In this document: positions 1 to 64,000 of the stretch, one piece after another | Position numbering within the stretch: the first letter of the stretch is position 1 | Layout: each line of letters starts with the position of its first letter | IMG/VR virus record: IMGVR_UViG_2541047086_000003 | Location: 62,001 to 126,000 of that record | Strand: one strand, 5' to 3' | DNA from: an uncultured virus (IMG/VR IMGVR_UViG_2541047086_000003) | Taxonomy: Duplodnaviria; Heunggongvirae; Uroviricota; Caudoviricetes | Length of the DNA: 64,000 bases | Program-made: the position numbers and the translations under genes | The notes under the pieces: generated by a model | The model's database searches: none | Told to the model about the DNA's origin: nothing | What the model saw: only the letters and a program-made list of their open reading frames with translations

Positions 1-771
1 GTAATCAAACAAGAAATTTGCATTCTTCTGTCTAAGGACTTCTCTGTGATGTTGAAAGTATTTATATTTCAATTGTCTTTTGTTTTCTTTCACGTTTAAT
101 GTAATATTTATATCGTAGTTAATGTTGTTCATAAGAAGGTTTACGAGTCTAACCTGATGATTCACATTCTCATGAAACCAATTCAAATCTTTCCTTTCTG
201 ATGGGATTATTTTGAATCCACTAACATGCTCCATAGATATACACTGTCCAGATTTCTGATTCTTAATCTTTACCTCACTAGTTTCTTGTACTATAAAATC
301 TTTGACCGTAACCCTGTTTATATTTATTCTGTCATAATGTATTTCATGTTTTTTACCCTTAGAGTCAAACACTTGTGTGAAGGCATTCAAACCCATCCAT
401 TCTGTTAAATTACCAGTTGAAAACTCGGCGGAGTCAAATTTTTCTGGGAATACCTTAGTGTAATCTCCTACTAAAAAACTCCTAATTTCATAAACTGAAG
501 TGGGTATTCCAGGTGATCTGAAGTTTGAATTTCCTGCTGCAAGAACATCTAGCTTATACAATTCGCCATCTACTGATATTCCATTGATAACTTTTGGGGT
601 GTCACCAATATCAATAAAGTCATTAACTAATGCACCCATTATCTCTAATGTAATTTCTTCTGGTTTATATATTAATGTACCTGGAACTTGGTTTTCTTTA
701 TCTTTATCAATCCACCAATACCCTTGTACAGTAAAAACATCAAAAATATCCTTATTTACTATGTTTTTCAT
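1..771 (-). CDS. ApeA N-terminal-domain-like protein, possible HEPN anti-phage RNase (runs off window edge)
   Basis: Not in the ORF track. Open frame from ATG at 771 (RBS AAGGAG) to base 1: MKNIVNKDIFDVFTVQGYWWIDKDKENQVPGTLIYKPEEITLEIMG...; the GYWW...VPGTL...LE.xG pattern resembles ApeA_NTD1. Confidence 0.6.
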   Translation of the reverse strand, partial: MKNIVNKDIFDVFTVQGYWWIDKDKENQVPGTLIYKPEEITLEIMGALVNDFIDIGDTPKVINGISVDGELYKLDVLAAGNSNFRSPGIPTSVYEIRSFLVGDYTKVFPEKFDSAEFSTGNLTEWMGLNAFTQVFDSKGKKHEIHYDRININRVTVKDFIVQETSEVKIKNQKSGQCISMEHVSGFKIIPSERKDLNWFHENVNHQVRLVNLLMNNINYDINITLNVKENKRQLKYKYFQHHREVLRQKNANFLFDY

Positions 772-917
772 AAAAACTCCTTTTTGTCATCAATGGTTTT
801 ATTAAAACTAATCAAAGGGGTGCTTTTTTCTTTAAATCACTCACTTAAGTCGTAAACAAAACTCCAATTGTTTCTCTCTTTCAATTAATTGATTATTTCA
901 TGACCTCACTCTTTTAT

Positions 918-1049
918 TTAAAGCCGTTTCCATTCAACATACTCAAATCGCTGCTGATAAAGGTCTTCTAGGATCGCGGCCCATTCAACCCAACCGTCAG
1001 CAACAATGCTTTTCTTCTCTCCATCCTCAATCCATTCAATCCAGTACAC
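918..1049 (-). CDS. yopG: YopG-like small protein (43 aa)
   Basis: Hand-translated GTG start: MYWIEWIEDGEKKSIVADGWVEWAAILEDLYQQRFEYVEWKRL; RBS GAGGAG; syntenic with yopF/yopE. Confidence 0.7.
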   Translation of the reverse strand: MYWIEWIEDGEKKSIVADGWVEWAAILEDLYQQRFEYVEWKRL

Positions 1050-1060
1050 CTGTACACTCC

Positions 1061-1276
1061 TCACCTAGTAATAACTTCAATTTGTCTTATGGCAGAAGTG
1101 ACTTTAAACTCTGTATGTAGCTCGTTTGAGATCACTAAAGCTTCTGACATTGTAGTGAACTTAGAAGCGCCATGAAGCCCCATAGATGCTATATAACCAC
1201 TGCCATCTAATTTAAATGACTTGAAGTAATCATCATTTTCAAATTGAATAACAAAAAAGTTATCGATAACCGGCAT
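1061..1276 (-). CDS. yopF: YopF-like hypothetical protein
   Basis: 71-aa ORF, synteny. Confidence 0.6.
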   Translation of the reverse strand: MPVIDNFFVIQFENDDYFKSFKLDGSGYIASMGLHGASKFTTMSEALVISNELHTEFKVTSAIRQIEVITR

Positions 1277-1278
1277 AT

Positions 1279-1530
1279 CTAATCCCTCTTCAGCAGACCA
1301 ACAATTTTTATTCCAACAGGCAGCAATCCACTTAAAACGTAAAACACCATGATGTTTATTTTACTCTTAAAAAACAACTCTGCCATGTTTTGTTGCATTC
1401 CTGGTGAACATGAATCAATCAGTTCCTGTTTAAATTCCTCATCGTAAACTTGGTCAACGAATAAGGCTTTAAATCCCGTCAGGAAGCCGACACCAAGCCA
1501 GAGTATTAAGAAATATGAAAATCCAATCAA
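1279..1530 (-). CDS. yopE: YopE-like membrane protein
   Basis: 83 aa, two hydrophobic segments, RBS GAGGAGGG, synteny. Confidence 0.6.
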   Translation of the reverse strand: MIGFSYFLILWLGVGFLTGFKALFVDQVYDEEFKQELIDSCSPGMQQNMAELFFKSKINIMVFYVLSGLLPVGIKIVGLLKRD

Positions 1531-1600
1531 AATAAAACCCTCCTCATATACATCGTCTGGTATTATAGTAGTGTTAAATACTTTGTGTAGGTGAAATTTA

Positions 1601-1783
1601 ATGGAAGAGAAAGATTTTGAGACTAACGGGTACGATGTAACAATTGTATATGATTATAAGGAGTATCCCGATGTTAAATATGGTCGCTGTGACAACTGTG
1701 ATTACGCTTTATTCAAGAGTTCAGTGAAAAGTGGTGTATTTTTGCGCGAGTGTCGTAGGTGTGGTATGAAGAAGAGCATTTAG
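1601..1783 (+). CDS. Small zinc-ribbon protein, oriented against the operon
   Basis: CxxC...CxxC, RBS AGGTGA, followed by a terminator-like hairpin (AAGAGCAT...ATGCTCTTTTTT). Confidence 0.7.
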   Translation: MEEKDFETNGYDVTIVYDYKEYPDVKYGRCDNCDYALFKSSVKSGVFLRECRRCGMKKSI

Positions 1784-1797
1784 TTTGATGCTCTTTT

Positions 1798-2022
1798 TTA
1801 TTTCACTGGAATCATGTAGCTTACATATACTTCAATTCCGTCTTCAGTTTTATATTCCGCAATTTTGTCTGGATCCGATTCAATCTTTTCAATAAGCCGC
1901 TTTGCACTTTTATTGCCCTTTTCACTATTTGCAGCAACAATCCAAGACCAATAATTCCATTCAGTTATGCAGGGCTTAATCTTTTCTGGTATTTCATGAC
2001 CTATTGTGTAAACCTTTATCAT
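1798..2022 (-). CDS. Hypothetical protein
   Basis: 74-aa ORF with RBS GGAGGGGAG. Confidence 0.7.
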   Translation of the reverse strand: MIKVYTIGHEIPEKIKPCITEWNYWSWIVAANSEKGNKSAKRLIEKIESDPDKIAEYKTEDGIEVYVSYMIPVK

Positions 2023-2126
2023 GTATACTCCCCTCCAAAATACTTCTTTGTTCTTAATACATACGCCTCTCCAAAAAAAGTCTGTAACGTGTTAAGGTTA
2101 ATCAAATTGCTTAAGGATGTGTTTTC

Positions 2127-2357
2127 ATGTTAAAGGCTTCAAAAATTTTCATTTCTTTTATGGCATTACTACTAGCCGTGTATTCCCTGTTTAATCAAAG
2201 TGGAATCCTGTTGATTTCTCTTCAGGTATTAGTTGCAGTTCTTTTTATCATAGTCGGGTTGGAATTGCTTTCAAAGAAACAAAAGAGCTATGGATATATC
2301 TTCTTTGGAACATCTGCCCTTATACTTGCCGTGAACATTATTAAATTCATGATTTAA
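2127..2357 (+). CDS. Small 3-TM membrane protein
   Basis: 76 aa, hydrophobic, RBS AAGGATG. Confidence 0.7.
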   Translation: MLKASKIFISFMALLLAVYSLFNQSGILLISLQVLVAVLFIIVGLELLSKKQKSYGYIFFGTSALILAVNIIKFMI

Positions 2358-2448
2358 ACCTCAGATGATAGTGCCTTTATGTATCTCAATCTCTTGTTGA
2401 ATACATAGTCTTCAAGCCTATTTCAACTTATAAGTTATTCTTATCTCA

Positions 2449-2676
2449 TTATTTAATCCAATTCGCCGGTGGAACGCTCAATACTCGATATTGTTCATCT
2501 AAATAAGCATGTTTCCTCTCCCAATCACTTTTCTTCCATGCTTCTTGATTTGTGTATGATGGATATATAGGTTTTGGATATTCACCGTTCACCCATCCCT
2601 CTTCAATATGATTTAGCTTGGCTTCGTTGACTTTATCATCGTATTTGTACCATACAGTTATCATTTTAGCTGCCAT
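2449..2676 (-). CDS. Hypothetical protein
   Basis: 75-aa ORF, RBS AGGAGAGG. Confidence 0.7.
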   Translation of the reverse strand: MAAKMITVWYKYDDKVNEAKLNHIEEGWVNGEYPKPIYPSYTNQEAWKKSDWERKHAYLDEQYRVLSVPPANWIK

Positions 2677-2709
2677 AAGTCATCCTCTCCTTTTAAAATC
2701 GCAGTTTTA

Positions 2710-3306
2710 TCATTTTACTATTCTTAAAAACAATGATCCCGACCAGGAAAATTTCAACATGCTCAAATCATGCTCTATATTAATGATGTAAGATCGCAAC
2801 CTCATTCTAATATCATCTGTTTTCATTTCTGACGAATTGTATTTTCTTGTTAACTCAACTATATTCTTTAACAATTCTCTGTGCTCTTTTTTATAATCAA
2901 CCCCTTTATTTTGAGCAATTTTTTCAAGGAATTGCAAATATTCAGAAGGAATTGTCTGATTATAAGTAATGTAGTTTTCAATTTTATATAGGGATGTTTT
3001 TATTGAAACTAAGGCATCTTCAATTAATGAATCGTAAATTTTTAAAGAAAAAAACAAAATCAATTGATAAGCAGTGTAAGAAAAAATCATATCTCTCGTA
3101 GAAGAAAAGACAGTTCCATCGGCTACATATCCTAAAATTTTCATTACAATTAAAGAACCCAAGTATGCTTCAAATAAATATATTAAAATATTAACAATTA
3201 GACGTAATACAAAGAAAGGATATTTGTTCTTGATGTAAAGGCAAAATAACAAAAGTGCCAATATTATAAATATCTTGTTACTAATGATTCCTATTAATAA
3301 TTGCAA
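2710..3306 (-). CDS. Membrane protein
   Basis: 198 aa, about 3 N-terminal TM segments, very AT-rich. Confidence 0.7.
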   Translation of the reverse strand: MQLLIGIISNKIFIILALLLFCLYIKNKYPFFVLRLIVNILIYLFEAYLGSLIVMKILGYVADGTVFSSTRDMIFSYTAYQLILFFSLKIYDSLIEDALVSIKTSLYKIENYITYNQTIPSEYLQFLEKIAQNKGVDYKKEHRELLKNIVELTRKYNSSEMKTDDIRMRLRSYIINIEHDLSMLKFSWSGSLFLRIVK

Positions 3307-3356
3307 TCAATCACTTCCATTTTTATATTTGGATGAAAGACTGGTTTCATTACAAC

Positions 3357-3830
3357 TTAATCAATCCTTGAGAACAGCTCGTTCAGTACTCTGTCAGGAT
3401 CAATACCATTACTATCTAGATTTTCACTTAGCTGCCCCAATAATAGGGCAATCTCATCTCGATTAAACTTAAATTCTTCCTTGTCTAAGTCTAGTAACAG
3501 TTCTAATGACTTCACAACTTTAACAATTTGGACTGGTGAAAGATTTAGTTCGACTTCCTGTTTCCTGTCGATTGTAACTGGAACAGATAATAAAGAAGAA
3601 GGGACTTTTAAGCTTCTGCTTCCGAAAAGAATTCTAACCATTTGGCCGGTCAATTCGTAATACTGGCCTTCTAGTTTTCCTTGAGAACCTTTTTTTCTTA
3701 TCAAGGCAGCTTTATCTGATGACCCATTATAATAATTATCATGCAGCAAAACTTCAGTACCGGCAGTCAAGCTTTGTTTTTCTTCTTCAGAAAGTTCGCT
3801 TATTTTAACCCATTCTTTATCACTAGCCAA
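3357..3830 (-). CDS. Hypothetical protein
   Basis: 157-aa ORF, RBS AAGGTGGG. Confidence 0.7.
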   Translation of the reverse strand: MASDKEWVKISELSEEEKQSLTAGTEVLLHDNYYNGSSDKAALIRKKGSQGKLEGQYYELTGQMVRILFGSRSLKVPSSLLSVPVTIDRKQEVELNLSPVQIVKVVKSLELLLDLDKEEFKFNRDEIALLLGQLSENLDSNGIDPDRVLNELFSRID

Positions 3831-3842
3831 TTAAAACCCACC

Positions 3843-4160
3843 TTAATTATATTTTTCAATGATTCTTGAAGCAGCGTCATTAAAAGCTGTTTCTGGGCAC
3901 TTAGAATTAAAAATATTTAATAGCTTTTCTTCAGTGAATTCCCTTTTCATATCCGCAATCATTTGGTTTTCACAGTCATAAGAATTAAAACTTAAATGGG
4001 CTAAATCACTGAGCGAAGATGATTCTCCTTCTGGGAGTTGAATTTCATTTTGGCGGGGATTATACATATAAAAACCACCAATATATTTAAAGCTTTTAGA
4101 TATCTCCATTTTATGAATTGTCGAGTCGTCTAAATTTAACTCTGATATGAACTTATACAT
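3843..4160 (-). CDS. Hypothetical protein
   Basis: 105-aa ORF, RBS AAGGAGAG. Confidence 0.7.
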   Translation of the reverse strand: MYKFISELNLDDSTIHKMEISKSFKYIGGFYMYNPRQNEIQLPEGESSSLSDLAHLSFNSYDCENQMIADMKREFTEEKLLNIFNSKCPETAFNDAASRIIEKYN

Positions 4161-4213
4161 TATGTACTCTCCTTCATTTATTAAGATGAAAGAATGATTT
4201 TAACTTAATTGCT

Positions 4214-4489
4214 TTACTCGTTTAAGTATCCTTTTTCCGTTTCAGATATTATTCCGCCCCACTCAGATGACCAAAGTGTAAATGTTTTGCTGTTTGTTAG
4301 TTTAACGAAAATCGGGTAGGAATCAACGGGCTCTATTCTTGCCTTTTGTCCCAACATCTCTGAGTAGACTTCTTCAAAATCTTGCTTACTTGACCAGGAA
4401 GGCTTTTTTATGTATGCATATTCCACCACATCACCTAAAATATCCTTCATTTCTCTAGTTAGAATAATTGTGTCATTGATTAGTTGCAT
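4214..4489 (-). CDS. Hypothetical protein
   Basis: 91-aa ORF, RBS GAGGTG. Confidence 0.7.
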   Translation of the reverse strand: MQLINDTIILTREMKDILGDVVEYAYIKKPSWSSKQDFEEVYSEMLGQKARIEPVDSYPIFVKLTNSKTFTLWSSEWGGIISETEKGYLNE

Positions 4490-4518
4490 ATTGCACCTCT
4501 ATCTAGGTTAAAGATTTT

Positions 4519-4908
4519 TTATTCATTAACACCATTTTCATATTCAAGGTTGTATGTTGCTATTTCGTGTACTCCTATATCCCCTGCAAAGTTTCCATCC
4601 TCATATTCCTGTTGCAAATAAACCGCTTTATCTTTTTCGAAGATTTCTCTTGCTTCAACTAATTCAGTTACAGCTTGTGACCCCATTCGATCTGTTACAG
4701 TAAAAACTAAGCACCGTTTTAACTCGGTACCGTCTTTAAGGACTACGTCTGCTATGACGTACCCATTTGGCTTTAATTCGCCAATTTCATTGCGTCTTTT
4801 ATCAATTGCCTCTTGAAGAACCACAGAAACAGTATTGTTATCGGACTTACTTAAAGCCATTTCTAATTCTTCAATTTCTTCAAGTAACACTTGAATTTCC
4901 TCTCTCAT
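4519..4908 (-). CDS. Hypothetical acidic protein
   Basis: 129-aa ORF, RBS AAGGGAGAG. Confidence 0.7.
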   Translation of the reverse strand: MREEIQVLLEEIEELEMALSKSDNNTVSVVLQEAIDKRRNEIGELKPNGYVIADVVLKDGTELKRCLVFTVTDRMGSQAVTELVEAREIFEKDKAVYLQQEYEDGNFAGDIGVHEIATYNLEYENGVNE

Positions 4909-4967
4909 TTTATCTCTCCCTTTGTTGTAAAGTGCAATTTTATGCTGTTCCTCAAAGTGTCTCGCAA

Positions 4968-5282
4968 TTATTCCACTTTCAACAAGATTGCTTTTTGATT
5001 TCTAAACTCTGTCAATTCAATATTTTTTTGAAGACCCTGATCCAATAAGAAGTGATACATTTTTTCTGTTTGATTATCCTTTTTTTCGTTGGGCATTCCC
5101 CGGAAAGCCATATTACCGCATGTATAATAGAGGCAGTAACCGTCGTCAAACATCTTCTCAAAAGTGAAACCCGCTGAAATATTGCTTAGTCCTTTTACTC
5201 TGCTTTTAGAGCTCTCAGATTTTTTAAAGTTGCCTTTTAATAAAATTCGCTGAACTTTTGCTTTTAAAGAAGTTGGCAACAT
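4968..5282 (-). CDS. Hypothetical protein
   Basis: 104-aa ORF, RBS AGAGGA. Confidence 0.7.
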   Translation of the reverse strand: MLPTSLKAKVQRILLKGNFKKSESSKSRVKGLSNISAGFTFEKMFDDGYCLYYTCGNMAFRGMPNEKKDNQTEKMYHFLLDQGLQKNIELTEFRNQKAILLKVE

Positions 5283-5383
5283 TTCTTTTCCTCTTTTCCC
5301 TATGAAAGTACGATTTTATAAAAAAAGCCTGCAATTATCCTTCATGTATACATTGCAGGCTACAATTCCCACTTAGTTCTGCC

Positions 5384-5626
5384 CTAGTTTTGCTTTACTC
5401 TTTCAACGAATCTTGATGCTAACTCCCTGTATATTACTTCACTAATCATATGTAGTTGAGTGATATTCGTATTAAAAGTATCATGTAAATTTCTAACCTT
5501 TCCCTGCTCTAGGACACCTGATTCCCGCCACTGTTTTAATTCATTAAAGCAATCTGCTAGAAAGGTATCCGTTTGCTCTTTTAAATGTTGTTCTAAATTA
5601 TTCAATCTCTCCACTCTCTTTTCCAT
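5384..5626 (-). CDS. Hypothetical protein
   Basis: 80-aa ORF directly downstream of the sigma-A promoter at 5659-5687. Confidence 0.65.
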   Translation of the reverse strand: MEKRVERLNNLEQHLKEQTDTFLADCFNELKQWRESGVLEQGKVRNLHDTFNTNITQLHMISEVIYRELASRFVERVKQN

Positions 5627-5658
5627 TGTTTTTTAATGTTTCCTTAACTTGTAACTTT

Positions 5659-5687
5659 AATATACCATGATCACTTAAAGTGATCAA
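5659..5687 (-). promoter_or_regulatory. Sigma-A promoter overlapped by a 19-bp palindromic operator
   Basis: Minus strand TTGATC-17bp-TATATT with extended TG; palindrome TGATCACT-TAA-AGTGATCA at 5668-5686. Confidence 0.75.
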
Positions 5688-5694
5688 TATCTTT

Positions 5695-5898
5695 TTAATC
5701 TTTTTTGTAAATCAACAGCTCATGCAACTCAATGTCTAAATATGTACAGACTTTATCCAACAGATCCCTTGGGTACCGCTCCATTTCGTCATGATACAGC
5801 TTTCTAACTGTGTTAAAACCATGGTCAATATCATTGGACAGCTTTCGAATACTGATATTCCTTTCGTCTAATATTGGCTTTAAATTTGATTTAATCAA
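5695..5898 (-). CDS. yopB: YopB-like Cro/XRE HTH transcriptional regulator
   Basis: Probable TTG start at 5898 after [26 protein letters not shown]...[13 protein letters not shown]. Confidence 0.8.
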
Positions 5899-5991
5899 TA
5901 TTACTACCTCGCATTCATTATGTATGATCACTTTAAATTATCATTATATCCATAAAAAAGGTCAAGGATATACCTTGACTATGTATTAAGC

Positions 5992-6429
5992 TTACCAATC
6001 AAATGAATCTTCATGTTCAAATCCATAAATACCTTTAATCCACACATCTCCGCATCCTGGATTCTTTGTAATCTCTAACACATGATTACGATTTGCATCT
6101 CCCTCTACTCGATCTGCAGCAGTATAGTCGGCATAGTTCCCTACAAACTGCTTTTCACTACGTGGGAATACCCAGCCAGCAAGAGTTATCCTACTGATTT
6201 TCATATTTAGAGTACACCCCTCAGCATTGCTAATTGTGAATTTGTAGAAGAGCCAAGTGCGATAATAGTTCCGATCAAAATAATCTGCCATTGAAAAACT
6301 CTCTGAATCCTCACTCATGTGAAAATTCACGTTTTTGTAGTCTAATGTAAGCTTCGCCTCAGCACTTGGTGTGTTAAAACTCAATATAAAACCAATGCAA
6401 ATCACAACCAAAAAGATTAGCTTTTTCAT
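5992..6429 (-). CDS. Secreted protein
   Basis: Sec signal peptide MKK-hydrophobic-AEA; RBS GGGGAGAGG. Confidence 0.75.
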   Translation of the reverse strand: MKKLIFLVVICIGFILSFNTPSAEAKLTLDYKNVNFHMSEDSESFSMADYFDRNYYRTWLFYKFTISNAEGCTLNMKISRITLAGWVFPRSEKQFVGNYADYTAADRVEGDANRNHVLEITKNPGCGDVWIKGIYGFEHEDSFDW

Positions 6430-6733
6430 TTCCTCTCCCCCTTTTCCAAAATTATACTATATTTGAAATAAAGGTGAAAGAACAGGCAGAAGCTTCTCGA
6501 TTTTCCTATATTCTCTATGATATAGCTAGATATACACGTATCTATGAATATCTACATGTATTTATAAGTATTTATACCTCCCTATATCACACAAATACAC
6601 CTTATTGAGAACAAAAATATTTATTTTAGTTCATTTTTAAGAACAATTCTTCCATTTTTATGATATAATCATCACTGCTTATAGGCAACCTTACTGCTTA
6701 TTCGCCATATGGTATAGGAAAGAGGTTCTTTTA

Positions 6734-7828
6734 ATGAACGTAAAACATTCTAACTGTTTCTTTGTTATCAGGCTGTTTGCTGCTCTTTGTGTGTTGATTG
6801 GTCATGCTACAAGAGATCTAAATATTTCTGTCTTTGGTTATACCCCAGAGAGCAAAGCAATATTTCACACCGGCATATCAATCTTCTTTTTTCTAAGTGC
6901 ATTTTTTCTTTTCACTTCCTATGAAAGATCTAAGCTTAAAGGGAATAATGTAACTGATTTTTATTGGAGCAGAATCATCAGAATCGCACCCGCTATATAC
7001 ACCTATGCTATCGTCTCCACCATCCTGTTAATTGTTCTGGGAGCTCTTTCATTAACAGTATTCACTACTAAAGAGTACTGGATATGGCTTCTGAGCAATC
7101 TTGTGCTATACCCTCAATACTTCCCTGACATATTCCATCACATTGGCACAGGTCGCCTTAACGATTCACTTTGGACAATTCCTGTTCAGATTAGCTTTTA
7201 CCTGGTGTTACCCGCAATTTATTGGTTTTATAAACGTTTCGGATTCCAAAAAATGATTCTTTTCTCTTTTGCTGTTTCCGCTTTCAGTGTGTTGGTTTCT
7301 TTTATAACATTGAAGCACTCGCCTGACAGTTTGATCGGTAACCTGTACTTACATTCTTTCCTGCCACAGATGTTTTATTTCACTTTGGGCATCTTCTGGG
7401 CAAAGGCATGGAGAAAGTCACCGCCGCAGCATATTGTTTTATTTTTATCTTCGGTAATTTTATTTTTACTCATTAAGGCAGACCCCATGCATCTTAGTTC
7501 AATAAACAGCACATTATGGAGCTTTTTATGGTTCGTACCTCTGAGCTATGCACTCGTCTGGTTTGGTTACAATGGGCCGAAGATATTGTGGCAGCTGAAC
7601 CGGTTAGACGATATCAGTATGGGAATTTTTATATGGCACATGGTGATCATCAACATCTTCTTATACACTGGAATTAATAAAACATTGTCTGATTACCCGC
7701 TGATCATAGCCCTAATTGCTGTTACTGCTGCATCCGCATTTCTTTCGTACAGAATAGTGGAAAAACCCGCTCTTAAATTACGTAATATCAAGAAAAACAA
7801 ACCGGTTAAAACAAGGATTGCGAGCTAA
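6734..7828 (+). CDS. Acyltransferase family 3 (OafA-like O-acetyltransferase), moron
   Basis: About 10 TMs; motifs R.FAALCVLIGH, FFFLSAF, SRIIRIAP, SLWTIPVQ, SMGIFIWH, VEKP; own extended -10 (TGATATAAT, 6661-6669) and downstream hairpin. Confidence 0.85.
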   Translation: MNVKHSNCFFVIRLFAALCVLIGHATRDLNISVFGYTPESKAIFHTGISIFFFLSAFFLFTSYERSKLKGNNVTDFYWSRIIRIAPAIYTYAIVSTILLIVLGALSLTVFTTKEYWIWLLSNLVLYPQYFPDIFHHIGTGRLNDSLWTIPVQISFYLVLPAIYWFYKRFGFQKMILFSFAVSAFSVLVSFITLKHSPDSLIGNLYLHSFLPQMFYFTLGIFWAKAWRKSPPQHIVLFLSSVILFLLIKADPMHLSSINSTLWSFLWFVPLSYALVWFGYNGPKILWQLNRLDDISMGIFIWHMVIINIFLYTGINKTLSDYPLIIALIAVTAASAFLSYRIVEKPALKLRNIKKNKPVKTRIAS

Positions 7829-7918
7829 CTGCAAGGGCTGTTCTTATGTAGGCAGCCCGAATCCTGTTTAGCATGAAATGGTGTTTTTATTTAAAATAGG
7901 CTTTGGAATACTAACGTT

Positions 7919-8029
7919 TCATCCAATAACTTTGATATTTTCGCTTTCACATGATGGACAGTCTTCATCAAAGTCATCGCCATTCCATTTATACCCGCAT
8001 TCTTCACACTTGATTAGCAGCTCATCCAT
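7919..8029 (-). CDS. Very small zinc-ribbon protein (36 aa)
   Basis: MDELLIKCEECGYKWNGDDFDEDCPSCESENIKVIG; RBS GGGGAG. Confidence 0.6.
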   Translation of the reverse strand: MDELLIKCEECGYKWNGDDFDEDCPSCESENIKVIG

Positions 8030-8043
8030 TTTATCTCCCCTTT

Positions 8044-8226
8044 TCATTCTGTTTCGTAAACAATAGATGACTTTTCATTTTCTTTTACCGTCTGTGCCAC
8101 AACAAAGCCTGTATTATTAAAAATTTCTCTATAATCTTTAGGATTATGAATGACATAATGCTTAAACCCAAGTTTGTTTGCTCTCTCATTTGCAAGATTG
8201 ATTGCAAAATCTTTGCTATATCCCAT
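8044..8226 (-). CDS. Hypothetical protein
   Basis: 60-aa ORF coupled to the upstream gene. Confidence 0.65.
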   Translation of the reverse strand: MGYSKDFAINLANERANKLGFKHYVIHNPKDYREIFNNTGFVVAQTVKENEKSSIVYETE

Positions 8227-8432
8227 TACAACCCTTTTTTCATTTCTTGTAATTGATTGTATACTTGCTCTAATTCATCATCGTATAGCTGAAACTCTTT
8301 AACATCTTCTTCTGACTGTTTCACCTTAAAATCAATAGTAATCTCTCCATTGGGATCAGGGTTGTTTATCTTATAAGAAACTTCCGCTCCATCATCGTAG
8401 TCAAATTTAATCCATCTCTTCATGTTAATCAC
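8226..8432 (-). CDS. Hypothetical protein
   Basis: ORF with RBS AAAGGTG (start probably 8423). Confidence 0.65.
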   Translation of the reverse strand: MINMKRWIKFDYDDGAEVSYKINNPDPNGEITIDFKVKQSEEDVKEFQLYDDELEQVYNQLQEMKKGL

Positions 8433-8459
8433 CTTTCTTTAAATACATGTTTTATTTCT

Positions 8460-8624
8460 TTATTTAATCTTAGCTTCTATTTGTACAAACTCTCCCAGTG
8501 GCTCAGCACATGCTACTTCGTACATGCAGTCGTCATATGTATTGAGTAGAACTTGTGTTTCCTCTGTTATTTCCCCTTTGTCTATCAACTCTTGCAATGA
8601 ATCAATCAATTGTTTAACCTTCAT
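8460..8624 (-). CDS. Hypothetical protein (54 aa)
   Basis: MKVKQLIDSLQELIDKGEITEETQVLL...; RBS GAGAGGGG. Confidence 0.55.
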   Translation of the reverse strand: MKVKQLIDSLQELIDKGEITEETQVLLNTYDDCMYEVACAEPLGEFVQIEAKIK

Positions 8625-8650
8625 GGCTATTGTATTTCCCCTCTCTTTAG

Positions 8651-8998
8651 CTACTCAGTTGGCCTAATTAATCGTTCAATCCCTTTTACATAATCAAAAA
8701 AGTCGTCTTGATCGTCAAGAATGTCGAACATGTCATGTTCGCCTGTAAAAAGCCATTGTGGATTCTCACCATTTGTTTGAATCTCCATAATAAAGGTGGT
8801 ATCGCCTTCTACAATATCTTCATCTTCTTCGATCTCATAATGATACTCAATCAATTTTTTTAAAGCTTGACTATCTTTTATTTCTTTTGAATAAAATGTT
8901 AACCCCTGATCTTCGTACTCTTTTAATTTAAAGCCATTATCCAGTAAAAATTGAAGGACGTTTTCATTTAAAGTTGTCATAATTATTCCATCTCCCAT
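8651..8998 (-). CDS. Hypothetical acidic protein
   Basis: ORF; start probably ATG 8980 after GGAGATGG. Confidence 0.7.
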   Translation of the reverse strand: MGDGIIMTTLNENVLQFLLDNGFKLKEYEDQGLTFYSKEIKDSQALKKLIEYHYEIEEDEDIVEGDTTFIMEIQTNGENPQWLFTGEHDMFDILDDQDDFFDYVKGIERLIRPTE

Positions 8999-9080
8999 TC
9001 AAGAATTTAAAAATACTAACAACCTCCTGCATAAGCAGGAACGCTCAGGGCTTAATGCGGTTTATTCTCCCCCTGAGGAG

Positions 9081-9413
9081 CTAGATAACACGGGCAAGTC
9101 TTTCACGGTATAATTCGGCTGTAACTCGACTATCTTCTATATCAAACAAAATCGTTCTCTTATCTTTTCCCATTGCTTCTGCTAGAGTCTCTATTTCATT
9201 TTGAGAAAAACTATTTAAAGTGTCCTGTCTATTCTTTGTTATATACTCTGAAACTTCTATTAGGGTCCCTTCGAACATCACTTCGCCGAATTTAGATACT
9301 GTACAAATATTTTGGTTTCTTTTAAAGATTGTGTATCCGTTAATCTCTTCTTTTTGATTGTTGCTGATTTCTTTAATTTGATGAACTAATGTTTTCATTT
9401 CTCGTTCCCTCAT
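9081..9413 (-). CDS. Hypothetical protein
   Basis: ORF directly downstream of the promoter at 9435-9463. Confidence 0.7.
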   Translation of the reverse strand: MREREMKTLVHQIKEISNNQKEEINGYTIFKRNQNICTVSKFGEVMFEGTLIEVSEYITKNRQDTLNSFSQNEIETLAEAMGKDKRTILFDIEDSRVTAELYRERLARVI

Positions 9414-9434
9414 TTCAATTTTTTCTATACTTTT

Positions 9435-9463
9435 ATTATATATTGACTACTTTAAATAGTCAA
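9435..9463 (-). promoter_or_regulatory. Near-consensus sigma-A promoter overlapped by the 19-bp operator
   Basis: Minus strand TTGACT-17bp-TATAAT; operator TGACTACTTTAAATAGTCA at 9444-9462. Confidence 0.8.
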
Positions 9464-9521
9464 ATGTTTTTTGGCAGGTATTTGCTTATTTGGAATGTCA
9501 TGAAACCGCTGTTTGTTTTAT

Positions 9522-9737
9522 TCAATCTTTTTTTATATCCATCGGTGCACCTGGATACACCCCACACCAATAGCAAATTTCCTTAACTTTTCTAGATTCT
9601 TCTTCATTGACTCCGATTACATATAAAAAGTTTTGCTTTATTTCCAACATCGAATAGTGAGTAGCACTATTATCAAAATCACGGTGTCCAGCAGTCTTGT
9701 TAATTGGCTTTACTTTGTCATCAACTTTTAAATTCAT
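9522..9737 (-). CDS. Hypothetical protein
   Basis: 71-aa ORF, RBS GAGGTGAG. Confidence 0.6.
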   Translation of the reverse strand: MNLKVDDKVKPINKTAGHRDFDNSATHYSMLEIKQNFLYVIGVNEEESRKVKEICYWCGVYPGAPMDIKKD

Positions 9738-9795
9738 TGAGCTCTCTCACCTCTTCGCTTTAGTATTGGCTAACAAGCCCCTGTGAAATATTGTT

Positions 9796-9978
9796 TTATT
9801 CCGATTTCAATGCATTCACAAGCTTTTCTTTACAATCATCACATACATTTACAATACTTCTTGCATACGGCACGTATACGCTGTATACGCCCTTTATTCT
9901 TCTGTGTCCACATCCATCGCAATAATCGTTTTCTTCTGATTTATAGACATTGATTTTCTCTCTATCCAAACTACACAC
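9796..9978 (-). CDS. Zinc-finger-like hypothetical protein (5' end uncertain)
   Basis: CDGC...CDDC. Confidence 0.5.
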   Translation of the reverse strand: MCSLDREKINVYKSEENDYCDGCGHRRIKGVYSVYVPYARSIVNVCDDCKEKLVNALKSE

Positions 9979-10091
9979 GCCCGTCCTATCTGATTTTATG
10001 ATATTTAAAGATGTTGTCGATACTATGTAAGACCGAACAATCTAAGTCTTTCATATCCTTAGCCTGACCAGTTCTTGAAATTGTTCCAATC

Positions 10092-10517
10092 TCAATATTT
10101 CTCGTTATCTTTTGTCACTGCGTACCCTCCGTTATTTGGCATGTATCTCATACTGATTAATGCATCGAAAGTTGTATTGATAACTGCCGTCACACTGTTT
10201 GTATTGTATGACCTATACGGCATGTTCCCATGTTCATTTATCGAAAATTCGTACATTTTAATGTCCTTATCGAATGCTAGTTTGAAATTTTTGAATCTGT
10301 CGTCGACCTCTAACGCTTCGAGTATATCTCCAACTAGATTCTTATCACTCTGTATATGGTCTATACGGCATCTATAATTTCCGTCAAAATCAAATAGACT
10401 TACAGTCGATCTATTTCCTTTTCCTGTGTACGGATGCAATTTCAATAAATCAGTTATGATCACTTTAACTTTTCCGTCTTTTCTATCCCATAAATCGATT
10501 GTTCCTTCTTTCATCAC
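10092..10517 (-). CDS. Hypothetical protein
   Basis: 141-aa ORF, RBS AGGAGGG. Confidence 0.7.
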   Translation of the reverse strand: MMKEGTIDLWDRKDGKVKVIITDLLKLHPYTGKGNRSTVSLFDFDGNYRCRIDHIQSDKNLVGDILEALEVDDRFKNFKLAFDKDIKMYEFSINEHGNMPYRSYNTNSVTAVINTTFDALISMRYMPNNGGYAVTKDNEKY

Positions 10518-10548
10518 AGCACCCTCCTATATGTTTAAAATTGTTGTT

Positions 10549-12489
10549 TTAATCATATTGAACATTTTGATTATCATCTAACCAAAATCTTTCATTTCCC
10601 GTATTATATTGTTTGCACAAATTGTTATATTCTCTTTTACTTACATAGATTCGGACATCCATACGAAGTTCATTCCAAGGATTTTTAATAGCCCAATCCA
10701 TCGGGTCAACACTATTCAAAATTGGGTTCCCAAAATAGCTTTTGCCCTTCTTAAAACCTTGTAGTAGTTCGTGCAACTCATGAACTTCACATCCGCAAAG
10801 ATCAGCTATATGTCCTGCTGTTCTTGGATGAAAATGTCCAACTATGGAAGCCGTTTTATTACTAACAACACATTTAAAATCATCTCTATAAAGGTCTGTT
10901 CCATAACCATAAATATTGCAGTATTGCCCGTTATAACTATTCTCTGAAAGTAAAGAAACATTGAGAATATTTCCGTTAGATTCAGGTTTCTCCCAATCTC
11001 CGTTTAGTGTTCTCGCTTCTTCTTTGTCTTTATTAACAATGAATTTTCTATAGATCATAGATTTAAGAAGATTAGGTAAATTCCCTTTAATAGCCTGAGC
11101 AAACCATTGCTTAACTTCAGCTTTTCTTTCGTAATACTCTTGAGTCAGCTTCTCACTTATTACCTGCGCTTGATTATAACGAGCTAAATAAAGACGCTCC
11201 TTTTCTAATTCTTGCTTACTGCCAAAAGTAGATGCATTCATTTTTTTAAGCGAAAGAGATAGTCCCTCAGTTCGATTATCTTCATTTGATAAAAGCGGCA
11301 CAGAGTCTTTATTATCAACAACATCAAAAGTGTGTTCAGGCACATCGTATCGCTCAATCATCCAATCATTGCTACCAGTTGGTTCAAATTCGAAAACATT
11401 TTTTAAATTTTCGGTCTGCATAGTTTGTCCAGTTATTTTAGGTAAGTTCAGATGGGTATATGAAGAAACTGCAATTTCATTTTTCTGCGCTTCTTCTAAG
11501 AGAAAATCTGTTTCCTTTATCATAAGTGGCGTATAGGAAAGCTCTGATGATTTATAGTCTTCTTCAAAAAACTTTTTCTTTATTAAATCAAACATCATGA
11601 TAAGCCATACAATTTCATCATCATCTAAGTCTTTAATAGGTTTTATTGAAGTTCCTTCATATTGTGTAACAAGTCTGTTTTCGGACGAAATATATGCTCG
11701 ATGGTTGTCTCCAAACTCAATATCAAGTATCGAATATGGAAAGTGGTATTCCACAATTCTTTCATAGAAAGCCCTTCCTTTTGATCTTGTTCTCGATAGC
11801 TGTGAGCGAAGTGGATGACGTTGTTTTTCACGATCTGTAAGTATTGAAAGTGTACCTCCATTTCTTACAGCGAATACAAAATAAGAATCGCCTAAGTCTT
11901 GCATGTTCTGTATCATTGCAACTACGATTCCCGAATCAACTGTCATCATCCACTTCAATAAGGTGTTAATATCCTTAAAAACAAAAATATCCTTATATAT
12001 CCGTGGTTTTTTTGAAGTTGCTGTCCCCTGTGTGAATTGCACAATTTCTAGCTCATTTATTGCGTTATATGCGCTATAGCGTAACTCTGCTAGACTATCT
12101 TCGTCACCTATCATTGATTTATATACCCTCTGATCAATTCCATAGTGTGAAAGACTTTCTAATAGGCGCCGTTTGAACTCCTCTTTGATAGTTGTTACTT
12201 CATCAGAGTTAAGCAGGCTTTTGAATTCTTCCAGTTTGGATAATAAAGTATTAAAGATAGAATAATTCTCCAATATCTCATTCAAGGATAATTTTCTCTC
12301 TTTGGTGAAATCCTTTAAATAAGTGTTCATCAACATCAGAGTAGTTACATAGCTTAGGTCATATTTTAAGGATCTCTCCAAGACTTTATTAGCACTTTGG
12401 ATATTCATGTCTCTTAAAGTAACTTCAGTTTTATTAGGGCTTATTCCTGTTATATCAATCCATAGCTGAAACGCTTTTTCAATATTCAT
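10549..12489 (-). CDS. Large hypothetical phage protein
   Basis: 646-aa ORF, RBS AAGGGAGAG; no motif recognised. Confidence 0.8.
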   Translation of the reverse strand: MNIEKAFQLWIDITGISPNKTEVTLRDMNIQSANKVLERSLKYDLSYVTTLMLMNTYLKDFTKERKLSLNEILENYSIFNTLLSKLEEFKSLLNSDEVTTIKEEFKRRLLESLSHYGIDQRVYKSMIGDEDSLAELRYSAYNAINELEIVQFTQGTATSKKPRIYKDIFVFKDINTLLKWMMTVDSGIVVAMIQNMQDLGDSYFVFAVRNGGTLSILTDREKQRHPLRSQLSRTRSKGRAFYERIVEYHFPYSILDIEFGDNHRAYISSENRLVTQYEGTSIKPIKDLDDDEIVWLIMMFDLIKKKFFEEDYKSSELSYTPLMIKETDFLLEEAQKNEIAVSSYTHLNLPKITGQTMQTENLKNVFEFEPTGSNDWMIERYDVPEHTFDVVDNKDSVPLLSNEDNRTEGLSLSLKKMNASTFGSKQELEKERLYLARYNQAQVISEKLTQEYYERKAEVKQWFAQAIKGNLPNLLKSMIYRKFIVNKDKEEARTLNGDWEKPESNGNILNVSLLSENSYNGQYCNIYGYGTDLYRDDFKCVVSNKTASIVGHFHPRTAGHIADLCGCEVHELHELLQGFKKGKSYFGNPILNSVDPMDWAIKNPWNELRMDVRIYVSKREYNNLCKQYNTGNERFWLDDNQNVQYD

Positions 12490-12571
12490 TAAATCTCTCC
12501 CTTCTGTTTAGAATATGCATTTTATTTTGTTTATATTTTATTTTCACTCTAAAAATTACGCAGTCAAGCCT

Positions 12572-14173
12572 TTATGATGTGAGCATGAGAAGCTTCGATG
12601 TATCCAGGATATAATAAGAAGCGTTGTTTACCGTAGCACTGTAAGATTGCTCACCCTCAAAATCATTGATTACGTCTTTTTCTTCTGCCGTCATATCCTG
12701 ATATTTTACCTTGCCATATGAAGGAGGAAGCCAATTTTTCTTTTGGCTGCCAAAGATATTAAATTTCTTTAGAATTTCCATATCTTTAAACTCGATGTGA
12801 CATGTTCCTTTTTTATAGAAAGTTACATAAAAGTACTTTAATTCTATTTTTTTCGTTTCGCCGTAATGCTCAGCTAGCTTTAAAGTTTCATCTATGTTTA
12901 TGTCTTCTGTTAACCCATTGTCAAGGTAATTGAAAACTTTTTCGATATCTTTCAACTTTTCTAAGACCTTGTAGTCTGTTGGGTTATACCGACCATCTAA
13001 CCAGCTATACACATTCAATGGGATAATTATTTTTTTGTTAATTTTGTATGATTTATTTGTTTTCCATCCATTATATAAGTGCACATTTTTTGATGATTCA
13101 TCATAGTAATGCTTGTGGCTAAATTCTTCAAAAAGATTAAGTATTGTATCTTCTACGCCCTGTGTCATCTCTTTGCTCATCTGAATTCTCAATGTATAGA
13201 TATTGAACAAAGAAAAGTCATAATCTTTTAATTCCTCAACGTGCTGCAAGTACTTTTGTTTCAGGTTGCTTGTAAAGAGACCCATAAACTGATCATTGTT
13301 AAATAACGTATTCCAATACTTCGCCCTAATTTGTTTTATATATGTATTCTCTATGTCAATTTCTTCGGTATTCTTATCAATTTGCAGCTTCAATATCGGA
13401 GCACTGTCATCATTGAAACTATGCAGCATTAATGGTTTTAAACTGTTGTATTCATTGATTAACTTTAAACCCGCTTTAATTTCATAATTGAATTGTTCTA
13501 CAATCCCTTTTATAAAGTCTGCATTCACCAACTGTGTTGCTTTATAATCGGCACTAATTTTATGGGACTCATCTTTTTTCAATTCTTCTATTAGAACACT
13601 GTCATATTCTTGTTTTTCAATGCTTATATAAATTAGAGCTGTTTCAACTTCTGTGCTTCGCTCCGAACCCTGGAAACCGTTTTGAATGTATTCGACTTCT
13701 GCATTTATTTCCTCTAGCTTACGTATAAGAAATTTCCTGTCATTTGAATACGGATTTTTTAATGTTTCGGCATTTAGTAAGCAAACAATTTGGCCGGATC
13801 TTTGTTGCTTTTCAATTAATTCAATCGCCTTTAATAAATGTTTAACACCGCTACTAAAAGGTGGATTCATAAAAATCAAATCATACTTCTTGTAAGTGCT
13901 AAGCGTCAGAAAATCATCTGCAATCACTCTGTAATCTTTGCCTTTAAGTATGTGTCGTAAGTTTTCATCTTGTTCAATTGTATCAATGTCATATTTCGAA
14001 TTCCTTCTATAGTTGCTGGTGTTTTTAAATTGATTGTGAATAGCTTCTACTAAATTCCCTTTGCCTGCTGAGGGCTCCAGAACGGAGTTAATGTACTTCC
14101 ATTCTACTTTAGATGTCATTTTTCGGATTAACTGTGGTGGTGTCGGATAAAAATCCGGATTATCTTTAAACAT
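12572..14173 (-). CDS. SAM-dependent N6-adenine DNA methyltransferase with DUF4942-like C-terminus
   Basis: DFYPTP, motif I VLEPSAGKG, motif IV MNPPF; C-terminal FYKKGTCHIEF typical of DUF4942. Confidence 0.85.
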   Translation of the reverse strand: MFKDNPDFYPTPPQLIRKMTSKVEWKYINSVLEPSAGKGNLVEAIHNQFKNTSNYRRNSKYDIDTIEQDENLRHILKGKDYRVIADDFLTLSTYKKYDLIFMNPPFSSGVKHLLKAIELIEKQQRSGQIVCLLNAETLKNPYSNDRKFLIRKLEEINAEVEYIQNGFQGSERSTEVETALIYISIEKQEYDSVLIEELKKDESHKISADYKATQLVNADFIKGIVEQFNYEIKAGLKLINEYNSLKPLMLHSFNDDSAPILKLQIDKNTEEIDIENTYIKQIRAKYWNTLFNNDQFMGLFTSNLKQKYLQHVEELKDYDFSLFNIYTLRIQMSKEMTQGVEDTILNLFEEFSHKHYYDESSKNVHLYNGWKTNKSYKINKKIIIPLNVYSWLDGRYNPTDYKVLEKLKDIEKVFNYLDNGLTEDINIDETLKLAEHYGETKKIELKYFYVTFYKKGTCHIEFKDMEILKKFNIFGSQKKNWLPPSYGKVKYQDMTAEEKDVINDFEGEQSYSATVNNASYYILDTSKLLMLTS

Positions 14174-14224
14174 TTTGAGCTCCCCTTTTTAGGGAATGAG
14201 ATGTTTTCCCATCCCCTCATTAGT

Positions 14225-16108
14225 TTATAGATTAGGCTTATATGTGTTAATTATTGGTTTGAAGCTTTTTTTATTTAAATAACCTAAAACCTCATCGAAT
14301 TGTCTTTTGTCGCAAGAGTGGTACTTACTGTGAATTATTTTCATTCCATCTGGTTTAACCTCTACATTATTCAATACTGTTTCGGGCAGCGAGTGCCACC
14401 CTTTGAACATCAATAATTCTGAATAGAAGTGACAACAATATAATTTTCTTTTATTTTCAGGCCGGTATGTCAACTTGACTGCATTATCATATTGGGCATA
14501 TTTAGTTGGCCGGTAACTGTCATACGTTATTCTTTCAGTAATTAAAGATCCAAGATCAGATATGTAAAACAGAGTATATTTTTCACCTTTTTCAAGATCA
14601 GCATTTTTAAATTGTTCTTGAATGCTGTCAACTTCATGGTGAATTCTGTATAAAGCAATTTTTAATTTTTCTGTATCTGCTTGTTGGATAACATTTTTAC
14701 TTAAATTTAAATTATTCAATTTCAATTTTTCTTTGAGTGAAGTTTTATATTTGTCCCAGTCTTCATTGTTCCAGGTTGCAAATATATTTAATTCTTCAAT
14801 GACTGAGCTAGAAAGATCCTCTATTTTTCTCGCTTGATATTTTAACTCCTGCAATTCTTCTTCTTTTAACGCTTGCTTATGAGAAATTGACTTTTCAATT
14901 TTTGCATTGCCTACTAAACCAACGTATCTTGCATAAGAATAACCTTGAGCGTCTACAATAAATTGCAATTTCCCGCCGTAGTACACTCCTACGCCATATA
15001 AATTCCATCTGACTGTGTTCTTTTCTAGATCGTCCATATTGTAATAATCAATCATTGAGTTGATTCTGTTGTCTTCCGTAAAGCTGCCCCCTGTTTCCGC
15101 AAGAAAATCAAAATCATTTAAAAGCAAGTTAGAAAAGTTGTTTAAAGCTTCTTCAGTATTGAAATGTACTTCTTTTGTAATTTTCACATTTTCAAGTCTG
15201 TAGTCACCTTTAGCAACCTCGTCTTTGTATTGATCAAGTGTTTGATTTTTGTTTAAGTTGGCAAACTGTGCATCAATAACAAAATACTCTTGATCTTCAT
15301 TCAGTTGTTTTACTACAATGCTGCTATAGATATTTTCGGCTTGTTTCTTTTCTTCTTGCCGTCTCTTATATTCAGCATTTTTGATTTCTTGTTCTTTTAA
15401 ATATTCCTGCAGTTCTTTTTCTTTTCTCGCTTTCTCGACTTCTTTGAATTCTTCCATCTTTGAATCAAACAGAGTCATATCTTCTTTAATTTCTTCTGTT
15501 TGTTCTGTCACTGTATATTCCCAATCTAATGAAACATGACCATAAAAGTTGTAGCTACCTGCGTAATCAGTGTATGGATCTGCTGGGCTGTAGCAATGGC
15601 GATAATTGTTTAAAAGACTGTTGCAATAATCATAAATCGCAGTCAAATAAGCTGACCCTTTTTCATAAGGACTTGATTTAATTTTGATGTTAATAGTGCT
15701 ATGTAAATAGCTTCCCCCAGTAGTAACAGAGAATTTGCATTGTGGGAAACGTTGTCTCAAATGCTTTCTTATTTCCTTTGCCATTTCTTTCACTTCTTGT
15801 TCCTTATTTACTTCTAACTCATTCCATTGTGTTGCATCCCACAGACTCATTTTTACACCCTTAGCTTTCTTTTTGGTTTTTGTGATTGTTTTAGATGATG
15901 AGATTTCTTGTTTAGTAACACCATTAGCGACCTGCATTGATTTTTCTGTCCGCTTGCTCCACCAACATTTTTTGAATCCAGAGTATCGAAAACCGTTTGA
16001 TTTAAGATGAGTTAAAACCTCTTGTTCTGGTTTACTATCAAAATAAAGTTCAATTCCGTTTAACTCTTCGTTAATTCTTAAAACAGCTGTCATTTTCAAT
16101 CTCTCCAT
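14225..16108 (-). CDS. LPD29-like (polyvalent protein-associated domain) protein
   Basis: AKEIRKHLRQRFPQCKFSVT...ADPYTDY; N-terminal GIELYFDSKP...LKSNGFRYS...WW. Confidence 0.65.
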   Translation of the reverse strand: MERLKMTAVLRINEELNGIELYFDSKPEQEVLTHLKSNGFRYSGFKKCWWSKRTEKSMQVANGVTKQEISSSKTITKTKKKAKGVKMSLWDATQWNELEVNKEQEVKEMAKEIRKHLRQRFPQCKFSVTTGGSYLHSTINIKIKSSPYEKGSAYLTAIYDYCNSLLNNYRHCYSPADPYTDYAGSYNFYGHVSLDWEYTVTEQTEEIKEDMTLFDSKMEEFKEVEKARKEKELQEYLKEQEIKNAEYKRRQEEKKQAENIYSSIVVKQLNEDQEYFVIDAQFANLNKNQTLDQYKDEVAKGDYRLENVKITKEVHFNTEEALNNFSNLLLNDFDFLAETGGSFTEDNRINSMIDYYNMDDLEKNTVRWNLYGVGVYYGGKLQFIVDAQGYSYARYVGLVGNAKIEKSISHKQALKEEELQELKYQARKIEDLSSSVIEELNIFATWNNEDWDKYKTSLKEKLKLNNLNLSKNVIQQADTEKLKIALYRIHHEVDSIQEQFKNADLEKGEKYTLFYISDLGSLITERITYDSYRPTKYAQYDNAVKLTYRPENKRKLYCCHFYSELLMFKGWHSLPETVLNNVEVKPDGMKIIHSKYHSCDKRQFDEVLGYLNKKSFKPIINTYKPNL

Positions 16109-16164
16109 CCTTTATAATCATTTTATTTTTACTCTAAATGTATGTAATCCTTTGACTTGATTTA

Positions 16165-16193
16165 ATTTTAACATGATCACTTTAAATATTCAA
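16165..16193 (-). promoter_or_regulatory. Sigma-A promoter with 19-bp operator, flanked by two AGAGTAAAAATAAAA-type boxes
   Basis: Minus strand TTGAAT-17bp-TAAAAT with TG; operator at 16174-16192; boxes at 16121-16135 and 16200-16214. Confidence 0.75.
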
Positions 16194-16399
16194 TAGTTAT
16201 TTTATTTTTATTCTAAAAAGAGAAAAACATATTATCGAGGTTCAGCTTGCTGAAACGAGACGGCCGTAAAGGCACTTTCTTTACGGACGAATTTATTATT
16301 TTTTATTTAATTATTTTTATGGTTCTCCTTAAGACTTAGGCTCTAAAACCCTTGATATGACTGGCTTATTTTTTAAGTTTAAGAGGTTTGTCCTCTTTA

Positions 16400-17617
16400 T
16401 CAGGTATCGAGCCAGTTTGTGAGCAGCTTCCTCATTCTCAAAGAAGGTATGTACAAAGTTATTTCTTCTCCATCCCTAATAGCAGACCTCCATACCCATT
16501 GCACTAACTCAGACAATGCAAATGCGTCCTGGTCTATTGTAATACTGTACTTTTCTTTAAAATAATTATACAGAACAGTATTCGTATATCTGTTTATTGT
16601 ATATGCTAAGTGTTTCTTATGCTTAAACTCGTTTGTAGCACGTGCATTACATGAAACAAAGCCTTTTGTATACCCATTGCCCTTTATTCTGTTCTTATGG
16701 TCTGAATAAGTCGTCCACATAGCTTCATCACTTGACGACTTAACAATATTATTAAAGTAATTGAATACATTGTTCTTCACCTTTTTGATTGTGTAAGGTG
16801 ATTTATTTTTATACCAATTAGAAGACAGTGAAAACTCCAGTTGTCCTATTGTGTTTAGATTACCTTCATATATTTTTATTTTGTTTCTTAACTCTTTCTT
16901 AAAGCTCCTTTCATAATCAGTACTGTGATCAATGAACCTATACTGCCCATCCATGTAAGCTGAAATGTACTTTTGATACTTAATGTTGTTCAGATCGTAG
17001 TAATACTTTTGTATTTGAGCATCAAACATATATGTAAGTATGTAAACCTCCTTGAATAACTGGAATACGTCGGCAGGAAAGTTCCAAATCAATATATTGT
17101 CTTTGAAATACATTAGGTTGTTATTTAACGCCATATCTCGAATATCATCGTATCGTGTTTCATAGTCTTTTTTTTCTTCATTCCATTTGACAAAACCGTC
17201 TTCAACATAAATCAAATTGGAATCAAACAGTGTTGTTAGATCATGTTTCTTCACCTGTAATTGTTCCACTACTTCCATGACTTCATCTAATATCAGTGTG
17301 TAATTGCCTGCAAGTATAAGTTCTTTTGTCTCGTCGTTTGCGTTTTTAAAAAGGTTATGAGTTGCCACAATGTTTTTATTCTGTGATAAGAGTTCGTGAA
17401 AGGATTCAAACTTATATTGTGTTTTATCACCTTTCTTCTTTACTTTAGGTTCGAAAAATTGTTTGGACTTTATGCTTTTCTTTATGCGCTCAACTTCATT
17501 TAAATAAGGTGTGATGAATATAAAGGTTTCTTCTTTACTGGCAGAATTCATTTTGTTAATCGCTGCAGATGTTTTACCGCTCCCCATAACCGAATCAACT
17601 ATTTTAATTTTATTCAT
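16400..17617 (-). CDS. yonV: YonV-like superfamily-2 helicase-like ATPase
   Basis: Walker A MGSGKT, ITPY (motif Ia), LILDEV (Walker B), QWVWRSAIR (motif VI-like). Confidence 0.8.
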   Translation of the reverse strand: MNKIKIVDSVMGSGKTSAAINKMNSASKEETFIFITPYLNEVERIKKSIKSKQFFEPKVKKKGDKTQYKFESFHELLSQNKNIVATHNLFKNANDETKELILAGNYTLILDEVMEVVEQLQVKKHDLTTLFDSNLIYVEDGFVKWNEEKKDYETRYDDIRDMALNNNLMYFKDNILIWNFPADVFQLFKEVYILTYMFDAQIQKYYYDLNNIKYQKYISAYMDGQYRFIDHSTDYERSFKKELRNKIKIYEGNLNTIGQLEFSLSSNWYKNKSPYTIKKVKNNVFNYFNNIVKSSSDEAMWTTYSDHKNRIKGNGYTKGFVSCNARATNEFKHKKHLAYTINRYTNTVLYNYFKEKYSITIDQDAFALSELVQWVWRSAIRDGEEITLYIPSLRMRKLLTNWLDT

Positions 17618-17636
17618 AAATATACAGACTTCCCCC

Positions 17637-18485
17637 TTAAATATTATATATCCATTGTGAAAGCAGCTTTTCCATTCTCATCGAAGGAATGAACACTGTT
17701 AAAGGCTTATTGATATTGCCACAGTTTATTATCCATTTTAAAATCAAAGATAAAGCGTATGTATCTTCATCTAGAGATGACAACTCGTTATATTTCGCAA
17801 TCAAAAACGAGTTTGGGAAACAATTGGCTGCAAAGCACAGATAACTTTTCTTTTCCTTTAGCTCTTGACCATTGAGAGGTACAAATCTTTTCTTGTTTCC
17901 TTTGAATTCTAATTGTCTCGCATATTGTGTGAATGTTGTCCAGCAACGCTCTTGACTAGTTGATTTTGTTTGATTATAAAAATAATTATTCATATTCAAT
18001 TTTAATTGTTGCACAGCACCACCAGAGTTTTTATTGAACCAAGTTTTACTGTAGTCATATCTATTATTTCCGCTATGAAGCAACTTACCTTTTTTCTCGT
18101 GGATTATTAAGTTTTTCTTTAAGAGATGCAGAGTTCTCTCTGAAAGGTTTTTACAATAAAACACATCTTCTACGAAACTAGAAGGAGCTGAAATGCTCCG
18201 CATTGTAGTGGAGCTTAGAACATTATACAGACCGTCTGTGTCCTCTCCATCTAGCCACATTTGCTCTATTTTTAATAAATCCTTTTTCTTTTCTACATGC
18301 TCCAATATTTCGAATGTGAAATCATTTAAGCTATGTTTATCCCAATCTTTCTGAAGGATATGAGAATGGTGAACCCCATAATGTAGATCATTTATATGTT
18401 GTTCCCAACGTTTGAATACATTTATGCTACTTCCTATATATTTTTTTCCGTTATGCTTATTTGTTATCTGATATATTCCTTTCAT
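17637..18485 (-). CDS. GIY-YIG nuclease fused to a YonV C-terminal-like domain
   Basis: GIYQITNKHNGKKYIGSS...R...E; C-terminal ~170 aa aligns by eye with the YonV C-terminus. Confidence 0.8.
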   Translation of the reverse strand: MKGIYQITNKHNGKKYIGSSINVFKRWEQHINDLHYGVHHSHILQKDWDKHSLNDFTFEILEHVEKKKDLLKIEQMWLDGEDTDGLYNVLSSTTMRSISAPSSFVEDVFYCKNLSERTLHLLKKNLIIHEKKGKLLHSGNNRYDYSKTWFNKNSGGAVQQLKLNMNNYFYNQTKSTSQERCWTTFTQYARQLEFKGNKKRFVPLNGQELKEKKSYLCFAANCFPNSFLIAKYNELSSLDEDTYALSLILKWIINCGNINKPLTVFIPSMRMEKLLSQWIYNI

Positions 18486-18748
18486 TTTACCTCCTTATAA
18501 TTTCTTTTTAAAAAGGAACGATAAACAATATACCGCTCCTTCTTACGTCTTAAATTCAATTGTTAGTTCTCTCTTCAAGATCATTAAAGTGTCCTTCCAG
18601 CCTAGAAAATGAATCATTATTGCACTGTTGATCACTTTTTATTTTGGCAACATAGATGCAATTTCTTCAGGTTCATTTGTGTCAATCCATTTTTCTGTCC
18701 CGCTCACCACTAATAAGCACCATTAATTGTGATGTCAGTTAGATTTGT

Positions 18749-18952
18749 TTACCTTCTTTTGGCGTATACAAAGTAAGCGATCCATAACAAAATGACAATG
18801 ATACACGTTACTATGAAGATAGCCATAATAAGCGACTGTATTCCGCTGCTGAAATAATCTTTGATGAACAGGAACAATAAGAATAAAACAACAAATGTAA
18901 TGTTCGTAAACCACAATGAGCATCGCTTCATGTTTACAAAGTGCTTGTCCAT
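18749..18952 (-). CDS. yoyJ: YoyJ-like small membrane protein (putative type I toxin)
   Basis: 2 TMs, directly downstream of yonT; start uncertain. Confidence 0.6.
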   Translation of the reverse strand: MDKHFVNMKRCSLWFTNITFVVLFLLFLFIKDYFSSGIQSLIMAIFIVTCIIVILLWIAYFVYAKRR

Positions 18953-18965
18953 GTTATAATATGGG

Positions 18966-19060
18966 TAGTGACTAAAGGGGAATTAATCCCCTTTAGCGTG
19001 TTATCTGCGTATACGTTTGCGTTGTCTCTTGCTACGGAGGCGCTTGCGTGTACGCTTTTT
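18966..19060 (+). ncRNA. SR6-like antisense antitoxin RNA
   Basis: Extended -10 TGTTATAAT (18952-18960) with TTTACA -35; hairpin CTAAAGGGGA...TCCCCTTTAG; ends in GCGTATACG/CGTGTACGC stem plus T-run; antisense to the yonT 3' end. Confidence 0.7.
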
Positions 19061-19180
19061 ATTTTTGCTTTTCTTATTCTTCATCAGGTTTTGAATCTTC
19101 TCAGCTATCGTTAAACAGTTGATGATTAAAACCGTGATAGGAATAAGGAAAGCAATTGCTATACCCACTTTCTCAAGCAC
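19001..19180 (-). CDS. yonT: YonT type I toxin (59 aa)
   Basis: GTG start after AAAGGAGGTG; hydrophobic N-terminus and basic tail KRTRKRLRSKRQRKRIRR; promoter ATGACT-17bp-TATAAT with TG. Confidence 0.85.
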   Translation of the reverse strand: MLEKVGIAIAFLIPITVLIINCLTIAEKIQNLMKNKKSKNKKRTRKRLRSKRQRKRIRR

Positions 19181-20136
19181 TATGTACACCTCCTTTCCTA
19201 TAACTCTATTATAGCACACTTTCCCTACAAAGTCATTTTATTTTTACTCTAAATATGGATTTTTTAAATTATTTTGGACTATTATTTATGGGTGTTTATA
19301 GACTATATAAGGCGTGTATGTGGATTGGATACCAATGATATTATAATCAATTTAAAATTGATTCTAGGTGTATTAGAATGCTTCTGATGATGTTATGGTT
19401 AGTGTGTTATGGGATGGGTATATGATGATGTGTGGTGAAGGAATTGGATGGAGATGATTAGGCAAGATGAGGATATGTAATGGTGGATGTAACGAGATGA
19501 AGGAATATGATTAGAGTGAATATAAAATAGGTGTGTGGATTAGATGAAAAATTATATAGGATAGATAACACTTCGATTCATTCCCTTTCGTTACACACAC
19601 GATTTATTTTAATGAATGGGTATTCACTTTTAAATTGAATGCTTAATTATTTTTTCAAAAATAAATATTGTTTTTCATTTGGAATTGTGTTAGTTGTGCA
19701 AATTTATCAGCCAAATCATAAAAACCCTACATAACGTATCTTATATAGGGAATTAAATACCAATATATAGGGGGTATATTAACATCTAAAGGCCAAAAAA
19801 CAGGAACAAATGTACCCCTAGCACTTCCATTTCCTCACCCAACTTATTTTTTCACTTTCCCATTTTTCAGCCTGTTTTCGCATCGTAATCTCAATCGTAA
19901 AAGCCTATAATATTAATGTTTTTTCACCCCTCATTCTCCCCTTTTTCATCAGATTTTTAACTCAACAACCACTTTTCCTCTCTCCTGTCTACGTTTTACG
20001 ATCACAAAACACCTATTATCCCCTTTGACAGCTCTAAAACAATGCTATATCAACTAAATAACCCTTTCCGACCTTCATTTACGATAAGCACTTTTTCAGC
20101 TCACGATCACCGAGGGGGGTCATAAAAAATCAAAAT

Positions 20137-20161
20137 AAAAAAGCCGCCATAATAGGCAGCC
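20137..20161 (-). terminator. Rho-independent terminator after tubZ
   Basis: Minus strand AGCTGCC-loop-GGCGGCT followed by a T-run. Confidence 0.7.
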
Positions 20162-20172
20162 TCCCTTTAAAA

Positions 20173-21285
20173 TTAACGCTTTAGTTTCTTCAGTGCCTCC
20201 ATATACGAGGTCTTTTTCGATTCTCCGTTCTCTGGTTTCCTCGGTTTGAATAAATCTTCTCTACGTCGATTCTTAGCTTTATAAACAGTTGTTTCTTTAA
20301 TCTCAGTGTTCCCATTTTCAATTAAATCATCTAACTGCTTCATCCGCTCATTGATCCAGGTTAATCCACTAAGAATCGTTATCGCCCTATTCCCCTTATC
20401 ATAATGTCCTTTAAATAAGTCTAAGGGCATCTTGTTATCAAAGACATTAAACAGCTCATTATACGAAATATGCTCTGTTAAGAATTCATGAACATCCAGA
20501 ATAACTCCAGCTCTCATTACATTTGTAAACTCAACTGGAGTGAATATCGAATTGTTCCATGATTTTTGTATATCTTCATGCAGCTTATCAAAATACTTGC
20601 CCTCATTTGTAAATTCGGTGAGGTCTGTTTGAGCAATAGTCATGATTCCTGGGGTATCAAAAAGCTGATTTAAATCCTTCCTGTCTAAAGTGCTGATTTT
20701 TGACCCTCTTTCTGTGTAATTGAGTAAGACTTCAATTAAATCAAGGAACATCTTGTTTGTTTCCTTGTAAAGCCCGCTCTCTGAAATCTTTCCATCATAT
20801 TTACTCAAAACCATTTGATTATCCAAAGGTAAAACACATGTATCTGGCATAGATAAGTCATCAAGTAGCTCCAGTGAATTCATCTGGTTAACCAATACTT
20901 CATTGTTGTCAGGAAGGATTGGTACAGCAACTATTGTTTTATGGGTAAGACATTCGTTTAACAATTCTAATAATATAGGAGCTACCCCTGAACCGGTTCC
21001 ACCAGCTGCAGAGAAAACAACAAAAATAACTTGTACTGAAGGTTTTTCCATTGTGTTCTTTATAAACTCAATAGAGGACTCCCAGTTATTTTTCATATGT
21101 TTCGCTGCTACGCTTCTGTCTTTACCTACTCCTTCGGTTCCGACCAGATGAAGCTTATCTTGAATATTGATCAATGAATTAAGGTCTGAAAGTGAATAAT
21201 TTATTGCGACAGAATGAAATCCTCTCTTCATCGCTTCATCTGCTACACTTCCACCGGCCTGACCAATTCCAATAAAGCCAAACAT
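20173..21285 (-). CDS. Tubulin/FtsZ-family GTPase (TubZ-like)
   Basis: GIGQAGG, tubulin signature AAGGTGSG, LDN, T7-loop-like TLDRKD, basic C-terminal tail. Confidence 0.88.
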   Translation of the reverse strand: MFGFIGIGQAGGSVADEAMKRGFHSVAINYSLSDLNSLINIQDKLHLVGTEGVGKDRSVAAKHMKNNWESSIEFIKNTMEKPSVQVIFVVFSAAGGTGSGVAPILLELLNECLTHKTIVAVPILPDNNEVLVNQMNSLELLDDLSMPDTCVLPLDNQMVLSKYDGKISESGLYKETNKMFLDLIEVLLNYTERGSKISTLDRKDLNQLFDTPGIMTIAQTDLTEFTNEGKYFDKLHEDIQKSWNNSIFTPVEFTNVMRAGVILDVHEFLTEHISYNELFNVFDNKMPLDLFKGHYDKGNRAITILSGLTWINERMKQLDDLIENGNTEIKETTVYKAKNRRREDLFKPRKPENGESKKTSYMEALKKLKR

Positions 21286-21569
21286 TAAACCCTCTCCCCT
21301 TCTAATTGATATCTCAAAGCTTCTTGTCCATATTGAGTAATTAAAACTGTATGCTCTTTACTGTTTTTAACTATATTAATAAACTGCAAGGCCTCTAAAC
21401 GATCTATGCTCTTTCTAAAGGTAGCATCAGTTAACTGAGTTTTAGCTTGAATGGTTTTCTTCCTAATTGATTTAAACTTTAAATCAGCCCCTTCATCGCT
21501 CAATAAGCCTAGAATATACAAATCATTTCGAGTTAAGTTGTCAATTACTGAATCAAAATAAGTATCCAT
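21285..21569 (-). CDS. Winged-HTH DNA-binding protein (TubR-like adaptor)
   Basis: ATG 21569 after AAGGAGGGG; 94 aa; LTDATFRKSIDRLEALQFI...ITQYG; stop overlaps the tubZ start. Confidence 0.7.
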   Translation of the reverse strand: MDTYFDSVIDNLTRNDLYILGLLSDEGADLKFKSIRKKTIQAKTQLTDATFRKSIDRLEALQFINIVKNSKEHTVLITQYGQEALRYQLEGERV

Positions 21570-21747
21570 GTGACCCCTCCTTAATATCTTGTGATCTTGA
21601 AGTATCTTGGTTGATCTACGATTATTATATTGTTTATTTGTATTTAAATGCAAATATTTTTGTATCTTAATGCAAATAATCACACTCTGCTTGTATGTAA
21701 ACCAGTCATTTTATAAAATTTATTCAAACAGCAAAAGGATGATTTAA

Positions 21748-21984
21748 ATGGAATATAGGGTTAAAAGTAAGTTGGATTCATTTCTAAGCAGCAAAGGTAT
21801 CGAAAAAGGCTGGTTAGCAGAGCAAATAAAAGCTGAAAGAGCAAGTATATCTAGATGGTGTAAAAATGACAGCGAGGGATTTGCAACCGTCCTCCCTAGT
21901 ACATACAATCTTTTATTAATGGCACATATTCTAAATTGTAAAGTTGACGATCTTTTTGAATTAATCGAAATTAAATCCAATTAA
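21748..21984 (+). CDS. XRE-family HTH regulator
   Basis: KGWLAEQIKAERASISRWC...LNCKVDDLFE. Confidence 0.8.
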   Translation: MEYRVKSKLDSFLSSKGIEKGWLAEQIKAERASISRWCKNDSEGFATVLPSTYNLLLMAHILNCKVDDLFELIEIKSN

Positions 21985-21999
21985 CTTTGGATTTTTATG

Positions 22000-22028
22000 T
22001 TTACAAGAGTAAAAATAAAATATATAAT
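22000..22028 (+). promoter_or_regulatory. Sigma-A promoter of the yonP-yonO operon with an operator box in the spacer
   Basis: TTTACA-17bp-TATAAT; spacer contains AGAGTAAAAATAAAA (22006-22020). Confidence 0.8.
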
Positions 22029-22103
22029 AAAGACACAACCACATGAAGTGGTCTTTATTTTAAACATTTTAAGAGTAAAAATAAAATAGTATGGAGGTGT
22101 AAG

Positions 22104-22283
22104 ATGAAAAAGCAGTATTTATTTAGTCATTTAATGGGGTTTATTGAGGGAAAAGTAGTCGATGGGACAGCAACACCCGAAGAAGAATACCTTTATCAGG
22201 ATTACAAATGGTACGGAAAGATTAATAAGCAAAGCTTTACATATCGAAGTTTAGTAAATCAATATCTTAATAGCGATTATTAA
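22104..22283 (+). CDS. yonP: YonP-like small protein (59 aa)
   Basis: MKKQYLFSHLMGFIEGKVVDGTATPEEEYLY...; RBS GGAGGTG; directly upstream of yonO. Confidence 0.6.
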   Translation: MKKQYLFSHLMGFIEGKVVDGTATPEEEYLYQDYKWYGKINKQSFTYRSLVNQYLNSDY

Positions 22284-22323
22284 GTGCTTTCAGAGTAAAA
22301 ATAAAATAAGTGGAGGGGATTGA

Positions 22324-24198
22324 TTGAAAAGAAAAAAAGACGGATTGTCTAAGCAAGTTCACATATACAGCGTGGACACATCAGCATTTTATAATGACAA
22401 AGAAAATTCATTACATAATAAGATTTTGAAGTCTTATAGATACAGAGATTATCTTAAGACATTAGACAATGTAAATAATAAACATAAGAAATACATATCA
22501 CAAAGAATTACATACCTTAAAGAATGCCTCTATTCCGCATTCGAAGAACATAATAACATAAGAACACTTCGAACTGACAGCTTAAGGGATAATAAAGTGA
22601 TTTCTTTATTTGATTCAGTGTTGACCCGAACGTTAGGGATTAAAGAAAACAGCCTTTCAGAGGAAATCATGGTTGTCCAGACTTATCATTTTGAAGTATT
22701 GAAGGACATTATAGATCAAGGATTCTTACATAACAATGAAAAATACGTTTATTTCACGAGCAGCGCCGGTCAAATTCGTACAAAGAAGTCATGTTTCATT
22801 AAAAAAAGCACCTACGATAAGTATCAGGATGCTTTGACATGCGGCTTAAGTATTGAAAAGATAAACTCCCTTGGTGGTAGTAGCATTAATAAATGGAATA
22901 GTTATATGGCCTTATCTAACAGCGCCAGTAGCCCTTGGGAGATTGATATTGATAAAGCCATTGTAGTCAACGACTTAGAAACTGATGTGTCGAGTCTCGT
23001 TGACTACATTGATCGAGACACCTACAAGATCACACGAAAAACAATGAACATTCCCATTGAGCATACAGATGGCTGCGGAATGATACTTCCCACTCTTAGT
23101 CGTAAAAGCTTCATGGTAAGGCTCCCGTGGGTAAAGGGTTTATTAGTCCCTTTTGATTTTCGTAAATTTGCTGAGGAAAACAAAGCTTTTAAAGTAAATG
23201 ATATATACGGCAAGGAATGGGACGTAGTGAAAGATGATGTTCAAATTATCTTCACTAAAAGCCAGTTTAAAATGTGGAAGTATTATTCATCGTGGGAAGA
23301 ATATCAAGGCAATTATAAAAAATATGGATGCTTAGGGGCAAAACTCAACGAAGAAGACCCTTCTATTGAAGGTAAACTCACTTATCAAATGCTCCAGACA
23401 CTTACAGATATCTCAGATGAAGAATTAATTCAAATGAGCTCAAAGACTGTAAAAGAGATTACCACATTGGGAACTGACAAGGAAACCATGTTAAGAGTTC
23501 TTGGAGCTACGGAGAAAAAGAAACATCGGACAGCTCTTCAGGACGCTTTACTTCTATATCCAGAACTTCTTAACGATGATCACACGAAAGAAATTATTAA
23601 AAATAAAAAGAAAAGCATGATTAAAGATGCCAAATCAGGAAAATTGCTTGTTGATGGTGCTCGTTATACATACTTATGCCCTGATCTGTATGCTTTTTGC
23701 GAAAAATTATTTCTGAACATCCAGAATCCAAAAGGGCTTCTCTCAGGAAGTGATGTTCATTGTTCTTTATATGGTGAAGGGTATATTGATATCCTCCGCT
23801 CCCCTCACTTATACAGAGAGCATGGTGTTAGGTGGAACAAAAAAGCTGAGGAATATGAAAAGTGGTTCATTACTCCAGGTGTTTACACCAGTATTCATGA
23901 TCCCATATCTAAACTGCTGCAATTCGACAATGACGGGGATAAGGCTTTAATTATCTCTGATGAGTTAATCGTCAATATTGCCAAGCGTAATATGGAGAAC
24001 ATCGCTCCGTTGTATTATGAAATGTCTGTAGCCCAGAAACAAGAGATTAATAGCAGGAACATATATGAAGCACTTACTCTTGCTTATGGGATCAATATCG
24101 GGGAATACAGCAACAACATCACTAAGATATGGAACAGTGACAATATAAATCTGGACGTAATCAAATGGTTATGCATGGAAAATAACTTTACTATCGAT
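22324..24198 (+). CDS. yonO: YonO single-subunit DNA-dependent RNA polymerase, exon 1
   Basis: TDGCG, RSPH and catalytic DNDGD (23926-23940); frame stops right after NNFTID at the intron. Confidence 0.92.
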
Positions 24199-25489
24199 TA
24201 AATTTATAGTCGCGTCGCATAGCGATATGCGGATGAAAAGTCAGTGAACCTAGAAATCTAGGGTGTACATTCAGCGAAAAGTAGCGATAGGAAATGATCG
24301 TCAATGAGTGTGCTAACAGGGGAATTCTAATTAATACATTTTACATTTTTGAACAATGATATTTAAAACAAGGGGGTGACAAAGTGAAGTTTATAAATGA
24401 GGATGAGCATAAATATTTGAGCGGGATATATAAGATTGAGCAGATAAGCACCGGCTTAATATATGTGGGGAAAACTAAGATGAAATTTATTAAGCGTTAC
24501 TGGCATCACACTTGGAAGCTGAAAAACAATTCGCACTGTAATCGACATTTGCAGAATACCTGGAATAAATATGGAGAAAACGATTTCCAATTTCATGTAT
24601 TGCAAACAGTTGATCCAAACTCAGATATGAACGAATTAGAAACTCACTACATAAACGAACTAGGTGCCTATTTAAATGGCTTTAACATGACCACCGGCGG
24701 AGAGGGCAAGAGTAATTGTAAGATGTCTGACTCCACCAAAAGAATTATTGGGGAAAAGAATAGGATTAATAACACCGGAAGAAAGCTTAGTGATGAGACT
24801 AAAGCCAAAATGAGTAAAGCGAGAATTGGCAGAAAGCTCTCTCCGCAGCATAAGGAAAAGCTTTTACAATCTAGAATGAATAAAAGGCATTCGCCAGAAT
24901 CTAGATTAAAGATGCGTCAGTCTCATTTAGGGTCAAAAAATAAATCCTCAAAAATAAATGAAACGAAAGCATACGAGATAAAAGTTCGATTGATTAATGG
25001 AGAAAAGATGTTCGAAGTATCAAAGTCAATGTGTGTTTCCTACCCCATCGTTAAATCAATATTAGAGTGTAAAGTATGGAATCATATTCATGTTACTGGG
25101 TGGGACGACTTTATTCTTAAATACAAAAGCAAGAAGAAAAGCACTCTTACTTCAAAAGAAGTATTTTGCATAAGAGAACTTCTTAAAAAAGGGTTATCAG
25201 CACCCCATGTTGCAAAAATGTGTAACATAAAACCCAATGTTGTCTATGGAATTAAACAAGGAAGAACCTATAAAAATGTAAAATGAATGTAGAATGTATT
25301 ATATGAAAACCCTGTGCCAAGCGTTTACATCATGCTGGGAAGCACTTGTAAATGAAGGTGCAACGACCATCCTTTATGGAGTAATAATAAGGTGAAATTC
25401 CTTATTATGAAGCGCTGACCATCTGTCTAGCACAGATGATGATATGGTCTATTCCCTAATAAAATATCGGGAAACCGAGGGTATCAAAG
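24199..25489 (+). mobile_element. Group I intron (1291 nt) in yonO carrying a homing endonuclease ORF
   Basis: Exon ends in U24198 paired to G24209 (P1 CGAU/GUCG); P3 GUCAGUG/CGCUGAC; P4 ACAGGG/CCCUGU; P7 GACCA/UGGUC; terminal G25489; splicing restores [11 protein letters not shown]. Confidence 0.92.
24384..25286 (+). CDS. Intron-encoded GIY-YIG homing endonuclease with NUMOD3-like repeats
   Basis: SGIYKI...IYVGKT, GFNMTTGG, repeats GRKLSDETKAKMS/GRKLSPQHKEKL; GTG start after AAGGGGGTG. Confidence 0.9.
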   Translation: MKFINEDEHKYLSGIYKIEQISTGLIYVGKTKMKFIKRYWHHTWKLKNNSHCNRHLQNTWNKYGENDFQFHVLQTVDPNSDMNELETHYINELGAYLNGFNMTTGGEGKSNCKMSDSTKRIIGEKNRINNTGRKLSDETKAKMSKARIGRKLSPQHKEKLLQSRMNKRHSPESRLKMRQSHLGSKNKSSKINETKAYEIKVRLINGEKMFEVSKSMCVSYPIVKSILECKVWNHIHVTGWDDFILKYKSKKKSTLTSKEVFCIRELLKKGLSAPHVAKMCNIKPNVVYGIKQGRTYKNVK

Positions 25490-26131
25490 TTCGCAAAAAC
25501 CTTATTCATGCCCACCCGTCCTGATCATGTTGATGAAAAAATTAAAGATTACATAAAAAATAAAGTGCCCCACTTCTTTATCAATGCGAAGGATAAAGAA
25601 GAACATAGCGTTGAAAAACTGAATTTGAGTACAGTTAACAGGTTAGAAAAAGTTATTCCTTCTGAAAGAATTAATTTTAAATCTGTAGCAGGTTGCTTTG
25701 ATTACCGTACATTATTGAATAATAAGAATGCTAGATTAGATCAAGCAATAATTAAAGAATATACCAGGCTAGATCGCAACAAAAAGTGGTTAATGAACAG
25801 TGATGAAGGAGTTAAACAGGGGCAAAAGCTTTATGTCTATAAGATCATTAAAGATCGTTTAATGGAAATACACTGCAATGAGAAATACATAGTTGATGTT
25901 TTAGTCAAACACCTTTATATGAAGAAAAGCAAGTTTAAAACAACATTATGGGAATGCTTTGGTGAAACAATTTTATCTAATATTAGAAGGAATGTTTACA
26001 ACGAAATTGTATGCATCGAGTGTAGAAAGATAGTTAAAAATCCTAAGCAAAGACAAATAAGGTGTGAAACGTGCCAAAAAAAACATAAACAGTACTTGGA
26101 TAGACTGAGAAAAAAGAGAAATTCCGCTTGA
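25490..26131 (+). CDS. yonO: YonO RNA polymerase, exon 2 (spliced product 838 aa)
   Basis: TTC GCA AAA ACC TTA TTC ATG continues the exon 1 frame; C-terminal CIEC...CETC zinc ribbon. Confidence 0.9.
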
Positions 26132-26348
26132 GTTTGCACTCTTATTTATTCCAACGCTCTTGTTTCTCTTGTGCCACAAGCGTTTGGAGCATTAATCTTT
26201 TAAAAAAGATAATCGCCATAAGGGAGAAAGAAAGCTAATTTCCACATATAAGGGTGAGTACGTCTCCCATTTTTCAAAAGAAGCACAAACGTTACCGTAA
26301 TTATACTTTAACACAAAAATAAGCAAAATCACTAGGAGGAATTAAAAC

Positions 26349-26624
26349 ATGAACAAAACAGAATTTGTTGGAGAAGTTGCAGAAAAATTAGGAGTTACTA
26401 AGAAAGAAGCTACGCCTAAAGTAGAAGCAGTATTTAATGTAATCGTTGAAACACTTACAAAAGGTGAATCAATCAAGATTCCTGGAGTTGGAACATTTGA
26501 GGTTCGTGAACGTGCAGCTCGTAAAGGGAGAAATCCAAAATCGGGTGAGGAAATTGATATTCCAGCTACAAAGGCACCTGCATTCAAGGCTGCTAAAGCT
26601 CTAAAAGACGCAGTGAAAGCTTAA
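26349..26624 (+). CDS. yonN: HU-family DNA-binding protein
   Basis: MNKTE...GVGTFEVRERAARKGRNPKSGEEIDIPA. Confidence 0.95.
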   Translation: MNKTEFVGEVAEKLGVTKKEATPKVEAVFNVIVETLTKGESIKIPGVGTFEVRERAARKGRNPKSGEEIDIPATKAPAFKAAKALKDAVKA

Positions 26625-26666
26625 TATATAAAGTGAAGGACTGGTATCTCTCCCCTCTTTAACCTA

Positions 26667-26783
26667 TGAATGTGGTGGCGGAATAGGTAGACGCGGATAA
26701 GCCCGTTACGCAAACAAAGGGAGCAGGGTGTACACCCAAACAACAAAGTTTGTATGCGAGGTGCAAATCCTCGCCCGCATTCA
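26667..26783 (+). ncRNA. tRNA-like RNA with no canonical anticodon arm
   Basis: Acceptor-like stem TGAATGTGG/CCGCATTCA, Leu-type D arm GGCGGAATAGGTAGACGC, T arm GCGAGG-TGCAAAT-CCTCGC; about 60-nt insert replaces the anticodon and variable arms. Confidence 0.65.
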
Positions 26784-26799
26784 TCTCCTGGTTAATTAG

Positions 26800-28235
26800 A
26801 GTTCTTTTATTGATGGCATGGGGGTGTCGTCAATAATAAGCTGTTTACTGATATGTGGGATATCAGTTCTCCGCTAATATTCATTTGTTTGAGGACTTGG
26901 AATGCCAGGATTTCGGATAAGTGGATATTAGCGGGGTATTGCCCCATCGTGGATGAAGCTTTTTCTAAACATGTCTATTCTCTCTTTCATACGAACAAAA
27001 GCATTAAATTCGACTTTACAGCTACAACTGGTCATTGTAGTTAGTCGGATAATGGTCATTTATGAGGGTTCGAGGTTAACTCGAATCTCTGTATCTAAAA
27101 GAGACAGGTAAATGGCTATTATCGGGCTAAATATGCCGATAAGACTTAACGCATTATTGCAAATTGCGACTGAATCCCATCAGGGTCTTATTATGGGAGG
27201 CATATAGCCTGAATATTAATTGCGGTGCACTGCTTCGGCTTGCACTTAGGTAAGGCAGATGCGTCTCCCTTCCCTTTAAATAATGCCCTTGTAAGCTTTG
27301 ATGCTTATTATGCGGTCATCAAAAATTTTTCCGGGTTAGCGAGTCTTCTATGCTCGTAAAATAAGTGAGATGGTTTTTGGGCGATTGATCACCGCTCCCA
27401 TTTCACAGAAAAGGATTATTTTCGGTCTTGCCTTTTCAATTTCACTTCATCTCCTTCAATGTTCTGAATGGAGGCTTATTCCCATGCACATACCTCCTTA
27501 CACGGGTCAGAGAAAACTGTGCAAAATAAATGGCGAGCGTTTGAGACGCTTTGTTTCTCAATAAGGCGTGTAACCCGACAAGAGCATTAAAAATGCCATT
27601 GAGAAGGCTTATTAGGGTCTTTCCTTCTCAAATTATTTTTCCCTTGGCTCTCAGACTCTGCTGAGCAGTTGGCAAGCAACATAAAAACTTGATATATAAG
27701 ATGTTGGCAATAGGAACTTTAAACACGTCCCATAAAGTGTGTATTATTTGTTGTCATAGCTCATCTGCCAGGTGTAGAAGGAGAATCCGGTTTTCGCACA
27801 GCGATTACCGGTTTTTATGCTCATGTACCATGATGTACAAGGAGTTCCTGAAGACGTCATTATGACGTCTTTTGTTATTTTCGGCTTACTTATAGTTTGT
27901 CGACTACAAAGGTTTCAGTCGCTGAACCCGTAATCAGCGTATTCCCTGTCTAACCGAAGGCTTGCGTCCCAACGTGAGCTACTTACGTAGGTGAAACGGG
28001 GTTAGAATGTAATCAGAACAAGGTCATCTAAATCGTTAGAAGGTCTTTTTGTGCTTGCATTTTACTTTACCGATCAGCCGGAATGTGCTTCCGAGCCTTC
28101 CGGTACGCAAGTAATCAATAATCTCCTTCGGGCGTTTCCCCAACGCCTATCCGACTTATCTTTTCATCTCCTTTATATCCCCTTTTCGGACGTTACCGAT
28201 GCTTCGGATCATCGGGCTTCCGAAGGAGCTTATTG
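26800..28235 (+). ncRNA. Structured non-coding RNA cluster between yonN and yonK
   Basis: No credible ORF; more than 15 hairpins with G-U pairs on the plus strand, UUCG-type loops and candidate pseudoknots. Confidence 0.6.
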
Positions 28236-28269
28236 AACGTAAATAAAACACATATTGGAGGAATTTAAT

Positions 28270-28455
28270 TTGGCTAAGAAAGTTCATACAGTAAATTTAA
28301 AAGGTAACTATACTTACATTGATGGGATTATTGAAGAAGAAACAAAAACAGACATCGAGCGTTATGATCTGAATTCAATTTTAAAATCATTTGATGGTCG
28401 GAAAGTGAAAATTTCTATTACCGAAGAAGACGAACTTCCACAAATCAATGAGTAG
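28270..28455 (+). CDS. yonK: YonK family protein
   Basis: TTG start after GGAGG: MAKKVHTVNLKG...DGRKVKISITEEDEL. Confidence 0.8.
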   Translation: MAKKVHTVNLKGNYTYIDGIIEEETKTDIERYDLNSILKSFDGRKVKISITEEDELPQINE

Positions 28456-28466
28456 GCGGTGACTGA

Positions 28467-29654
28467 ATGACAGCTATTTTAGATACTGTTTTACAGCGAG
28501 AAAAAGACGAATCGTTCACTGATTATCATATTAGGCTTTTCAAGAACAAAGACACTTATCACATTGACACAAAAACAATTGCTGCACTATTAAATAAAGA
28601 TCAGGGAACCAACTATGATGAAAGCAAATGGCGTAAAGACTTTAAACAATTTGAGCGCTGGCACGATTACTTTATCTCAAAGAATATGAACAAAGAAGTT
28701 CAACAAAAACATGAAGAAATTCGCATTGAATCCGAAAAACAAACAATCAAAGCACGAGATCAAAAAAGAGAATATCGGAAATTCATTGCCAATCAAGCAC
28801 GGTTTGAACAAATTAAAGATGATGTCGTACAAGCTATTGCATCTCTAGAGTCAAAAAGACCCCTTCGCTTTACTTTCCCATCACCTGCTATTGATGAAAA
28901 ACATGGACTCGCGCTATTCAGTGATTGGCACTTCGGAATGGAAATCGACAACCGTATTAATAAATTCAATAAAGAAATTTTTAATGAGCGTGTGGAACAT
29001 CTCACCAACAAAGTGATTGAGTACGGTAAACAGAATCATATATCCACACTACATGTAGCAAATCTCGGCGATCTAATCGGAGGGCTTATTCATGTGTCTA
29101 CAAGAGTTCAAGCTAATGAAGATGCTGTAGAACAAATTAAATATGTATCAGAAACGCTTGCTGAGGTTTTAGCGATGTTGGCAAGTGAGTTTCAAGAGGT
29201 TAAGTTCTACAACGTGGCAGGAAATCACGGTCGTCTCTCCCCTTCTAAGAATGATGTGGGGATCAAAGAAAACTTTGAATACCTCATTAATTGGTATCTT
29301 GAAGCCAGATTGAAGAATATAAAGAACATCTCAATTGAACCTGAGCAAGACGGATTCATCCCCGCTAAAATCAACAATCAGGAAGTCGTGTTTGTGCACG
29401 GCCACTACGATCGTGTTGATCAGTGTGTAACACGATTACCTCAATTACTTGGCTACATCCCTTCTTACATATTCGGCGGTCATATTCATCACAATTATGA
29501 AAAAGAGTACGGCAGCACAACAGTTGTAGTAAATGGAGCGCTTGTCGGTGCGGATGATTATGCTATGCAAGGTCGGTTTGGCACAAAACCTTCTCAAAAA
29601 TTTATGGTTTTTGATGATGCAGGTATTGAGGCTACATACATAATTCGCTTTTAA
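28467..29654 (+). CDS. yonJ: YonJ calcineurin-like metallophosphoesterase
   Basis: SDWH, LGD, GNHG, HGH and GHIH motifs. Confidence 0.85.
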   Translation: MTAILDTVLQREKDESFTDYHIRLFKNKDTYHIDTKTIAALLNKDQGTNYDESKWRKDFKQFERWHDYFISKNMNKEVQQKHEEIRIESEKQTIKARDQKREYRKFIANQARFEQIKDDVVQAIASLESKRPLRFTFPSPAIDEKHGLALFSDWHFGMEIDNRINKFNKEIFNERVEHLTNKVIEYGKQNHISTLHVANLGDLIGGLIHVSTRVQANEDAVEQIKYVSETLAEVLAMLASEFQEVKFYNVAGNHGRLSPSKNDVGIKENFEYLINWYLEARLKNIKNISIEPEQDGFIPAKINNQEVVFVHGHYDRVDQCVTRLPQLLGYIPSYIFGGHIHHNYEKEYGSTTVVVNGALVGADDYAMQGRFGTKPSQKFMVFDDAGIEATYIIRF

Positions 29655-29814
29655 AATAAAAAGTTAAAGGAATGATCCTATGTCTGCCAATGAATTTATT
29701 GAAATATTAGTAGAACAGTGGGACAACCTGTCCCCTGAAAGCAAGAGCACTCTAGTAAATTTGATTGTTAATTGATATAAAACTTTAATTTTATACAGAT
29801 GAGGATGATGAGGA

Positions 29815-30294
29815 ATGAAAATGACGAATGAAGACTTTAAATATTTAAACAGGCATTTTGAACAGCTTATTAAATTAAGAGAATCTGGCTATAAATGTGA
29901 TTTTGAGATTAGAACTGTCTTAGATAAATTGCATGAAAAAATGGGTCTTGCGCAAAAAGCAACTATCGGAACATGTTCAATGCCTGGAATTAGTATAAAA
30001 GAACCGTCCGTTACTACTTCACAAGGAGTAGTTAATTATTCACCAGCATTTGGGTCATCTAAAGGTGGTACCACCTTAAACAGTCAGAAAGATAAACCTA
30101 AGCTATTGATTCTTGGTGAGCCCAGTTTGCTTTTTGAATTTTTCAAAGCATATATTGTACCTGAATCAACTGTTGTAAGATGCAATGCAAGTCGAGATCA
30201 AGCTCAGATAATTGCAGAGGAAATTGAGATAACTTTTTTGAAGAAGACGACCTCTACTAGGGGAATGAGATATGATTATAAATTATCTATGTAA
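29815..30294 (+). CDS. YonH-like hypothetical protein
   Basis: 159 aa; syntenic position. Confidence 0.65.
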   Translation: MKMTNEDFKYLNRHFEQLIKLRESGYKCDFEIRTVLDKLHEKMGLAQKATIGTCSMPGISIKEPSVTTSQGVVNYSPAFGSSKGGTTLNSQKDKPKLLILGEPSLLFEFFKAYIVPESTVVRCNASRDQAQIIAEEIEITFLKKTTSTRGMRYDYKLSM

Positions 30295-30402
30295 TTAAAA
30301 CACATTTTAAGAGCGCCCAGTGATGATTGAAGTCTCCCCTACTTCTCTTTTGCTGGGCGTTTTATAAAACGTGTTTTTTAAAATTATATTGGAGGTGTAT
30401 GA

Positions 30403-31410
30403 ATGCCTAGAAAAGCTAAAGAAAAGGAAAAATTGATCTGTGCTGCTTGTCAAAAAGAAAAGGACAAAGAGTCAGGGTTCTATAATTCACGAAGCAGTCT
30501 GTATGAGAAGACTGGAAAAGTCCCTATTTGTAAGACTTGCTTGAAGAAAAACATTGATTACAACAATATTGAATCAATATATACAGTCTTACAACAGATT
30601 GATGTTAAATTTGATCCGTTGTATTGGGAACAAGCTGAAAAGAGAAAAACAGATACATTTAGCGCTTATATGACAATGGCTAATTCCTTGAAGCAATTTA
30701 ACGGTACTGGTTATAAAGACAGTGTTTTTGAAAGACAACCAGAGAATCCACTTATAGAGGAATCTACGCCTACAAACAATTCTGGTGTTAGCCAACCTGA
30801 AATTTCAGATGACCTGATTGATAAATGGGGAATTGGTTACACACCCGATGAGTACCGTCAGTTTGAAAGAAAATACAATAAACTCATTCGAAATTACGGC
30901 GAAAAAACCACACTTCATACTGAAGGCTTGCTTTCATATATTCGTTTTCGTGTAAAAGAGGAGCTAGCAACTGCTAAAGGTGATGTAAAAGAAGCTAAAG
31001 AATGGGGTTCATTAGCTTCAAAGGCAGCTACAGATGCAAAAATTAATGTATCTCAGTTAAGTAAGAGCGATATCAGTGGTGGAGTCGATGTACTTTCTCA
31101 ATTATTTGAAGCCGTTGAAACAGAATTGGGCATTATCCCCCTTCTCCCTCGTTTAGCAGCCCAACCATATGATGACGCTGATCTAATCATTTGGGCGATT
31201 ATAAATTATTACAGAAGGCTCGAAGATAAGGAAAAAGTCGATTACAAAGACATTTACCACTTTTATGATGAAATGCTTGAAGAGGACTTCAAATCAAAAG
31301 GATTGTCGCCTGAAGAAATTGATAAACTAAAGAGTGCTCGCAACAATGTTTTCAGAGACTTGGAGAATGTGTACAAAGAACCTCTTTATGACACAGGTGA
31401 TGAAGATTAA
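30403..31410 (+). CDS. yonG: Putative terminase small subunit (YonG-like)
   Basis: N-terminal CAAC/CKTC zinc finger; stop overlaps the terL start. Confidence 0.65.
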   Translation: MPRKAKEKEKLICAACQKEKDKESGFYNSRSSLYEKTGKVPICKTCLKKNIDYNNIESIYTVLQQIDVKFDPLYWEQAEKRKTDTFSAYMTMANSLKQFNGTGYKDSVFERQPENPLIEESTPTNNSGVSQPEISDDLIDKWGIGYTPDEYRQFERKYNKLIRNYGEKTTLHTEGLLSYIRFRVKEELATAKGDVKEAKEWGSLASKAATDAKINVSQLSKSDISGGVDVLSQLFEAVETELGIIPLLPRLAAQPYDDADLIIWAIINYYRRLEDKEKVDYKDIYHFYDEMLEEDFKSKGLSPEEIDKLKSARNNVFRDLENVYKEPLYDTGDED

Positions 31411-33158
31411 TGGCTAGTTATAAAAACTTCACCTCGAAAAACAAGAAGCACACAAAAGACAGAACAGATATTTACGACGCAGCTTTTGAAACCCCTCTGA
31501 ATCCCGATGACAATTCAAACCTCATTGGCAAGAATATCTCCAAGTGGGCTGAGTTCACCTCATTTATTCGTTTTTATCCAGACATTTTTTACGATATGTT
31601 GAAACCCGAAGTCGGCGGAATTGAGCTGGATTTATACCAAAGAGTTATGATGAGAACACTCAGTCGCTTCCCACAGAACTACTTCTGTATTCCACGTGGC
31701 GGATCAAAAACGCTTACCCAGATCATGGTTGCTTACCATACAGCTATTTGCTTCCCTAATGTAACATTAGCCATTACCGCTTCCACAAAGGAATCGGCGG
31801 TAAAAATATGGAAAGAAAAGCACGAGGAAATTTTAAGGTTTTACCCTTCCATTAAAGATGAAATCAAGAGTGAAAACTTTTCAAAAGACAGTGGGCGAGT
31901 TGAATTTCAAAACGGGGCGATCATCGATAACCTGGCAAACGCCCAATCCTCTAAGGGTTTACGTAGAAGACGTGGCTCCTTAGAGGAATCTGCCTTGATT
32001 GATAAAGATTTATACGATGATGCTATCGAGCCGATTTTTAACATCCCTCGTACAACCATGACTGGCGAAATTGATCCCGCTGAATTAAATGGTCAGATTA
32101 ACCGATTCTCTACATCTGGATACAAAAACTCAGATGAGTACGAAAAAATCCTTACGATGGTTAAGGAAACTGGTGATCTTAAAGGATCCTTTGTATTCGG
32201 ATCAGATTGGCGCATTCCTATTCACTTTGGCCGTCAAAAAATGTCTGTTATTAATAAAGCAAGACAAGGGAATGTAACTCGATTCCGTCAGAACTATCTT
32301 TGTGATTGGATTGGCGCAAGTGACGGTGCTTTAATTAATATCAGTAAATTGATCAAAGCTAGGACAATTACCCACCCCGAACTTTCTTGTCCTAGAGATA
32401 AAAATAAGAACTTCTTGCTACATGAATATGTAATCGGGGTTGACGTAGCCCGCTCTGCAGCTGAATCAAACAATAAAACAGCTATCGTCGTTTTGAAGAT
32501 TATCAGAAACAGCAACAACCTCATTAGACAAGTTCAAGTAGTCAATATCATAGAGCCGCCAAACGGATTGAGTTTTAAAGAACAATCAATCATGGTAAAA
32601 AGAGTTTTCAAAAACTATGGAGGAAATCAAGATACTTCCCTCTCGAGAGTTAAAGCTGTTATTGTCGATGGAAACGGAGTCGGTGGCGGTTTAATCGACC
32701 GGTTATTAGAGGATGTTACGGATCCGGAGACCAATGAAGAACTTGGATGCTGGGCTACAATAAACACTGATCAAAAGCCAGATGTCCCAAATTCGCCGGA
32801 AATCGTTTACAACCTAAAATCCCAAGGTATTAACCAAGACATTATTACTCAATTCCTGGATTATGTAGAGTCCGGAAAATTGAAGTTGCTAAAGTCCTAT
32901 GATGACATCAAGAACCAAAAAAGCATATCTGATGATGTAATGATTGAAGCAGCATGTATTCAAACTCAATTATTCATTGACGAAGTTGCAAACCTCAGAA
33001 TTAAAAAGACACAGAATTCTTTCACTGTTGAGCAAGTTGTAAAAAGAATTGATAAGGATAGGTACAGTGCAATTGCTTATGCGCTGTATTACATAGCTTT
33101 ATTTTTAGAAAAGGAAGAATCCGATGATGAGTATTCATTTGGATTCTTTTTTAATTAG
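31410..33158 (+). CDS. yonF: Terminase large subunit
   Basis: PRGGSKT Walker A, LEES Walker B, GVDVAR nuclease motif, DGNGVG, KDRYSA. Confidence 0.92.
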   Translation: MASYKNFTSKNKKHTKDRTDIYDAAFETPLNPDDNSNLIGKNISKWAEFTSFIRFYPDIFYDMLKPEVGGIELDLYQRVMMRTLSRFPQNYFCIPRGGSKTLTQIMVAYHTAICFPNVTLAITASTKESAVKIWKEKHEEILRFYPSIKDEIKSENFSKDSGRVEFQNGAIIDNLANAQSSKGLRRRRGSLEESALIDKDLYDDAIEPIFNIPRTTMTGEIDPAELNGQINRFSTSGYKNSDEYEKILTMVKETGDLKGSFVFGSDWRIPIHFGRQKMSVINKARQGNVTRFRQNYLCDWIGASDGALINISKLIKARTITHPELSCPRDKNKNFLLHEYVIGVDVARSAAESNNKTAIVVLKIIRNSNNLIRQVQVVNIIEPPNGLSFKEQSIMVKRVFKNYGGNQDTSLSRVKAVIVDGNGVGGGLIDRLLEDVTDPETNEELGCWATINTDQKPDVPNSPEIVYNLKSQGINQDIITQFLDYVESGKLKLLKSYDDIKNQKSISDDVMIEAACIQTQLFIDEVANLRIKKTQNSFTVEQVVKRIDKDRYSAIAYALYYIALFLEKEESDDEYSFGFFFN

Positions 33159-33176
33159 AAAATGAGGAGGTGAATA

Positions 33177-34718
33177 ATGACTACACCTGAACCACAGTCA
33201 TCATATGAATTTAATACAAATTTAGCGCCGCTTGATTCGTTGTTCTTTAATGATTTATTTAACGGCATTTCTTACGACAAAGTTAAATCATGGCTGAAAG
33301 ACCACAACGTTTACAATAAACAGATTAGGGATGCCTCTAAATTGCTTTATAACGCAAATGGTGTGTATAGAAACGTTATTGACTACATGGTAGCCCTCCC
33401 TACTTTAGACAGAGTTATTTTGGGAGCAAGTAAAGTAGCTGATTTCAAATTGAACAAACAAAAGTTCAATCTGGCTTTAAGGAAAATCAGCGACAAAAGT
33501 GTTGTCAGGGATGCATTAGGAAAACTCAGCAAATATGGCACTGGTTTTTATTATTTTGATTCTGTAGCCAATGATTCTTTTCCCACCACTCTAAGTGACA
33601 ATGAGATCGGATCAATAAGTGAATCAAATGCTATTGATGACTTTAATTGTTCCGTCCTCCCCCTTCCCCTCGATTATTGCAAAATTATCGGCAGGAAAAA
33701 TTCCTCTTATCAGTTAGCCTTTGATGTCTCCTATTTTGACAAGTTCACAAGTAACGGGAGATCGCTCAAGCTTAGGCGATGGCCAGAAGAAATCAGACAA
33801 GGCTATAGGGCTTATAAGAAAGACCAAAATCGAAAATGGTTAGTTCTTGATAACAATAAGACTATTGCTGTTAAAGGAAGTAGCGACATTGAAGATCAAT
33901 GGGGACGCCCAATCGGTTTATCCGCATTTATTGATATGGTTTATGATGAATACTTTGTTGACACTAAACGAAACATTTTAGATGAGCTCAACAGCACTTT
34001 AATTTATCAGACTTTCCCTGAAGGTGATCAAAAAGGCAAATCAGCCTTATCTCAAAAGCAACAGGAGCAGCAACATGAGAATATAAAAAAAGCGTTAGTT
34101 GCTAAAGGAAGCGTTAAAGGTGTTAAGTTCTTCTCTTTGGCCTCTGGAACAAAATTAGACAAGTTGGAAACTAATGTAGATTTCTTGAAGGTTAAAGGTG
34201 AAGACGAGCTCATTAAACGAATCACTACAAATTTAGGATTTGCTGGATCTGCTCTCAATGGTCAAGACGGTAACTACTCTTCTCAACAAACCAATATCGA
34301 GATGGTTTCTTCCCAAATATTCTCCTGGTTAGAACAAATTCAAAGTGAGTTTAACAAGGTGATAAACGCCAATATCATCAAAGATCCTCGCTCTTATATT
34401 GAGGTTTACTACCTCCCTCTTACACACGTTAACAGGAAAGAAAAAGTCCAAAACATGAAAGACCTTTATACAAGTGGTCGAGGTAGCCTTATTGCTTGGA
34501 TAGCCGCTACTGGATGGAATCCTGATGCTTACTTATCCCTAATGGAATATGAAAAAGACGAAGGTTTTGATGAAAAATTCCCTGTTCATGCGACCTCTTT
34601 CACAATGAGTAAGAATAACGATAAGTCAGCTGGCGCGCCTGAGATCGATAATCCCAAAAATGAAAACACGATTAAATCGAAGACAAATAACAGTAACGGA
34701 ACGCCTTCTGGCTCTTGA
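33177..34718 (+). CDS. yonE: Portal protein
   Basis: 513 aa directly after terL. Confidence 0.8.
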   Translation: MTTPEPQSSYEFNTNLAPLDSLFFNDLFNGISYDKVKSWLKDHNVYNKQIRDASKLLYNANGVYRNVIDYMVALPTLDRVILGASKVADFKLNKQKFNLALRKISDKSVVRDALGKLSKYGTGFYYFDSVANDSFPTTLSDNEIGSISESNAIDDFNCSVLPLPLDYCKIIGRKNSSYQLAFDVSYFDKFTSNGRSLKLRRWPEEIRQGYRAYKKDQNRKWLVLDNNKTIAVKGSSDIEDQWGRPIGLSAFIDMVYDEYFVDTKRNILDELNSTLIYQTFPEGDQKGKSALSQKQQEQQHENIKKALVAKGSVKGVKFFSLASGTKLDKLETNVDFLKVKGEDELIKRITTNLGFAGSALNGQDGNYSSQQTNIEMVSSQIFSWLEQIQSEFNKVINANIIKDPRSYIEVYYLPLTHVNRKEKVQNMKDLYTSGRGSLIAWIAATGWNPDAYLSLMEYEKDEGFDEKFPVHATSFTMSKNNDKSAGAPEIDNPKNENTIKSKTNNSNGTPSGS

Positions 34719-34735
34719 GAGGAGGTGATTAATAT

Positions 34736-35890
34736 TTGAAAAGCACGATTTTAGAAATTAATAATCAGAAAAAAACCAGTGGTCAAACATACATCAAGTG
34801 GGTCGTTCTTGAAATTCATGAAAACAATACTCAGTTTAACAAGAACGGTATTACCTGGCTGGAGAAATACATAAACGCTAACCTTGAATCAATCAAGTTA
34901 ATGCCAATTTGCGCAGAATTCTTGGATGATGAAAACAGTGAGCCATTCGGACACGGTTTAACAGAAGTCAAGGACGGCACCCCTCTCTTTGAAAACAGCG
35001 CAGTGGTTGGTACGACTACTAATGCTTACATTGACACTATAGATGTTAATGGCGAGCCAAAAAGAGTGTTAATAGCTGAAGGCTTCCTATACAACCAGCG
35101 CTATCCTAAATTTGTTCAATGGTTAAAATCAAAAATGTTTGATGGTGATTTCCCTGAGACCTCGGTTGAAATAGCAGCTGTAGAAGGCTCAGATGCAATT
35201 GAATATGAAGGTGGCTGGAAAGAGCAAGGGCGTATACCTATGAAGTTTGACTTTACAGGTGATGCAATTTTAGGTATCGATCCTGCAGACGACGCTGCCA
35301 TTTTACTTGAATTAAACAGTAACAAAAAGGAGGATAATTTAATGCCAAAATCTCAAGAAGAAGTAGTCCTTGAGTTAAACAACAAACTTGATAATAAGAA
35401 TAAAGAAATTGGAGAGTTAAATCAAAAAGTTGAGAAACTCACTGAGGATTTAAAGCAAAAAACTGAAGAACTGAATGCCGCTGTTAAAGCTGCAAAGGAT
35501 GAAAAAGCTAAGGCTGATGCAAAAGAAAAAGAAGCGCAAAAAGCTAAGGATGAAAAAGCCAAGGCAGATGAAGAGCTTAATTCTTTAAAGGAATTCAAAA
35601 ACAAGGCGGTAGCCGAAAAGATGCAAGGAGAGCTTAACCAAGCTTTAAAGGAATATTCTCCTGAAGAAAAGGATGTCGCAAAAGAGAAAATTGAAATGTT
35701 CTCTAAGTCCCCTTCTGTCGAGCTTAAAAACGAAATTATTTCTGAAATCAACTCAGCAATCGCTCGATCCTTCATCGCTGAACGCTCAAAGAAGCAAGCC
35801 TCTGAGACTAATAGCACAAATTTCGATATTTATTCAGAAGTTCGTGATTCTGGGCAACAAAGTTCAGTGACTATTGATGATCTTTATTAA
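34736..35890 (+). CDS. yonD: Prohead protease/scaffold protein
   Basis: N-terminal domain with SVEI motif; C-terminal coiled coil with AKDEKAKAD repeats. Confidence 0.75.
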   Translation: MKSTILEINNQKKTSGQTYIKWVVLEIHENNTQFNKNGITWLEKYINANLESIKLMPICAEFLDDENSEPFGHGLTEVKDGTPLFENSAVVGTTTNAYIDTIDVNGEPKRVLIAEGFLYNQRYPKFVQWLKSKMFDGDFPETSVEIAAVEGSDAIEYEGGWKEQGRIPMKFDFTGDAILGIDPADDAAILLELNSNKKEDNLMPKSQEEVVLELNNKLDNKNKEIGELNQKVEKLTEDLKQKTEELNAAVKAAKDEKAKADAKEKEAQKAKDEKAKADEELNSLKEFKNKAVAEKMQGELNQALKEYSPEEKDVAKEKIEMFSKSPSVELKNEIISEINSAIARSFIAERSKKQASETNSTNFDIYSEVRDSGQQSSVTIDDLY

Positions 35891-35930
35891 GATAAAATAA
35901 CACTTTTATAAAATTTAGGAGGAATACTCA

Positions 35931-36395
35931 ATGTTCAAATTCGGAACAATTGGTGCTTATAAACAAGTACGAAATAATCCACGCTGCAAGGCTAGTGTCG
36001 ATTTAGTCCCTGGTCTAGTCGTAATTCCTAACGATTCTTCTGGTAACGCATTCCCTCCAGGTGCATCTTCAACTGCAAAAGGAGATGTGTATGTGGTTGG
36101 AAACATTATTGATAAACCTGAAATTCGCAATAAAGAAGACTTCAAAGTTCTAAAAGGTGAATATGTCCTTGCATTTAATTTAGCAGACTTAAAAGGACTG
36201 CCAATTGAACTCAGCTCAGACGTGGTAGTTGATTATGATGCGCTTGTTAAAGATGACGTATTGGTTCCTGCTGCGGACAAAACAGGTAAATGGGTTAAAG
36301 CTGGCGATGACGTTGCGGAGTTTAAAGTATCTCTAAAAGTCTTAGAGAAAAATACATTTGGCGGAAAAGGTTTGTACCTAACAGTACAGGCTTAA
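35931..36395 (+). CDS. yonC: Putative head decoration protein
   Basis: 154 aa between scaffold and capsid genes. Confidence 0.6.
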   Translation: MFKFGTIGAYKQVRNNPRCKASVDLVPGLVVIPNDSSGNAFPPGASSTAKGDVYVVGNIIDKPEIRNKEDFKVLKGEYVLAFNLADLKGLPIELSSDVVVDYDALVKDDVLVPAADKTGKWVKAGDDVAEFKVSLKVLEKNTFGGKGLYLTVQA

Positions 36396-36419
36396 TTAAT
36401 ATTCTGGAGGTAATTATTA

Positions 36420-37526
36420 ATGTTTACAGTTGAATTAAACAATGTTCAAAAAGACTCAAACCATTATGCAAATGCTAAATTGAATGCTAAGTCCCCTATT
36501 GTAGAAATCTTTTCTGCAGCTGCAACGGGTCAAGATCTTTCCAAGTTTGGAGCAAAAGCCAATGCTGCTATGACCCATGTGAAGGAACTAGCTTCCAAAG
36601 CTCTTATGGGCAACCCTGTAGCTAAAGCCGAGATCAACACAATTGTGCGTTATGCCATTGAGCCTAAGCTTATTTCAGCAATTAAGCTATTTGATTTTAT
36701 GGGCACATTTAGAACTATTGGCTATGATCAGCAACCAATGATGACAACATACGCGCATGAATCCATCCGAAGCCAATTCCAAGCTTCCCGCGGTGACGTA
36801 CCGTTCGCTACTACAACTTGGAGCGAATATCCAATTGGAACTCAAACCATTTCTTCTGGCTATGCTGTTAACTATCGTGAGATTCAAAGTGGAAACCTCG
36901 ATAAAGTAGCAGAAGGCATGGAGCAAGTTCAAACAGATATGATGAACAAAGCAATGTACTATGTTGTAAATGAAATGTTCAATGCAATTAAAAATGCAAC
37001 AGGCGTTAAATACTTTGCTGAAACTGAAGGTATCACCAAATCATCTGTAGACGATATTATCACAAAGATTCGCCGATTTGGACAACCTTCTATTGTTGGT
37101 GACTTTTCTGTTGTTTCTCAGTTAAATGACTTTGCAGGGTTTCAGGCTGTAGCCGGAGATGCTTCAAGCACTAAGCTCCCTCAATCTGTGATGGATGAGA
37201 TCCGAAGAACAGGATTGCTTAACACTTATAAAGGTTCTTCTGTTGTAGAATTACCTAACGCTTATAATCTTACTGAATTAAATAAAGCCGGCGACAACTT
37301 CAAAACATATCTTCCTGAAGGACTTCTTTTCTTCGTTCCTCAAGGTAAAAAATCCCCTCTTCAAGTATTCCAAAAAGGCGGACTTACTTCAATGAATGGT
37401 AACGACATTATTACTGGAACAGAGATTACTCGTTTTGATATGGAAATTGGGGCTGGTGTAGCAAAAGGACAAGAACATCAAATTGGTCTCATCAGAGACA
37501 CAAAATATGAATTACCACAAATTTAA
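36420..37526 (+). CDS. yonB: Major capsid protein
   Basis: 368 aa, position in head module, followed by a terminator. Confidence 0.8.
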   Translation: MFTVELNNVQKDSNHYANAKLNAKSPIVEIFSAAATGQDLSKFGAKANAAMTHVKELASKALMGNPVAKAEINTIVRYAIEPKLISAIKLFDFMGTFRTIGYDQQPMMTTYAHESIRSQFQASRGDVPFATTTWSEYPIGTQTISSGYAVNYREIQSGNLDKVAEGMEQVQTDMMNKAMYYVVNEMFNAIKNATGVKYFAETEGITKSSVDDIITKIRRFGQPSIVGDFSVVSQLNDFAGFQAVAGDASSTKLPQSVMDEIRRTGLLNTYKGSSVVELPNAYNLTELNKAGDNFKTYLPEGLLFFVPQGKKSPLQVFQKGGLTSMNGNDIITGTEITRFDMEIGAGVAKGQEHQIGLIRDTKYELPQI

Positions 37527-37540
37527 ACAATTTAAAATCT

Positions 37541-37569
37541 AGGAGGGCTGTGTCCCTCCTTTTATTTTT
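37541..37569 (+). terminator. Rho-independent terminator after the capsid gene
   Basis: AGGAGGGC-loop-GTCCCTCCT followed by TTTATTTTT. Confidence 0.75.
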
Positions 37570-37580
37570 GGAGGGATTAC

Positions 37581-38054
37581 ATGTCTTTTAATTTAGATAA
37601 AAAGATCACAATTAAAAACCTATGTCCATGGGATTTATATTTCCGAAAGATTGACACTCACGGAGACTTCAGATTGCCAGCCAATGGGATTAGACAGATT
37701 ACAGCTGGAGAAGTGCAATCCCAAGTCTATGACAATACCTCGCTATTCACTGGAACTGACGGTCAAGGTACTCATGCCAAAATCTATATTGATGACAAAG
37801 AAACCCGTGTACACTTAGGTTTTGAGACTGATGATAAAGACGATAAGCAAGAAGTTGTTACTGTAGAACGGATTAAACAAATCTTGGGGTATAAAACACA
37901 AAAAGCCTTCGAAGAAAATGTTCAAAAAGAAATTTTACTTGAGTCTGAAAAAGCTCAGCTGTTTGATGTGGCTAAAAAAGAAAAGATTAATGACTACGCT
38001 AAGATTAAGTTCATTGAAGAATACACTGGATTTAAATTTGATACTCAATCATAA
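37581..38054 (+). CDS. yonA: YonA-like morphogenesis protein
   Basis: 157 aa, synteny. Confidence 0.65.
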   Translation: MSFNLDKKITIKNLCPWDLYFRKIDTHGDFRLPANGIRQITAGEVQSQVYDNTSLFTGTDGQGTHAKIYIDDKETRVHLGFETDDKDDKQEVVTVERIKQILGYKTQKAFEENVQKEILLESEKAQLFDVAKKEKINDYAKIKFIEEYTGFKFDTQS

Positions 38055-38066
38055 GGGGGTTAAATC

Positions 38067-38453
38067 TTGACTACCTATGATGAAATCATAAACGTTTTCC
38101 ATTCAAAGTTTCAGTCAAATGAAATATTACCAGATGGACTTGAGTATCAGTTTTTCAAGAACGCTATTGGTGAATATGAAACAGATTTAACTGAACTGGG
38201 TTTTGATAAAGAAACAAAAGATTTTAAAGAACCCCTCTCCCCTGCTCAAATTCAAATTTTAGGAAGACTCATGTACAAAGATTATTTAGGAAGATATCGA
38301 GACAGAGCCTTAAAATTAAACAACATTGTAGGAAGAGATATTCAATTGACAGGTTTATCTAATACTAAAGCTCAGGTTAATAGATCCTATGAAGATCTTG
38401 TCGATGAGATTGAAAAAAAAATGAGCAAACTAAAAGTGAATAATTTTGATTGA
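38067..38453 (+). CDS. yomZ: Putative head-tail adaptor (YomZ-like)
   Basis: 128 aa, synteny. Confidence 0.6.
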   Translation: MTTYDEIINVFHSKFQSNEILPDGLEYQFFKNAIGEYETDLTELGFDKETKDFKEPLSPAQIQILGRLMYKDYLGRYRDRALKLNNIVGRDIQLTGLSNTKAQVNRSYEDLVDEIEKKMSKLKVNNFD

Positions 38454-38462
38454 GGTGGTTCG

Positions 38463-39128
38463 GTGTCTGTAGATTGGTATCTTACCTCTTCTTCAAATTA
38501 TTTGAGTGGCTGGGAAAATGAAGAGTTTAATTCAAACAAGTATGAAATTTTCAAAGAAATCTTAGCAAATTCACCTGAAACTTACGATATTAAATTGAAT
38601 GGCAAGCCTGCACAGGTAATAATTCAAACCACTCAGGACAGTGAAACAAAAAAAGTCCTTACAGTTTTAGGTTTATTAAATCGTGGTGACTTGATTTTGT
38701 ATGACGGTAGTTACTGGTTAGTTAATTCACGCCCTACCGATAACAAAATGAATGACAGTGCTACTATGCGGCTTTGTAATTCATCAATTAGTCTAACATC
38801 TTCTGACAAACTAATTGATTCCGGAAAGATCGATGAAGTTACAGGGAGACCGATAAAGATTAAAGTGCCTGGTGAGAAGGTTGACATCCCGTGTGTTTTA
38901 GAACGGACAACCTCAACAATTGGATCAGAATTGGCTATAAATATTCCTGAAGGGCAAGCACATGTCACCATCCCCTTTTTAAAACATGAAAAATTAAAGA
39001 AGGGTCTTTTTCTTTCTTTTTATGGTGAGGAATTCCGTGTTGATGATATAGACTATTCCAAGGTCTATGGAGACACCGGAACAATTAGACTTATAGCCAA
39101 AAAGAAAGTTGGAGGTGATAGTGAATGA
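38463..39128 (+). CDS. yomX: Putative head closure protein (YomX-like)
   Basis: 221 aa, synteny. Confidence 0.6.
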   Translation: MSVDWYLTSSSNYLSGWENEEFNSNKYEIFKEILANSPETYDIKLNGKPAQVIIQTTQDSETKKVLTVLGLLNRGDLILYDGSYWLVNSRPTDNKMNDSATMRLCNSSISLTSSDKLIDSGKIDEVTGRPIKIKVPGEKVDIPCVLERTTSTIGSELAINIPEGQAHVTIPFLKHEKLKKGLFLSFYGEEFRVDDIDYSKVYGDTGTIRLIAKKKVGGDSE

Positions 39129-39631
39129 GTATGATGGTCGAACATATGACAACTGTATTCAGAACCATTATGAATGATACAGAATTGAATCGTCTTTTAT
39201 ATTATAAAGATGACCCTCTCTCCTCTTCTCTCCCTGACGTTCAGACGTTGGAAAATTATTATGATCCAGTTGATGATTCCCCATCGATATTAAGCTCCAT
39301 AATTAAACGTGCTCCCAAAACTGATGATTTAACCGATCAACCAATTTGCAGGCTTTGTGTTTATCTTGGCAATGGAATCCCTAAACCCTCAATCCAAAGT
39401 GCGATGCTGCTAGATCAAGATTTGATGATTGATGTTTATACACACATTAACACCTATGAAGAGACTGAATTCAGGAACCTGAAAATTACTGATCGTATTT
39501 GTGACATGCTCTTCAATCAAAATTTTGCTGGTATCGGTAAAAATGTTAAATACACAAGACTGCTCATATCGAATGCACCTGAAGGGTATTTGGGATACAA
39601 ATTAATATTCACTTTCGGAGCTATGAAATGA
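39125..39631 (+). CDS. yomW: Putative tail completion protein (YomW-like)
   Basis: 168 aa, synteny. Confidence 0.6.
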   Translation: MSMMVEHMTTVFRTIMNDTELNRLLYYKDDPLSSSLPDVQTLENYYDPVDDSPSILSSIIKRAPKTDDLTDQPICRLCVYLGNGIPKPSIQSAMLLDQDLMIDVYTHINTYEETEFRNLKITDRICDMLFNQNFAGIGKNVKYTRLLISNAPEGYLGYKLIFTFGAMK

Positions 39632-40356
39632 TTGATATGGAGTTTTTCATTACCGGAGAACCTATCTCTACAGAACTTGGTGAATGTAGATTCATTAAAG
39701 TTAAAGAGTATGGTCAGTTAGCCAATTATTTAAGGCTAATCAAAATGTCCAAAAAAGAGATTATTTACGTTTATAGCAAAGAAGATGTTAATCGTTTCGG
39801 GGAACTTGATGAGCTTGTTGCTGAATTAAAGAAAATGACTCTTTATGAAATTTCGGGTACCCTTCCTAATTTTCAAGAAGCCTATAGCACAGTGTTTTCT
39901 AAAATGTTCAATGGAGAAGAAATACTGGATAAGCTTACTCCAGACAACTTCGATTCCATTAGAGAACTTGTATTAAAAATGTGTTGTTTGAAGGAAGAAA
40001 AAATAAGCTCCAATCCTGAAATTCAAAAAGCTAATGAGCGAAGCAAAAGAGTCAAGAGTCAAGATGGTGATTCAGTTGATATGGCAGATATCATTAGCAC
40101 AGTGTCGACTTATACAGGCTACCTTTATAAAGACATTAATGACATGACCCTGTTTCAACTTTATATGACTTATCACCGGATTGCTCAATTCAAGCAATAT
40201 GACACTTCTACCCTATTTGCTACAGTTTCACCAGAAGCAGGCAAGAACATTGTGAACTGGGATAAACACATTGACTTATTTGAGGAAGAGAAACATTACA
40301 TAAGCCGGGATAAATTTATAAATGAGACCAAAGGTCTTTCTAAGGGCAGCAAATAG
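39628..40356 (+). CDS. yomV: YomV-like tail-associated protein
   Basis: 242 aa, synteny. Confidence 0.6.
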   Translation: MIDMEFFITGEPISTELGECRFIKVKEYGQLANYLRLIKMSKKEIIYVYSKEDVNRFGELDELVAELKKMTLYEISGTLPNFQEAYSTVFSKMFNGEEILDKLTPDNFDSIRELVLKMCCLKEEKISSNPEIQKANERSKRVKSQDGDSVDMADIISTVSTYTGYLYKDINDMTLFQLYMTYHRIAQFKQYDTSTLFATVSPEAGKNIVNWDKHIDLFEEEKHYISRDKFINETKGLSKGSK

Positions 40357-40390
40357 CTGTTCTTTTTTATTTTAAGGAGGAAATCTATAG

Positions 40391-41185
40391 ATGAAAACAG
40401 TTATTCAAGATACAGCTGATGTTTATTTCAGAAGAAAATCTGATGGTCAGCTTGTATTCACAGCAGAAGCACAAACAGCTTCATTCTCCCAAACCATCTC
40501 CGAAGAAAAACTTCGTGGTGGTATCGGAAATAAACCACTTTATATCTTGAAGTCTGAAAAAGAAATCAATCTTACTGTCAAGAATGCATATTTCGACTTA
40601 GAGTGGTTAGCAATGACACAAGGTGAAACAATTGAAGAAGAAGCAAAAGTTCAGGTTTTCGACCGTGAACATGGTCTAATTGTTGATGACAAAAATGCGG
40701 TTACACTTAAAGGTAAACCGGTAAGTGATGTAACCTTCTTCAACAAAAGAGGTGTTACGTACAAGACACCTGTGTCAACAGATGGATCTTATTTAATTCC
40801 TACTGGATTTGCTGGCACTAAAGAGAAATTAACTGCAGTGTACCAGATCAACAAAATCGGTAGACGCCTCCCTATTAAAGCGAGCAAATTCTCTGAGCGA
40901 TATGAAGTTGAATACCGTACAATTGCCTATAATCCTGACACTGAAGAGGTTTACAGTGATATCTACATTCAATTCCCTAACGTATCTCCTTCTGGCGAAT
41001 TTGAAATGTCGCTCGAAAACGGTAATGCATTAGCACCAGAAATTAAATTTGAAGCACTGGCGGATACTGACACTGATGAGATGGCTGTTGTTATTGAAGC
41101 GAGTAGAGAAATTAACTTTGTCAAAGACCCAGATCCTGGATCTGATACAGAAACACAAACTAAATCCGTAGACGTTGGCAATTAA
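40391..41185 (+). CDS. yomU: Putative major tail protein (YomU-like)
   Basis: 264 aa, strong RBS AAGGAGG, position in tail module. Confidence 0.7.
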   Translation: MKTVIQDTADVYFRRKSDGQLVFTAEAQTASFSQTISEEKLRGGIGNKPLYILKSEKEINLTVKNAYFDLEWLAMTQGETIEEEAKVQVFDREHGLIVDDKNAVTLKGKPVSDVTFFNKRGVTYKTPVSTDGSYLIPTGFAGTKEKLTAVYQINKIGRRLPIKASKFSERYEVEYRTIAYNPDTEEVYSDIYIQFPNVSPSGEFEMSLENGNALAPEIKFEALADTDTDEMAVVIEASREINFVKDPDPGSDTETQTKSVDVGN

Positions 41186-41205
41186 TTTTACAGGAGTGAT
41201 TTTTA

Positions 41206-41673
41206 ATGGCAGCAAAACTTAATGATTTCGATGGTGTAAAATCTTCAGCTAGAGATGATGGAAACGGTGGCTTAGTAACTGACATTCATCTCAAATCACA
41301 AGAAAAGCCTCTACAAGTTGACTTCCCTCAAGCTGGTTTAGATGCTATCAAAGGCATCCAAGTACAATCCCCTTCCGTGACCTTGAATGAAAGAGATCCC
41401 GGTTTCTCCTCTTTTAAAACGGATAAATTCACTGTTACTTCAACAGCTCAAAAAGTTACCGCAGGTATCACTGACAGAACAGCACTTACTATTTATCCTC
41501 CCGCAGAAGGCACGGTTTACATTGGAAACTCTACTGTAACCGCTGATACAGGTATCCCATTGACAGCCGGTGACAAACCTTTTTCGGTGCCTGTTGCTGC
41601 TGGCAAAACACTTTATGTCTATGTGATCAATGACGGTACTGACAGGGATGTAAGAGTATTTGAAGCTAAATAA
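41206..41673 (+). CDS. Hypothetical virion protein
   Basis: 155 aa, Thr/Val-rich. Confidence 0.7.
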   Translation: MAAKLNDFDGVKSSARDDGNGGLVTDIHLKSQEKPLQVDFPQAGLDAIKGIQVQSPSVTLNERDPGFSSFKTDKFTVTSTAQKVTAGITDRTALTIYPPAEGTVYIGNSTVTADTGIPLTAGDKPFSVPVAAGKTLYVYVINDGTDRDVRVFEAK

Positions 41674-41735
41674 TTTGAGGGGATCCTTCCCCTCTCCTTT
41701 TTAAATAAAAGTCAGTTTTTAAACAGACTTAGGAG

Positions 41736-42101
41736 GTGGAGTTGTTGACAGAAACCGATGAAAATATTTTAAAAACCATTCCAGATAAAGCAACCTTTAC
41801 ATTCCACGAAGCAACAACTGCCCCGTCTGAAGGTGAAGAATTTGTAGTATCACATTATCGGGATATTACTGTTAAGATCTCTGGTTCCTCAACTTCAAGA
41901 GAAATAAAATTCTTTGCCGTAGATGAAAATGGTGAAAAGACAGAAATTGCTGGAACAAACAAAACTGATTTTCAATTAGGTACGGGCACATTGAATACAA
42001 ATGAAAACTGGGATTTCGATATTGCGGGGCTTTTCAAATTCATGGTTGAGGTCATTTCCGTAAATGGAGATGTTACGGTTAAAGGAATTGCGGTGAGTTA
42101 A
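41736..42101 (+). CDS. yomS: YomS-like tail protein
   Basis: Start probably TTG 41745 after AGGAGGTG; synteny. Confidence 0.6.
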   Translation: MELLTETDENILKTIPDKATFTFHEATTAPSEGEEFVVSHYRDITVKISGSSTSREIKFFAVDENGEKTEIAGTNKTDFQLGTGTLNTNENWDFDIAGLFKFMVEVISVNGDVTVKGIAVS

Positions 42102-43435
42102 TGAGCAGCAGTAAATTTGTAGGTCAGCTCAAACAAAACAATATACAAATCAATAATCTTAAAGATCAATTTTACAGAACTGAAGCTCATATGTCTGATC
42201 ATGAAAAGCGTTTATCTGACAAAGTCGATGATTTCATGGAAAAGCAAAATTCAGAGTTAAAGTCGCATACTCAGAACACAGAAAACCCGCACCATGTAAC
42301 TAAAGAGCAAGTCGGATTATCAAATGTGCTCAATGAAGAGCAAGCCACAAAGGTAGCTTTTGATGGCCATCTTGAGGATAAGAAAAATCCCCATGCAGTT
42401 ACAAAAAGTCAAGTTGGGTTGTCTAAGGTTGATAATATTCAACAGGCATCGAAGGTGGATTTTGATGCTCACGATGCAGACCAGGATAGACATATCACAA
42501 AGGATGAGCGCAGTTATTGGAACAGTTCCGATGAAAGGTCAAAGTCTTTTTTAGCTGAACATACTGACAATCAATCAAACCCACACAAGGTTACTGCTGA
42601 ACAGATTGGACTTGGGAATGTAGACAATGTAAAACAAGCTACTAAAAGTGACTTTGATAATCATCTGAATGACACTAATGTCCATATCAACAAATCTGAT
42701 CGGGATAGATGGGACGCTACTCAACTTTTCAAGCTCACTGCTGATGATGGAAAAATATTCTACAAGGGTAGCTCCGAAAAAACGGAGTACAACGATTTGA
42801 TTAACACTGGATTTTATTTAATCGCCAACCAGGGACTTCACTCCCCTGCCAACTTATCCAATGTCTATTTAGTTGTTATGAACTATGGAACTACAATTGC
42901 ACAATTCGCATTAGAATCGTATTACGGAACACATACTTATTTCCGTTTTAGAAAAAGCGATTCAACGTGGACTTCTTGGCAAACACATGAAACGACTGAC
43001 GGAGCACAAACCAGAGCCACTTCCGCACTCAACTCAGCGAAAGCCTACACCGATGCCCACGAAGCAAAAACTGATATTCACGTTACTTTAGATGACAAAG
43101 CCAGATGGAGTGGTACATCAGGTTCTTGGAACCCAGTCACACTTATTAATGGAGCTACACAATACTCCACTTACCCTTTCAAATTCTCAAGTGTAAATAA
43201 CGTGCTATGGCTAAGAGGATCTTTCGGAACATTGCCGGCCATTGGAACTGCAGTTGCTAAATTCTCAACCAAGCCAACACAGCTGGTGGATTTTGTAGTA
43301 CCCACAATTGGATCATATGGAACAGCGAGATTTGCCTTCACAACAGATGGAGATTTACGTTTTGATGGATTGTACGCTAATGACATTAACAGTGTTTCCA
43401 GAGTTTCATTTAATATAGGAATTCCTTTATGGTAG
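42101..43435 (+). CDS. yomR: Tail fibre protein (YomR-like)
   Basis: Three NPHxVTxxQxGLxxV repeats and a pyocin-knob-like TGFY...WTSW segment. Confidence 0.8.
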   Translation: MSSSKFVGQLKQNNIQINNLKDQFYRTEAHMSDHEKRLSDKVDDFMEKQNSELKSHTQNTENPHHVTKEQVGLSNVLNEEQATKVAFDGHLEDKKNPHAVTKSQVGLSKVDNIQQASKVDFDAHDADQDRHITKDERSYWNSSDERSKSFLAEHTDNQSNPHKVTAEQIGLGNVDNVKQATKSDFDNHLNDTNVHINKSDRDRWDATQLFKLTADDGKIFYKGSSEKTEYNDLINTGFYLIANQGLHSPANLSNVYLVVMNYGTTIAQFALESYYGTHTYFRFRKSDSTWTSWQTHETTDGAQTRATSALNSAKAYTDAHEAKTDIHVTLDDKARWSGTSGSWNPVTLINGATQYSTYPFKFSSVNNVLWLRGSFGTLPAIGTAVAKFSTKPTQLVDFVVPTIGSYGTARFAFTTDGDLRFDGLYANDINSVSRVSFNIGIPLW

Positions 43436-43449
43436 TAGGTGAAAATATT

Positions 43450-43767
43450 ATGCATGTTCTTTATTACGATGAGAACTTTATGTACGCTGGAGAAGACTTC
43501 ATTGAAGGCGATGCTCTTCCTCCAAATAGTACAACTGCTGTCCCAGACCCCACAATAATCTTACCCAAATATGATCCCAAGAAAAATAAATGGATTGAAT
43601 CAGCAACTGAAGAATACAAGGATAGCGTTAAGCCAGATATTCCTGAGCCTAGCGATATTGACATTTTAGGACAAACACTGTCCCAACTCCGTATAAGCTT
43701 GTTACAAGTTAACAAAACAATAGATGCAATATTAAAAGATATTGATGATCTAAAAGGAGGTTCATAA
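43450..43767 (+). CDS. yomQ: Tail fibre assembly-like protein (YomQ-like)
   Basis: MHVLYYDENFMYAGED...PPNSTTAVP...PKYD...WIESAT. Confidence 0.65.
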   Translation: MHVLYYDENFMYAGEDFIEGDALPPNSTTAVPDPTIILPKYDPKKNKWIESATEEYKDSVKPDIPEPSDIDILGQTLSQLRISLLQVNKTIDAILKDIDDLKGGS

Positions 43768-43768
43768 A

Positions 43769-43963
43769 ATAACTACATATAACTATTGGGTTAAGGCCCT
43801 GAGTCGGAAATGGGCAACCGTCGAGCAAGTCAAAGAAGCCTACCAGGAATTCAACGATGTGACAAAAGAAGAGCTACAATTAGGCGTAAAGAATGGTTTA
43901 GTCACTTTGGAGGAGTACAAAGAAATCACTGGCGAAGACTACAAAGAAGCAGACACGGAATAA
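43769..43963 (+). CDS. XkdX-family protein (YomP-like) with an ATA codon at the start position
   Basis: Hand-translated xTTYNYWVKALSRKWAT...GLVTLEEYKEITGEDY; RBS AAAGGAGG 8 nt upstream of ATA. Confidence 0.7.
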   Translation: MTTYNYWVKALSRKWATVEQVKEAYQEFNDVTKEELQLGVKNGLVTLEEYKEITGEDYKEADTE

Positions 43964-43979
43964 AATACAAGTTTTATTT

Positions 43980-44011
43980 AGACACCTCTCCCCTTTTGAG
44001 GTGTCTTTTTT
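43980..44011 (+). terminator. Rho-independent terminator
   Basis: AGACACCTC/GAGGTGTCT stem plus T-run. Confidence 0.75.
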
Positions 44012-44043
44012 AATGAGTTCAGGATATATAAGGAGGAAATGAG

Positions 44044-44529
44044 ATGGCATCGAAAAAATTAAATTTTGGATTAATTGAAGAAAGTGTGAGCAAATACGAT
44101 AAGAAAGAAAAAGTACAACTCACTGATGACGTACATGTCTTTATTTACCCACACTTTGCCCCTTCTCGCATATCCAAAATGTTTATTGAGATAATTAAAG
44201 ACCCCGAACGAGCTGAAGAAAAAGGGATTGATTTTAAGAAGATCAATTATTTCGATTGGATAGCTTTTTCACTAATTAAAGAATTTACGGATTTAGGCAT
44301 TCCAAATGATATTAAGAATAAGATCAAATGGTTTCACAACCTTACTGACTCTGAATTTTTCCCATTGATTCTAAGTAGCTTCCCTGAAGAAAGCATAAAG
44401 AAACTTGGTGAAGCAGCAAAGATGATTCAAGATAATTTAGATAAACTTTCAAATATGTCTCAAGAAGAAATAATTGACCTTGTCATTAACAAGGTCGAAG
44501 AGATTGAAAATGAACAAGAGGCTGAATAA
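44044..44529 (+). CDS. yomO: YomO-like protein, possible tail assembly chaperone
   Basis: 161 aa, RBS AAGGAGG, synteny. Confidence 0.6.
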   Translation: MASKKLNFGLIEESVSKYDKKEKVQLTDDVHVFIYPHFAPSRISKMFIEIIKDPERAEEKGIDFKKINYFDWIAFSLIKEFTDLGIPNDIKNKIKWFHNLTDSEFFPLILSSFPEESIKKLGEAAKMIQDNLDKLSNMSQEEIIDLVINKVEEIENEQEAE

Positions 44530-44945
44530 TGGCCAAAAAGATAAAGGAAATAGCAGCACTAATTGAATTTGCCGCGAAGCAAGCCGTTCAAAAACAATCA
44601 AGCACAAAAAATACGATGATTAAAACAGGTCAAGAGCATGTGCAATCTGATGTGTATGACACCTATGACCCCCTTGTATATGAACGTACTTCTCTTTTGA
44701 AGGACTCCTTTGTCATTCAAAACGAATCTAACGGACTCTCATTAGACAATACCCGTAAAGACAACGGTAAGGATGTTGCCACGGTTGTTGAGACTGGTCA
44801 AGGATACACGTATCCAGATAAATACGGTTATGGTTACGGAAAACCTCGCCCATTTATGAAGAATACCGCTGAATCGTTAAAAGATGGAAGATTAGTTGCT
44901 GCTATAAAAAAAGATTTAAATACAAGTGGTATTAAAACAGAATAA
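44529..44945 (+). CDS. yomN: YomN-like neck/tail protein (HK97 gp10-like)
   Basis: YERT...L and PRPFM motifs. Confidence 0.65.
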   Translation: MAKKIKEIAALIEFAAKQAVQKQSSTKNTMIKTGQEHVQSDVYDTYDPLVYERTSLLKDSFVIQNESNGLSLDNTRKDNGKDVATVVETGQGYTYPDKYGYGYGKPRPFMKNTAESLKDGRLVAAIKKDLNTSGIKTE

Positions 44946-44958
44946 CGGTGGTGTATTA

Positions 44959-45960
44959 ATGGCCAGAGAAATAAAACAAAACATGATGCGCTCTAGAGCC
45001 GAAAAGTTGCCCGAAGTCACAGATGAAATGTGGGGTCAGGTTGATGACGAGCATAGAAGCTTAACACAAGAATTTCTTGATGCCCACTCATTCCGAGATA
45101 AAACTAGGAAGCAATACAACTCCTCTCTTCGCCAGTTCTTCTGGTGGGTGCATAATTCTTTGAATGGGAAGAAGCTTTACAAAATATCCAAAAGGGATTT
45201 CATCAGATATCAAAGCTTCCTGAAAAATAGAGGGATGTCTTCAAGTGGAATAGCTTTAAAAAAGGCTGGAGTATCTTCTTTAAATAACTACATTGAAAAT
45301 GTTGTTGCTGAAGATGACGATAATTACAAATCATTCAGAAACTTCACAAGAGGTCTTCCTGCCATCCCTAAAACAACCACGTATGAGAAAGTAAAGGTTA
45401 CTTACGATGAATACAGAACAATGATGAAAGTGCTTGAAGAAGATAAAAACTATTTGGGAATGGCTTGGTTAGCTACTGCCTTTAATGTAGGTGCCAGAAG
45501 AGCTGAAATTATTCAGTTTAAAACCGAAATCCTGAATTATGAGATACCTGAAGGTCAATCTTATGTCATGGCTCACAAAGTTCTTGGAAAAGGAAAAGGC
45601 GAAGGAAAACCCCTCGACTACATGATTAACACAGAAGCTCTGGAATATTTGAAGCTTTGGCATGAACAACGGGGATATGACCATGAATATTTATTTACTA
45701 CACAGTACGGTGGCCAACCAAGACAAATGTCAGAGGGGTGGGCTGACTATTTTTGTTCTGATGTTCTTTCTGATATCCTCGGTCGCCGCATTAACCCTCA
45801 CCTCTTTAAGGCCTCCTGTATTACTTACCTTCTTGAAGTCAAGAAAATTAAGATTGAGCTCGTGAGTAAATATGTTGCACAGCATAATGACGTGTCTACA
45901 ACAATTAAGCATTACGACCTTCGTGATTTTAAAGAAGAAAAGAATCAAATCTTCTCGTAA
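44959..45960 (+). CDS. yomM: Tyrosine recombinase (YomM-like)
   Basis: GARRAE (R), GKGK (K), HLFK (HxxK), QHN (H), HYD (Y); N-terminal SAM-like domain. Confidence 0.9.
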   Translation: MAREIKQNMMRSRAEKLPEVTDEMWGQVDDEHRSLTQEFLDAHSFRDKTRKQYNSSLRQFFWWVHNSLNGKKLYKISKRDFIRYQSFLKNRGMSSSGIALKKAGVSSLNNYIENVVAEDDDNYKSFRNFTRGLPAIPKTTTYEKVKVTYDEYRTMMKVLEEDKNYLGMAWLATAFNVGARRAEIIQFKTEILNYEIPEGQSYVMAHKVLGKGKGEGKPLDYMINTEALEYLKLWHEQRGYDHEYLFTTQYGGQPRQMSEGWADYFCSDVLSDILGRRINPHLFKASCITYLLEVKKIKIELVSKYVAQHNDVSTTIKHYDLRDFKEEKNQIFS

Positions 45961-45965
45961 ACATT

Positions 45966-46220
45966 ATGAGTCTCTTCAATCCTCACCAAAGTTCAATTGA
46001 GAATATGCAACAGCAAATTAATGAATTGAACGAAGCTGTTGCTGAATTAACTAGGCTGCTTGATACTAAAGCAGATAAGAATCAATTCGGGTCTAAACAG
46101 ATTGATGAATCCAAGATCAGTGACGGTAAAGTTCTTGTTTACAATGCAAGCACCGGTAAACTTGAATACGGAAAGATTAAGAAAAGCTTGTTGGGAGACA
46201 TATCAATTGATTTGCTTTAG
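45966..46220 (+). CDS. Hypothetical coiled-coil protein
   Basis: 84-aa ORF directly after the recombinase. Confidence 0.6.
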   Translation: MSLFNPHQSSIENMQQQINELNEAVAELTRLLDTKADKNQFGSKQIDESKISDGKVLVYNASTGKLEYGKIKKSLLGDISIDLL

Positions 46221-46334
46221 CGACACTCTTTATGAAATCCCTCTTTTATGCAGAATCAAAATCCTTCAATTGAGGGATTTTGCTTATGGATAAAACCTTA
46301 AACTTATTTCCATATTTGACGATAATATGGAGAG

Positions 46335-46757
46335 GTGAAAAATATGAATAAGACCATACTTAAACACAATTTAGTACAGATGGATAGTCGTGACCTAATC
46401 AAATATATACAAAAGGAATTCCCCCACTCAGGCGAACCCTACTCAGAACAAAAACGCAAATTGCAAATCCTAAAATCACTTAATCCATCAGATTTAACTT
46501 TAGCTATTTCCCGTATGACTCGAATTGAAGCGTCCTATGATCACACAAAAATGTGGACAGTTGGAAGTGTCCTCATAGGAACATGCTTACTATCTCTCAG
46601 AATTATGTTTAGTTTTAATTTGCTTTGGTATATTCTAATCGCAATAGCCATTTGCCTTCTCCTCCTTTTCAATGTACGAAAGGATAGGGATATTGTTATT
46701 ACTGCTACATATTTTAAAGAGTTACTCGAGCAGATTAAGTCTGAAAAAGGAAAGTGA
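46335..46757 (+). CDS. YomK-like 2-TM membrane protein
   Basis: 140 aa with a hydrophobic hairpin. Confidence 0.65.
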   Translation: MKNMNKTILKHNLVQMDSRDLIKYIQKEFPHSGEPYSEQKRKLQILKSLNPSDLTLAISRMTRIEASYDHTKMWTVGSVLIGTCLLSLRIMFSFNLLWYILIAIAICLLLLFNVRKDRDIVITATYFKELLEQIKSEKGK

Positions 46758-46830
46758 TCCTTCCCATTGCTGGTTCTAACCTTTTGGAAACCATGATATA
46801 ATGTAGGAAAATAATACTGGTGGTGGTTGG

Positions 46831-47457
46831 ATGAACTGGGCTATCATTCTAATTTTAGTGATTGGCGCTTTCATTATTATCGGGGTTTGCGCTTCAGATA
46901 AGCAAAAAGAAATGGATAAAAAAAGGGCAACCGAGATTGAGAGCATCGGGAACTTTCCTTCTAATTACAAGTCAATTATTAATCCCGATAAAAATGCAAA
47001 GCTTACATTGGTTGAACCGGATGATAAGTTTATGATCCACAAATTCAATCAATATGGAACACTGGAAGAAAAAATTATTCCCTTTGAAAAAATCATTGAA
47101 GCCGAGGTTTCAATTGATGATTGTACAGTTACAAAAGTATCCAAAGGAAGTCAAATAACCGGCGCTGTTGTTGGTGGATTAGCAGCAGGAAGCATTGGAG
47201 CTTTAGTTGGTGGGTTATCTTCCAATAAGACAGAAACAAAATACTTCAAAAAAATTGATTTGAAATTAAAACTCGATGATTTCTCCTCCCCTATTTACAG
47301 ATTTGATTTCCTGCCGAGTAAAGATGAATTTGGCCTAGAGAATGTTAAAGGGTTTAAACAGGATGATCCAAAAGTTAAAGATGCTTTATCAAATGCTGAA
47401 GTATGGCAAGGGATTATGGAGATTGCAATACGGAAAGCAAACAAAGTCGCTCAATAA
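46831..47457 (+). CDS. YomJ-like membrane protein (moron)
   Basis: N-terminal TM, glycine zipper GAVVGGLAAGSIGALVGG; own extended -10 (46794-46802) and terminator (47445-47471). Confidence 0.7.
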   Translation: MNWAIILILVIGAFIIIGVCASDKQKEMDKKRATEIESIGNFPSNYKSIINPDKNAKLTLVEPDDKFMIHKFNQYGTLEEKIIPFEKIIEAEVSIDDCTVTKVSKGSQITGAVVGGLAAGSIGALVGGLSSNKTETKYFKKIDLKLKLDDFSSPIYRFDFLPSKDEFGLENVKGFKQDDPKVKDALSNAEVWQGIMEIAIRKANKVAQ

Positions 47458-47503
47458 TGAGTGGCTTTTTTATATGCCCTATTCGAAAGGATGTGACCTA
47501 TAT

Positions 47504-49069
47504 TTGAGTCAAGATTTAAAGATCATACTCACACCCAAAGCTGATACTTCTTCAAAAACTGTCGAACAGTTAAATCAGCAAATTAAATCTTTAGAGAAAA
47601 AGCTAAATTCCCTTAATTTAAAGACCAATATTGATGCCTCTGCTTTAAAGACTCTCAACGATTTCTCCTCTGCAGTTGAAACTTATCAAAAACATCTCAA
47701 ATCCTTCAATCAAACAGTTAAAGAAACCACAACGATTACCAGAAATGCTGATGGTACTGTTGAAAAGCTTACGCAGCAGTATAAGAAAAATGGCGAAATC
47801 ATTCAGCGTGAAAAGAAATTCATCGACAATCGTAATCAATCACTACGTGAACAAACGCAAGAAGTTAACAGGCTTGCTCAAGCGACTGAAAAACTTGGTC
47901 AGGTACAGAAGAAAACAGAACAAAAGAATGCTCAAGGACAAACGACAAGGGTTACTCAAAAGAACCGCAATGGCTTTGACGATATTACCTATACAACTGA
48001 TCCAAAAACAAACGCTACTACATCTAAAGTAACAACGAATTATGATCAGCAACGAAAAGCAATTGAACAATTAAAACTGGATTTAGAAAAACTTAGACAG
48101 CAAGGAATTGTAACTGACACCACCCTCTCTTCCCTTGGACGGAAATTAAATACTGCTCAAACAGCACAACAAATTGAAGCATTACAAAACAGAATCAAAA
48201 TGCTCGATGATAAGTCTGCTGCTGTGGCGAAAAATAATGAGCTCAGAAAAACTATTGAGCTTTATCAACGCCAAGCACAAGTAAACGTACAAAACCTTAA
48301 TACGCGTTATGGCGATACGATGGGTGCTGGAAATAGACAAGCTATCCAAGAATATCTGAATGCAGTTAATAGTCTTAACTCAAGCGTCGGCGGAAGTAAT
48401 GTCAGATCTCAAATTCAAAGCTTGAACATGCAATTCAGGGAATTGGCTTCAAATGCTCAAACAGCGTCTAGTCAAGCCTCCTCTTTTGGCACAGAGTTAA
48501 CTCAAGCTTTCAAAAGTATGTCGACATATTTGATCTCCGGTTCTTTATTCTACGGTGCTATATCTGGGCTTAAGGAAATGGTCTCCCAGGCTGTTGAAAT
48601 TGATACTCTAATGACAAACATCAGACGTGTAATGAATGAGCCTGATTATAAGTACAATGAGCTACTCGAGGAATCAATAAACCTAGGCGACACCCTTTCA
48701 AACAAGATCACTGACATACTCCAAATGACTGGCGATTTCGGGCGTATGGGTTTCGATGAAAGTGAACTGTCTACGCTTACTAAAACCGCTCAGGTTCTAC
48801 AAAACGTCTCTGATTTAACTCCTGATGATACTGTTAACACCTTAACTGCCGCAATGTTAAACTTCAATATTGCTGCGAATGATTCTATTTCAATCGCAGA
48901 TAAGCTTAATGAAGTCGATAACAACTATGCTGTAACCACTCTTGACCTGGCGAATTCTATTCGAAAAGCAGGAAGCACCGCCTCTACTTTTGGCGTTGAA
49001 TTAAACGATCTAATTGGTTACACTACAGCAATTGCAAGTACCACCCGTGAAAGTGGAAATATAGTCGGT
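47504..49069 (+). CDS. yomI: Tape measure protein (YomI/CwlP-like), exon 1
   Basis: TTG start after AAAGGATGTG: MSQDLKIILTPKADTSS...; tape-measure domain ending in TTRESGNIVG. Confidence 0.9.
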
Positions 49070-49294
49070 AAAGTGATTGCTGACTTTAAATCTCTTCTGA
49101 TTGACTTGGAACTCCTAACGTTAAGACGAGGACGACAAGGGGCAAGCGTTATTGCAGCCTGAACGACTGAGCGAAGAGACGCTAAATTGCGAAGCGACAG
49201 TCTGAACTTCTATGGAAACATAGAGAGTATGATTGAAGTATCATACCGCCACATATAGTGGTCAGTAGCCTTTAAGGTGAAAGTAACAGAATTG
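49070..49294 (+). ncRNA. ORF-less group I intron (225 nt) in the tape measure gene
   Basis: P1 GUCGGU/GCUGAC with U49069-G wobble; P3 UCUCUUC/GAAGAGA; P7 GACUG/CAGUC; terminal G49294; removal gives [14 protein letters not shown]; in-frame stop inside the intron. Confidence 0.92.
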
Positions 49295-52200
49295 AACTCA
49301 CTTAAAACCATTTTCGCACGTATCGGGAATAATGATAGCTCAATTAAAGCCTTAGAACAGATTGGCATTTCTGTGAAAACAGCTAGTGGTGAGGCGAAAT
49401 CTGCTACTGAATTAATTAATGAGTTAGCAGACAAATGGAATAACCTCAGCGATGCTCAAAAACAAAACACCTCGATAGGTGTAGCGGGCATTTATCAGCT
49501 TTCTAGATTTAATGCCTTAATGAACAACTTTTCCATATCACAAAACGCAGCGACTACTGCGGCTAATTCCGCAGGAAGCGCTTGGAGTGAACAGCAGAAA
49601 TACGCTGACAGTTTACAGGCAAGATTAAATAGGTTGTCAAATGCATTTACAGAGATGTCAGTTGCCTCAAGTGAAGCTTTCATATCAGATAGTATTGTTG
49701 TTTTTGCAGATGCACTTAAAGGTTTAATGCAAATAAGTGCTCAAATCACTAAAACAGTCGGTCTCCTTCCTCAAGTTATAGGAGCTGCTACAGCTGCAGT
49801 TATGCTTTTTAACACTTCTTTACGTACAAGTGCACTTACCTCAGGAATGGCAATGGGCGCAGCCCTTAAAAATTTAGTACTCAACTTTAATGCTGTAACT
49901 GTTGGAGTAACTGCCGCCTCTGCCAAAACAGTTGTTTGGAATAGAGCTGTAACTGCATTTAATGCATCCCTAGTTGGACTTAAAAGAGTGGCGATGACCA
50001 CTGGAGCTTTCTTAGCAGGAAGTTTTCTTCCTATGGCAGCCATGGTTGGACTGGGCGTCGTTATTGAGAAACTCATTTCCTCTTATTCTGATTTAAAACA
50101 AGCTAGAGAAGACTTTGAACAAGCTAAAACTACTAGCATTGAAGCAATTACAACCAATAAAGATGAAACTGATAAACTGATTAGCCAATACAAAGAACTG
50201 CAAAAGGCTAAAGATGGCGGGGATTTATCAGCCAATCAGGAGCAAGAATACCTACAAGTAACGCAGCAATTGGCGCAAACGTTCCCGAATTTGATCGCCG
50301 GGTATGATTCTCAAGGGCAAGCAATCATAAAGAAAAACCAAGCACTAAAGGATGCTATAAAGTACACTGAAGACCTTACTAATTTAAACAAAAAAGACAT
50401 TCAAACAGGTGCTAATAGTAACTTTAAGGATAGCTTAAAAGACATTGATAAACTCAATGATAAGATTAAACAGTATAAGCAGGTTGCCGATTATTATAAA
50501 AACGGCAAGAGTTGGGATATTTTCTCTTCTGAAAATGACAAAAAAAATCAAGGTATTAAAGCTGAACAAGATGCACTACGTACTGAGCAAGAGCTATCCA
50601 GCTCACAGGCTAAAATTAGAGAGCAAGTGCAACAGACAATTGATGCCTTTAACTCAATAAAGATAAATCCGAATCTTTCAAGGGAAATATCTAACGCATT
50701 CGATAAAATCGACTTCAGCAAAATGAATGCAGATGAACTTGAGTCATTTTCAATAAATGTTTCGAAATACATGGAAAATATTCAAAAAGCTCTGCAATCG
50801 GGCAATAAAAATAATTTTGATTCCGCCTCTAAAAGCTTAGAACAGCTTGTTAATCAATATATGAGTGGTAAAGATAAAGCTAATGGTTTGGCTTTATCTT
50901 ATGATGACCTTAAAACTGCCATTGACTCTACAAATGATTCTGCACAAACTGCAAAAGTAACCTGGGATGAAAATGGTGAAGGTGTAGATGCATTAGGTGA
51001 GCAAGTCGGTAATTTATCTGACAAGCTCAAAGAAGCTAAAGGTGATTTTGAAGCAATTAAAGGAATCATCGATGATTTAGTTGAATCGAAGCAAAATGAT
51101 GCTGCTATATCTGCCATTCAAAATGAAGCTTATGACACTATGTCTGACAGCATCTCCCCTTTAAATAACCTCCTTGAAAAAATGTCTGAAGGTAAAAGCA
51201 TATCTGCAACAGAAGCCATGAAACTTATTCAGAAGGAACATGATCTTGCTGATGCAATTTCAGTTGAAAATGGTGTTGTAAAAATCAACAGAAATGCAGT
51301 TGTTAAGCTTCGGGATACAAAACTCAAAGCTTACAATGATATGCAACAATCTGTAAGACAAGATTTAATTAATCAGGCTAACGCATTAAATAAAAAGATT
51401 AACATGTATAAGTCTGAAGTTAAGGCTATCAAGACTGTGCAAGATGCTTATAACATGAAATCAGAGCTGGAGAGTAACAAACAAAAGATCTATGATGAAT
51501 TAAAAAAAGGAAACAGCGGATCGCTGCAATTCCTTCCAAAGAATCAAGAGGATCTGAAACAAGTTACCGATATCACCGATCAGCTTAAAGAGCTTGATAA
51601 ACTAGCCGATTTGGCTTCAACTTCCCTATCTGAAACAGGAACATCTCTTGATGACCTGTCTTCTTCAAGTGATAAAGCCTCTGAGGAAATTAAAACATCT
51701 ATGTATGTGGCTGACAAATACAAGGAAGCTCTGGAGAAAGTTAATGCCGAAGTCGAAAAGTACAATAAGCAAGTAAACGACTATCCAAAGTATTCTCAAA
51801 GTTATCGGAATGCCCTGCAGAAAGAAATTAAAGCTCTTCAACAAAAGAAAAAGCTTATGCAGGAGCAAGCCAAACTCCTCAAGGATCAAATTAAGTCAGG
51901 GAACATTGCACAATACGGTATAGTTACCTCTTCCCTCTCCTCTGGTTCATCTTCTGGTAGTTCTTATTCTTCCGGTGGCGGGTCTTACTCCGGTAAATAC
52001 TCCAGCTACATTAATTCTGCCGCAAGCAAATACGGTGTTGATCCAGCTCTAATTGCAGCTGTAATCCAGCAAGAATCTGGATTCAATGCAAGAGTTCGTT
52101 CTGGAGCAGGCGCAGCCGGATTAATGCAGTTGATGCCTTCAACTGCTAAAAGCTTAGGTGTAAACAATGTTTATGATCCGTATCAGAACATTATGGGTGG

Positions 52201-54601
52201 TACGAAATATCTAGCCCAACAACTAAGCAAATTTGGTGGCAATGTTGAGAAAGCACTTGCTGCTTATAACGCAGGGCCTGGTAATGTAATTAAATATGGT
52301 GGCATCCCTCCTTTCAAAGAAACGCAGAATTATGTTCAGAAGATCATGTCTAATTACACTAAGTCAATGACTTCTGCTAATTCATCCATTGCAAGCTACT
52401 ACACGAAGAACAGCGCTTTTAGAATAAGTTCTAAGTATGGTGCACAAGATGGCTCTTACCGATCAACTCCACATAAAGGTATCGACTTTGCAGCGAAAGC
52501 TGGAACCGCAATTAAATCGGTTCAGAGTGGAAAAGTTCAAATTGCTGGTTATAGTAAAACTGCCGGTAACTGGGTTGTCATTCAGCAGGATGATGGGAAA
52601 GTTGCTAAGTATATGCATATGCTTGATACCCCTTCTGTTAAAGCCGGTCAAACTGTTAAAGCTGGCCAGACCATCGGTAAAGTTGGCAGTACGGGTAATT
52701 CAACAGGAAATCACCTTCATCTTCAAATTGAGGAAAACGGAAAGACTATTGACCCTGAGAAGTATTTAAAAGGTGTCGGTACATCTATTTCAGATGCATC
52801 TCAAGCTGAAGCAGAACGACAGCAAGCAATCGCACAAGCTAAATCCGACCTCCTCTCCCTCCAAGGCGACATTGACTCAGTAAACGATCAGATACAAGAA
52901 CTCAGATATGAAATCGTTCAGTCGAAACTTGATGAATATGACAAGCGTATTGGTGATTTTGATGTAAGAATCGCTAAAGACAAAGCCCTCGCTAGTCATT
53001 ATCTGAGCGACAGTAAAGAATTCCGCAAGTATACAAACGATCAGAAAAAAGCTTTAACTGAACAGCAAAAGATTCAGGGTCAGAAGGTTTCTTTTATTGA
53101 AAAAGAAATCAAAACAAACAAAACTTTAAATGGTGCTCAAAGAGCACAGCTTGCTGAGGAATTAAAACAGGCTAAGATTGATCTCATCAATTTTCAAGAA
53201 GAAGTAAGAGAACTTCGAGGACAGCTCATTCAGTCTGAGGTTGATCAAACACTTAACGGTATTGAGAAATCAACCAAGAAAACTGAATCCAAGCTTAAAG
53301 ATGTTAGCAACAAAATATCCATGACCGAGGAAGATAAAGACAAGGTTAAATATTATAGCCAACAGATTAAGCTTATTCAGCAGCAACAGAATGAAGCGAA
53401 AAAGTATATCAAACAGTTGGAAGCACAAAAGAAAGCTGCTAAAGGGTTCCCGGATATTCAGAAACAAATTACTGAAGAGATCGAGAACTGGAAAGACAAG
53501 CAGAAGGATTACAATCTTGAGCTTTATAACACAAAGAAATCAATCAAAGATGTGTACAAATCTCTTGCTGATGAAGTTGTCTCCATCTATAAAGAGATGT
53601 ACGAAAAGATGCGTGACATTGAATTAAAAGCGCACCAAAAAGCTACGCAAGACTTGATTGATGAGATTGATAAAACTGATGATGAAGCTAAATTTCAAAG
53701 ACAGTTAAAAGAGAAGCAAGACAGTATCCAAAAACTCACTGACCAAATTAATCAGTATTCTCTTGATGACTCAGAGTTTGGTAAGTCAAAGGTTAAGGAA
53801 TTGACTGAGCAGCTACAAAAGGAACAGTTAGATTTAGATGAGTTTCTTAAAGATCGTGAAAGTAGCAAACGAAAAGAAGCGTTGCAAGATCAGCTTCAAA
53901 AAGACGAAGATTCAATTAACAAGAAATATGATGATCTCGTCAATGATGAGCGTGGATTTAAGGAACTTGAGAAAAAGCTAATGGATGGGAAGATTACTGA
54001 TATTGCTAAGCAACTGAATGAATTCTCTAAGTTCATTAACAGCAATATGGAGTCCATCGGGAAAAGCATCTCTAATAACCTTATCGATAAGCTTAAAGAA
54101 GCTTCTAATGCCCTTAATACTGTGACTAAAGGTAATACAACAGGCAAAAAAATATCCTCATTTGAAACAGGAGGATACACAGGAACAGGTTTAGGTTCTG
54201 GCAAGCTTGCTATTCTTCATGATAAAGAGCTTATTCTGAATAAGACTGACACCAAGAACATGCTTGAAACTGTAAAGCATGTTCGCAATCTGTCTGATAA
54301 CGATTTGAATAATGAAACACCTAAATGGGGGCAAGGTGGAAAATTAGCAGCCTTGATTAACAAAGGAATCACCGCTATTCCATCAATAATTCCGAATATT
54401 AGCCAATCGAGCCTATCTAATAGTTTGATACCAAATGTTAAAACCACTAACCTCCCTCCTACAGTTAATTCTACTGGTGATAAAACAGTGAATCTAACAA
54501 ACAATTTCAATATTGAAAAGCTCACAGGTGGTGAAACAGGAGCTAGGACAATGTTCGAAACCATCAAGAAAGAAGTTATAAAATTAAATGGAAGCATGTA
54601 A
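49295..54601 (+). CDS. yomI: Tape measure protein, exon 2, with SLT lytic transglycosylase and M23 peptidase domains (spliced product 2290 aa)
   Basis: SLT motifs QESGFN, GLMQLMP, AAYNAG, ETQNYV; M23 motifs HKGID and HLH. Confidence 0.92.
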
Positions 54602-54658
54602 GAGTCTGTATAATGCAGGCTCTTCAGCTTGCTTTTTGATTGGTAAGGGTGGAATTTT

Positions 54659-55417
54659 ATGATTAGAGAAAGTCAATATTTCATGTTCGATGATATCCCC
54701 TCTTATGAAATTGGGGCAGTGAATGTAAACACAGAGGGCGGACTACTGGAAGAGACATTCATAGCGAATAGAACAGTAAATGAAACATATACACGATCAG
54801 CTTCTGAGCCATATGTAGACAGTGTTAAACGTGAACCATATGAAATCCCTTTAAACTTTTACATAGAAGATCATTTAGATGAAGAAAATATTCGAAGAGT
54901 TGCACGTTGGCTAAATGTAGATGATTACAAGCCTCTTTCATTCAGTAGTAATTTAGATATCATTTATTTTGCTTTGCCAGTGAACGCAACAGATTTAGTA
55001 CACAACTGCTCTAATGATGGATATGTGAAGCTGACAATGAAAGTATTTCCTTATAGGTATGGACGAGAAACAACTACCCATTGGCATGACATATCATCAG
55101 GCTCTAATAATATAGAAATTAAAAATATAGGGGATTTAGATATCCCACTCTCTCTCGAATTCAAAAAAATTGGTGATGGAGACATCACAATTGAAAACTT
55201 GACAGCTTATAAAGAACCTCTAAAATTCACATCAATTAAACATCAGGAAGTTATTAATGTAGATGCCAACAAAGAGCTGATCACCTCCAGTGTTACTGGG
55301 TATGAGTGTTATGATCAAGTCAATGAACAGTATGTTTTTTTAACAAGAGGGATAAACAGAGTTAAAATAACGGGCGAATGTTATATCCGGTTCATATACA
55401 GATATAAGTATTTGTAA
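54659..55417 (+). CDS. yomH: Distal tail protein
   Basis: 252 aa directly after the tape measure gene. Confidence 0.75.
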   Translation: MIRESQYFMFDDIPSYEIGAVNVNTEGGLLEETFIANRTVNETYTRSASEPYVDSVKREPYEIPLNFYIEDHLDEENIRRVARWLNVDDYKPLSFSSNLDIIYFALPVNATDLVHNCSNDGYVKLTMKVFPYRYGRETTTHWHDISSGSNNIEIKNIGDLDIPLSLEFKKIGDGDITIENLTAYKEPLKFTSIKHQEVINVDANKELITSSVTGYECYDQVNEQYVFLTRGINRVKITGECYIRFIYRYKYL

Positions 55418-55429
55418 GGGGATGTTTTA

Positions 55430-58400
55430 TTGATTTACGATTTTAAACCAGGCCATCTCAAACTTTCTTTAGCAAAACCAAATAAAAAGAAAGTCGCTAA
55501 TATAGTAGATTTCTCTAACGCCTCTCTAAATTTGAATTTTGATGAACTCCACGATCTAACTTTTAATATCCCACTTAAAGCAAGATATAATTTCAAGATG
55601 AAGCCAAACCATGTGGCAGAACTCATAAAAGGCTGGTATCTCATTAAGGCAGAATTCTTAAACAGAGTTGAATGGTTTGTAATAACCGGATTGACAAAGT
55701 CAGAAAATGAGGAACAAACAATACAAGTTAGAGCTCAAGGTCTTCCCTACATTCTTCATAAAAGCAAAATCAAATCATATGAAGGCATCTCTAAAAATCT
55801 GTTGGAAGTTGCCACAGATTGTCTTAAAGGAACTTGCTTTACTGTAGACTTTATTGACCCCTCTTTTAATGAAAAGCGCCGCTCATTTGATGTTACCTCT
55901 ACCCGATATGAGTTTTTAAAGAACATTGGAGAAACTTTTGAGGCTGTGCCTATATTTGATACTGTGAACAACACAGTATCATTTTATAAAAAAGAAACTG
56001 TGTCCAAGTATAAAGGTGTCCAATTCTCTCCTAAAAGGTTCATGATTGATATGGAAGATACCATTGATATTGATGAAGTTGTAACACGATTAGACATTAC
56101 CGGTAAAGATGGAATTGTTATTAATTCAGTCAATCCTACTGGACAGAGTTACTTGGATGATTTCTCTTATTTCCTCTACCCTTTTGAACGTGATGAAAAG
56201 AGAAATGTAATTAAGCATAGTGATTACATGGATGATGATTTGTGCCATGCAATTTTAGATTACAATGAACTTGTAAATAAAGAAGGCTCTTCTTTTTACC
56301 TCCTTTTAAATCAGAAAAAAGATCTGGAAGCAACAAAAACGAAACAAGAGAATACCCTCTTCACCCTAGAAAAAATCGAATTACAACAAATCTTAGATAA
56401 GATCACAGTAGCAAAAAAAGCTGGAGATGACACGAAAGACCTTATCAAGCAAAGAGATGCCAAGCAGCTAGAAGTTACATCAAAGAAAGCTGAAATATCC
56501 ACCACTGCCAATCAGATTTCCAAGATAACTGAAGAAATAGCAGTGTTAAAAGATCGTCTGTCTATGGATAAGTTTCTCGGTGAAAAGCTAATGAAAAAGT
56601 TGTCTTATTTTATCCGTCAAGAAGATTGGTCTAATGACAACATTTTTGATGAAACAGAGCTGTATGAAAAAGGTCTTGAGGAACTTGGGGAGAAAAATAC
56701 ACCCCCGGTAGACATCAGAACAAACATTGTGAACCTATTTACTGTCAACAAAGAAAAGTACTTTTGGGATAGAATTTACCTGGGAGATATAATCAGATTA
56801 GTTAATGACGATTTTAGAACTGATGTCAAAGCAACACTTACAGGAATGAATTTTGATTTTGAGCAGCAAAGTATACAAGTAACACTTTCGAATGGAAAAA
56901 GAGCTACTACGATAGAACAAGACTTTGCACGCTCATTGTATACTGCCAAGAAAGCATCAACTGAATTCAATAAGAAAAAGATTGATTATGATACCCTACT
57001 GACCAATTACAATGCACGGAATGATCGTATATCTGCACCCGTTGCAAACCCAACTATCCGTAATGATGGGACTGCTATAACTCATGTTGTAAATGATAAT
57101 GGATCTGTAGATGTATCAATCGAATGGGATTTTCCAGACTCCAATGAGGATAAATGCAATATCGATGGTTTTCTTATCCATTGCTACTCTGACACATCAG
57201 ATGATACCTATCTTTTTGGTTCAAAGATGTCAGCTGAACAATATTTATCAGTTAGTTATGATAAACGAATTGCAACATTAACCGGTCAAGTTTCAAATAA
57301 GCACTATACATTTGGAGTCCAAGCCTATCGCACAGTAGAGACATCTATTGATAGTAGCGGTCGAATATTATCTGATATTGTACAGCCTAAATTCCCCTCA
57401 GAAAACCCCTACCTCCCCTCTTCTACTGTAGAAGTCAAAGGTAAGCTTAATGGCTCGAAATACACTGTCTCCTCAACTGAACCCGAAGAGCCAGAAGCAA
57501 ACGATTTATGGACTAATACGGTTACCGGTGTTGTTTCCTCTTATGACGGCGAAAAATGGGTTTCCAGTGACCAGAAAACTGCTGAGTTAGTTGAAACCAC
57601 AGCAGCACAAGTTGACACTAAACTCTCCGACTATGATAGTCGTGTCCAAAACATTGAGCTCAATAACCTTTTGGTCAATCCCCTGAAATGGAAAGGCGGA
57701 AATGTTTCTGCATTTGGTCGTAAATATTATGCCGATGTCAGTTATGACTCAACTGTTTTAAACTTAAATACAATCACTATTCCTATCCTTATTAATGCAG
57801 TAGATGCTTCAGATTCAAATCCGACTGTTGTGGACTACACTTATAACGAAGCGTGGGATATGATCCCTAAACTCAAAAATGATGGATATAACATTATTTT
57901 AGAACCTTACCCCTTCATCGCAAATGGAACCGTAGCTGAAACCGATTGGATCCCTTCTGATCTAAACCAATGGTTCACAGCATGGAACAACATCCTTCAA
58001 GACTTCGCCAAAAAATGCGAGCAATTTAAATTAGACGGTTTATACATAGCTTCAAACTTAGTTCATATGGAAGATTCAACAGAAAAGTGGAAATCAGTTA
58101 TTACAGGGCTTAGGAGTTTATTTTCTGGCAAGATACTCTACCGGACAAATTATTGGGTAACCGCTGAGTGGGCTCCTGAAACGATTGTTGCGTATAACAA
58201 AAAGCTGAACAATCCTATATTTGGACTAGTCGATATTATTGCAATAGCTGCTTATTTTGAATTGACTGATAACCGTAATCCAACTGTCGATCAGTTAATT
58301 GATGCTATTTATAGCGTACCGTTATATGGACGAGGACAGAATATATTCAAGGAAATCAAAGCATTTTACGATAAATGGAATAGGCCGATCTTCTTTGGTG

Positions 58401-58711
58401 AACTTGGCATCCCACCTTACAGTAACTCTCCTGAACAGCCCCATAACGCATTCGGAGACCTAGGAGAATACAATGAATCAATTCAGGCGAATTGGTTTGA
58501 AGCTTGGGTTAGAGTTTTTCAAGCTCAAGATTGGTGGCAAGGATATTCTGTATATGCGATTTCAGATGAGAAGTCTGTTTACAACGTAATTGGCAAGAAA
58601 GCTGAATCCATTATTAGAGGACAAACATTAGGTGGTACTAAGGGCAGACTGCAGAGTTTAGAAGAGAGAGTCGCGCACTTAGAAGAATTGCTCAAATCAA
58701 TTACACAATAA
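55430..58711 (+). CDS. yomG: Tail tip/hub protein with a C-terminal glycoside-hydrolase-like TIM barrel
   Basis: Prophage-tail-type N-terminus; C-terminal IILEP, ILYRTN, IAIAAY, PIFFGELG, QANWFEA resemble GH113/GTA TIM barrels. Confidence 0.75.
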   Translation: MIYDFKPGHLKLSLAKPNKKKVANIVDFSNASLNLNFDELHDLTFNIPLKARYNFKMKPNHVAELIKGWYLIKAEFLNRVEWFVITGLTKSENEEQTIQVRAQGLPYILHKSKIKSYEGISKNLLEVATDCLKGTCFTVDFIDPSFNEKRRSFDVTSTRYEFLKNIGETFEAVPIFDTVNNTVSFYKKETVSKYKGVQFSPKRFMIDMEDTIDIDEVVTRLDITGKDGIVINSVNPTGQSYLDDFSYFLYPFERDEKRNVIKHSDYMDDDLCHAILDYNELVNKEGSSFYLLLNQKKDLEATKTKQENTLFTLEKIELQQILDKITVAKKAGDDTKDLIKQRDAKQLEVTSKKAEISTTANQISKITEEIAVLKDRLSMDKFLGEKLMKKLSYFIRQEDWSNDNIFDETELYEKGLEELGEKNTPPVDIRTNIVNLFTVNKEKYFWDRIYLGDIIRLVNDDFRTDVKATLTGMNFDFEQQSIQVTLSNGKRATTIEQDFARSLYTAKKASTEFNKKKIDYDTLLTNYNARNDRISAPVANPTIRNDGTAITHVVNDNGSVDVSIEWDFPDSNEDKCNIDGFLIHCYSDTSDDTYLFGSKMSAEQYLSVSYDKRIATLTGQVSNKHYTFGVQAYRTVETSIDSSGRILSDIVQPKFPSENPYLPSSTVEVKGKLNGSKYTVSSTEPEEPEANDLWTNTVTGVVSSYDGEKWVSSDQKTAELVETTAAQVDTKLSDYDSRVQNIELNNLLVNPLKWKGGNVSAFGRKYYADVSYDSTVLNLNTITIPILINAVDASDSNPTVVDYTYNEAWDMIPKLKNDGYNIILEPYPFIANGTVAETDWIPSDLNQWFTAWNNILQDFAKKCEQFKLDGLYIASNLVHMEDSTEKWKSVITGLRSLFSGKILYRTNYWVTAEWAPETIVAYNKKLNNPIFGLVDIIAIAAYFELTDNRNPTVDQLIDAIYSVPLYGRGQNIFKEIKAFYDKWNRPIFFGELGIPPYSNSPEQPHNAFGDLGEYNESIQANWFEAWVRVFQAQDWWQGYSVYAISDEKSVYNVIGKKAESIIRGQTLGGTKGRLQSLEERVAHLEELLKSITQ

Positions 58712-58731
58712 GAAAGGACGGTGAATTTAGT

Positions 58732-59547
58732 TTGGATTTTCCTCAGCTCTATAACGACCCCACCCTTTCTCAAAAAAGGAAGGGCTCAATCGATGACCCT
58801 TATTTAAGCTACAGTGAAACTTTAACTGTTTACAATGGTCGAGTCTTACTTACAGAAGTACCTAACCGTGAGTACAGAGTCGAGGTTAGTGGTGACAGTA
58901 AAGAATGGCGAGAAATTGAAGATGGTGAATTAGAAGACAACTACTTTAAGGTTGATTACCTTATGGGAGTTGTCTTTTTCAATGGTTCAAATGAAGGCAA
59001 ATCACTTACTTTTACATATCAAGGAGAAGGTGCATCTTTCTTCCCTGCCTCAAGAATTTGGATTAAACGGCAAGGAAATATGGTCATTGAAACACTTCAA
59101 GGCTTAATTGATGATGCTGAAGATGCCATTATTCGTATCAACGAACGTATTGCTGAATGTGAACGTGTCACCAAGCGATGTGTTGAAATAACAAATTGGT
59201 GCAGACAAGCAACATCAGATTATGAGTATGTAGTTGAGAACACTAGGAAGATTTACTTGCCGTTTGTGTACACCTATCAGGATTTATTAAGCACTTATCC
59301 TTCCCCTCAAATTGGTTGGACTGTCACTGTAAAAGAAACAGGCATTGAATATCGATGGGATGGTTTTGACTGGATAAATATTAGCGTCTCAGATAAGTAT
59401 GATGGTTTCAACATTGTTTCTAGCTATGTAGAGCCTTACAACATCAGGTCAGTATGGTTGAGAACGAACAATGCTCCCAAAAAGATGAGGATAAAACCTT
59501 CTGTAGAACCCCCTGACGGAAGTATGGTTTGGATTAGAAAAGGATAA
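58732..59547 (+). CDS. yomF: YomF-like baseplate/tail protein
   Basis: 271 aa, synteny. Confidence 0.7.
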   Translation: MDFPQLYNDPTLSQKRKGSIDDPYLSYSETLTVYNGRVLLTEVPNREYRVEVSGDSKEWREIEDGELEDNYFKVDYLMGVVFFNGSNEGKSLTFTYQGEGASFFPASRIWIKRQGNMVIETLQGLIDDAEDAIIRINERIAECERVTKRCVEITNWCRQATSDYEYVVENTRKIYLPFVYTYQDLLSTYPSPQIGWTVTVKETGIEYRWDGFDWINISVSDKYDGFNIVSSYVEPYNIRSVWLRTNNAPKKMRIKPSVEPPDGSMVWIRKG

Positions 59548-59560
59548 GGAGGAGTATATA

Positions 59561-62143
59561 TTGAACGACAATTTAATTCCCGTAAACACAATGGGTTATA
59601 TGGACGAAGAAACAGAGCAATGGATACCCATTGATGCTATCGGGTTAAAATCAAATAATATTAGATATACTGCAGACGATATTCAAGAGGCTTTTGATAA
59701 AGCTTCTAAGGATATTAAAAACGTAATAAGTACAGTCGATTCTGGCTTAACAGATATCACAAACACTATTGGAGACATTTCAAAAATCCCTGCATCCGGT
59801 GCAACAATTGTTGATAAAGTCCTAAATGAATTTATCAGACGAAGTGTCAATGTTCAGGATTTTGGAGCTAAGGGTGATGGTGTTACTGATGACACTGAAG
59901 CTTTCAAAACTGCCTTTGCAAGTGGGAAACGAGAGGTTTTTGTTCCGGCAGGGATTTACATGGTTCAAGGATTGCACATCCCCTCTTATGTCAGACTTTA
60001 TGGTGTTGGATCAGGGTCTGTTATCAAACTTCACCCAACTGCTACTGGAACATCTTGTGTATTAACCAATAGTGACTACACAAATGGAAACGAATTTATC
60101 TTAATTGAATACTTAGACCTCGACTGGAATTTAGATAAAAATGATAACACCATTACAAACGGAACAAATGCGAACTGTGTGGGCATTGTTAACTCTAAAT
60201 TTGTTCGGGTTAGAAACGTCAATGCTCGTAATCCAGGTGTACACGGTTTTGATGTAAGCTCCCCTGTTTGGAACTCTTCTTCTGATGGAGCAGATCATTA
60301 TCAGCCAAATGGTAGCAAATATGTTTGGATTGAAAATTGTACTGCAACTAATTATGGTGACGACGGCTTCACAACGCACTATTCTGATTACGTCTTCTTC
60401 ACTAACTGTTACGCCTATGACGCTAATGGATCCGCACACAGCAAAGGAGCTTCAAATTCAAACGGTTTTGAAATTGATGACGGCTCTAAAAACGTATGGC
60501 TTGTGAACTGTTACAGCCGAAAAAATTGCAGGGGTTTTGAAGTCAAAGCTCACAACAGAGCGCCTGCAGCAAGAAACGTAAATTTAATTAACTGCTATTC
60601 CGAAAATGATATCCGCGCATTTGATTTTAGGCATATTGGCTTTCACCTAGCCTCCGAAAAACCCTCTACAAGTGCATTTGACATTAATGTCGTTAACTGC
60701 ACTGCCCAACATCCTATCTTCAGCGACCTTTATAAAGGGTTAAATCCCCGTGCACTTGTTATTTCCGCTTATAGAAATGTAAATGTATCAAACTTCAATG
60801 CAATTGGTGATCCGACGTATGATTATAAGAATACTATAGTAATCTCTACTCAATATAAGAGCAGAAATATCAACCTAAGCAACATCACTGTTTCAGGGTT
60901 TACAACAGCAAGTAACGATATCTATGTAATCGGTGGAGCCCAAAAATCAGACAATGTAAACATCTCGAATGTAACCATTAACCAATCTGCACTAGTGGGT
61001 ATTGCTGTTGGAAGTAAAGTTGGCTCAGTCAATATCAATAACGTTAACATGACGGGAACAAACAAAGCAGGTTCAATAGGTGTTTATTGCACTAACTCAC
61101 AAGCCAATATTAACGCTGCGATGTGCGAACAATACGCTACTCCCAGTAAAATTGCCGGGAAAACCTACGCATTTATCCCGAATAATTTCAAAGGTGGTAC
61201 ACGGATTGCGACGACTTCCGGCTACGCTAAAACAAATACTAGCGTCGTAATGGCATCTTCAGGTGGCGGACAAGCAACTGGTGACGCTTCTGCCGTTATT
61301 GCAACAACTGGCGGTTCTAAAGCAGAAGGGCCACGTAATGCAGTTATTGCGTCCTCTGGAGGATCTAAAACAACTGCAGAAGGAAGTCGTTCATTGGTTG
61401 TTGCATCAAATAATTCTTCCATTGAAGGATCAGGATCTTCTAGGGTTGTTATTGGATCACAATCTGTAGCAAATAGAAAAGGTTATACCACTATATGGGG
61501 ATATGGAACATCAGATGCCCCTTCCACCTCGAACATTAAGATAGAACATGATGCGATGAGAGGAAATATTGCCTTAACCGGTCAGGTTAAAGGTGCTTCC
61601 ACATTTGCTGATTATGCGGAGTACTTCGAATCTGCAGATGGAAGAGCAATTCCTACCGGATATATGGTCACACTTGATGGGGACAAAATTAAAAAAGCGA
61701 ATCTCGGTGACAAGGTATTAGGGGTTATATCTGAAACAGCTGGCATTGTGCTCGGAGAGTCTTTGTTTAATTGGCAAGGAAGATACCTCAAAAATGAATT
61801 CGGCGGTCTTATTTATGAAGATAGGGATGTGACATTTGTGGATTCGGAAGGTATGCAAAGAACAGAAATAAGAAGGCTACCAAAAGAAAATCCCAACTTC
61901 AATGCCAATGAAGAATATGTTCCACGATCTGAGCGTCCTGAATGGAATATAGTCGGTATGTTTGGACAAATTTTCGTTCGCATTGATGAAACAGTTCAAG
62001 ACGGCGACAGAATTGTACCCAAAGCCGGCAAAGGATCAAAATCCTCTGATGCTTCAGGTTATCCGGTAATGAAAATAACAACGCCTTACACAAAAGAAAG
62101 AGGATACGGTGTTGCTGTCTGCTTAATAACACCGACAGTTTAA
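59561..62143 (+). CDS. yomE: Tail spike (beta-helix) with C-terminal peptidase G2 autocleaving chaperone
   Basis: VNVQDFGAKGDGVTDDT, beta-helix repeats, ADYAEYFE, YVPRSERPEWNIVGMFGQ. Confidence 0.88.
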   Translation: MNDNLIPVNTMGYMDEETEQWIPIDAIGLKSNNIRYTADDIQEAFDKASKDIKNVISTVDSGLTDITNTIGDISKIPASGATIVDKVLNEFIRRSVNVQDFGAKGDGVTDDTEAFKTAFASGKREVFVPAGIYMVQGLHIPSYVRLYGVGSGSVIKLHPTATGTSCVLTNSDYTNGNEFILIEYLDLDWNLDKNDNTITNGTNANCVGIVNSKFVRVRNVNARNPGVHGFDVSSPVWNSSSDGADHYQPNGSKYVWIENCTATNYGDDGFTTHYSDYVFFTNCYAYDANGSAHSKGASNSNGFEIDDGSKNVWLVNCYSRKNCRGFEVKAHNRAPAARNVNLINCYSENDIRAFDFRHIGFHLASEKPSTSAFDINVVNCTAQHPIFSDLYKGLNPRALVISAYRNVNVSNFNAIGDPTYDYKNTIVISTQYKSRNINLSNITVSGFTTASNDIYVIGGAQKSDNVNISNVTINQSALVGIAVGSKVGSVNINNVNMTGTNKAGSIGVYCTNSQANINAAMCEQYATPSKIAGKTYAFIPNNFKGGTRIATTSGYAKTNTSVVMASSGGGQATGDASAVIATTGGSKAEGPRNAVIASSGGSKTTAEGSRSLVVASNNSSIEGSGSSRVVIGSQSVANRKGYTTIWGYGTSDAPSTSNIKIEHDAMRGNIALTGQVKGASTFADYAEYFESADGRAIPTGYMVTLDGDKIKKANLGDKVLGVISETAGIVLGESLFNWQGRYLKNEFGGLIYEDRDVTFVDSEGMQRTEIRRLPKENPNFNANEEYVPRSERPEWNIVGMFGQIFVRIDETVQDGDRIVPKAGKGSKSSDASGYPVMKITTPYTKERGYGVAVCLITPTV

Positions 62144-62262
62144 TTCAATGCCCTCTTTAAAGGAGGTGGTTATGTTCTAGTTAAAATATAAATTTTATTC
62201 AATTTGCAGCATTCAAAAACAGAGATATCAAGAGCATACGTGAGAATATGTAAGTTTATCAA

Positions 62263-62487
62263 ATGGAGGTGATTGTCATAGTCTCAATCTTCCATCTTTT
62301 GGTCATGTGCCCAGCCTTTTTAATAGTTCATGCATATTACTTGGTTAGATTTAAATTTCTAAGAAAAGACGATTCCTTCAAAGAGAATAGAACATTCTGG
62401 ATCATTGTGCAAGCGTTAGAGGCTCCCATATTCAATGGTAATTTCAGATCGATGTTTAATGAGTTAAGACTATTAAAAAAGACTTAA
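62263..62487 (+). CDS. Small hydrophobic ORF, possibly a remnant
   Basis: 74 aa, start uncertain. Confidence 0.35.
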   Translation: MEVIVIVSIFHLLVMCPAFLIVHAYYLVRFKFLRKDDSFKENRTFWIIVQALEAPIFNGNFRSMFNELRLLKKT

Positions 62488-62591
62488 CAATAAGAGAGTA
62501 ACAGCTTATATACATGCAATCGAGAGAGATCGGAATTTGTTTCCCTTCTCTCTTTTTTGTGCTCAAATTTAATTTAGGAGAGATGTTTAAT

Positions 62592-63638
62592 ATGGCTATT
62601 CAAGCGAGACAAATGCTAGTATCCCCAGAGAAATACGGAATCAAATGTCCATATGCATTATCTGCTTCATTCATCACTTTTCACAATACATACAACAACG
62701 CACCAGCGCAAAATGAAGTTAGTTATATGATCGGTAACAATAATGAAGTTTCTTTTCACTTTGCTGTAGATGACAAAGAGGTTGTTCAAGGGATTCCTAC
62801 AAATCGTAATGCATGGCATACAGGTGATGGATCAGGTGTGAATTCAGGAAACCGGACTTCTATCGGTGTAGAAGTTTGCTACTCTAAATCAGGCGGAGAA
62901 CGCTATAAAAAAGCTGAAGCGTTGGCTATTAAGTTTATTGCACAACTCCTTAAAGAACGTGGTTGGGGTGTGGATCGAGTTAAAAAGCATCAAGACTGGT
63001 CTGGCAAATATTGCCCACATCGAGTTCTTGATGAAGGACGTTGGAATGCTGTTAAAGCTTCTATTGCTGCTGAATTGAAAGCACTCGGCGGAAATACTTC
63101 TTCCTCATCTTCAAAGCCAACAAAAGTCGTTAAAACAAATGGTTCTTATGTTAAGAACACAGTTATCGCAGACAGTCTTAATGTGAGAACCCAACGCAAT
63201 GCAAACTCCTCTATTGTCCTTACCCTTCCTAAAGGCTCCAATGTCCAATATCAAAAAGGATCAACTCAAAACGGTTGGGGTTACATTAAATATACCAATT
63301 CTAAAGGTGCTACATACAGCGGCTATGTAAATGTGAAATACATTAAAAGTGATGCTGAGCTCGGACAATCAACCCCAAAGCCTAAATCCACTTCTAAGCC
63401 TAAAAGCAGTGGTATCAAATCTGTAGGCAAAATTAAAATTGTCGGTGTACAAAGCGCTGCAATCGTTATGGACAGACCCGATAAAAACAAAGCAAAGAAC
63501 CTCGGCACTGTAAAGCTAGGTGATACCATCAGCATTTCTGGCTCAGTGAAAGGTTCAAACAATGCTAAGGGTTACTGGGAAGTGATCTATAAAGGTAAAC
63601 GCGGCTACATCTCAGGTCAGTTTGGGTCAAAAATCTAA
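62592..63638 (+). CDS. blyA: Endolysin, N-acetylmuramoyl-L-alanine amidase with SH3-like domains
   Basis: HNT, SFHFAVDD, AWHTGDG, SIGVEVC, HQDWSGKYCP; probable ATG at 62592 after AGGAGAG. Confidence 0.9.
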   Translation: MAIQARQMLVSPEKYGIKCPYALSASFITFHNTYNNAPAQNEVSYMIGNNNEVSFHFAVDDKEVVQGIPTNRNAWHTGDGSGVNSGNRTSIGVEVCYSKSGGERYKKAEALAIKFIAQLLKERGWGVDRVKKHQDWSGKYCPHRVLDEGRWNAVKASIAAELKALGGNTSSSSSKPTKVVKTNGSYVKNTVIADSLNVRTQRNANSSIVLTLPKGSNVQYQKGSTQNGWGYIKYTNSKGATYSGYVNVKYIKSDAELGQSTPKPKSTSKPKSSGIKSVGKIKIVGVQSAAIVMDRPDKNKAKNLGTVKLGDTISISGSVKGSNNAKGYWEVIYKGKRGYISGQFGSKI

Positions 63639-63752
63639 ATATATTTAATTATCTTTGAGGATGATTGTTGATCGAGGTATATCAATGATTATCCTCTTAT
63701 TTTAGGAGGTGATGTAATGTCACCTTTCTATTTTATCAAAGGTTGGTGACAA

Positions 63753-64000
63753 ATGGATAACTTTGAGCAAAGCACCATTTCAAGATTAAGTGCACTTGAA
63801 GAAAAAGCTAAGCACACTGATAACAAAATTGACTCTCTTGAAGAAAGAACAAATGTTATTGGTCGTATTGCTACGCTTGTTGAGCAGCAAGTCGAAATTA
63901 ATAAGGATTCTCAAGCACAATCGAGAGAACAGTTCAGCACTCTGAACGAAATGAGCAATAGTTTAAAAAATCTGAGTAAATCATATGAAAAACTGGACAA
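63753..64000 (+). CDS. Holin-associated/XhlA-like coiled-coil protein (runs off window edge)
   Basis: MDNFEQSTISRLSALEEKAKHTDNKIDSLEER... directly after the endolysin. Confidence 0.55.
   Translation, partial: MDNFEQSTISRLSALEEKAKHTDNKIDSLEERTNVIGRIATLVEQQVEINKDSQAQSREQFSTLNEMSNSLKNLSKSYEKLD

Follow-up and report, generated by a model that had tools for sequence, protein, structure and literature searches.

The DNA analysed here is a window of 64,000 nucleotides, part of the 128,463 bp genome of an SPbeta-like phage. Between its genes lies a short repeated element, TAAAA-N6-TTT(T/C)A, which at full length spans some 28 bp and reads tYtaRa-TAAAA-N6-TTTTA-tYtaRa. The genome holds around 40 copies, on both arms. 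The phage also encodes tyrosine recombinases, among them a homologue of YomM. Coordinates are given in Table 1. The scores come from a symmetric weight matrix of 28 bp, trained on the exact TAAAA-N6-TTTTA copies found in this genome and in SPbeta.

Table 1. Junction elements and the recombinase gene in the window
Feature	Position	Strand	Detail
Junction element, core CTGCGA (transcription direction)	2694..2709	-	exact TAAAA-N6-TTTTA, score 12.7
Weak element TGAAA-CCAGTC-TTTCA	3334..3349	-	score 5.8
Junction element, core TCATTC, following ORF 4214-4489	4187..4202	-	score 13.8
Decayed element, core shortened by 2 bp, preceding ORF 4214-4489	4497..4512	-	alignment to relatives
Weak element, core TTGCAC	4927..4942	-	score 5.5
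Junction element, core TCGTAC	5303..5318	-	score 14.2
Junction element, core ACACCA	7874..7889	-	exact match, score 13.0
Decayed-looking element, core CATGTA	8439..8454	-	score 2.0
Decayed-looking element ACAAA-CAGCGG-TTTCA	9501..9516	-	score -12.3, fails matrix
Junction element, core CAACAA	10536..10551	-	score 19.8
Junction element, core TGCATA, upstream of 646-aa ORF 10549-12489	12509..12524	-	score 15.4
Junction element, core CTTTAA (+ strand)	29778..29793	+	score 22.5
Junction element, upstream of ORF 30403-31410	30365..30380	+	exact match, score 10.8
Junction element, upstream of ORF 35931-36395	35893..35908	+	score 20.1
Junction element, core GTCAGT	41706..41721	+	score 24.0
Junction element, terminator-like hairpin after it	43961..43976	+	score 22.4
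YomM-like tyrosine recombinase gene	44959..45960	+	ORF opens 44926; probable start ATG 44959
Junction element just downstream of YomM-like gene	46233..46248	-	score 16.0
Junction element, core TATAAA	62182..62197	+	score 24.3

A first-pass annotation had listed ten of these sites, between 2694 and 12524. All ten are present where it placed them, on the minus strand. By the matrix six are strong and three weak (3334, 4927 and 8439), but the one at 9501 fails. A variant with a shorter core, reported near 4508, is also real, and is a decayed TCGTAC copy: at the same place three relatives have an intact TAAAA-TCGTAC-TTTTA preceding the same gene, and alignment homology begins exactly at the element. 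Near 9784 there is another short-core copy, with N5. The observation was thus real, and the phenomenon is much larger than first described. It had been taken for a feature of the accessory arm, but seven sites lie among the late (structural) genes, the motif is found genome-wide, and it occurs in a broad family of phages.

The genome has a G+C content of 36% and many of its stops are TAA, so a stop codon, an A-run, a T-run and a ribosome binding site might produce such a motif by chance. The left-arm TAA is, as had been noted, often the stop codon: this holds for 41 of 157 co-directional junctions in five genomes. Chance is nevertheless already refuted and keeps next to no probability. Over the whole genome, 18.5 kb of intergenic DNA holds 25 exact copies of TAAAA-Nk-TTT(C/T)A at k = 6, and 0-2 at any other k from 1 to 13. 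In 111 kb of coding DNA there are 5 exact copies at k = 6 vs 0-3 at other spacings. A search of the window for TAAAANNNNNNTTTYA gives 20 strand-matches (12 sites) where 3.45 are expected, and of 100 dinucleotide shuffles of the window none reached 20, the maximum being 11. With the matrix, 40 sites in the genome score at least 8, vs 1-7 in three shuffles. Five SPbeta-type records have 33-36 copies each, where a reversed control has 0-2, and no excess is seen in five unrelated, AT-rich Bacillota control phages without YomM.

The element sits on the transcribed spacer, and in 56% of the 157 co-directional junctions a start codon follows 10-35 nt downstream. It could for this reason be an RNA element, a hairpin or protein site closely preceding the Shine-Dalgarno, with a role in tuning translation or in marking where mRNA is processed between cistrons. 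A stable RNA hairpin was rejected, since 7 of the ten listed sites fold to 0 kcal/mol. In only two do the arms pair as a hairpin, with energies of -2.4 and -2.5 kcal/mol; the latter belongs to the 3334 site, which has no counterpart in four compared phages. A one-base variant that has C in one arm is found both along and against the direction of transcription (around 6 vs 5 in this genome), with no bias of G-U over A-C. Convergent or divergent gene pairs flank 25 of 206 sites. Together with the position-specific conservation of the cores, which a role in RNA leaves unexplained, this makes such a role very improbable.

What the sites do look like is the core site of a tyrosine recombinase, as the annotation had suggested. 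Their logo is a palindrome of 11+6+11 bp, with inverted arms around an asymmetric 6-bp core. Of 66 sites, 55 have G or T as the first core base. In each of five genomes, with 40-47 sites apiece, no core is duplicated and none is palindromic.

Between genomes, these cores keep their place. Any two of the five genomes share 21-36 identical cores; with letter-shuffled cores the mean is 0.9-1.5 and the maximum 8. In nine of ten genome pairs the shared cores are fully collinear (30/30 and 29/29, for example), and in the tenth 35 of 36 are. Between this phage and SPbeta, a distant pair whose 25 site pairs were chosen by core likeness, 0 of 600 non-collinear site pairs have an identical core.

Within the region first described, TCGTAC (5303) and TGCATA (12509) recur in all four compared phages, and CAACAA (10536) in three. 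For the 12509 site the only local DNA match is an island of 44-56 bp at 86-89% identity. SPbetaL1, BUCT083 and Goe12 likewise have TCATTC after the homologous gene, with three different downstream genes starting a few bases past the right arm. The 2694 site, which follows the stop of ORF 2710-3306 and precedes the ribosome binding site of ORF 2449-2676, has a counterpart in SPbetaL1 with core CTACGA. TTGCAC (4927) is one mismatch from TTGCAT in SPbeta, but its order relative to TCGTAC differs. ACACCA (7874), which adjoins an acyltransferase gene on the opposite strand (6734-7828), is private to this genome among the five. The sites at 9501 and 8439 look like decayed copies of strong sites in relatives: in place of the first, SPbetaL1, BUCT083 and Goe12 have a strong CAGCAG between the CAACAA and TCGTAC addresses, and the second is matched in Goe12 by a strong CATGGA after the homologue of ORF 8651-8998.

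The late arm behaves likewise. CTTTAA (29778) is found at the collinear place in all four relatives. Collinear with the 41706 site, SPbeta has GACAGT, ahead of a downstream gene that is 80% identical, and collinear with the 62182 site it has TATAGA, in an isolated island of 88 bp at 86% identity. The 43961 site precedes the YomM-like gene by around 1 kb. The 46233 site has the core GAGGGA when read as the compared genomes are transcribed, and the same core comes after yomM in SPbeta, BUCT083 and Goe12.

Where both 80-bp flanks can be aligned (44 loci, mostly in close relatives), core identity is 228/234 (97.4%) and cannot be told apart from flank identity, at 96.1%. The case for constraint on the core is made by the loci with unrelated flanks and by the distant pair of this phage and SPbeta. 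A comparison of 60-bp flanks at 45 addresses covered 265 genome pairs: 42 have homology on both sides of the site, 103 on one side and 120 on neither. At least two unrelated flank classes occur upstream of 34 addresses and downstream of 29. At TCGTAC (5303) there are four upstream and three downstream, and at CAACAA four on either side. Three of the four possible flank combinations are seen at 12 addresses, and all four at none of the 45. At most sites of this phage, blastp matches neither of the two adjoining ORFs to anything in SPbeta. Of 226 slots between addresses, 80 are less than 20% alignable, 97 partly alignable and 49 conserved. The proposal that the sites delimit units of one or two genes holds up, with units of one to few genes: gene content varies between relatives, and the sites and their cores keep their order. 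With cores identical and collinear despite unrelated flanks, the sites thus serve as conserved addresses that separate replaceable cassettes.

Homology blocks begin and end at the edges of the elements. Beside an unrelated flank the outer arm matches in 3.3-3.8 of 6 bases, vs 5.3-5.5 beside a homologous one. The outer arms thus travel with their flanks, which places the joints inside the inner 16 bp. Of 970 intergenic homology breakpoints, 223 (23%) are at elements, and 21-25% of junctions carry one. Mosaic breakpoints are no commoner there than at other gene junctions, and the elements are therefore not the sole mosaic boundaries.

This last result also suits passive linkers, in which the elements merely offer microhomology to general or phage-encoded homologous recombination, without a dedicated site-specific enzyme. 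Such linkers would resemble those of Botstein's modular theory and the PeSLs of T4. The joints do fall within 16-22 bp of identity between otherwise unrelated neighbours, and many breakpoints are elsewhere than at elements. Natural and laboratory phi3T/SPbeta hybrids clearly also arise in long homologous tracts; the parents of the laboratory phi3Ts x SPbeta hybrids share long tracts of around 99.7% identity. Yet 16 identical bases are very few for homologous recombination to act on. Passive linkers also leave unexplained why the palindromic arms are invariant, identical from Bacillus to Lactococcus phages, and why the motif goes with a single conserved recombinase gene. We regard them as rather improbable.

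That gene is yomM, already named in the annotation. Its product has a weak match to Cre (E around 1e-3). The 693 homologues of YomM are labelled tyrosine recombinase or integrase by their sources. Of 26 aligned members 17 match Pfam Phage_integrase, and R, K, H-x-x-K, H and Y are invariant. Counting against it as the enzyme, the second Arg of tyrosine recombinases is Lys in all 26. The protein of this phage is 80% identical to its counterpart in Geobacillus virus E3; across genera YomM keeps 57-80% identity, vs 24-32% for YopP.

Distant large Bacillota phages with a YomM gene also show enrichment of the motif. Against the reversed control the counts are 30 vs 7 in E3, 23 vs 1 in PBC2, 17 vs 2 in Perkons, 9 vs 1 in AM1, 23 vs 3 in Tsamsa, 13 vs 1 in Chewbecca and, more weakly, 17 vs 8 in a Staphylococcus SPbeta-like phage. 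PBC2, Tsamsa and Chewbecca also have collinear shared cores. Of the 76 matches in the Virgibacillus genome, 28 fall within 126 kb around a YomM homologue. There is no excess in two yonO-carrying genomes without YomM, nor in two of three yonO regions without it; the third, at 7 vs 2, is ambiguous. YomM presence thus tracks the motif, in a co-occurrence that is confounded by shared ancestry and in which absence is called from single-protein queries.

Another candidate, also raised by the annotation, is a non-catalytic dimeric protein that binds the arms, with exchange as a by-product of short shared sequence. A 5-N6-5 dyad is the usual layout of dimeric helix-turn-helix operators. On both arms the sites occupy short gaps between genes, and mostly precede a start codon by 10-35 nt. 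The binder might be a genome-wide silencer or roadblock like the stoperators of mycobacteriophages, a ParB/DndB-like protein such as YopQ, or a nucleoid protein. The genes yopQ, yopP and mrpR are described, in what PMC10516654 reports of them, as core genes likely active in lysogeny, and MrpR/SroF, another recombinase-fold protein of the phage, is a pure DNA binder. The lack of breakpoint enrichment over other junctions would fit as well. An unread spacer should drift, however, and collinear cores are identical amid unrelated flanks. YopQ was not found in AM1 and PBC2, which bear the motif. Promoter-like matches of at least 10/12 on the transcribed strand between 2000 and 13000 are not enriched (39 vs 44.6), and they overlap none of the six strong sites. 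As to MrpR, the ten ChAP-seq peaks that PMC10516654 describes are every one at SPBRE promoters, a different sequence, and the motif was rejected as an SPBRE/MrpR operator. It was likewise rejected as the YonO promoter. Binding of the arms alone does not explain position-conserved cores, and we consider it unlikely, if the strongest of these alternatives.

Exchange by a recombinase is the best reading, and we give it an even chance: the elements would be lox-like sites with heterospecific cores, mediating in-register exchange of cassettes through putative catalysis. The invariant inverted arms (TAAAA/TTTTA, around 11 bp with tYtaRa) would be bound by one conserved phage protein, most likely YomM, the late-arm, Cre-like candidate enzyme. 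The asymmetric core would be an address, unique in its genome and common to related phages at the same map position. Recombination would be productive only between equal cores, meaning the same junction in two co-resident genomes, with a co-infecting phage, a prophage or a sister copy as partner. The swapped unit, without a promoter, would run from right half-site through RBS, ORF(s) and stop to left half-site. Such in-register swaps would leave gene order unscrambled, and differing cores would block deletions within a genome.

The cassette-site interpretation of the annotation is thus partly supported. Its comparison with integrons does not hold: integrons have an integrase/attI head, which is lacking here, and the sites here are 28 bp with neighbouring cores that differ. 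Adjacent sites should therefore not recombine to release circles, and the pattern fits in-register replacement between genomes. By analogy with Cre/lox in P1, one can speculate that the original function was to join identical sites in terminally redundant, permuted DNA or concatemers. As it stands, the pattern suggests that this SPbeta-like phage and its relatives have an inbuilt means of exchanging gene cassettes.

The early arm of this phage carries short inverted-repeat sites between its genes, in which arms of the form TAAAA and TTT(T/C)A enclose a central 6 bp, here called the core. The first-pass annotation had listed ten such sites between window positions 2694 and 12524, and all ten are present. 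A matrix trained on exact copies, and therefore harsh on sites with arm mismatches, scores six of them as strong (8 or above) and three as weak, while one fails. At the failing site and at one of the weak ones, relatives carry strong sites with one core base different.

The motif occurs beyond chance, also against a shuffled background. The pattern TAAAANNNNNNTTTYA gives 20 strand-matches (12 sites) in the window where 3.45 are expected, and none of 100 dinucleotide shuffles reaches 20. Within the intergenic DNA of the whole genome (18.5 kb), the exact dyad is found 25 times at a spacing of 6, against 0 to 2 times at spacings 1 to 13. Coding DNA (111 kb) has 5 at spacing 6 and 0 to 3 at the others, and SPbeta (AF020713) has 35 per strand at N6 against 0 to 7 elsewhere. 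A de novo count of all palindromic 5-mer dyads also puts TAAAA-N6 in the lead, with 25 versus at most 3 at any other spacing. The shuffles and the spacing counts rule out AT-richness as the source of the motif.

A logo of 66 oriented copies extends the element to a palindrome of about 28 bp, tYtaRa-TAAAA-N6-TTTTA-tYtaRa, or 11+6+11. This bears out the dif/pdif-like layout that had been proposed for the ten copies. As in the core sites of tyrosine recombinases, there are two inverted arms around an asymmetric centre, at a spacing of exactly 6. The studied genome (G000) has 40 sites scoring 8 or more, against 1 to 7 in three shuffles, and each of four relatives (SPbeta, SPbetaL1, BUCT083 and Goe12) has 46 or 47. 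No exact copy of the perfect 28-bp consensus palindrome is found in phi3T or in three phi3Ts x SPbeta hybrids.

G000 is a single contig of 128,463 bp, of which the window spans bases 62001 to 126000. Genes lie on the minus strand until about window position 21,600, and on the plus strand from the yonO homologue at 22324 onward. Bacillus phage SPbeta has the same layout, made up of an early/accessory arm and a late arm. In the phage collection, matches to the DNA of window 2400-12800 come from Spbetavirus records only and cover at most 13%, so the content of this arm is largely novel. The sites themselves had been placed in the early/accessory region, to which they are not confined; they also lie between late genes, and so occupy both arms.

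Over the five genomes there are 206 strong sites. On a crude gene model, 157 of them separate co-directional genes, 25 separate convergent or divergent ones, and 24 fall within an ORF. It had been noticed that the TAA of the left arm can serve as the stop codon, and this holds at 41 of the 157 co-directional junctions. In 56% of these junctions a start codon follows 10 to 35 nt downstream of the element. With sites so close to the ends and starts of genes, an RNA role of the element has to be weighed. As a stable RNA hairpin it is rejected: 7 of 10 sites fold to 0 kcal/mol, and a one-base arm variant occurs in both orientations. In window 2000-13000 the six strong sites likewise do not overlap sigma-A-like promoters, and promoter-like matches are not enriched there, which speaks against promoter/operator overlap.

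The cores are unique within a genome and shared between genomes. When G000 is compared with its four complete relatives, the 40 to 47 sites of each genome include no duplicate and no palindromic cores. Any two genomes have 21 to 36 identical cores, while letter-shuffled cores give a mean of 0.9 to 1.5 and a maximum of 8. Shared cores are collinear in nine of ten genome pairs (30/30, 29/29 and 21/21, for example), and SPbeta and Goe12 have 35 of 36 in order. G000 and SPbeta have 21 identical cores and 4 with one base changed, all in order, these 25 site pairs having been selected by core likeness and order. Among 600 non-collinear pairs of the same two phages none is identical. For 26 of the 40 G000 sites the identical core is found in at least one relative; another 10 have a one-mismatch counterpart only, and 4 have none.

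In the region of the ten original sites, the order TGCATA, CAACAA, CAGCAG, (CATGGA), TCGTAC, TCATTC is kept across phages while the ORFs in between vary. The slot that holds a 646-aa ORF in G000, for instance, holds one or two ORFs of 72 to 93 aa in three relatives that carry both flanking sites.

This variation is general. The 226 slots between consecutive shared sites, a count that omits 38 slots longer than 12 kb, comprise 80 that are less than 20% alignable, 97 partly alignable and 49 conserved. For most G000 sites, neither adjacent ORF has a blastp match in SPbeta. The 60-bp flanks were compared at 45 addresses, an address being a core shared at one map position; at least one copy scoring 12 or more was required, and 12 low-scoring, in-ORF or non-collinear cores were excluded. 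Of 265 genome pairs, 42 have homology in both flanks, 103 in a single flank and 120 in neither flank. At least two unrelated flank classes occur upstream at 34 of the addresses and downstream at 29. Three of the four flank combinations are found at 12 addresses, and all four at none of the 45. Several sites are the sole local DNA match, among them those at window 12483-12539 and at G000 2753-2798, 108232-108296 and 124158-124245.

The 6-bp outer arms share 3.3 to 3.8 of 6 bases next to an unrelated flank, versus 5.3 to 5.5 next to a homologous one. The outer arms follow the flanks, which puts the joints within the inner 16 bp, and base-by-base alignments place them there too. Flanks reassort around identical 16-bp sites; short-homology recombination would give the same pattern, and the sites could be passive microhomology linkers. 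The simplest account of these sequences would be an array of lox-like sites with heterospecific cores, given the palindromic arms, the unique and asymmetric centres conserved by position, the joints in 16 bp and the link to one conserved recombinase that is described below.

A check proposed at first was whether gene gain and loss between relatives break in the 6-bp cores. Of 1508 ends of homology gaps, 223 are no more than 25 bp from a site, an excess of about 8-fold when set against a genome fraction of 1.8%. The preference disappears once other gene junctions are considered. The same 223 are 23% of the 970 intergenic breakpoints, and 21-25% of junctions have a site, so sites are not favoured over other junctions, and many mosaic joints lie away from sites. 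A serious rival is that a protein without catalytic activity binds the sites and that recombination there is a by-product. Even as mere protein-binding sites, the position-specific conserved cores would need explanation.

At 44 orthologous loci chosen independently of the core (both 80-bp flanks alignable, mostly close relatives), core identity is 228/234 (97.4%) and flank identity 96.1%, a comparison that is powerless at such a short distance. The case for core constraint thus rests on identical cores amid unrelated flanks, and on the distant pair of G000 and SPbeta. The conserved genes of these two have only 63-92% DNA identity. Identical cores are found at 21 of 40 sites, versus 18-26% predicted by drift at 20-25% divergence in an arithmetic estimate, and few cores are of intermediate likeness. 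Counting every one of the 15 G000 sites that lack a match as a diverged orthologue would still leave the observed identity above drift.

Joint mapping in the phi3Ts x SPbeta laboratory hybrids MT366947, MT366948 and PP526179 was uninformative, because long tracts are nearly identical in the two parents and some hybrid segments fit neither reference. One such segment lies at about 101434-102159 in the Hyb2phi3Ts-SPbeta record; as it corresponds to neither phi3T nor SPbeta, the phi3Ts parent differs from the phi3T record.

The element is not limited to close relatives of SPbeta, as the counts of the 16-bp motif and of its reversed control show for distant large phages, in which the motif is the more frequent of the two.

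Counts of the 16-bp motif and of its reversed control in further phages
Phage	Motif	Reversed control
Geobacillus E3	30	7
B. cereus-group PBC2	23	1
Tsamsa	23	3
Chewbecca	13	1
Psychrobacillus Perkons	17	2
Lactococcus AM1	9	1
Staphylococcus SPbeta-like (weak)	17	8

PBC2, Tsamsa and Chewbecca have identical cores in common, with their order kept. Five unrelated Bacillota phages have no motif excess: SPO1 (0 vs 0), SPP1 (0 vs 2), K (4 vs 4), phi105 (0 vs 0) and A511 (0 vs 1). A host-wide feature is rejected as well, since whole genomes are without motif excess outside prophages. Bacillus rugosus has 72 matches vs 40 reversed, an excess of about one prophage's worth. Fictibacillus has 24 vs 47, Metabacillus 115 vs 113, and Virgibacillus concentrates 28 of its 76 matches in 126 kb around homologues of yonO, the gene of the phage RNA polymerase, and yomM.

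The recombinase-type protein YomM is found in B. rugosus, which has the motif excess, and in Virgibacillus, which has the motif cluster. No YomM turned up in Fictibacillus and Metabacillus, where yonO is present and motif excess absent, nor in Paenibacillus oralis, an Oscillibacter genome, Mediterraneibacter or the five control phages. The 100-kb yonO regions without YomM have 1 vs 1 matches in P. oralis, 0 vs 0 in Oscillibacter and an ambiguous 7 vs 2 in Mediterraneibacter. It follows that the motif appears to track YomM and not YonO, where each absence comes from one protein query and the positive cases are related by ancestry. That yonO regions without YomM lack the motif in two of three cases also speaks against the element being a YonO promoter. 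PMC5467207 reports a single YonO start, upstream of yonK.

G000 encodes three proteins of the tyrosine-recombinase type, homologues of MrpR (also YopR or SroF), YopP and YomM. MrpR of SPbeta, the counterpart of the first and the master repressor of that phage, is reported to bind an operator called SPBRE (PMC10516654; 10.1101/2025.11.27.690993). Aligned to XerA, the YopP-like protein has R, K, H-x-x-R and H, with the Tyr one residue off. YopP identity is 32% between G000 and SPbeta and 24-30% to distant phages; with values of 24-32% although the arms are identical, YopP is a less likely enzyme than YomM. YomM identity to G000 is 80% in E3, 62% in Perkons, 57% in the Staphylococcus phage, 35% in PBC2 and 32% in AM1. 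There are 693 YomM homologues, called tyrosine recombinases by their sources, and 17 of 26 aligned members have a Pfam Phage_integrase match. Their invariant residues are R, K, H-x-x-K, H and Tyr, where Lys replaces the usual second Arg. Against Cre, the YomM-like protein gives a weak match (E about 1e-3).

The DndB/ParB-like YopQ was rejected as a binder, as it was not found in AM1 and PBC2. In Geobacillus virus E3 and Psychrobacillus phage Perkons, a YopP-like integrase gene adjoins a DndB-like 'DNA sulfur modification-associated' gene. This is the yopP-yopQ arrangement of SPbeta, kept across genera.

The layout of loxP is 13+8+13, and there is one lox site per P1 genome. Like Cre/loxP and engineered heterospecific lox/FRT exchange, the present element has inverted arms and an asymmetric spacer whose identity would set pairing. 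As in engineered cassette exchange, many sites with different spacers would permit in-register replacement without deletion. Unlike Cre/loxP, there are about 40 sites per genome, the layout is 11+6+11, Lys stands for the second Arg, the sites form a map common to many phages, and the system is known here from sequence. As with Cre, the candidate YomM belongs to a phage with headful packaging, which together with variable permutation is described for SPbeta-like phages in 10.1101/2021.11.22.469490.

A natural system with this layout differs in several respects from the one found here. The pdif/Xer modules of Acinetobacter plasmids have 28-bp 11+6+11 sites with variable 6-bp centres, around units of one to a few genes in varied contexts. 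The present sites belong to phage genomes and have symmetric A/T arms, with cores that are position-specific and collinear. The motif appears to track a phage recombinase, and host chromosomes are not enriched in it.

An integron-like array had been the original reading. There are likenesses to integron cassettes: the units hold one or two genes, lack a promoter and share an orientation, imperfect palindromes bound them, and a tyrosine recombinase is linked with them. The comparison does not hold further. There is no head with integrase, attI and promoter, and the sites run over both arms. The YomM-like gene is among the late genes and the YopP-like gene in the lysogeny operon, outside the arrays. 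The attC site of integrons is a long imperfect palindrome, while the element measures 28 bp and has invariant inner arms of 5 bp. Because neighbouring cores differ, cassettes would not be expected to be captured or excised as circles.

SPBRE is also a repeated intergenic element of these phages, bound by a protein of the tyrosine-recombinase fold. It is not the present element. The word common to 9 of the 10 SPbeta promoter regions named in the available part of PMC10516654 is a different sequence, and MrpR peaks are there reported only at SPBRE promoters. SPBRE has about 10 promoter sites, unlike the 40-47 or so sites between cistrons here. The SPbeta-type SPBRE is not enriched in the window (3 matches with at most 2 mismatches vs 1.45 expected). 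The lysogeny genes of G000 are phi3T-type, YopP being 76% identical to phi3T and 32% to SPbeta, so the G000 repressor probably reads an operator other than the SPbeta SPBRE.

Stoperators of mycobacteriophage L5 and the start-associated sequences of Cluster K phages are asymmetric sites whose copies all have the same sequence and follow the direction of transcription. Like stoperators, the element consists of dozens of short sites in small intergenic gaps, on both arms and near start codons. It is unlike them in that it is a palindrome whose centre varies and is specific to its position. The variant arm is found in either orientation to transcription, and the known repressor maps elsewhere. PeSLs of T4-type phages consist of an early promoter and a stem-loop and act through homology. 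As with PeSLs or Botstein's 'linkers', these are short repeats at gene junctions in hyperplastic regions where novel ORFs swap. Unlike PeSLs, they are palindromic protein-type sites with a unique core, and promoter signal and stable hairpin are absent.

Several neighbouring features deserve a record.

Features of the studied phage genome
Feature	Position	Strand	Remarks
YopP homologue	G000 57743-58801 (outside window)		lysogeny operon; Pfam Phage_integrase 1.9e-14
YomM homologue	window 44959-45960		late arm
yonO homologue, two pieces and insert	window 22324-24201, 24384-25286, 25508-26131	+	one PHROG
Acyltransferase-3 / O-acetyltransferase gene	window 6734-7828	+	opposite strand within early arm; long upstream gap
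Three consecutive large ORFs	window 10549-16108	-	646, 533 and 627 aa

The two yonO pieces correspond to positions 2-644 and 651-845 in the profile of the same PHROG. Between them lies a homing-endonuclease gene of the GIY-YIG/NUMOD3 kind, so the inserted DNA is probably intron- or intein-like. Another gene, at window 16400-17617 and 17637-18485 on the minus strand, has likewise been split or invaded by a homing endonuclease. The acyltransferase gene looks like a moron-type insertion. The 646-aa ORF has no Pfam or PHROG match and occupies a slot with only small ORFs in relatives; the 533-aa ORF has DUF4942 and Dam methylase domains, and the 627-aa ORF an LPD29 domain. The top promoter-like match of the region (11/12), at window 9435-9463 on the minus strand, overlaps an inverted repeat whose 7-bp arms pair perfectly across a spacer of 7 bp. 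ORF 9081-9413 follows downstream, and the combination resembles a separate operator-promoter. A Cro/C1-type HTH gene at 5695-5931 (Pfam HTH_26, 1e-14), with homologues in all five phages, lies between near-perfect palindromes at window 5660-5690 and 5917-5945. These share one 8-9-bp word and are likely operators of the gene itself. The replicative helicase gene contains a conserved, well-scoring element (G000 35642, outside the window; SPbeta 103848; SPbetaL1 99343), whose core in G000 is unlike that in SPbeta and SPbetaL1.

If the lox-like account is correct, sites with the same core would recombine between co-resident genomes. Cassettes, each made up of a right half-site, RBS, one or more ORFs, a stop and a left half-site, would be replaced in register. 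A cassette or phage with a changed core would leave the exchange pool, and we infer that this would keep the cores conserved. The yomM gene is among the late genes and on their strand, so the enzyme would act while many genome copies are present. In P1, Cre/lox joins two site copies of the terminal redundancy; a similar joining could, speculatively, be a further role here. Wherever the ends of a permuted, terminally redundant genome lie, the same reaction may also close it into a circle.

A broader reading is possible, although it is offered tentatively and with some doubt: that this is natural recombinase-mediated cassette exchange. About 40 heterospecific lox-like sites would serve as a coordinate system shared across large Bacillota phages (SPbeta, phi3T, Geobacillus E3, Tsamsa/PBC2 and the Lactococcus 949-type). 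A late-expressed, Cre-like YomM would recombine same-core sites only, and co-resident phages and prophages would swap promoterless cassettes in register. If true, such exchange would be Botstein's long-sought 'linkers' in enzymatic form. No description of the element or of a role of YomM was found in the literature searched; an earlier mention is possible, for example in Lazarevic et al. 1999 or in supplements. The SPbeta GenBank record annotates stem-loops and two other palindromes, and none of these sites.

How phage mosaics come to have their joints exactly at gene borders is a long-standing question. It is usually answered either by illegitimate recombination at random places that selection then filters, or by homologous exchange within genes that the phages share. 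A third answer is offered here, consisting of a defined, countable set of sites and a candidate enzyme, in the best-studied temperate phage of Bacillus. The idea is directly testable in B. subtilis 168. If confirmed, it would provide a ready set of mutually orthogonal recombination sites for genome engineering, and natural landmarks for annotating and comparing SPbeta-like phages. It would also give a function to the highly conserved orphan recombinase YomM, and explain the fast movement of anti-defence and accessory genes between SPbeta-like phages.

Follow-up and report, generated by a model that had tools for sequence, protein, structure and literature searches.

The window analysed here (the whole stretch of 64,000 nt) comes from a phage record that consists of one contig of 128,463 nt and includes a late gene block of the SPbeta kind, and its 24 closest phage records are all Bacillus SPbeta-like phages. 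On its + strand the RNA polymerase gene yonO is found in two pieces. Exon 1 (22324..24198) comprises 625 codons from a TTG start to the end ...NNFTID, matches the Pfam RdRP family (E 6e-8) and encodes the catalytic DNDGD at residues 535-539; the corresponding open reading frame (22324-24201) stops at a TAA formed by the first three bases of an intron. Exon 2 (25490..26131, 213 codons) starts with FAKT and encodes K628, which is invariant, as are four Cys residues towards the C-terminus. Exon 1 covers the PHROG profile phrog_8308 up to position 644, and exon 2 covers it from 645. A second PHROG family of 214 positions, phrog_37506, is labelled 'unknown function'; it is simply yonO exon 2 (25490-26131) and stands as a family of its own as an artefact of the unannotated intron. 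A 17-nt A-rich motif occurs in three copies upstream of yonO (~22006, 22072 and 22292), two of which directly precede ribosome sites. As the initial annotation had stated, YonO is described as the polymerase that transcribes the SPbeta late genes; the same paper gives it as required for plaques (PMC5467207).

The two apparently broken reading frames had been read as one gene carrying a precise intron with splice sites 24198/24199 and 25489/25490, and alignment with the intron-less yonO of SPbeta (L003, AF020713, 839 aa) agrees, the insert in the window being 1,291 nt (24199..25489). Exon identity to SPbeta yonO ties in four registers (57/60 nt), of which 24198/25490 alone gives U as the last exon base and G as the last intron base. 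Removal of the intron rejoins ID|FAK, also as predicted, and regains an 838-aa YonO with 678 of 840 alignment columns identical to SPbeta YonO. The intron opens with an in-frame TAA, as described for bacterial group I introns (PMC3984707), and ends in G25489; a terminal G is present in all 25 same-site insertions compared. We regard it as confirmed that 24199-25489 is a group I intron within yonO, inserted after Asp625.

The ribozyme fold was obtained by anchoring helices on invariant motifs that we chose, and was compared across eight lineages (the window, L059, L070, L066, L120, L155, L201 and L270). Over 11 helices, 460 of 465 helix cells are paired, with two-sided changes in 32 of the 60 pairs. 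Column shuffles, which ignore relatedness, gave a mean of 392 paired cells and reached 460 in 0 of 2,000 cases, and sliding the helix registers lowered pairing to 30-39%. The conserved, covarying fold bears out the group I identity proposed in the initial annotation.

All elements of the fold lie on the + strand. P1 (24195..24212, 6 bp) places the pair U(24198).G(24209) at the 5' splice site; 47 of its 48 cells are paired, and in L070 a C-G pair changes to U-A along with the exon. P2 (24216..24231) is a hairpin with a GNRA loop (48/48 cells, two-sided change in 6/6 pairs), and the P3 5' strand (24240..24246) pairs with 25413-25419 (56/56 cells, 4/7 pairs two-sided). P3 and P4 are separated by the P3.1 hairpin and the P3.2 domain (24249..24313), an arrangement shared with the intron of SPO1 gene 31. 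The segment 24316..24347 holds the 5' strands of P4 (24316-24321) and P5 (24325-24327), and the 5' arm (24332-24347) of a 16-bp stem, read from the sequence, that closes the loop containing an open reading frame. The 3' arm of this stem (25286-25301), P5' (25305-25307), P4' (25310-25315) and P6 (25316-25318 paired with 25357-25359) are located within 25286..25359. P7 (25363-25369, with a bulged C, paired with 25445-25450) has 42/42 cells paired and changes from GACCA/UGGUC to GACUA/UAGUC across lineages. Between P7 and P3' (25413-25419) lie P7.1 (25370-25380) and P7.2 (25384-25408); P8 occupies 25420-25438, and the P9 region with the terminal G (25451..25489) includes a GAAA-capped stem at 25467-25478. 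P3 and P7 form the pseudoknot core, with the G-binding pair in P7. Paired cells in the eight lineages number 48/48 in P4, 22/24 in P5, 24/24 in P6, 33/35 in P8 and 28/28 in P9. For P10, which is optional in some phage introns, the longest run is 3 bp in the window and 4-7 bp, in shifted registers, in relatives. The extra stems between P7 and P3 had been noted before and are borne out, while those between P3 and P4 had been overlooked. The intron core is a group IA2 ribozyme of the SPO1 type, a subgroup characterized by P7.1 and P7.2 between P7 and P3' plus P3.1/P3.2.

The closest named ribozyme is the intron of SPO1 gene 31 (DNA polymerase), at 74.7% over 83 nt of P3-P3.1-P3.2-P4, and it has the additional stems both at P3 and in the P7-P3' interval. 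The SPO1 intron interrupts a DNA polymerase gene and carries ORF 31.2 in P8, which we take to be I-HmuI of the HNH type, whereas the yonO intron interrupts an RNA polymerase gene and carries a GIY-YIG ORF in P5. GenBank flags SPO1 gene 31 as intron-containing. In a search with a group I model, as suggested by the initial annotation, RF00028 matched the 3' half of the intron at 18 bits (E 0.1), under its gathering score of 50. At that score it has no match in the window, and Rfam alone would overlook the intron. In two natural relatives that lack the ORF, RF00028 is matched over its full length with 38.3 and 47.3 bits (E 2e-8 and 5e-11), both below 50.

The spliced joint was sought in eight RNA runs of the 19 runs listed, all examined as contigs, and evidence was drawn only from parts of the stretch with contig cover. 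The predicted junction 24198|25490 was found exactly in one of the eight, RNA-seq run X8 of a relative, where a single contig of depth 3.2, with 77 nt on its shorter side, links 24198 to 25490 with no letters between. X8, which is RNA alone for its strain, also contains intron-bearing contigs. The other seven runs are without the joint; contigs of X2 and X12 are unspliced across both junctions and those of X1 across the 5' junction. The bases after the insertion site read TTC in 20/20 distinct intron-bearing close alleles and TTT in 24/24 intron-less ones. In X6, the sister run of X8, the allele contains the intron and shares its variants and its loose end with X8. Because the difference counts of the X8 pieces add up to the intron-bearing contig of X6 (14 = 2+6+6) and TTC is specific to intron-bearing alleles, the X8 joint fits splicing of a TTC intron allele. 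A TTT contig gives another signature, namely the X3 joint 24199-25493 with TT between, which was rejected as splicing since it reads TTT, the natural intron-less allele. The intron likely splices itself out to yield full-length YonO. Pieces of a related, apparently ORF-less intron core occur in record 2 of run X10, on a contig of 574 nt with a depth of 109.

The insertion site falls in a conserved part of the polymerase. Across 22 YonO proteins from intron-less genes, I624, D625 and K628 never vary, and the AlphaFold model of an intron-less relative (L009, pLDDT 85.9) puts these residues at the end of helix 610-629. This model matches RDR2 and QDE-1 (E 2e-18); searches with YonO sequences against the PDB gave nothing useful. 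In the trigger loop of QDE-1, V1115, D1116 and K1119 are reported to contact the incoming NTP (PMC9508822). The trigger-loop Lys of RDR2 is given as residue 923, 89 residues past Asp834 (bioRxiv 2021.08.31.458351), and YonO K628 has the same spacing, 89 residues past D539, the last catalytic Asp. On the basis of motif, spacing and overall fold, we infer that the intron splits a predicted trigger-loop motif, IDxxK. The insertion site would point to a trigger-loop-like IDxxK in YonO contrary to the founding paper, which states that YonO has no detectable trigger-loop homology (PMC5467207). The idea that the site lies in the bridge helix was dropped on the RDR2 and QDE-1 trigger-loop evidence. 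Because the intron splits the putative trigger-loop motif, the exon 1 product alone would not be expected to polymerise. The dependence of late expression on splicing, proposed in the initial annotation, is strengthened because exon 1 stops before the invariant QDE-1/RDR2-like Lys; given the requirement for yonO in late gene expression and plaque formation, late expression likely relies on splicing. A second intron site in YonO-like genes lies inside the catalytic DxDGD (L080 2749-3739, L358 and L362), and the intron in L080 has a weak HNH match.

The intron ORF (24384..25286, + strand) encodes a predicted 300-aa endonuclease with a GIY-YIG domain, NUMOD3 repeats and an HTH. It is preceded by a purine-rich ribosome site (24370-24377), and its stop codon abuts the 3' arm of the P5 stem. 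Since the two P4 strands lie at 24316-24321 and 25310-25315, the ORF sits in the P5 region, as had been proposed. PF01541 scores 30.9 bits on it (cut-off 22.6), and the C-terminal part contains NUMOD3 over its cut-off and a weak HTH, which make up a predicted modular DNA-binding part. The GIY-x10/11-YIG motif is present, and alignment to the N-terminal catalytic domain of I-TevI (E 2e-8) matches the catalytic residues Tyr, Gly, Arg, Glu and Asn, all of which are invariant among 18 relatives. Full-length relatives form a family at 46-58% identity. Of 11 distinct ORF-type alleles, 10 retain an unbroken ORF, and synonymous codon changes equal or exceed non-synonymous ones in 8 of 9 allele comparisons with the window. 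We found no RBS-hiding hairpin by the ORF (z +0.4 and +1.45), no sigma-70-type promoter on the + strand within the intron, and no I-TevI-like operator upstream of the ORF (1 of 18 tests at P 0.014, and none in the window).

An alignment of the 18 endonuclease relatives, chosen without regard to yonO, was used to scan viral contigs and returned 63 loci, 51 of them distinct. A YonO-like ORF lies upstream in 44 of the 51, the two P4 strands flank the endonuclease ORF in 40, and both features are present in 37. Among the seven loci without a YonO match, four are close to a contig end and three are weak matches without intron context. Splice sites were resolvable in 24 of the 51 loci, with 14 at the site of the window (including eight Bacillus near-copies) and 10 four bases upstream. 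These two sites track the clades of the host polymerase (1 change, 99/99). A co-evolution of endonuclease and site was discarded, the endonuclease tree being poorly resolved (5 changes; 116 of 500 shuffles as low). Given this pattern, a GIY-YIG ORF in P5 is an old family trait tied to the YonO motif. Two loci (L155 and L201) have a related core at the yonO site of the window, with an HNH-type ORF in P6 and no GIY-YIG in P5. In L355 and L356 the 5' half of the intron is swapped for unrelated sequence, and the endonuclease ORF and the 3' core are kept.

Exon 1 retrieved 76 viral loci, and in 22 of them, above what chance would give, the gene is split at exactly the codon of the window: nine are close ORF-type introns (~1,290 nt), three have 400 nt, six have 330/331 nt and four are distant. 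One more of the 76 is interrupted, inside the DxDGD motif. Other searches gave additional introns at the codon of the window, L155 and L201 among them. In the 24 SPbeta-like records, seven match the whole region and are ORF-plus, nine match in two pieces at 60% cover (phi3T, SPR, SPbetaL3 and hybrids; the ORF deletion was checked in phi3T), and eight match the exons only (SPbeta, Goe12 and Goe13 among them). Goe11 and BUCT083 carry a 1,290-nt intron with ORF at the site of the window, and phi3T carries one of 400 nt with the ORF deleted; their cores are ~98% identical. The GenBank records of all three phages list two yonO pieces and no intron. The ORF has been lost or broken repeatedly, for instance in the 400-nt allele of phi3T, the 330/331-nt alleles, L066, L120 and L270, and by frameshifts in L070 and L220. 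Alleles of yonO that are filled, ORF-deleted, ORF-less or empty occur side by side, which resembles the usual intron cycle of gain, decay and loss as described in PMC2504315.

The origin of the ORF-less alleles was also considered. The core of the window is nearer to ORF-less L066 (81%) than to ORF-plus L059 (74%). The 330/331-nt alleles (L015 4930-4950 and relatives) are 98% identical to the core of the window and have a short P5 loop that is absent from the window intron. That an intron without an ORF recently acquired one was suggested by the nearness to L066 and by the P5 of the 331-nt alleles, which is no remnant of the P5 in the window; this reading was set aside because ORFs in P5 are both widespread and old, and the change may have run in either direction. 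Intron cores are described in the literature as exchanging endonucleases (PMC11878797, PMC3984707). Mimicry of the homing site in P5 of ORF-less alleles, as expected from invasion by an endonuclease, gave P 0.35-0.94 over the whole intron in six alleles and P 0.03-1.0 for P5 only (one of six alleles <0.05), and this invasion model was rejected as unsupported.

Between exon clades that are only 77-81% identical far upstream, the intron is 96.7-98.3% identical, which fits lateral spread. Over codons -150 to +49, however, synonymous divergence between the clades falls from ~50% to 13-22% in intron-less alleles too (37 alleles). The tract of low synonymous divergence extends over ~23750-24198 and 25490-25640 in intron-bearing and intron-less yonO alike. 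Therefore, low divergence does not single out homing, and co-conversion specific to intron-bearing alleles was not seen; since intron-less alleles are equally homogenised near the site, ordinary local recombination could also move the intron across clades. The greater length of the tract upstream is suggestive by analogy with I-TevI co-conversion (PMC2988022).

The model that we favour, with high confidence, is that the IA2 intron after YonO Asp625 likely self-splices and that its P5 GIY-YIG endonuclease likely drives homing into intron-free yonO. The host polymerase would transcribe yonO and ribosomes would halt at the TAA that opens the intron, while the ribozyme, once folded, splices with guanosine as its cofactor. 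Only the spliced 838-aa YonO would work, because the intron parts Asp625 from Lys628 of the putative IDxxK motif, and the late genes would depend on splicing. The endonuclease likely cuts intron-free yonO and spreads the intron by homing: an I-TevI-like enzyme may bind across the exon junction and cut nearby, and recombination would copy the intron into co-infecting phages or resident prophages. The endonuclease ORF would later decay or be deleted, as in phi3T.

Possibly, although we would not expect it, the intron splices and the endonuclease serves mainly as a weapon that cuts the essential yonO of a rival, blocks its late genes and benefits the carrier phage. The invariance of the target codons in yonO, the requirement of yonO for plaques (PMC5467207) and the sharing of one host by ORF-plus, ORF-deleted and intron-less phages (7, 9 and 8 of 24 SPbeta-like records) agree with such a role, whereas the repeated loss or breakage of the ORF is what a selfish cycle predicts. 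A competitive benefit to the phage is speculation at present, for which PhiPA3 provides the precedent: gp210 is a group I intron endonuclease in the virion RNA polymerase beta gene that targets the intron-less allele of the relative PhiKZ (Birkholz et al. 2024, PMC11620839). As described there, the PhiPA3 intron, like that of yonO, directly follows a conserved Asp in a phage-encoded RNA polymerase. Interference has been demonstrated for gp210, whereas the yonO enzyme is known from its sequence; PhiPA3 is a lytic jumbo phage with a multi-subunit polymerase and an HNH nickase, and yonO has a GIY-YIG enzyme (PMC11620839). Somewhat more doubtful is a broader proposal, in which an old lineage of P5 GIY-YIG introns is specialised on YonO-like trigger-loop codons of Firmicutes phages, with a 4-nt shift between polymerase clades, and would act in SPbeta-like phages as a weapon against rivals or prophages. 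The tie of the P5 GIY-YIG family to YonO-like genes is itself established at the level of sequence comparison.

It is rather unlikely that the intron splices and no longer homes, with an endonuclease that is silent or blind to present yonO alleles and an intron spread by ordinary recombination. Homogenisation near the site is equal with or without the intron, neither a + strand sigma-70-type promoter nor an operator-like site was found, and many alleles still lack the intron (in clades A and B, 21 of the 39 distinct ones); against this stand a good ribosome site, full-length relatives at 46-58% identity, and a frame and catalytic residues that 10 of 11 alleles keep intact. Finally, a split polymerase with separately translated halves and dispensable splicing, as the annotation yonO_1/yonO_2 implies and as an in-frame ATG at 25508 in exon 2 and mostly unspliced RNA contigs would allow, is highly improbable, given that a protein from 25508 lacks FAKTLF with the invariant K628, T629 and L630, that the ribozyme core is kept with compensatory changes even after ORF loss, and that the exact spliced joint exists in run X8.

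Our preferred reading, a self-splicing and homing intron, follows the standard mechanism for such elements. The T4 td intron with I-TevI is likewise of IA2 type with a GIY-YIG ORF whose end touches the intron structure (PMC2988022). The yonO ORF differs from it in that NUMOD3 repeats and an HTH would serve DNA binding and neither an RBS-hiding hairpin nor an operator-like site was found. The SPbeta bnrdE/bnrdF introns were reportedly described by Lazarevic. Their location in these ribonucleotide reductase genes, which the initial annotation had named, is also given in PMC8270828; they too are of group I and interrupt essential genes in this group of phages, host genes other than yonO, which is intron-less in SPbeta itself. 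Group I introns are also noted in the polymerase genes of AR9 and PBS1 (PMC12350094).

We found no published report of the yonO intron in the main texts of open papers. The word 'intron' is absent from the main text of the SPbeta comparative preprint, and the yonO intron is unmentioned in the available text of PMC2919709, PMC8270828, PMC11368388, PMC9756591 and PMC7824862. The intron is thus apparently unreported in this gene, although polymerase-gene introns with endonucleases are already published (PMC11620839, PMC12350094). New here are the site, which splits the predicted IDxxK, and the endonuclease family tied to YonO-like genes, with its lodging in P5. Since the mechanism is standard, the value lies in a correction to the records of phi3T, Goe11 and BUCT083, much-used model phages listed with a broken yonO, in the motif-tied family and in a natural panel of isolated phages on a single laboratory host: Goe11 (ORF-plus), phi3T (ORF-deleted) and SPbeta (intron-less). 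This panel bears on the question of whether intron endonucleases are selfish or help the phage, and is the first with temperate phages, whose target may be in the host chromosome.

Other mobile and structured elements were noted. A second, free-standing GIY-YIG gene is located in the window at 17637-18485 (- strand), and the C-terminal half of its product is a copy of the end of the helicase-like protein encoded next to it at 16400-17617 (32% over 164 aa, E 3e-22). The phage genome contains three more group I-like cores on the - strand (G000:C1 ~29051-29937, 15741 and 12506). Rfam matches above cut-off in the window comprise a pistol ribozyme (9018-9081, -), the SR6 antitoxin RNA (18969-19066, +) and a DUF3800-VIII RNA (27940-28005, +).
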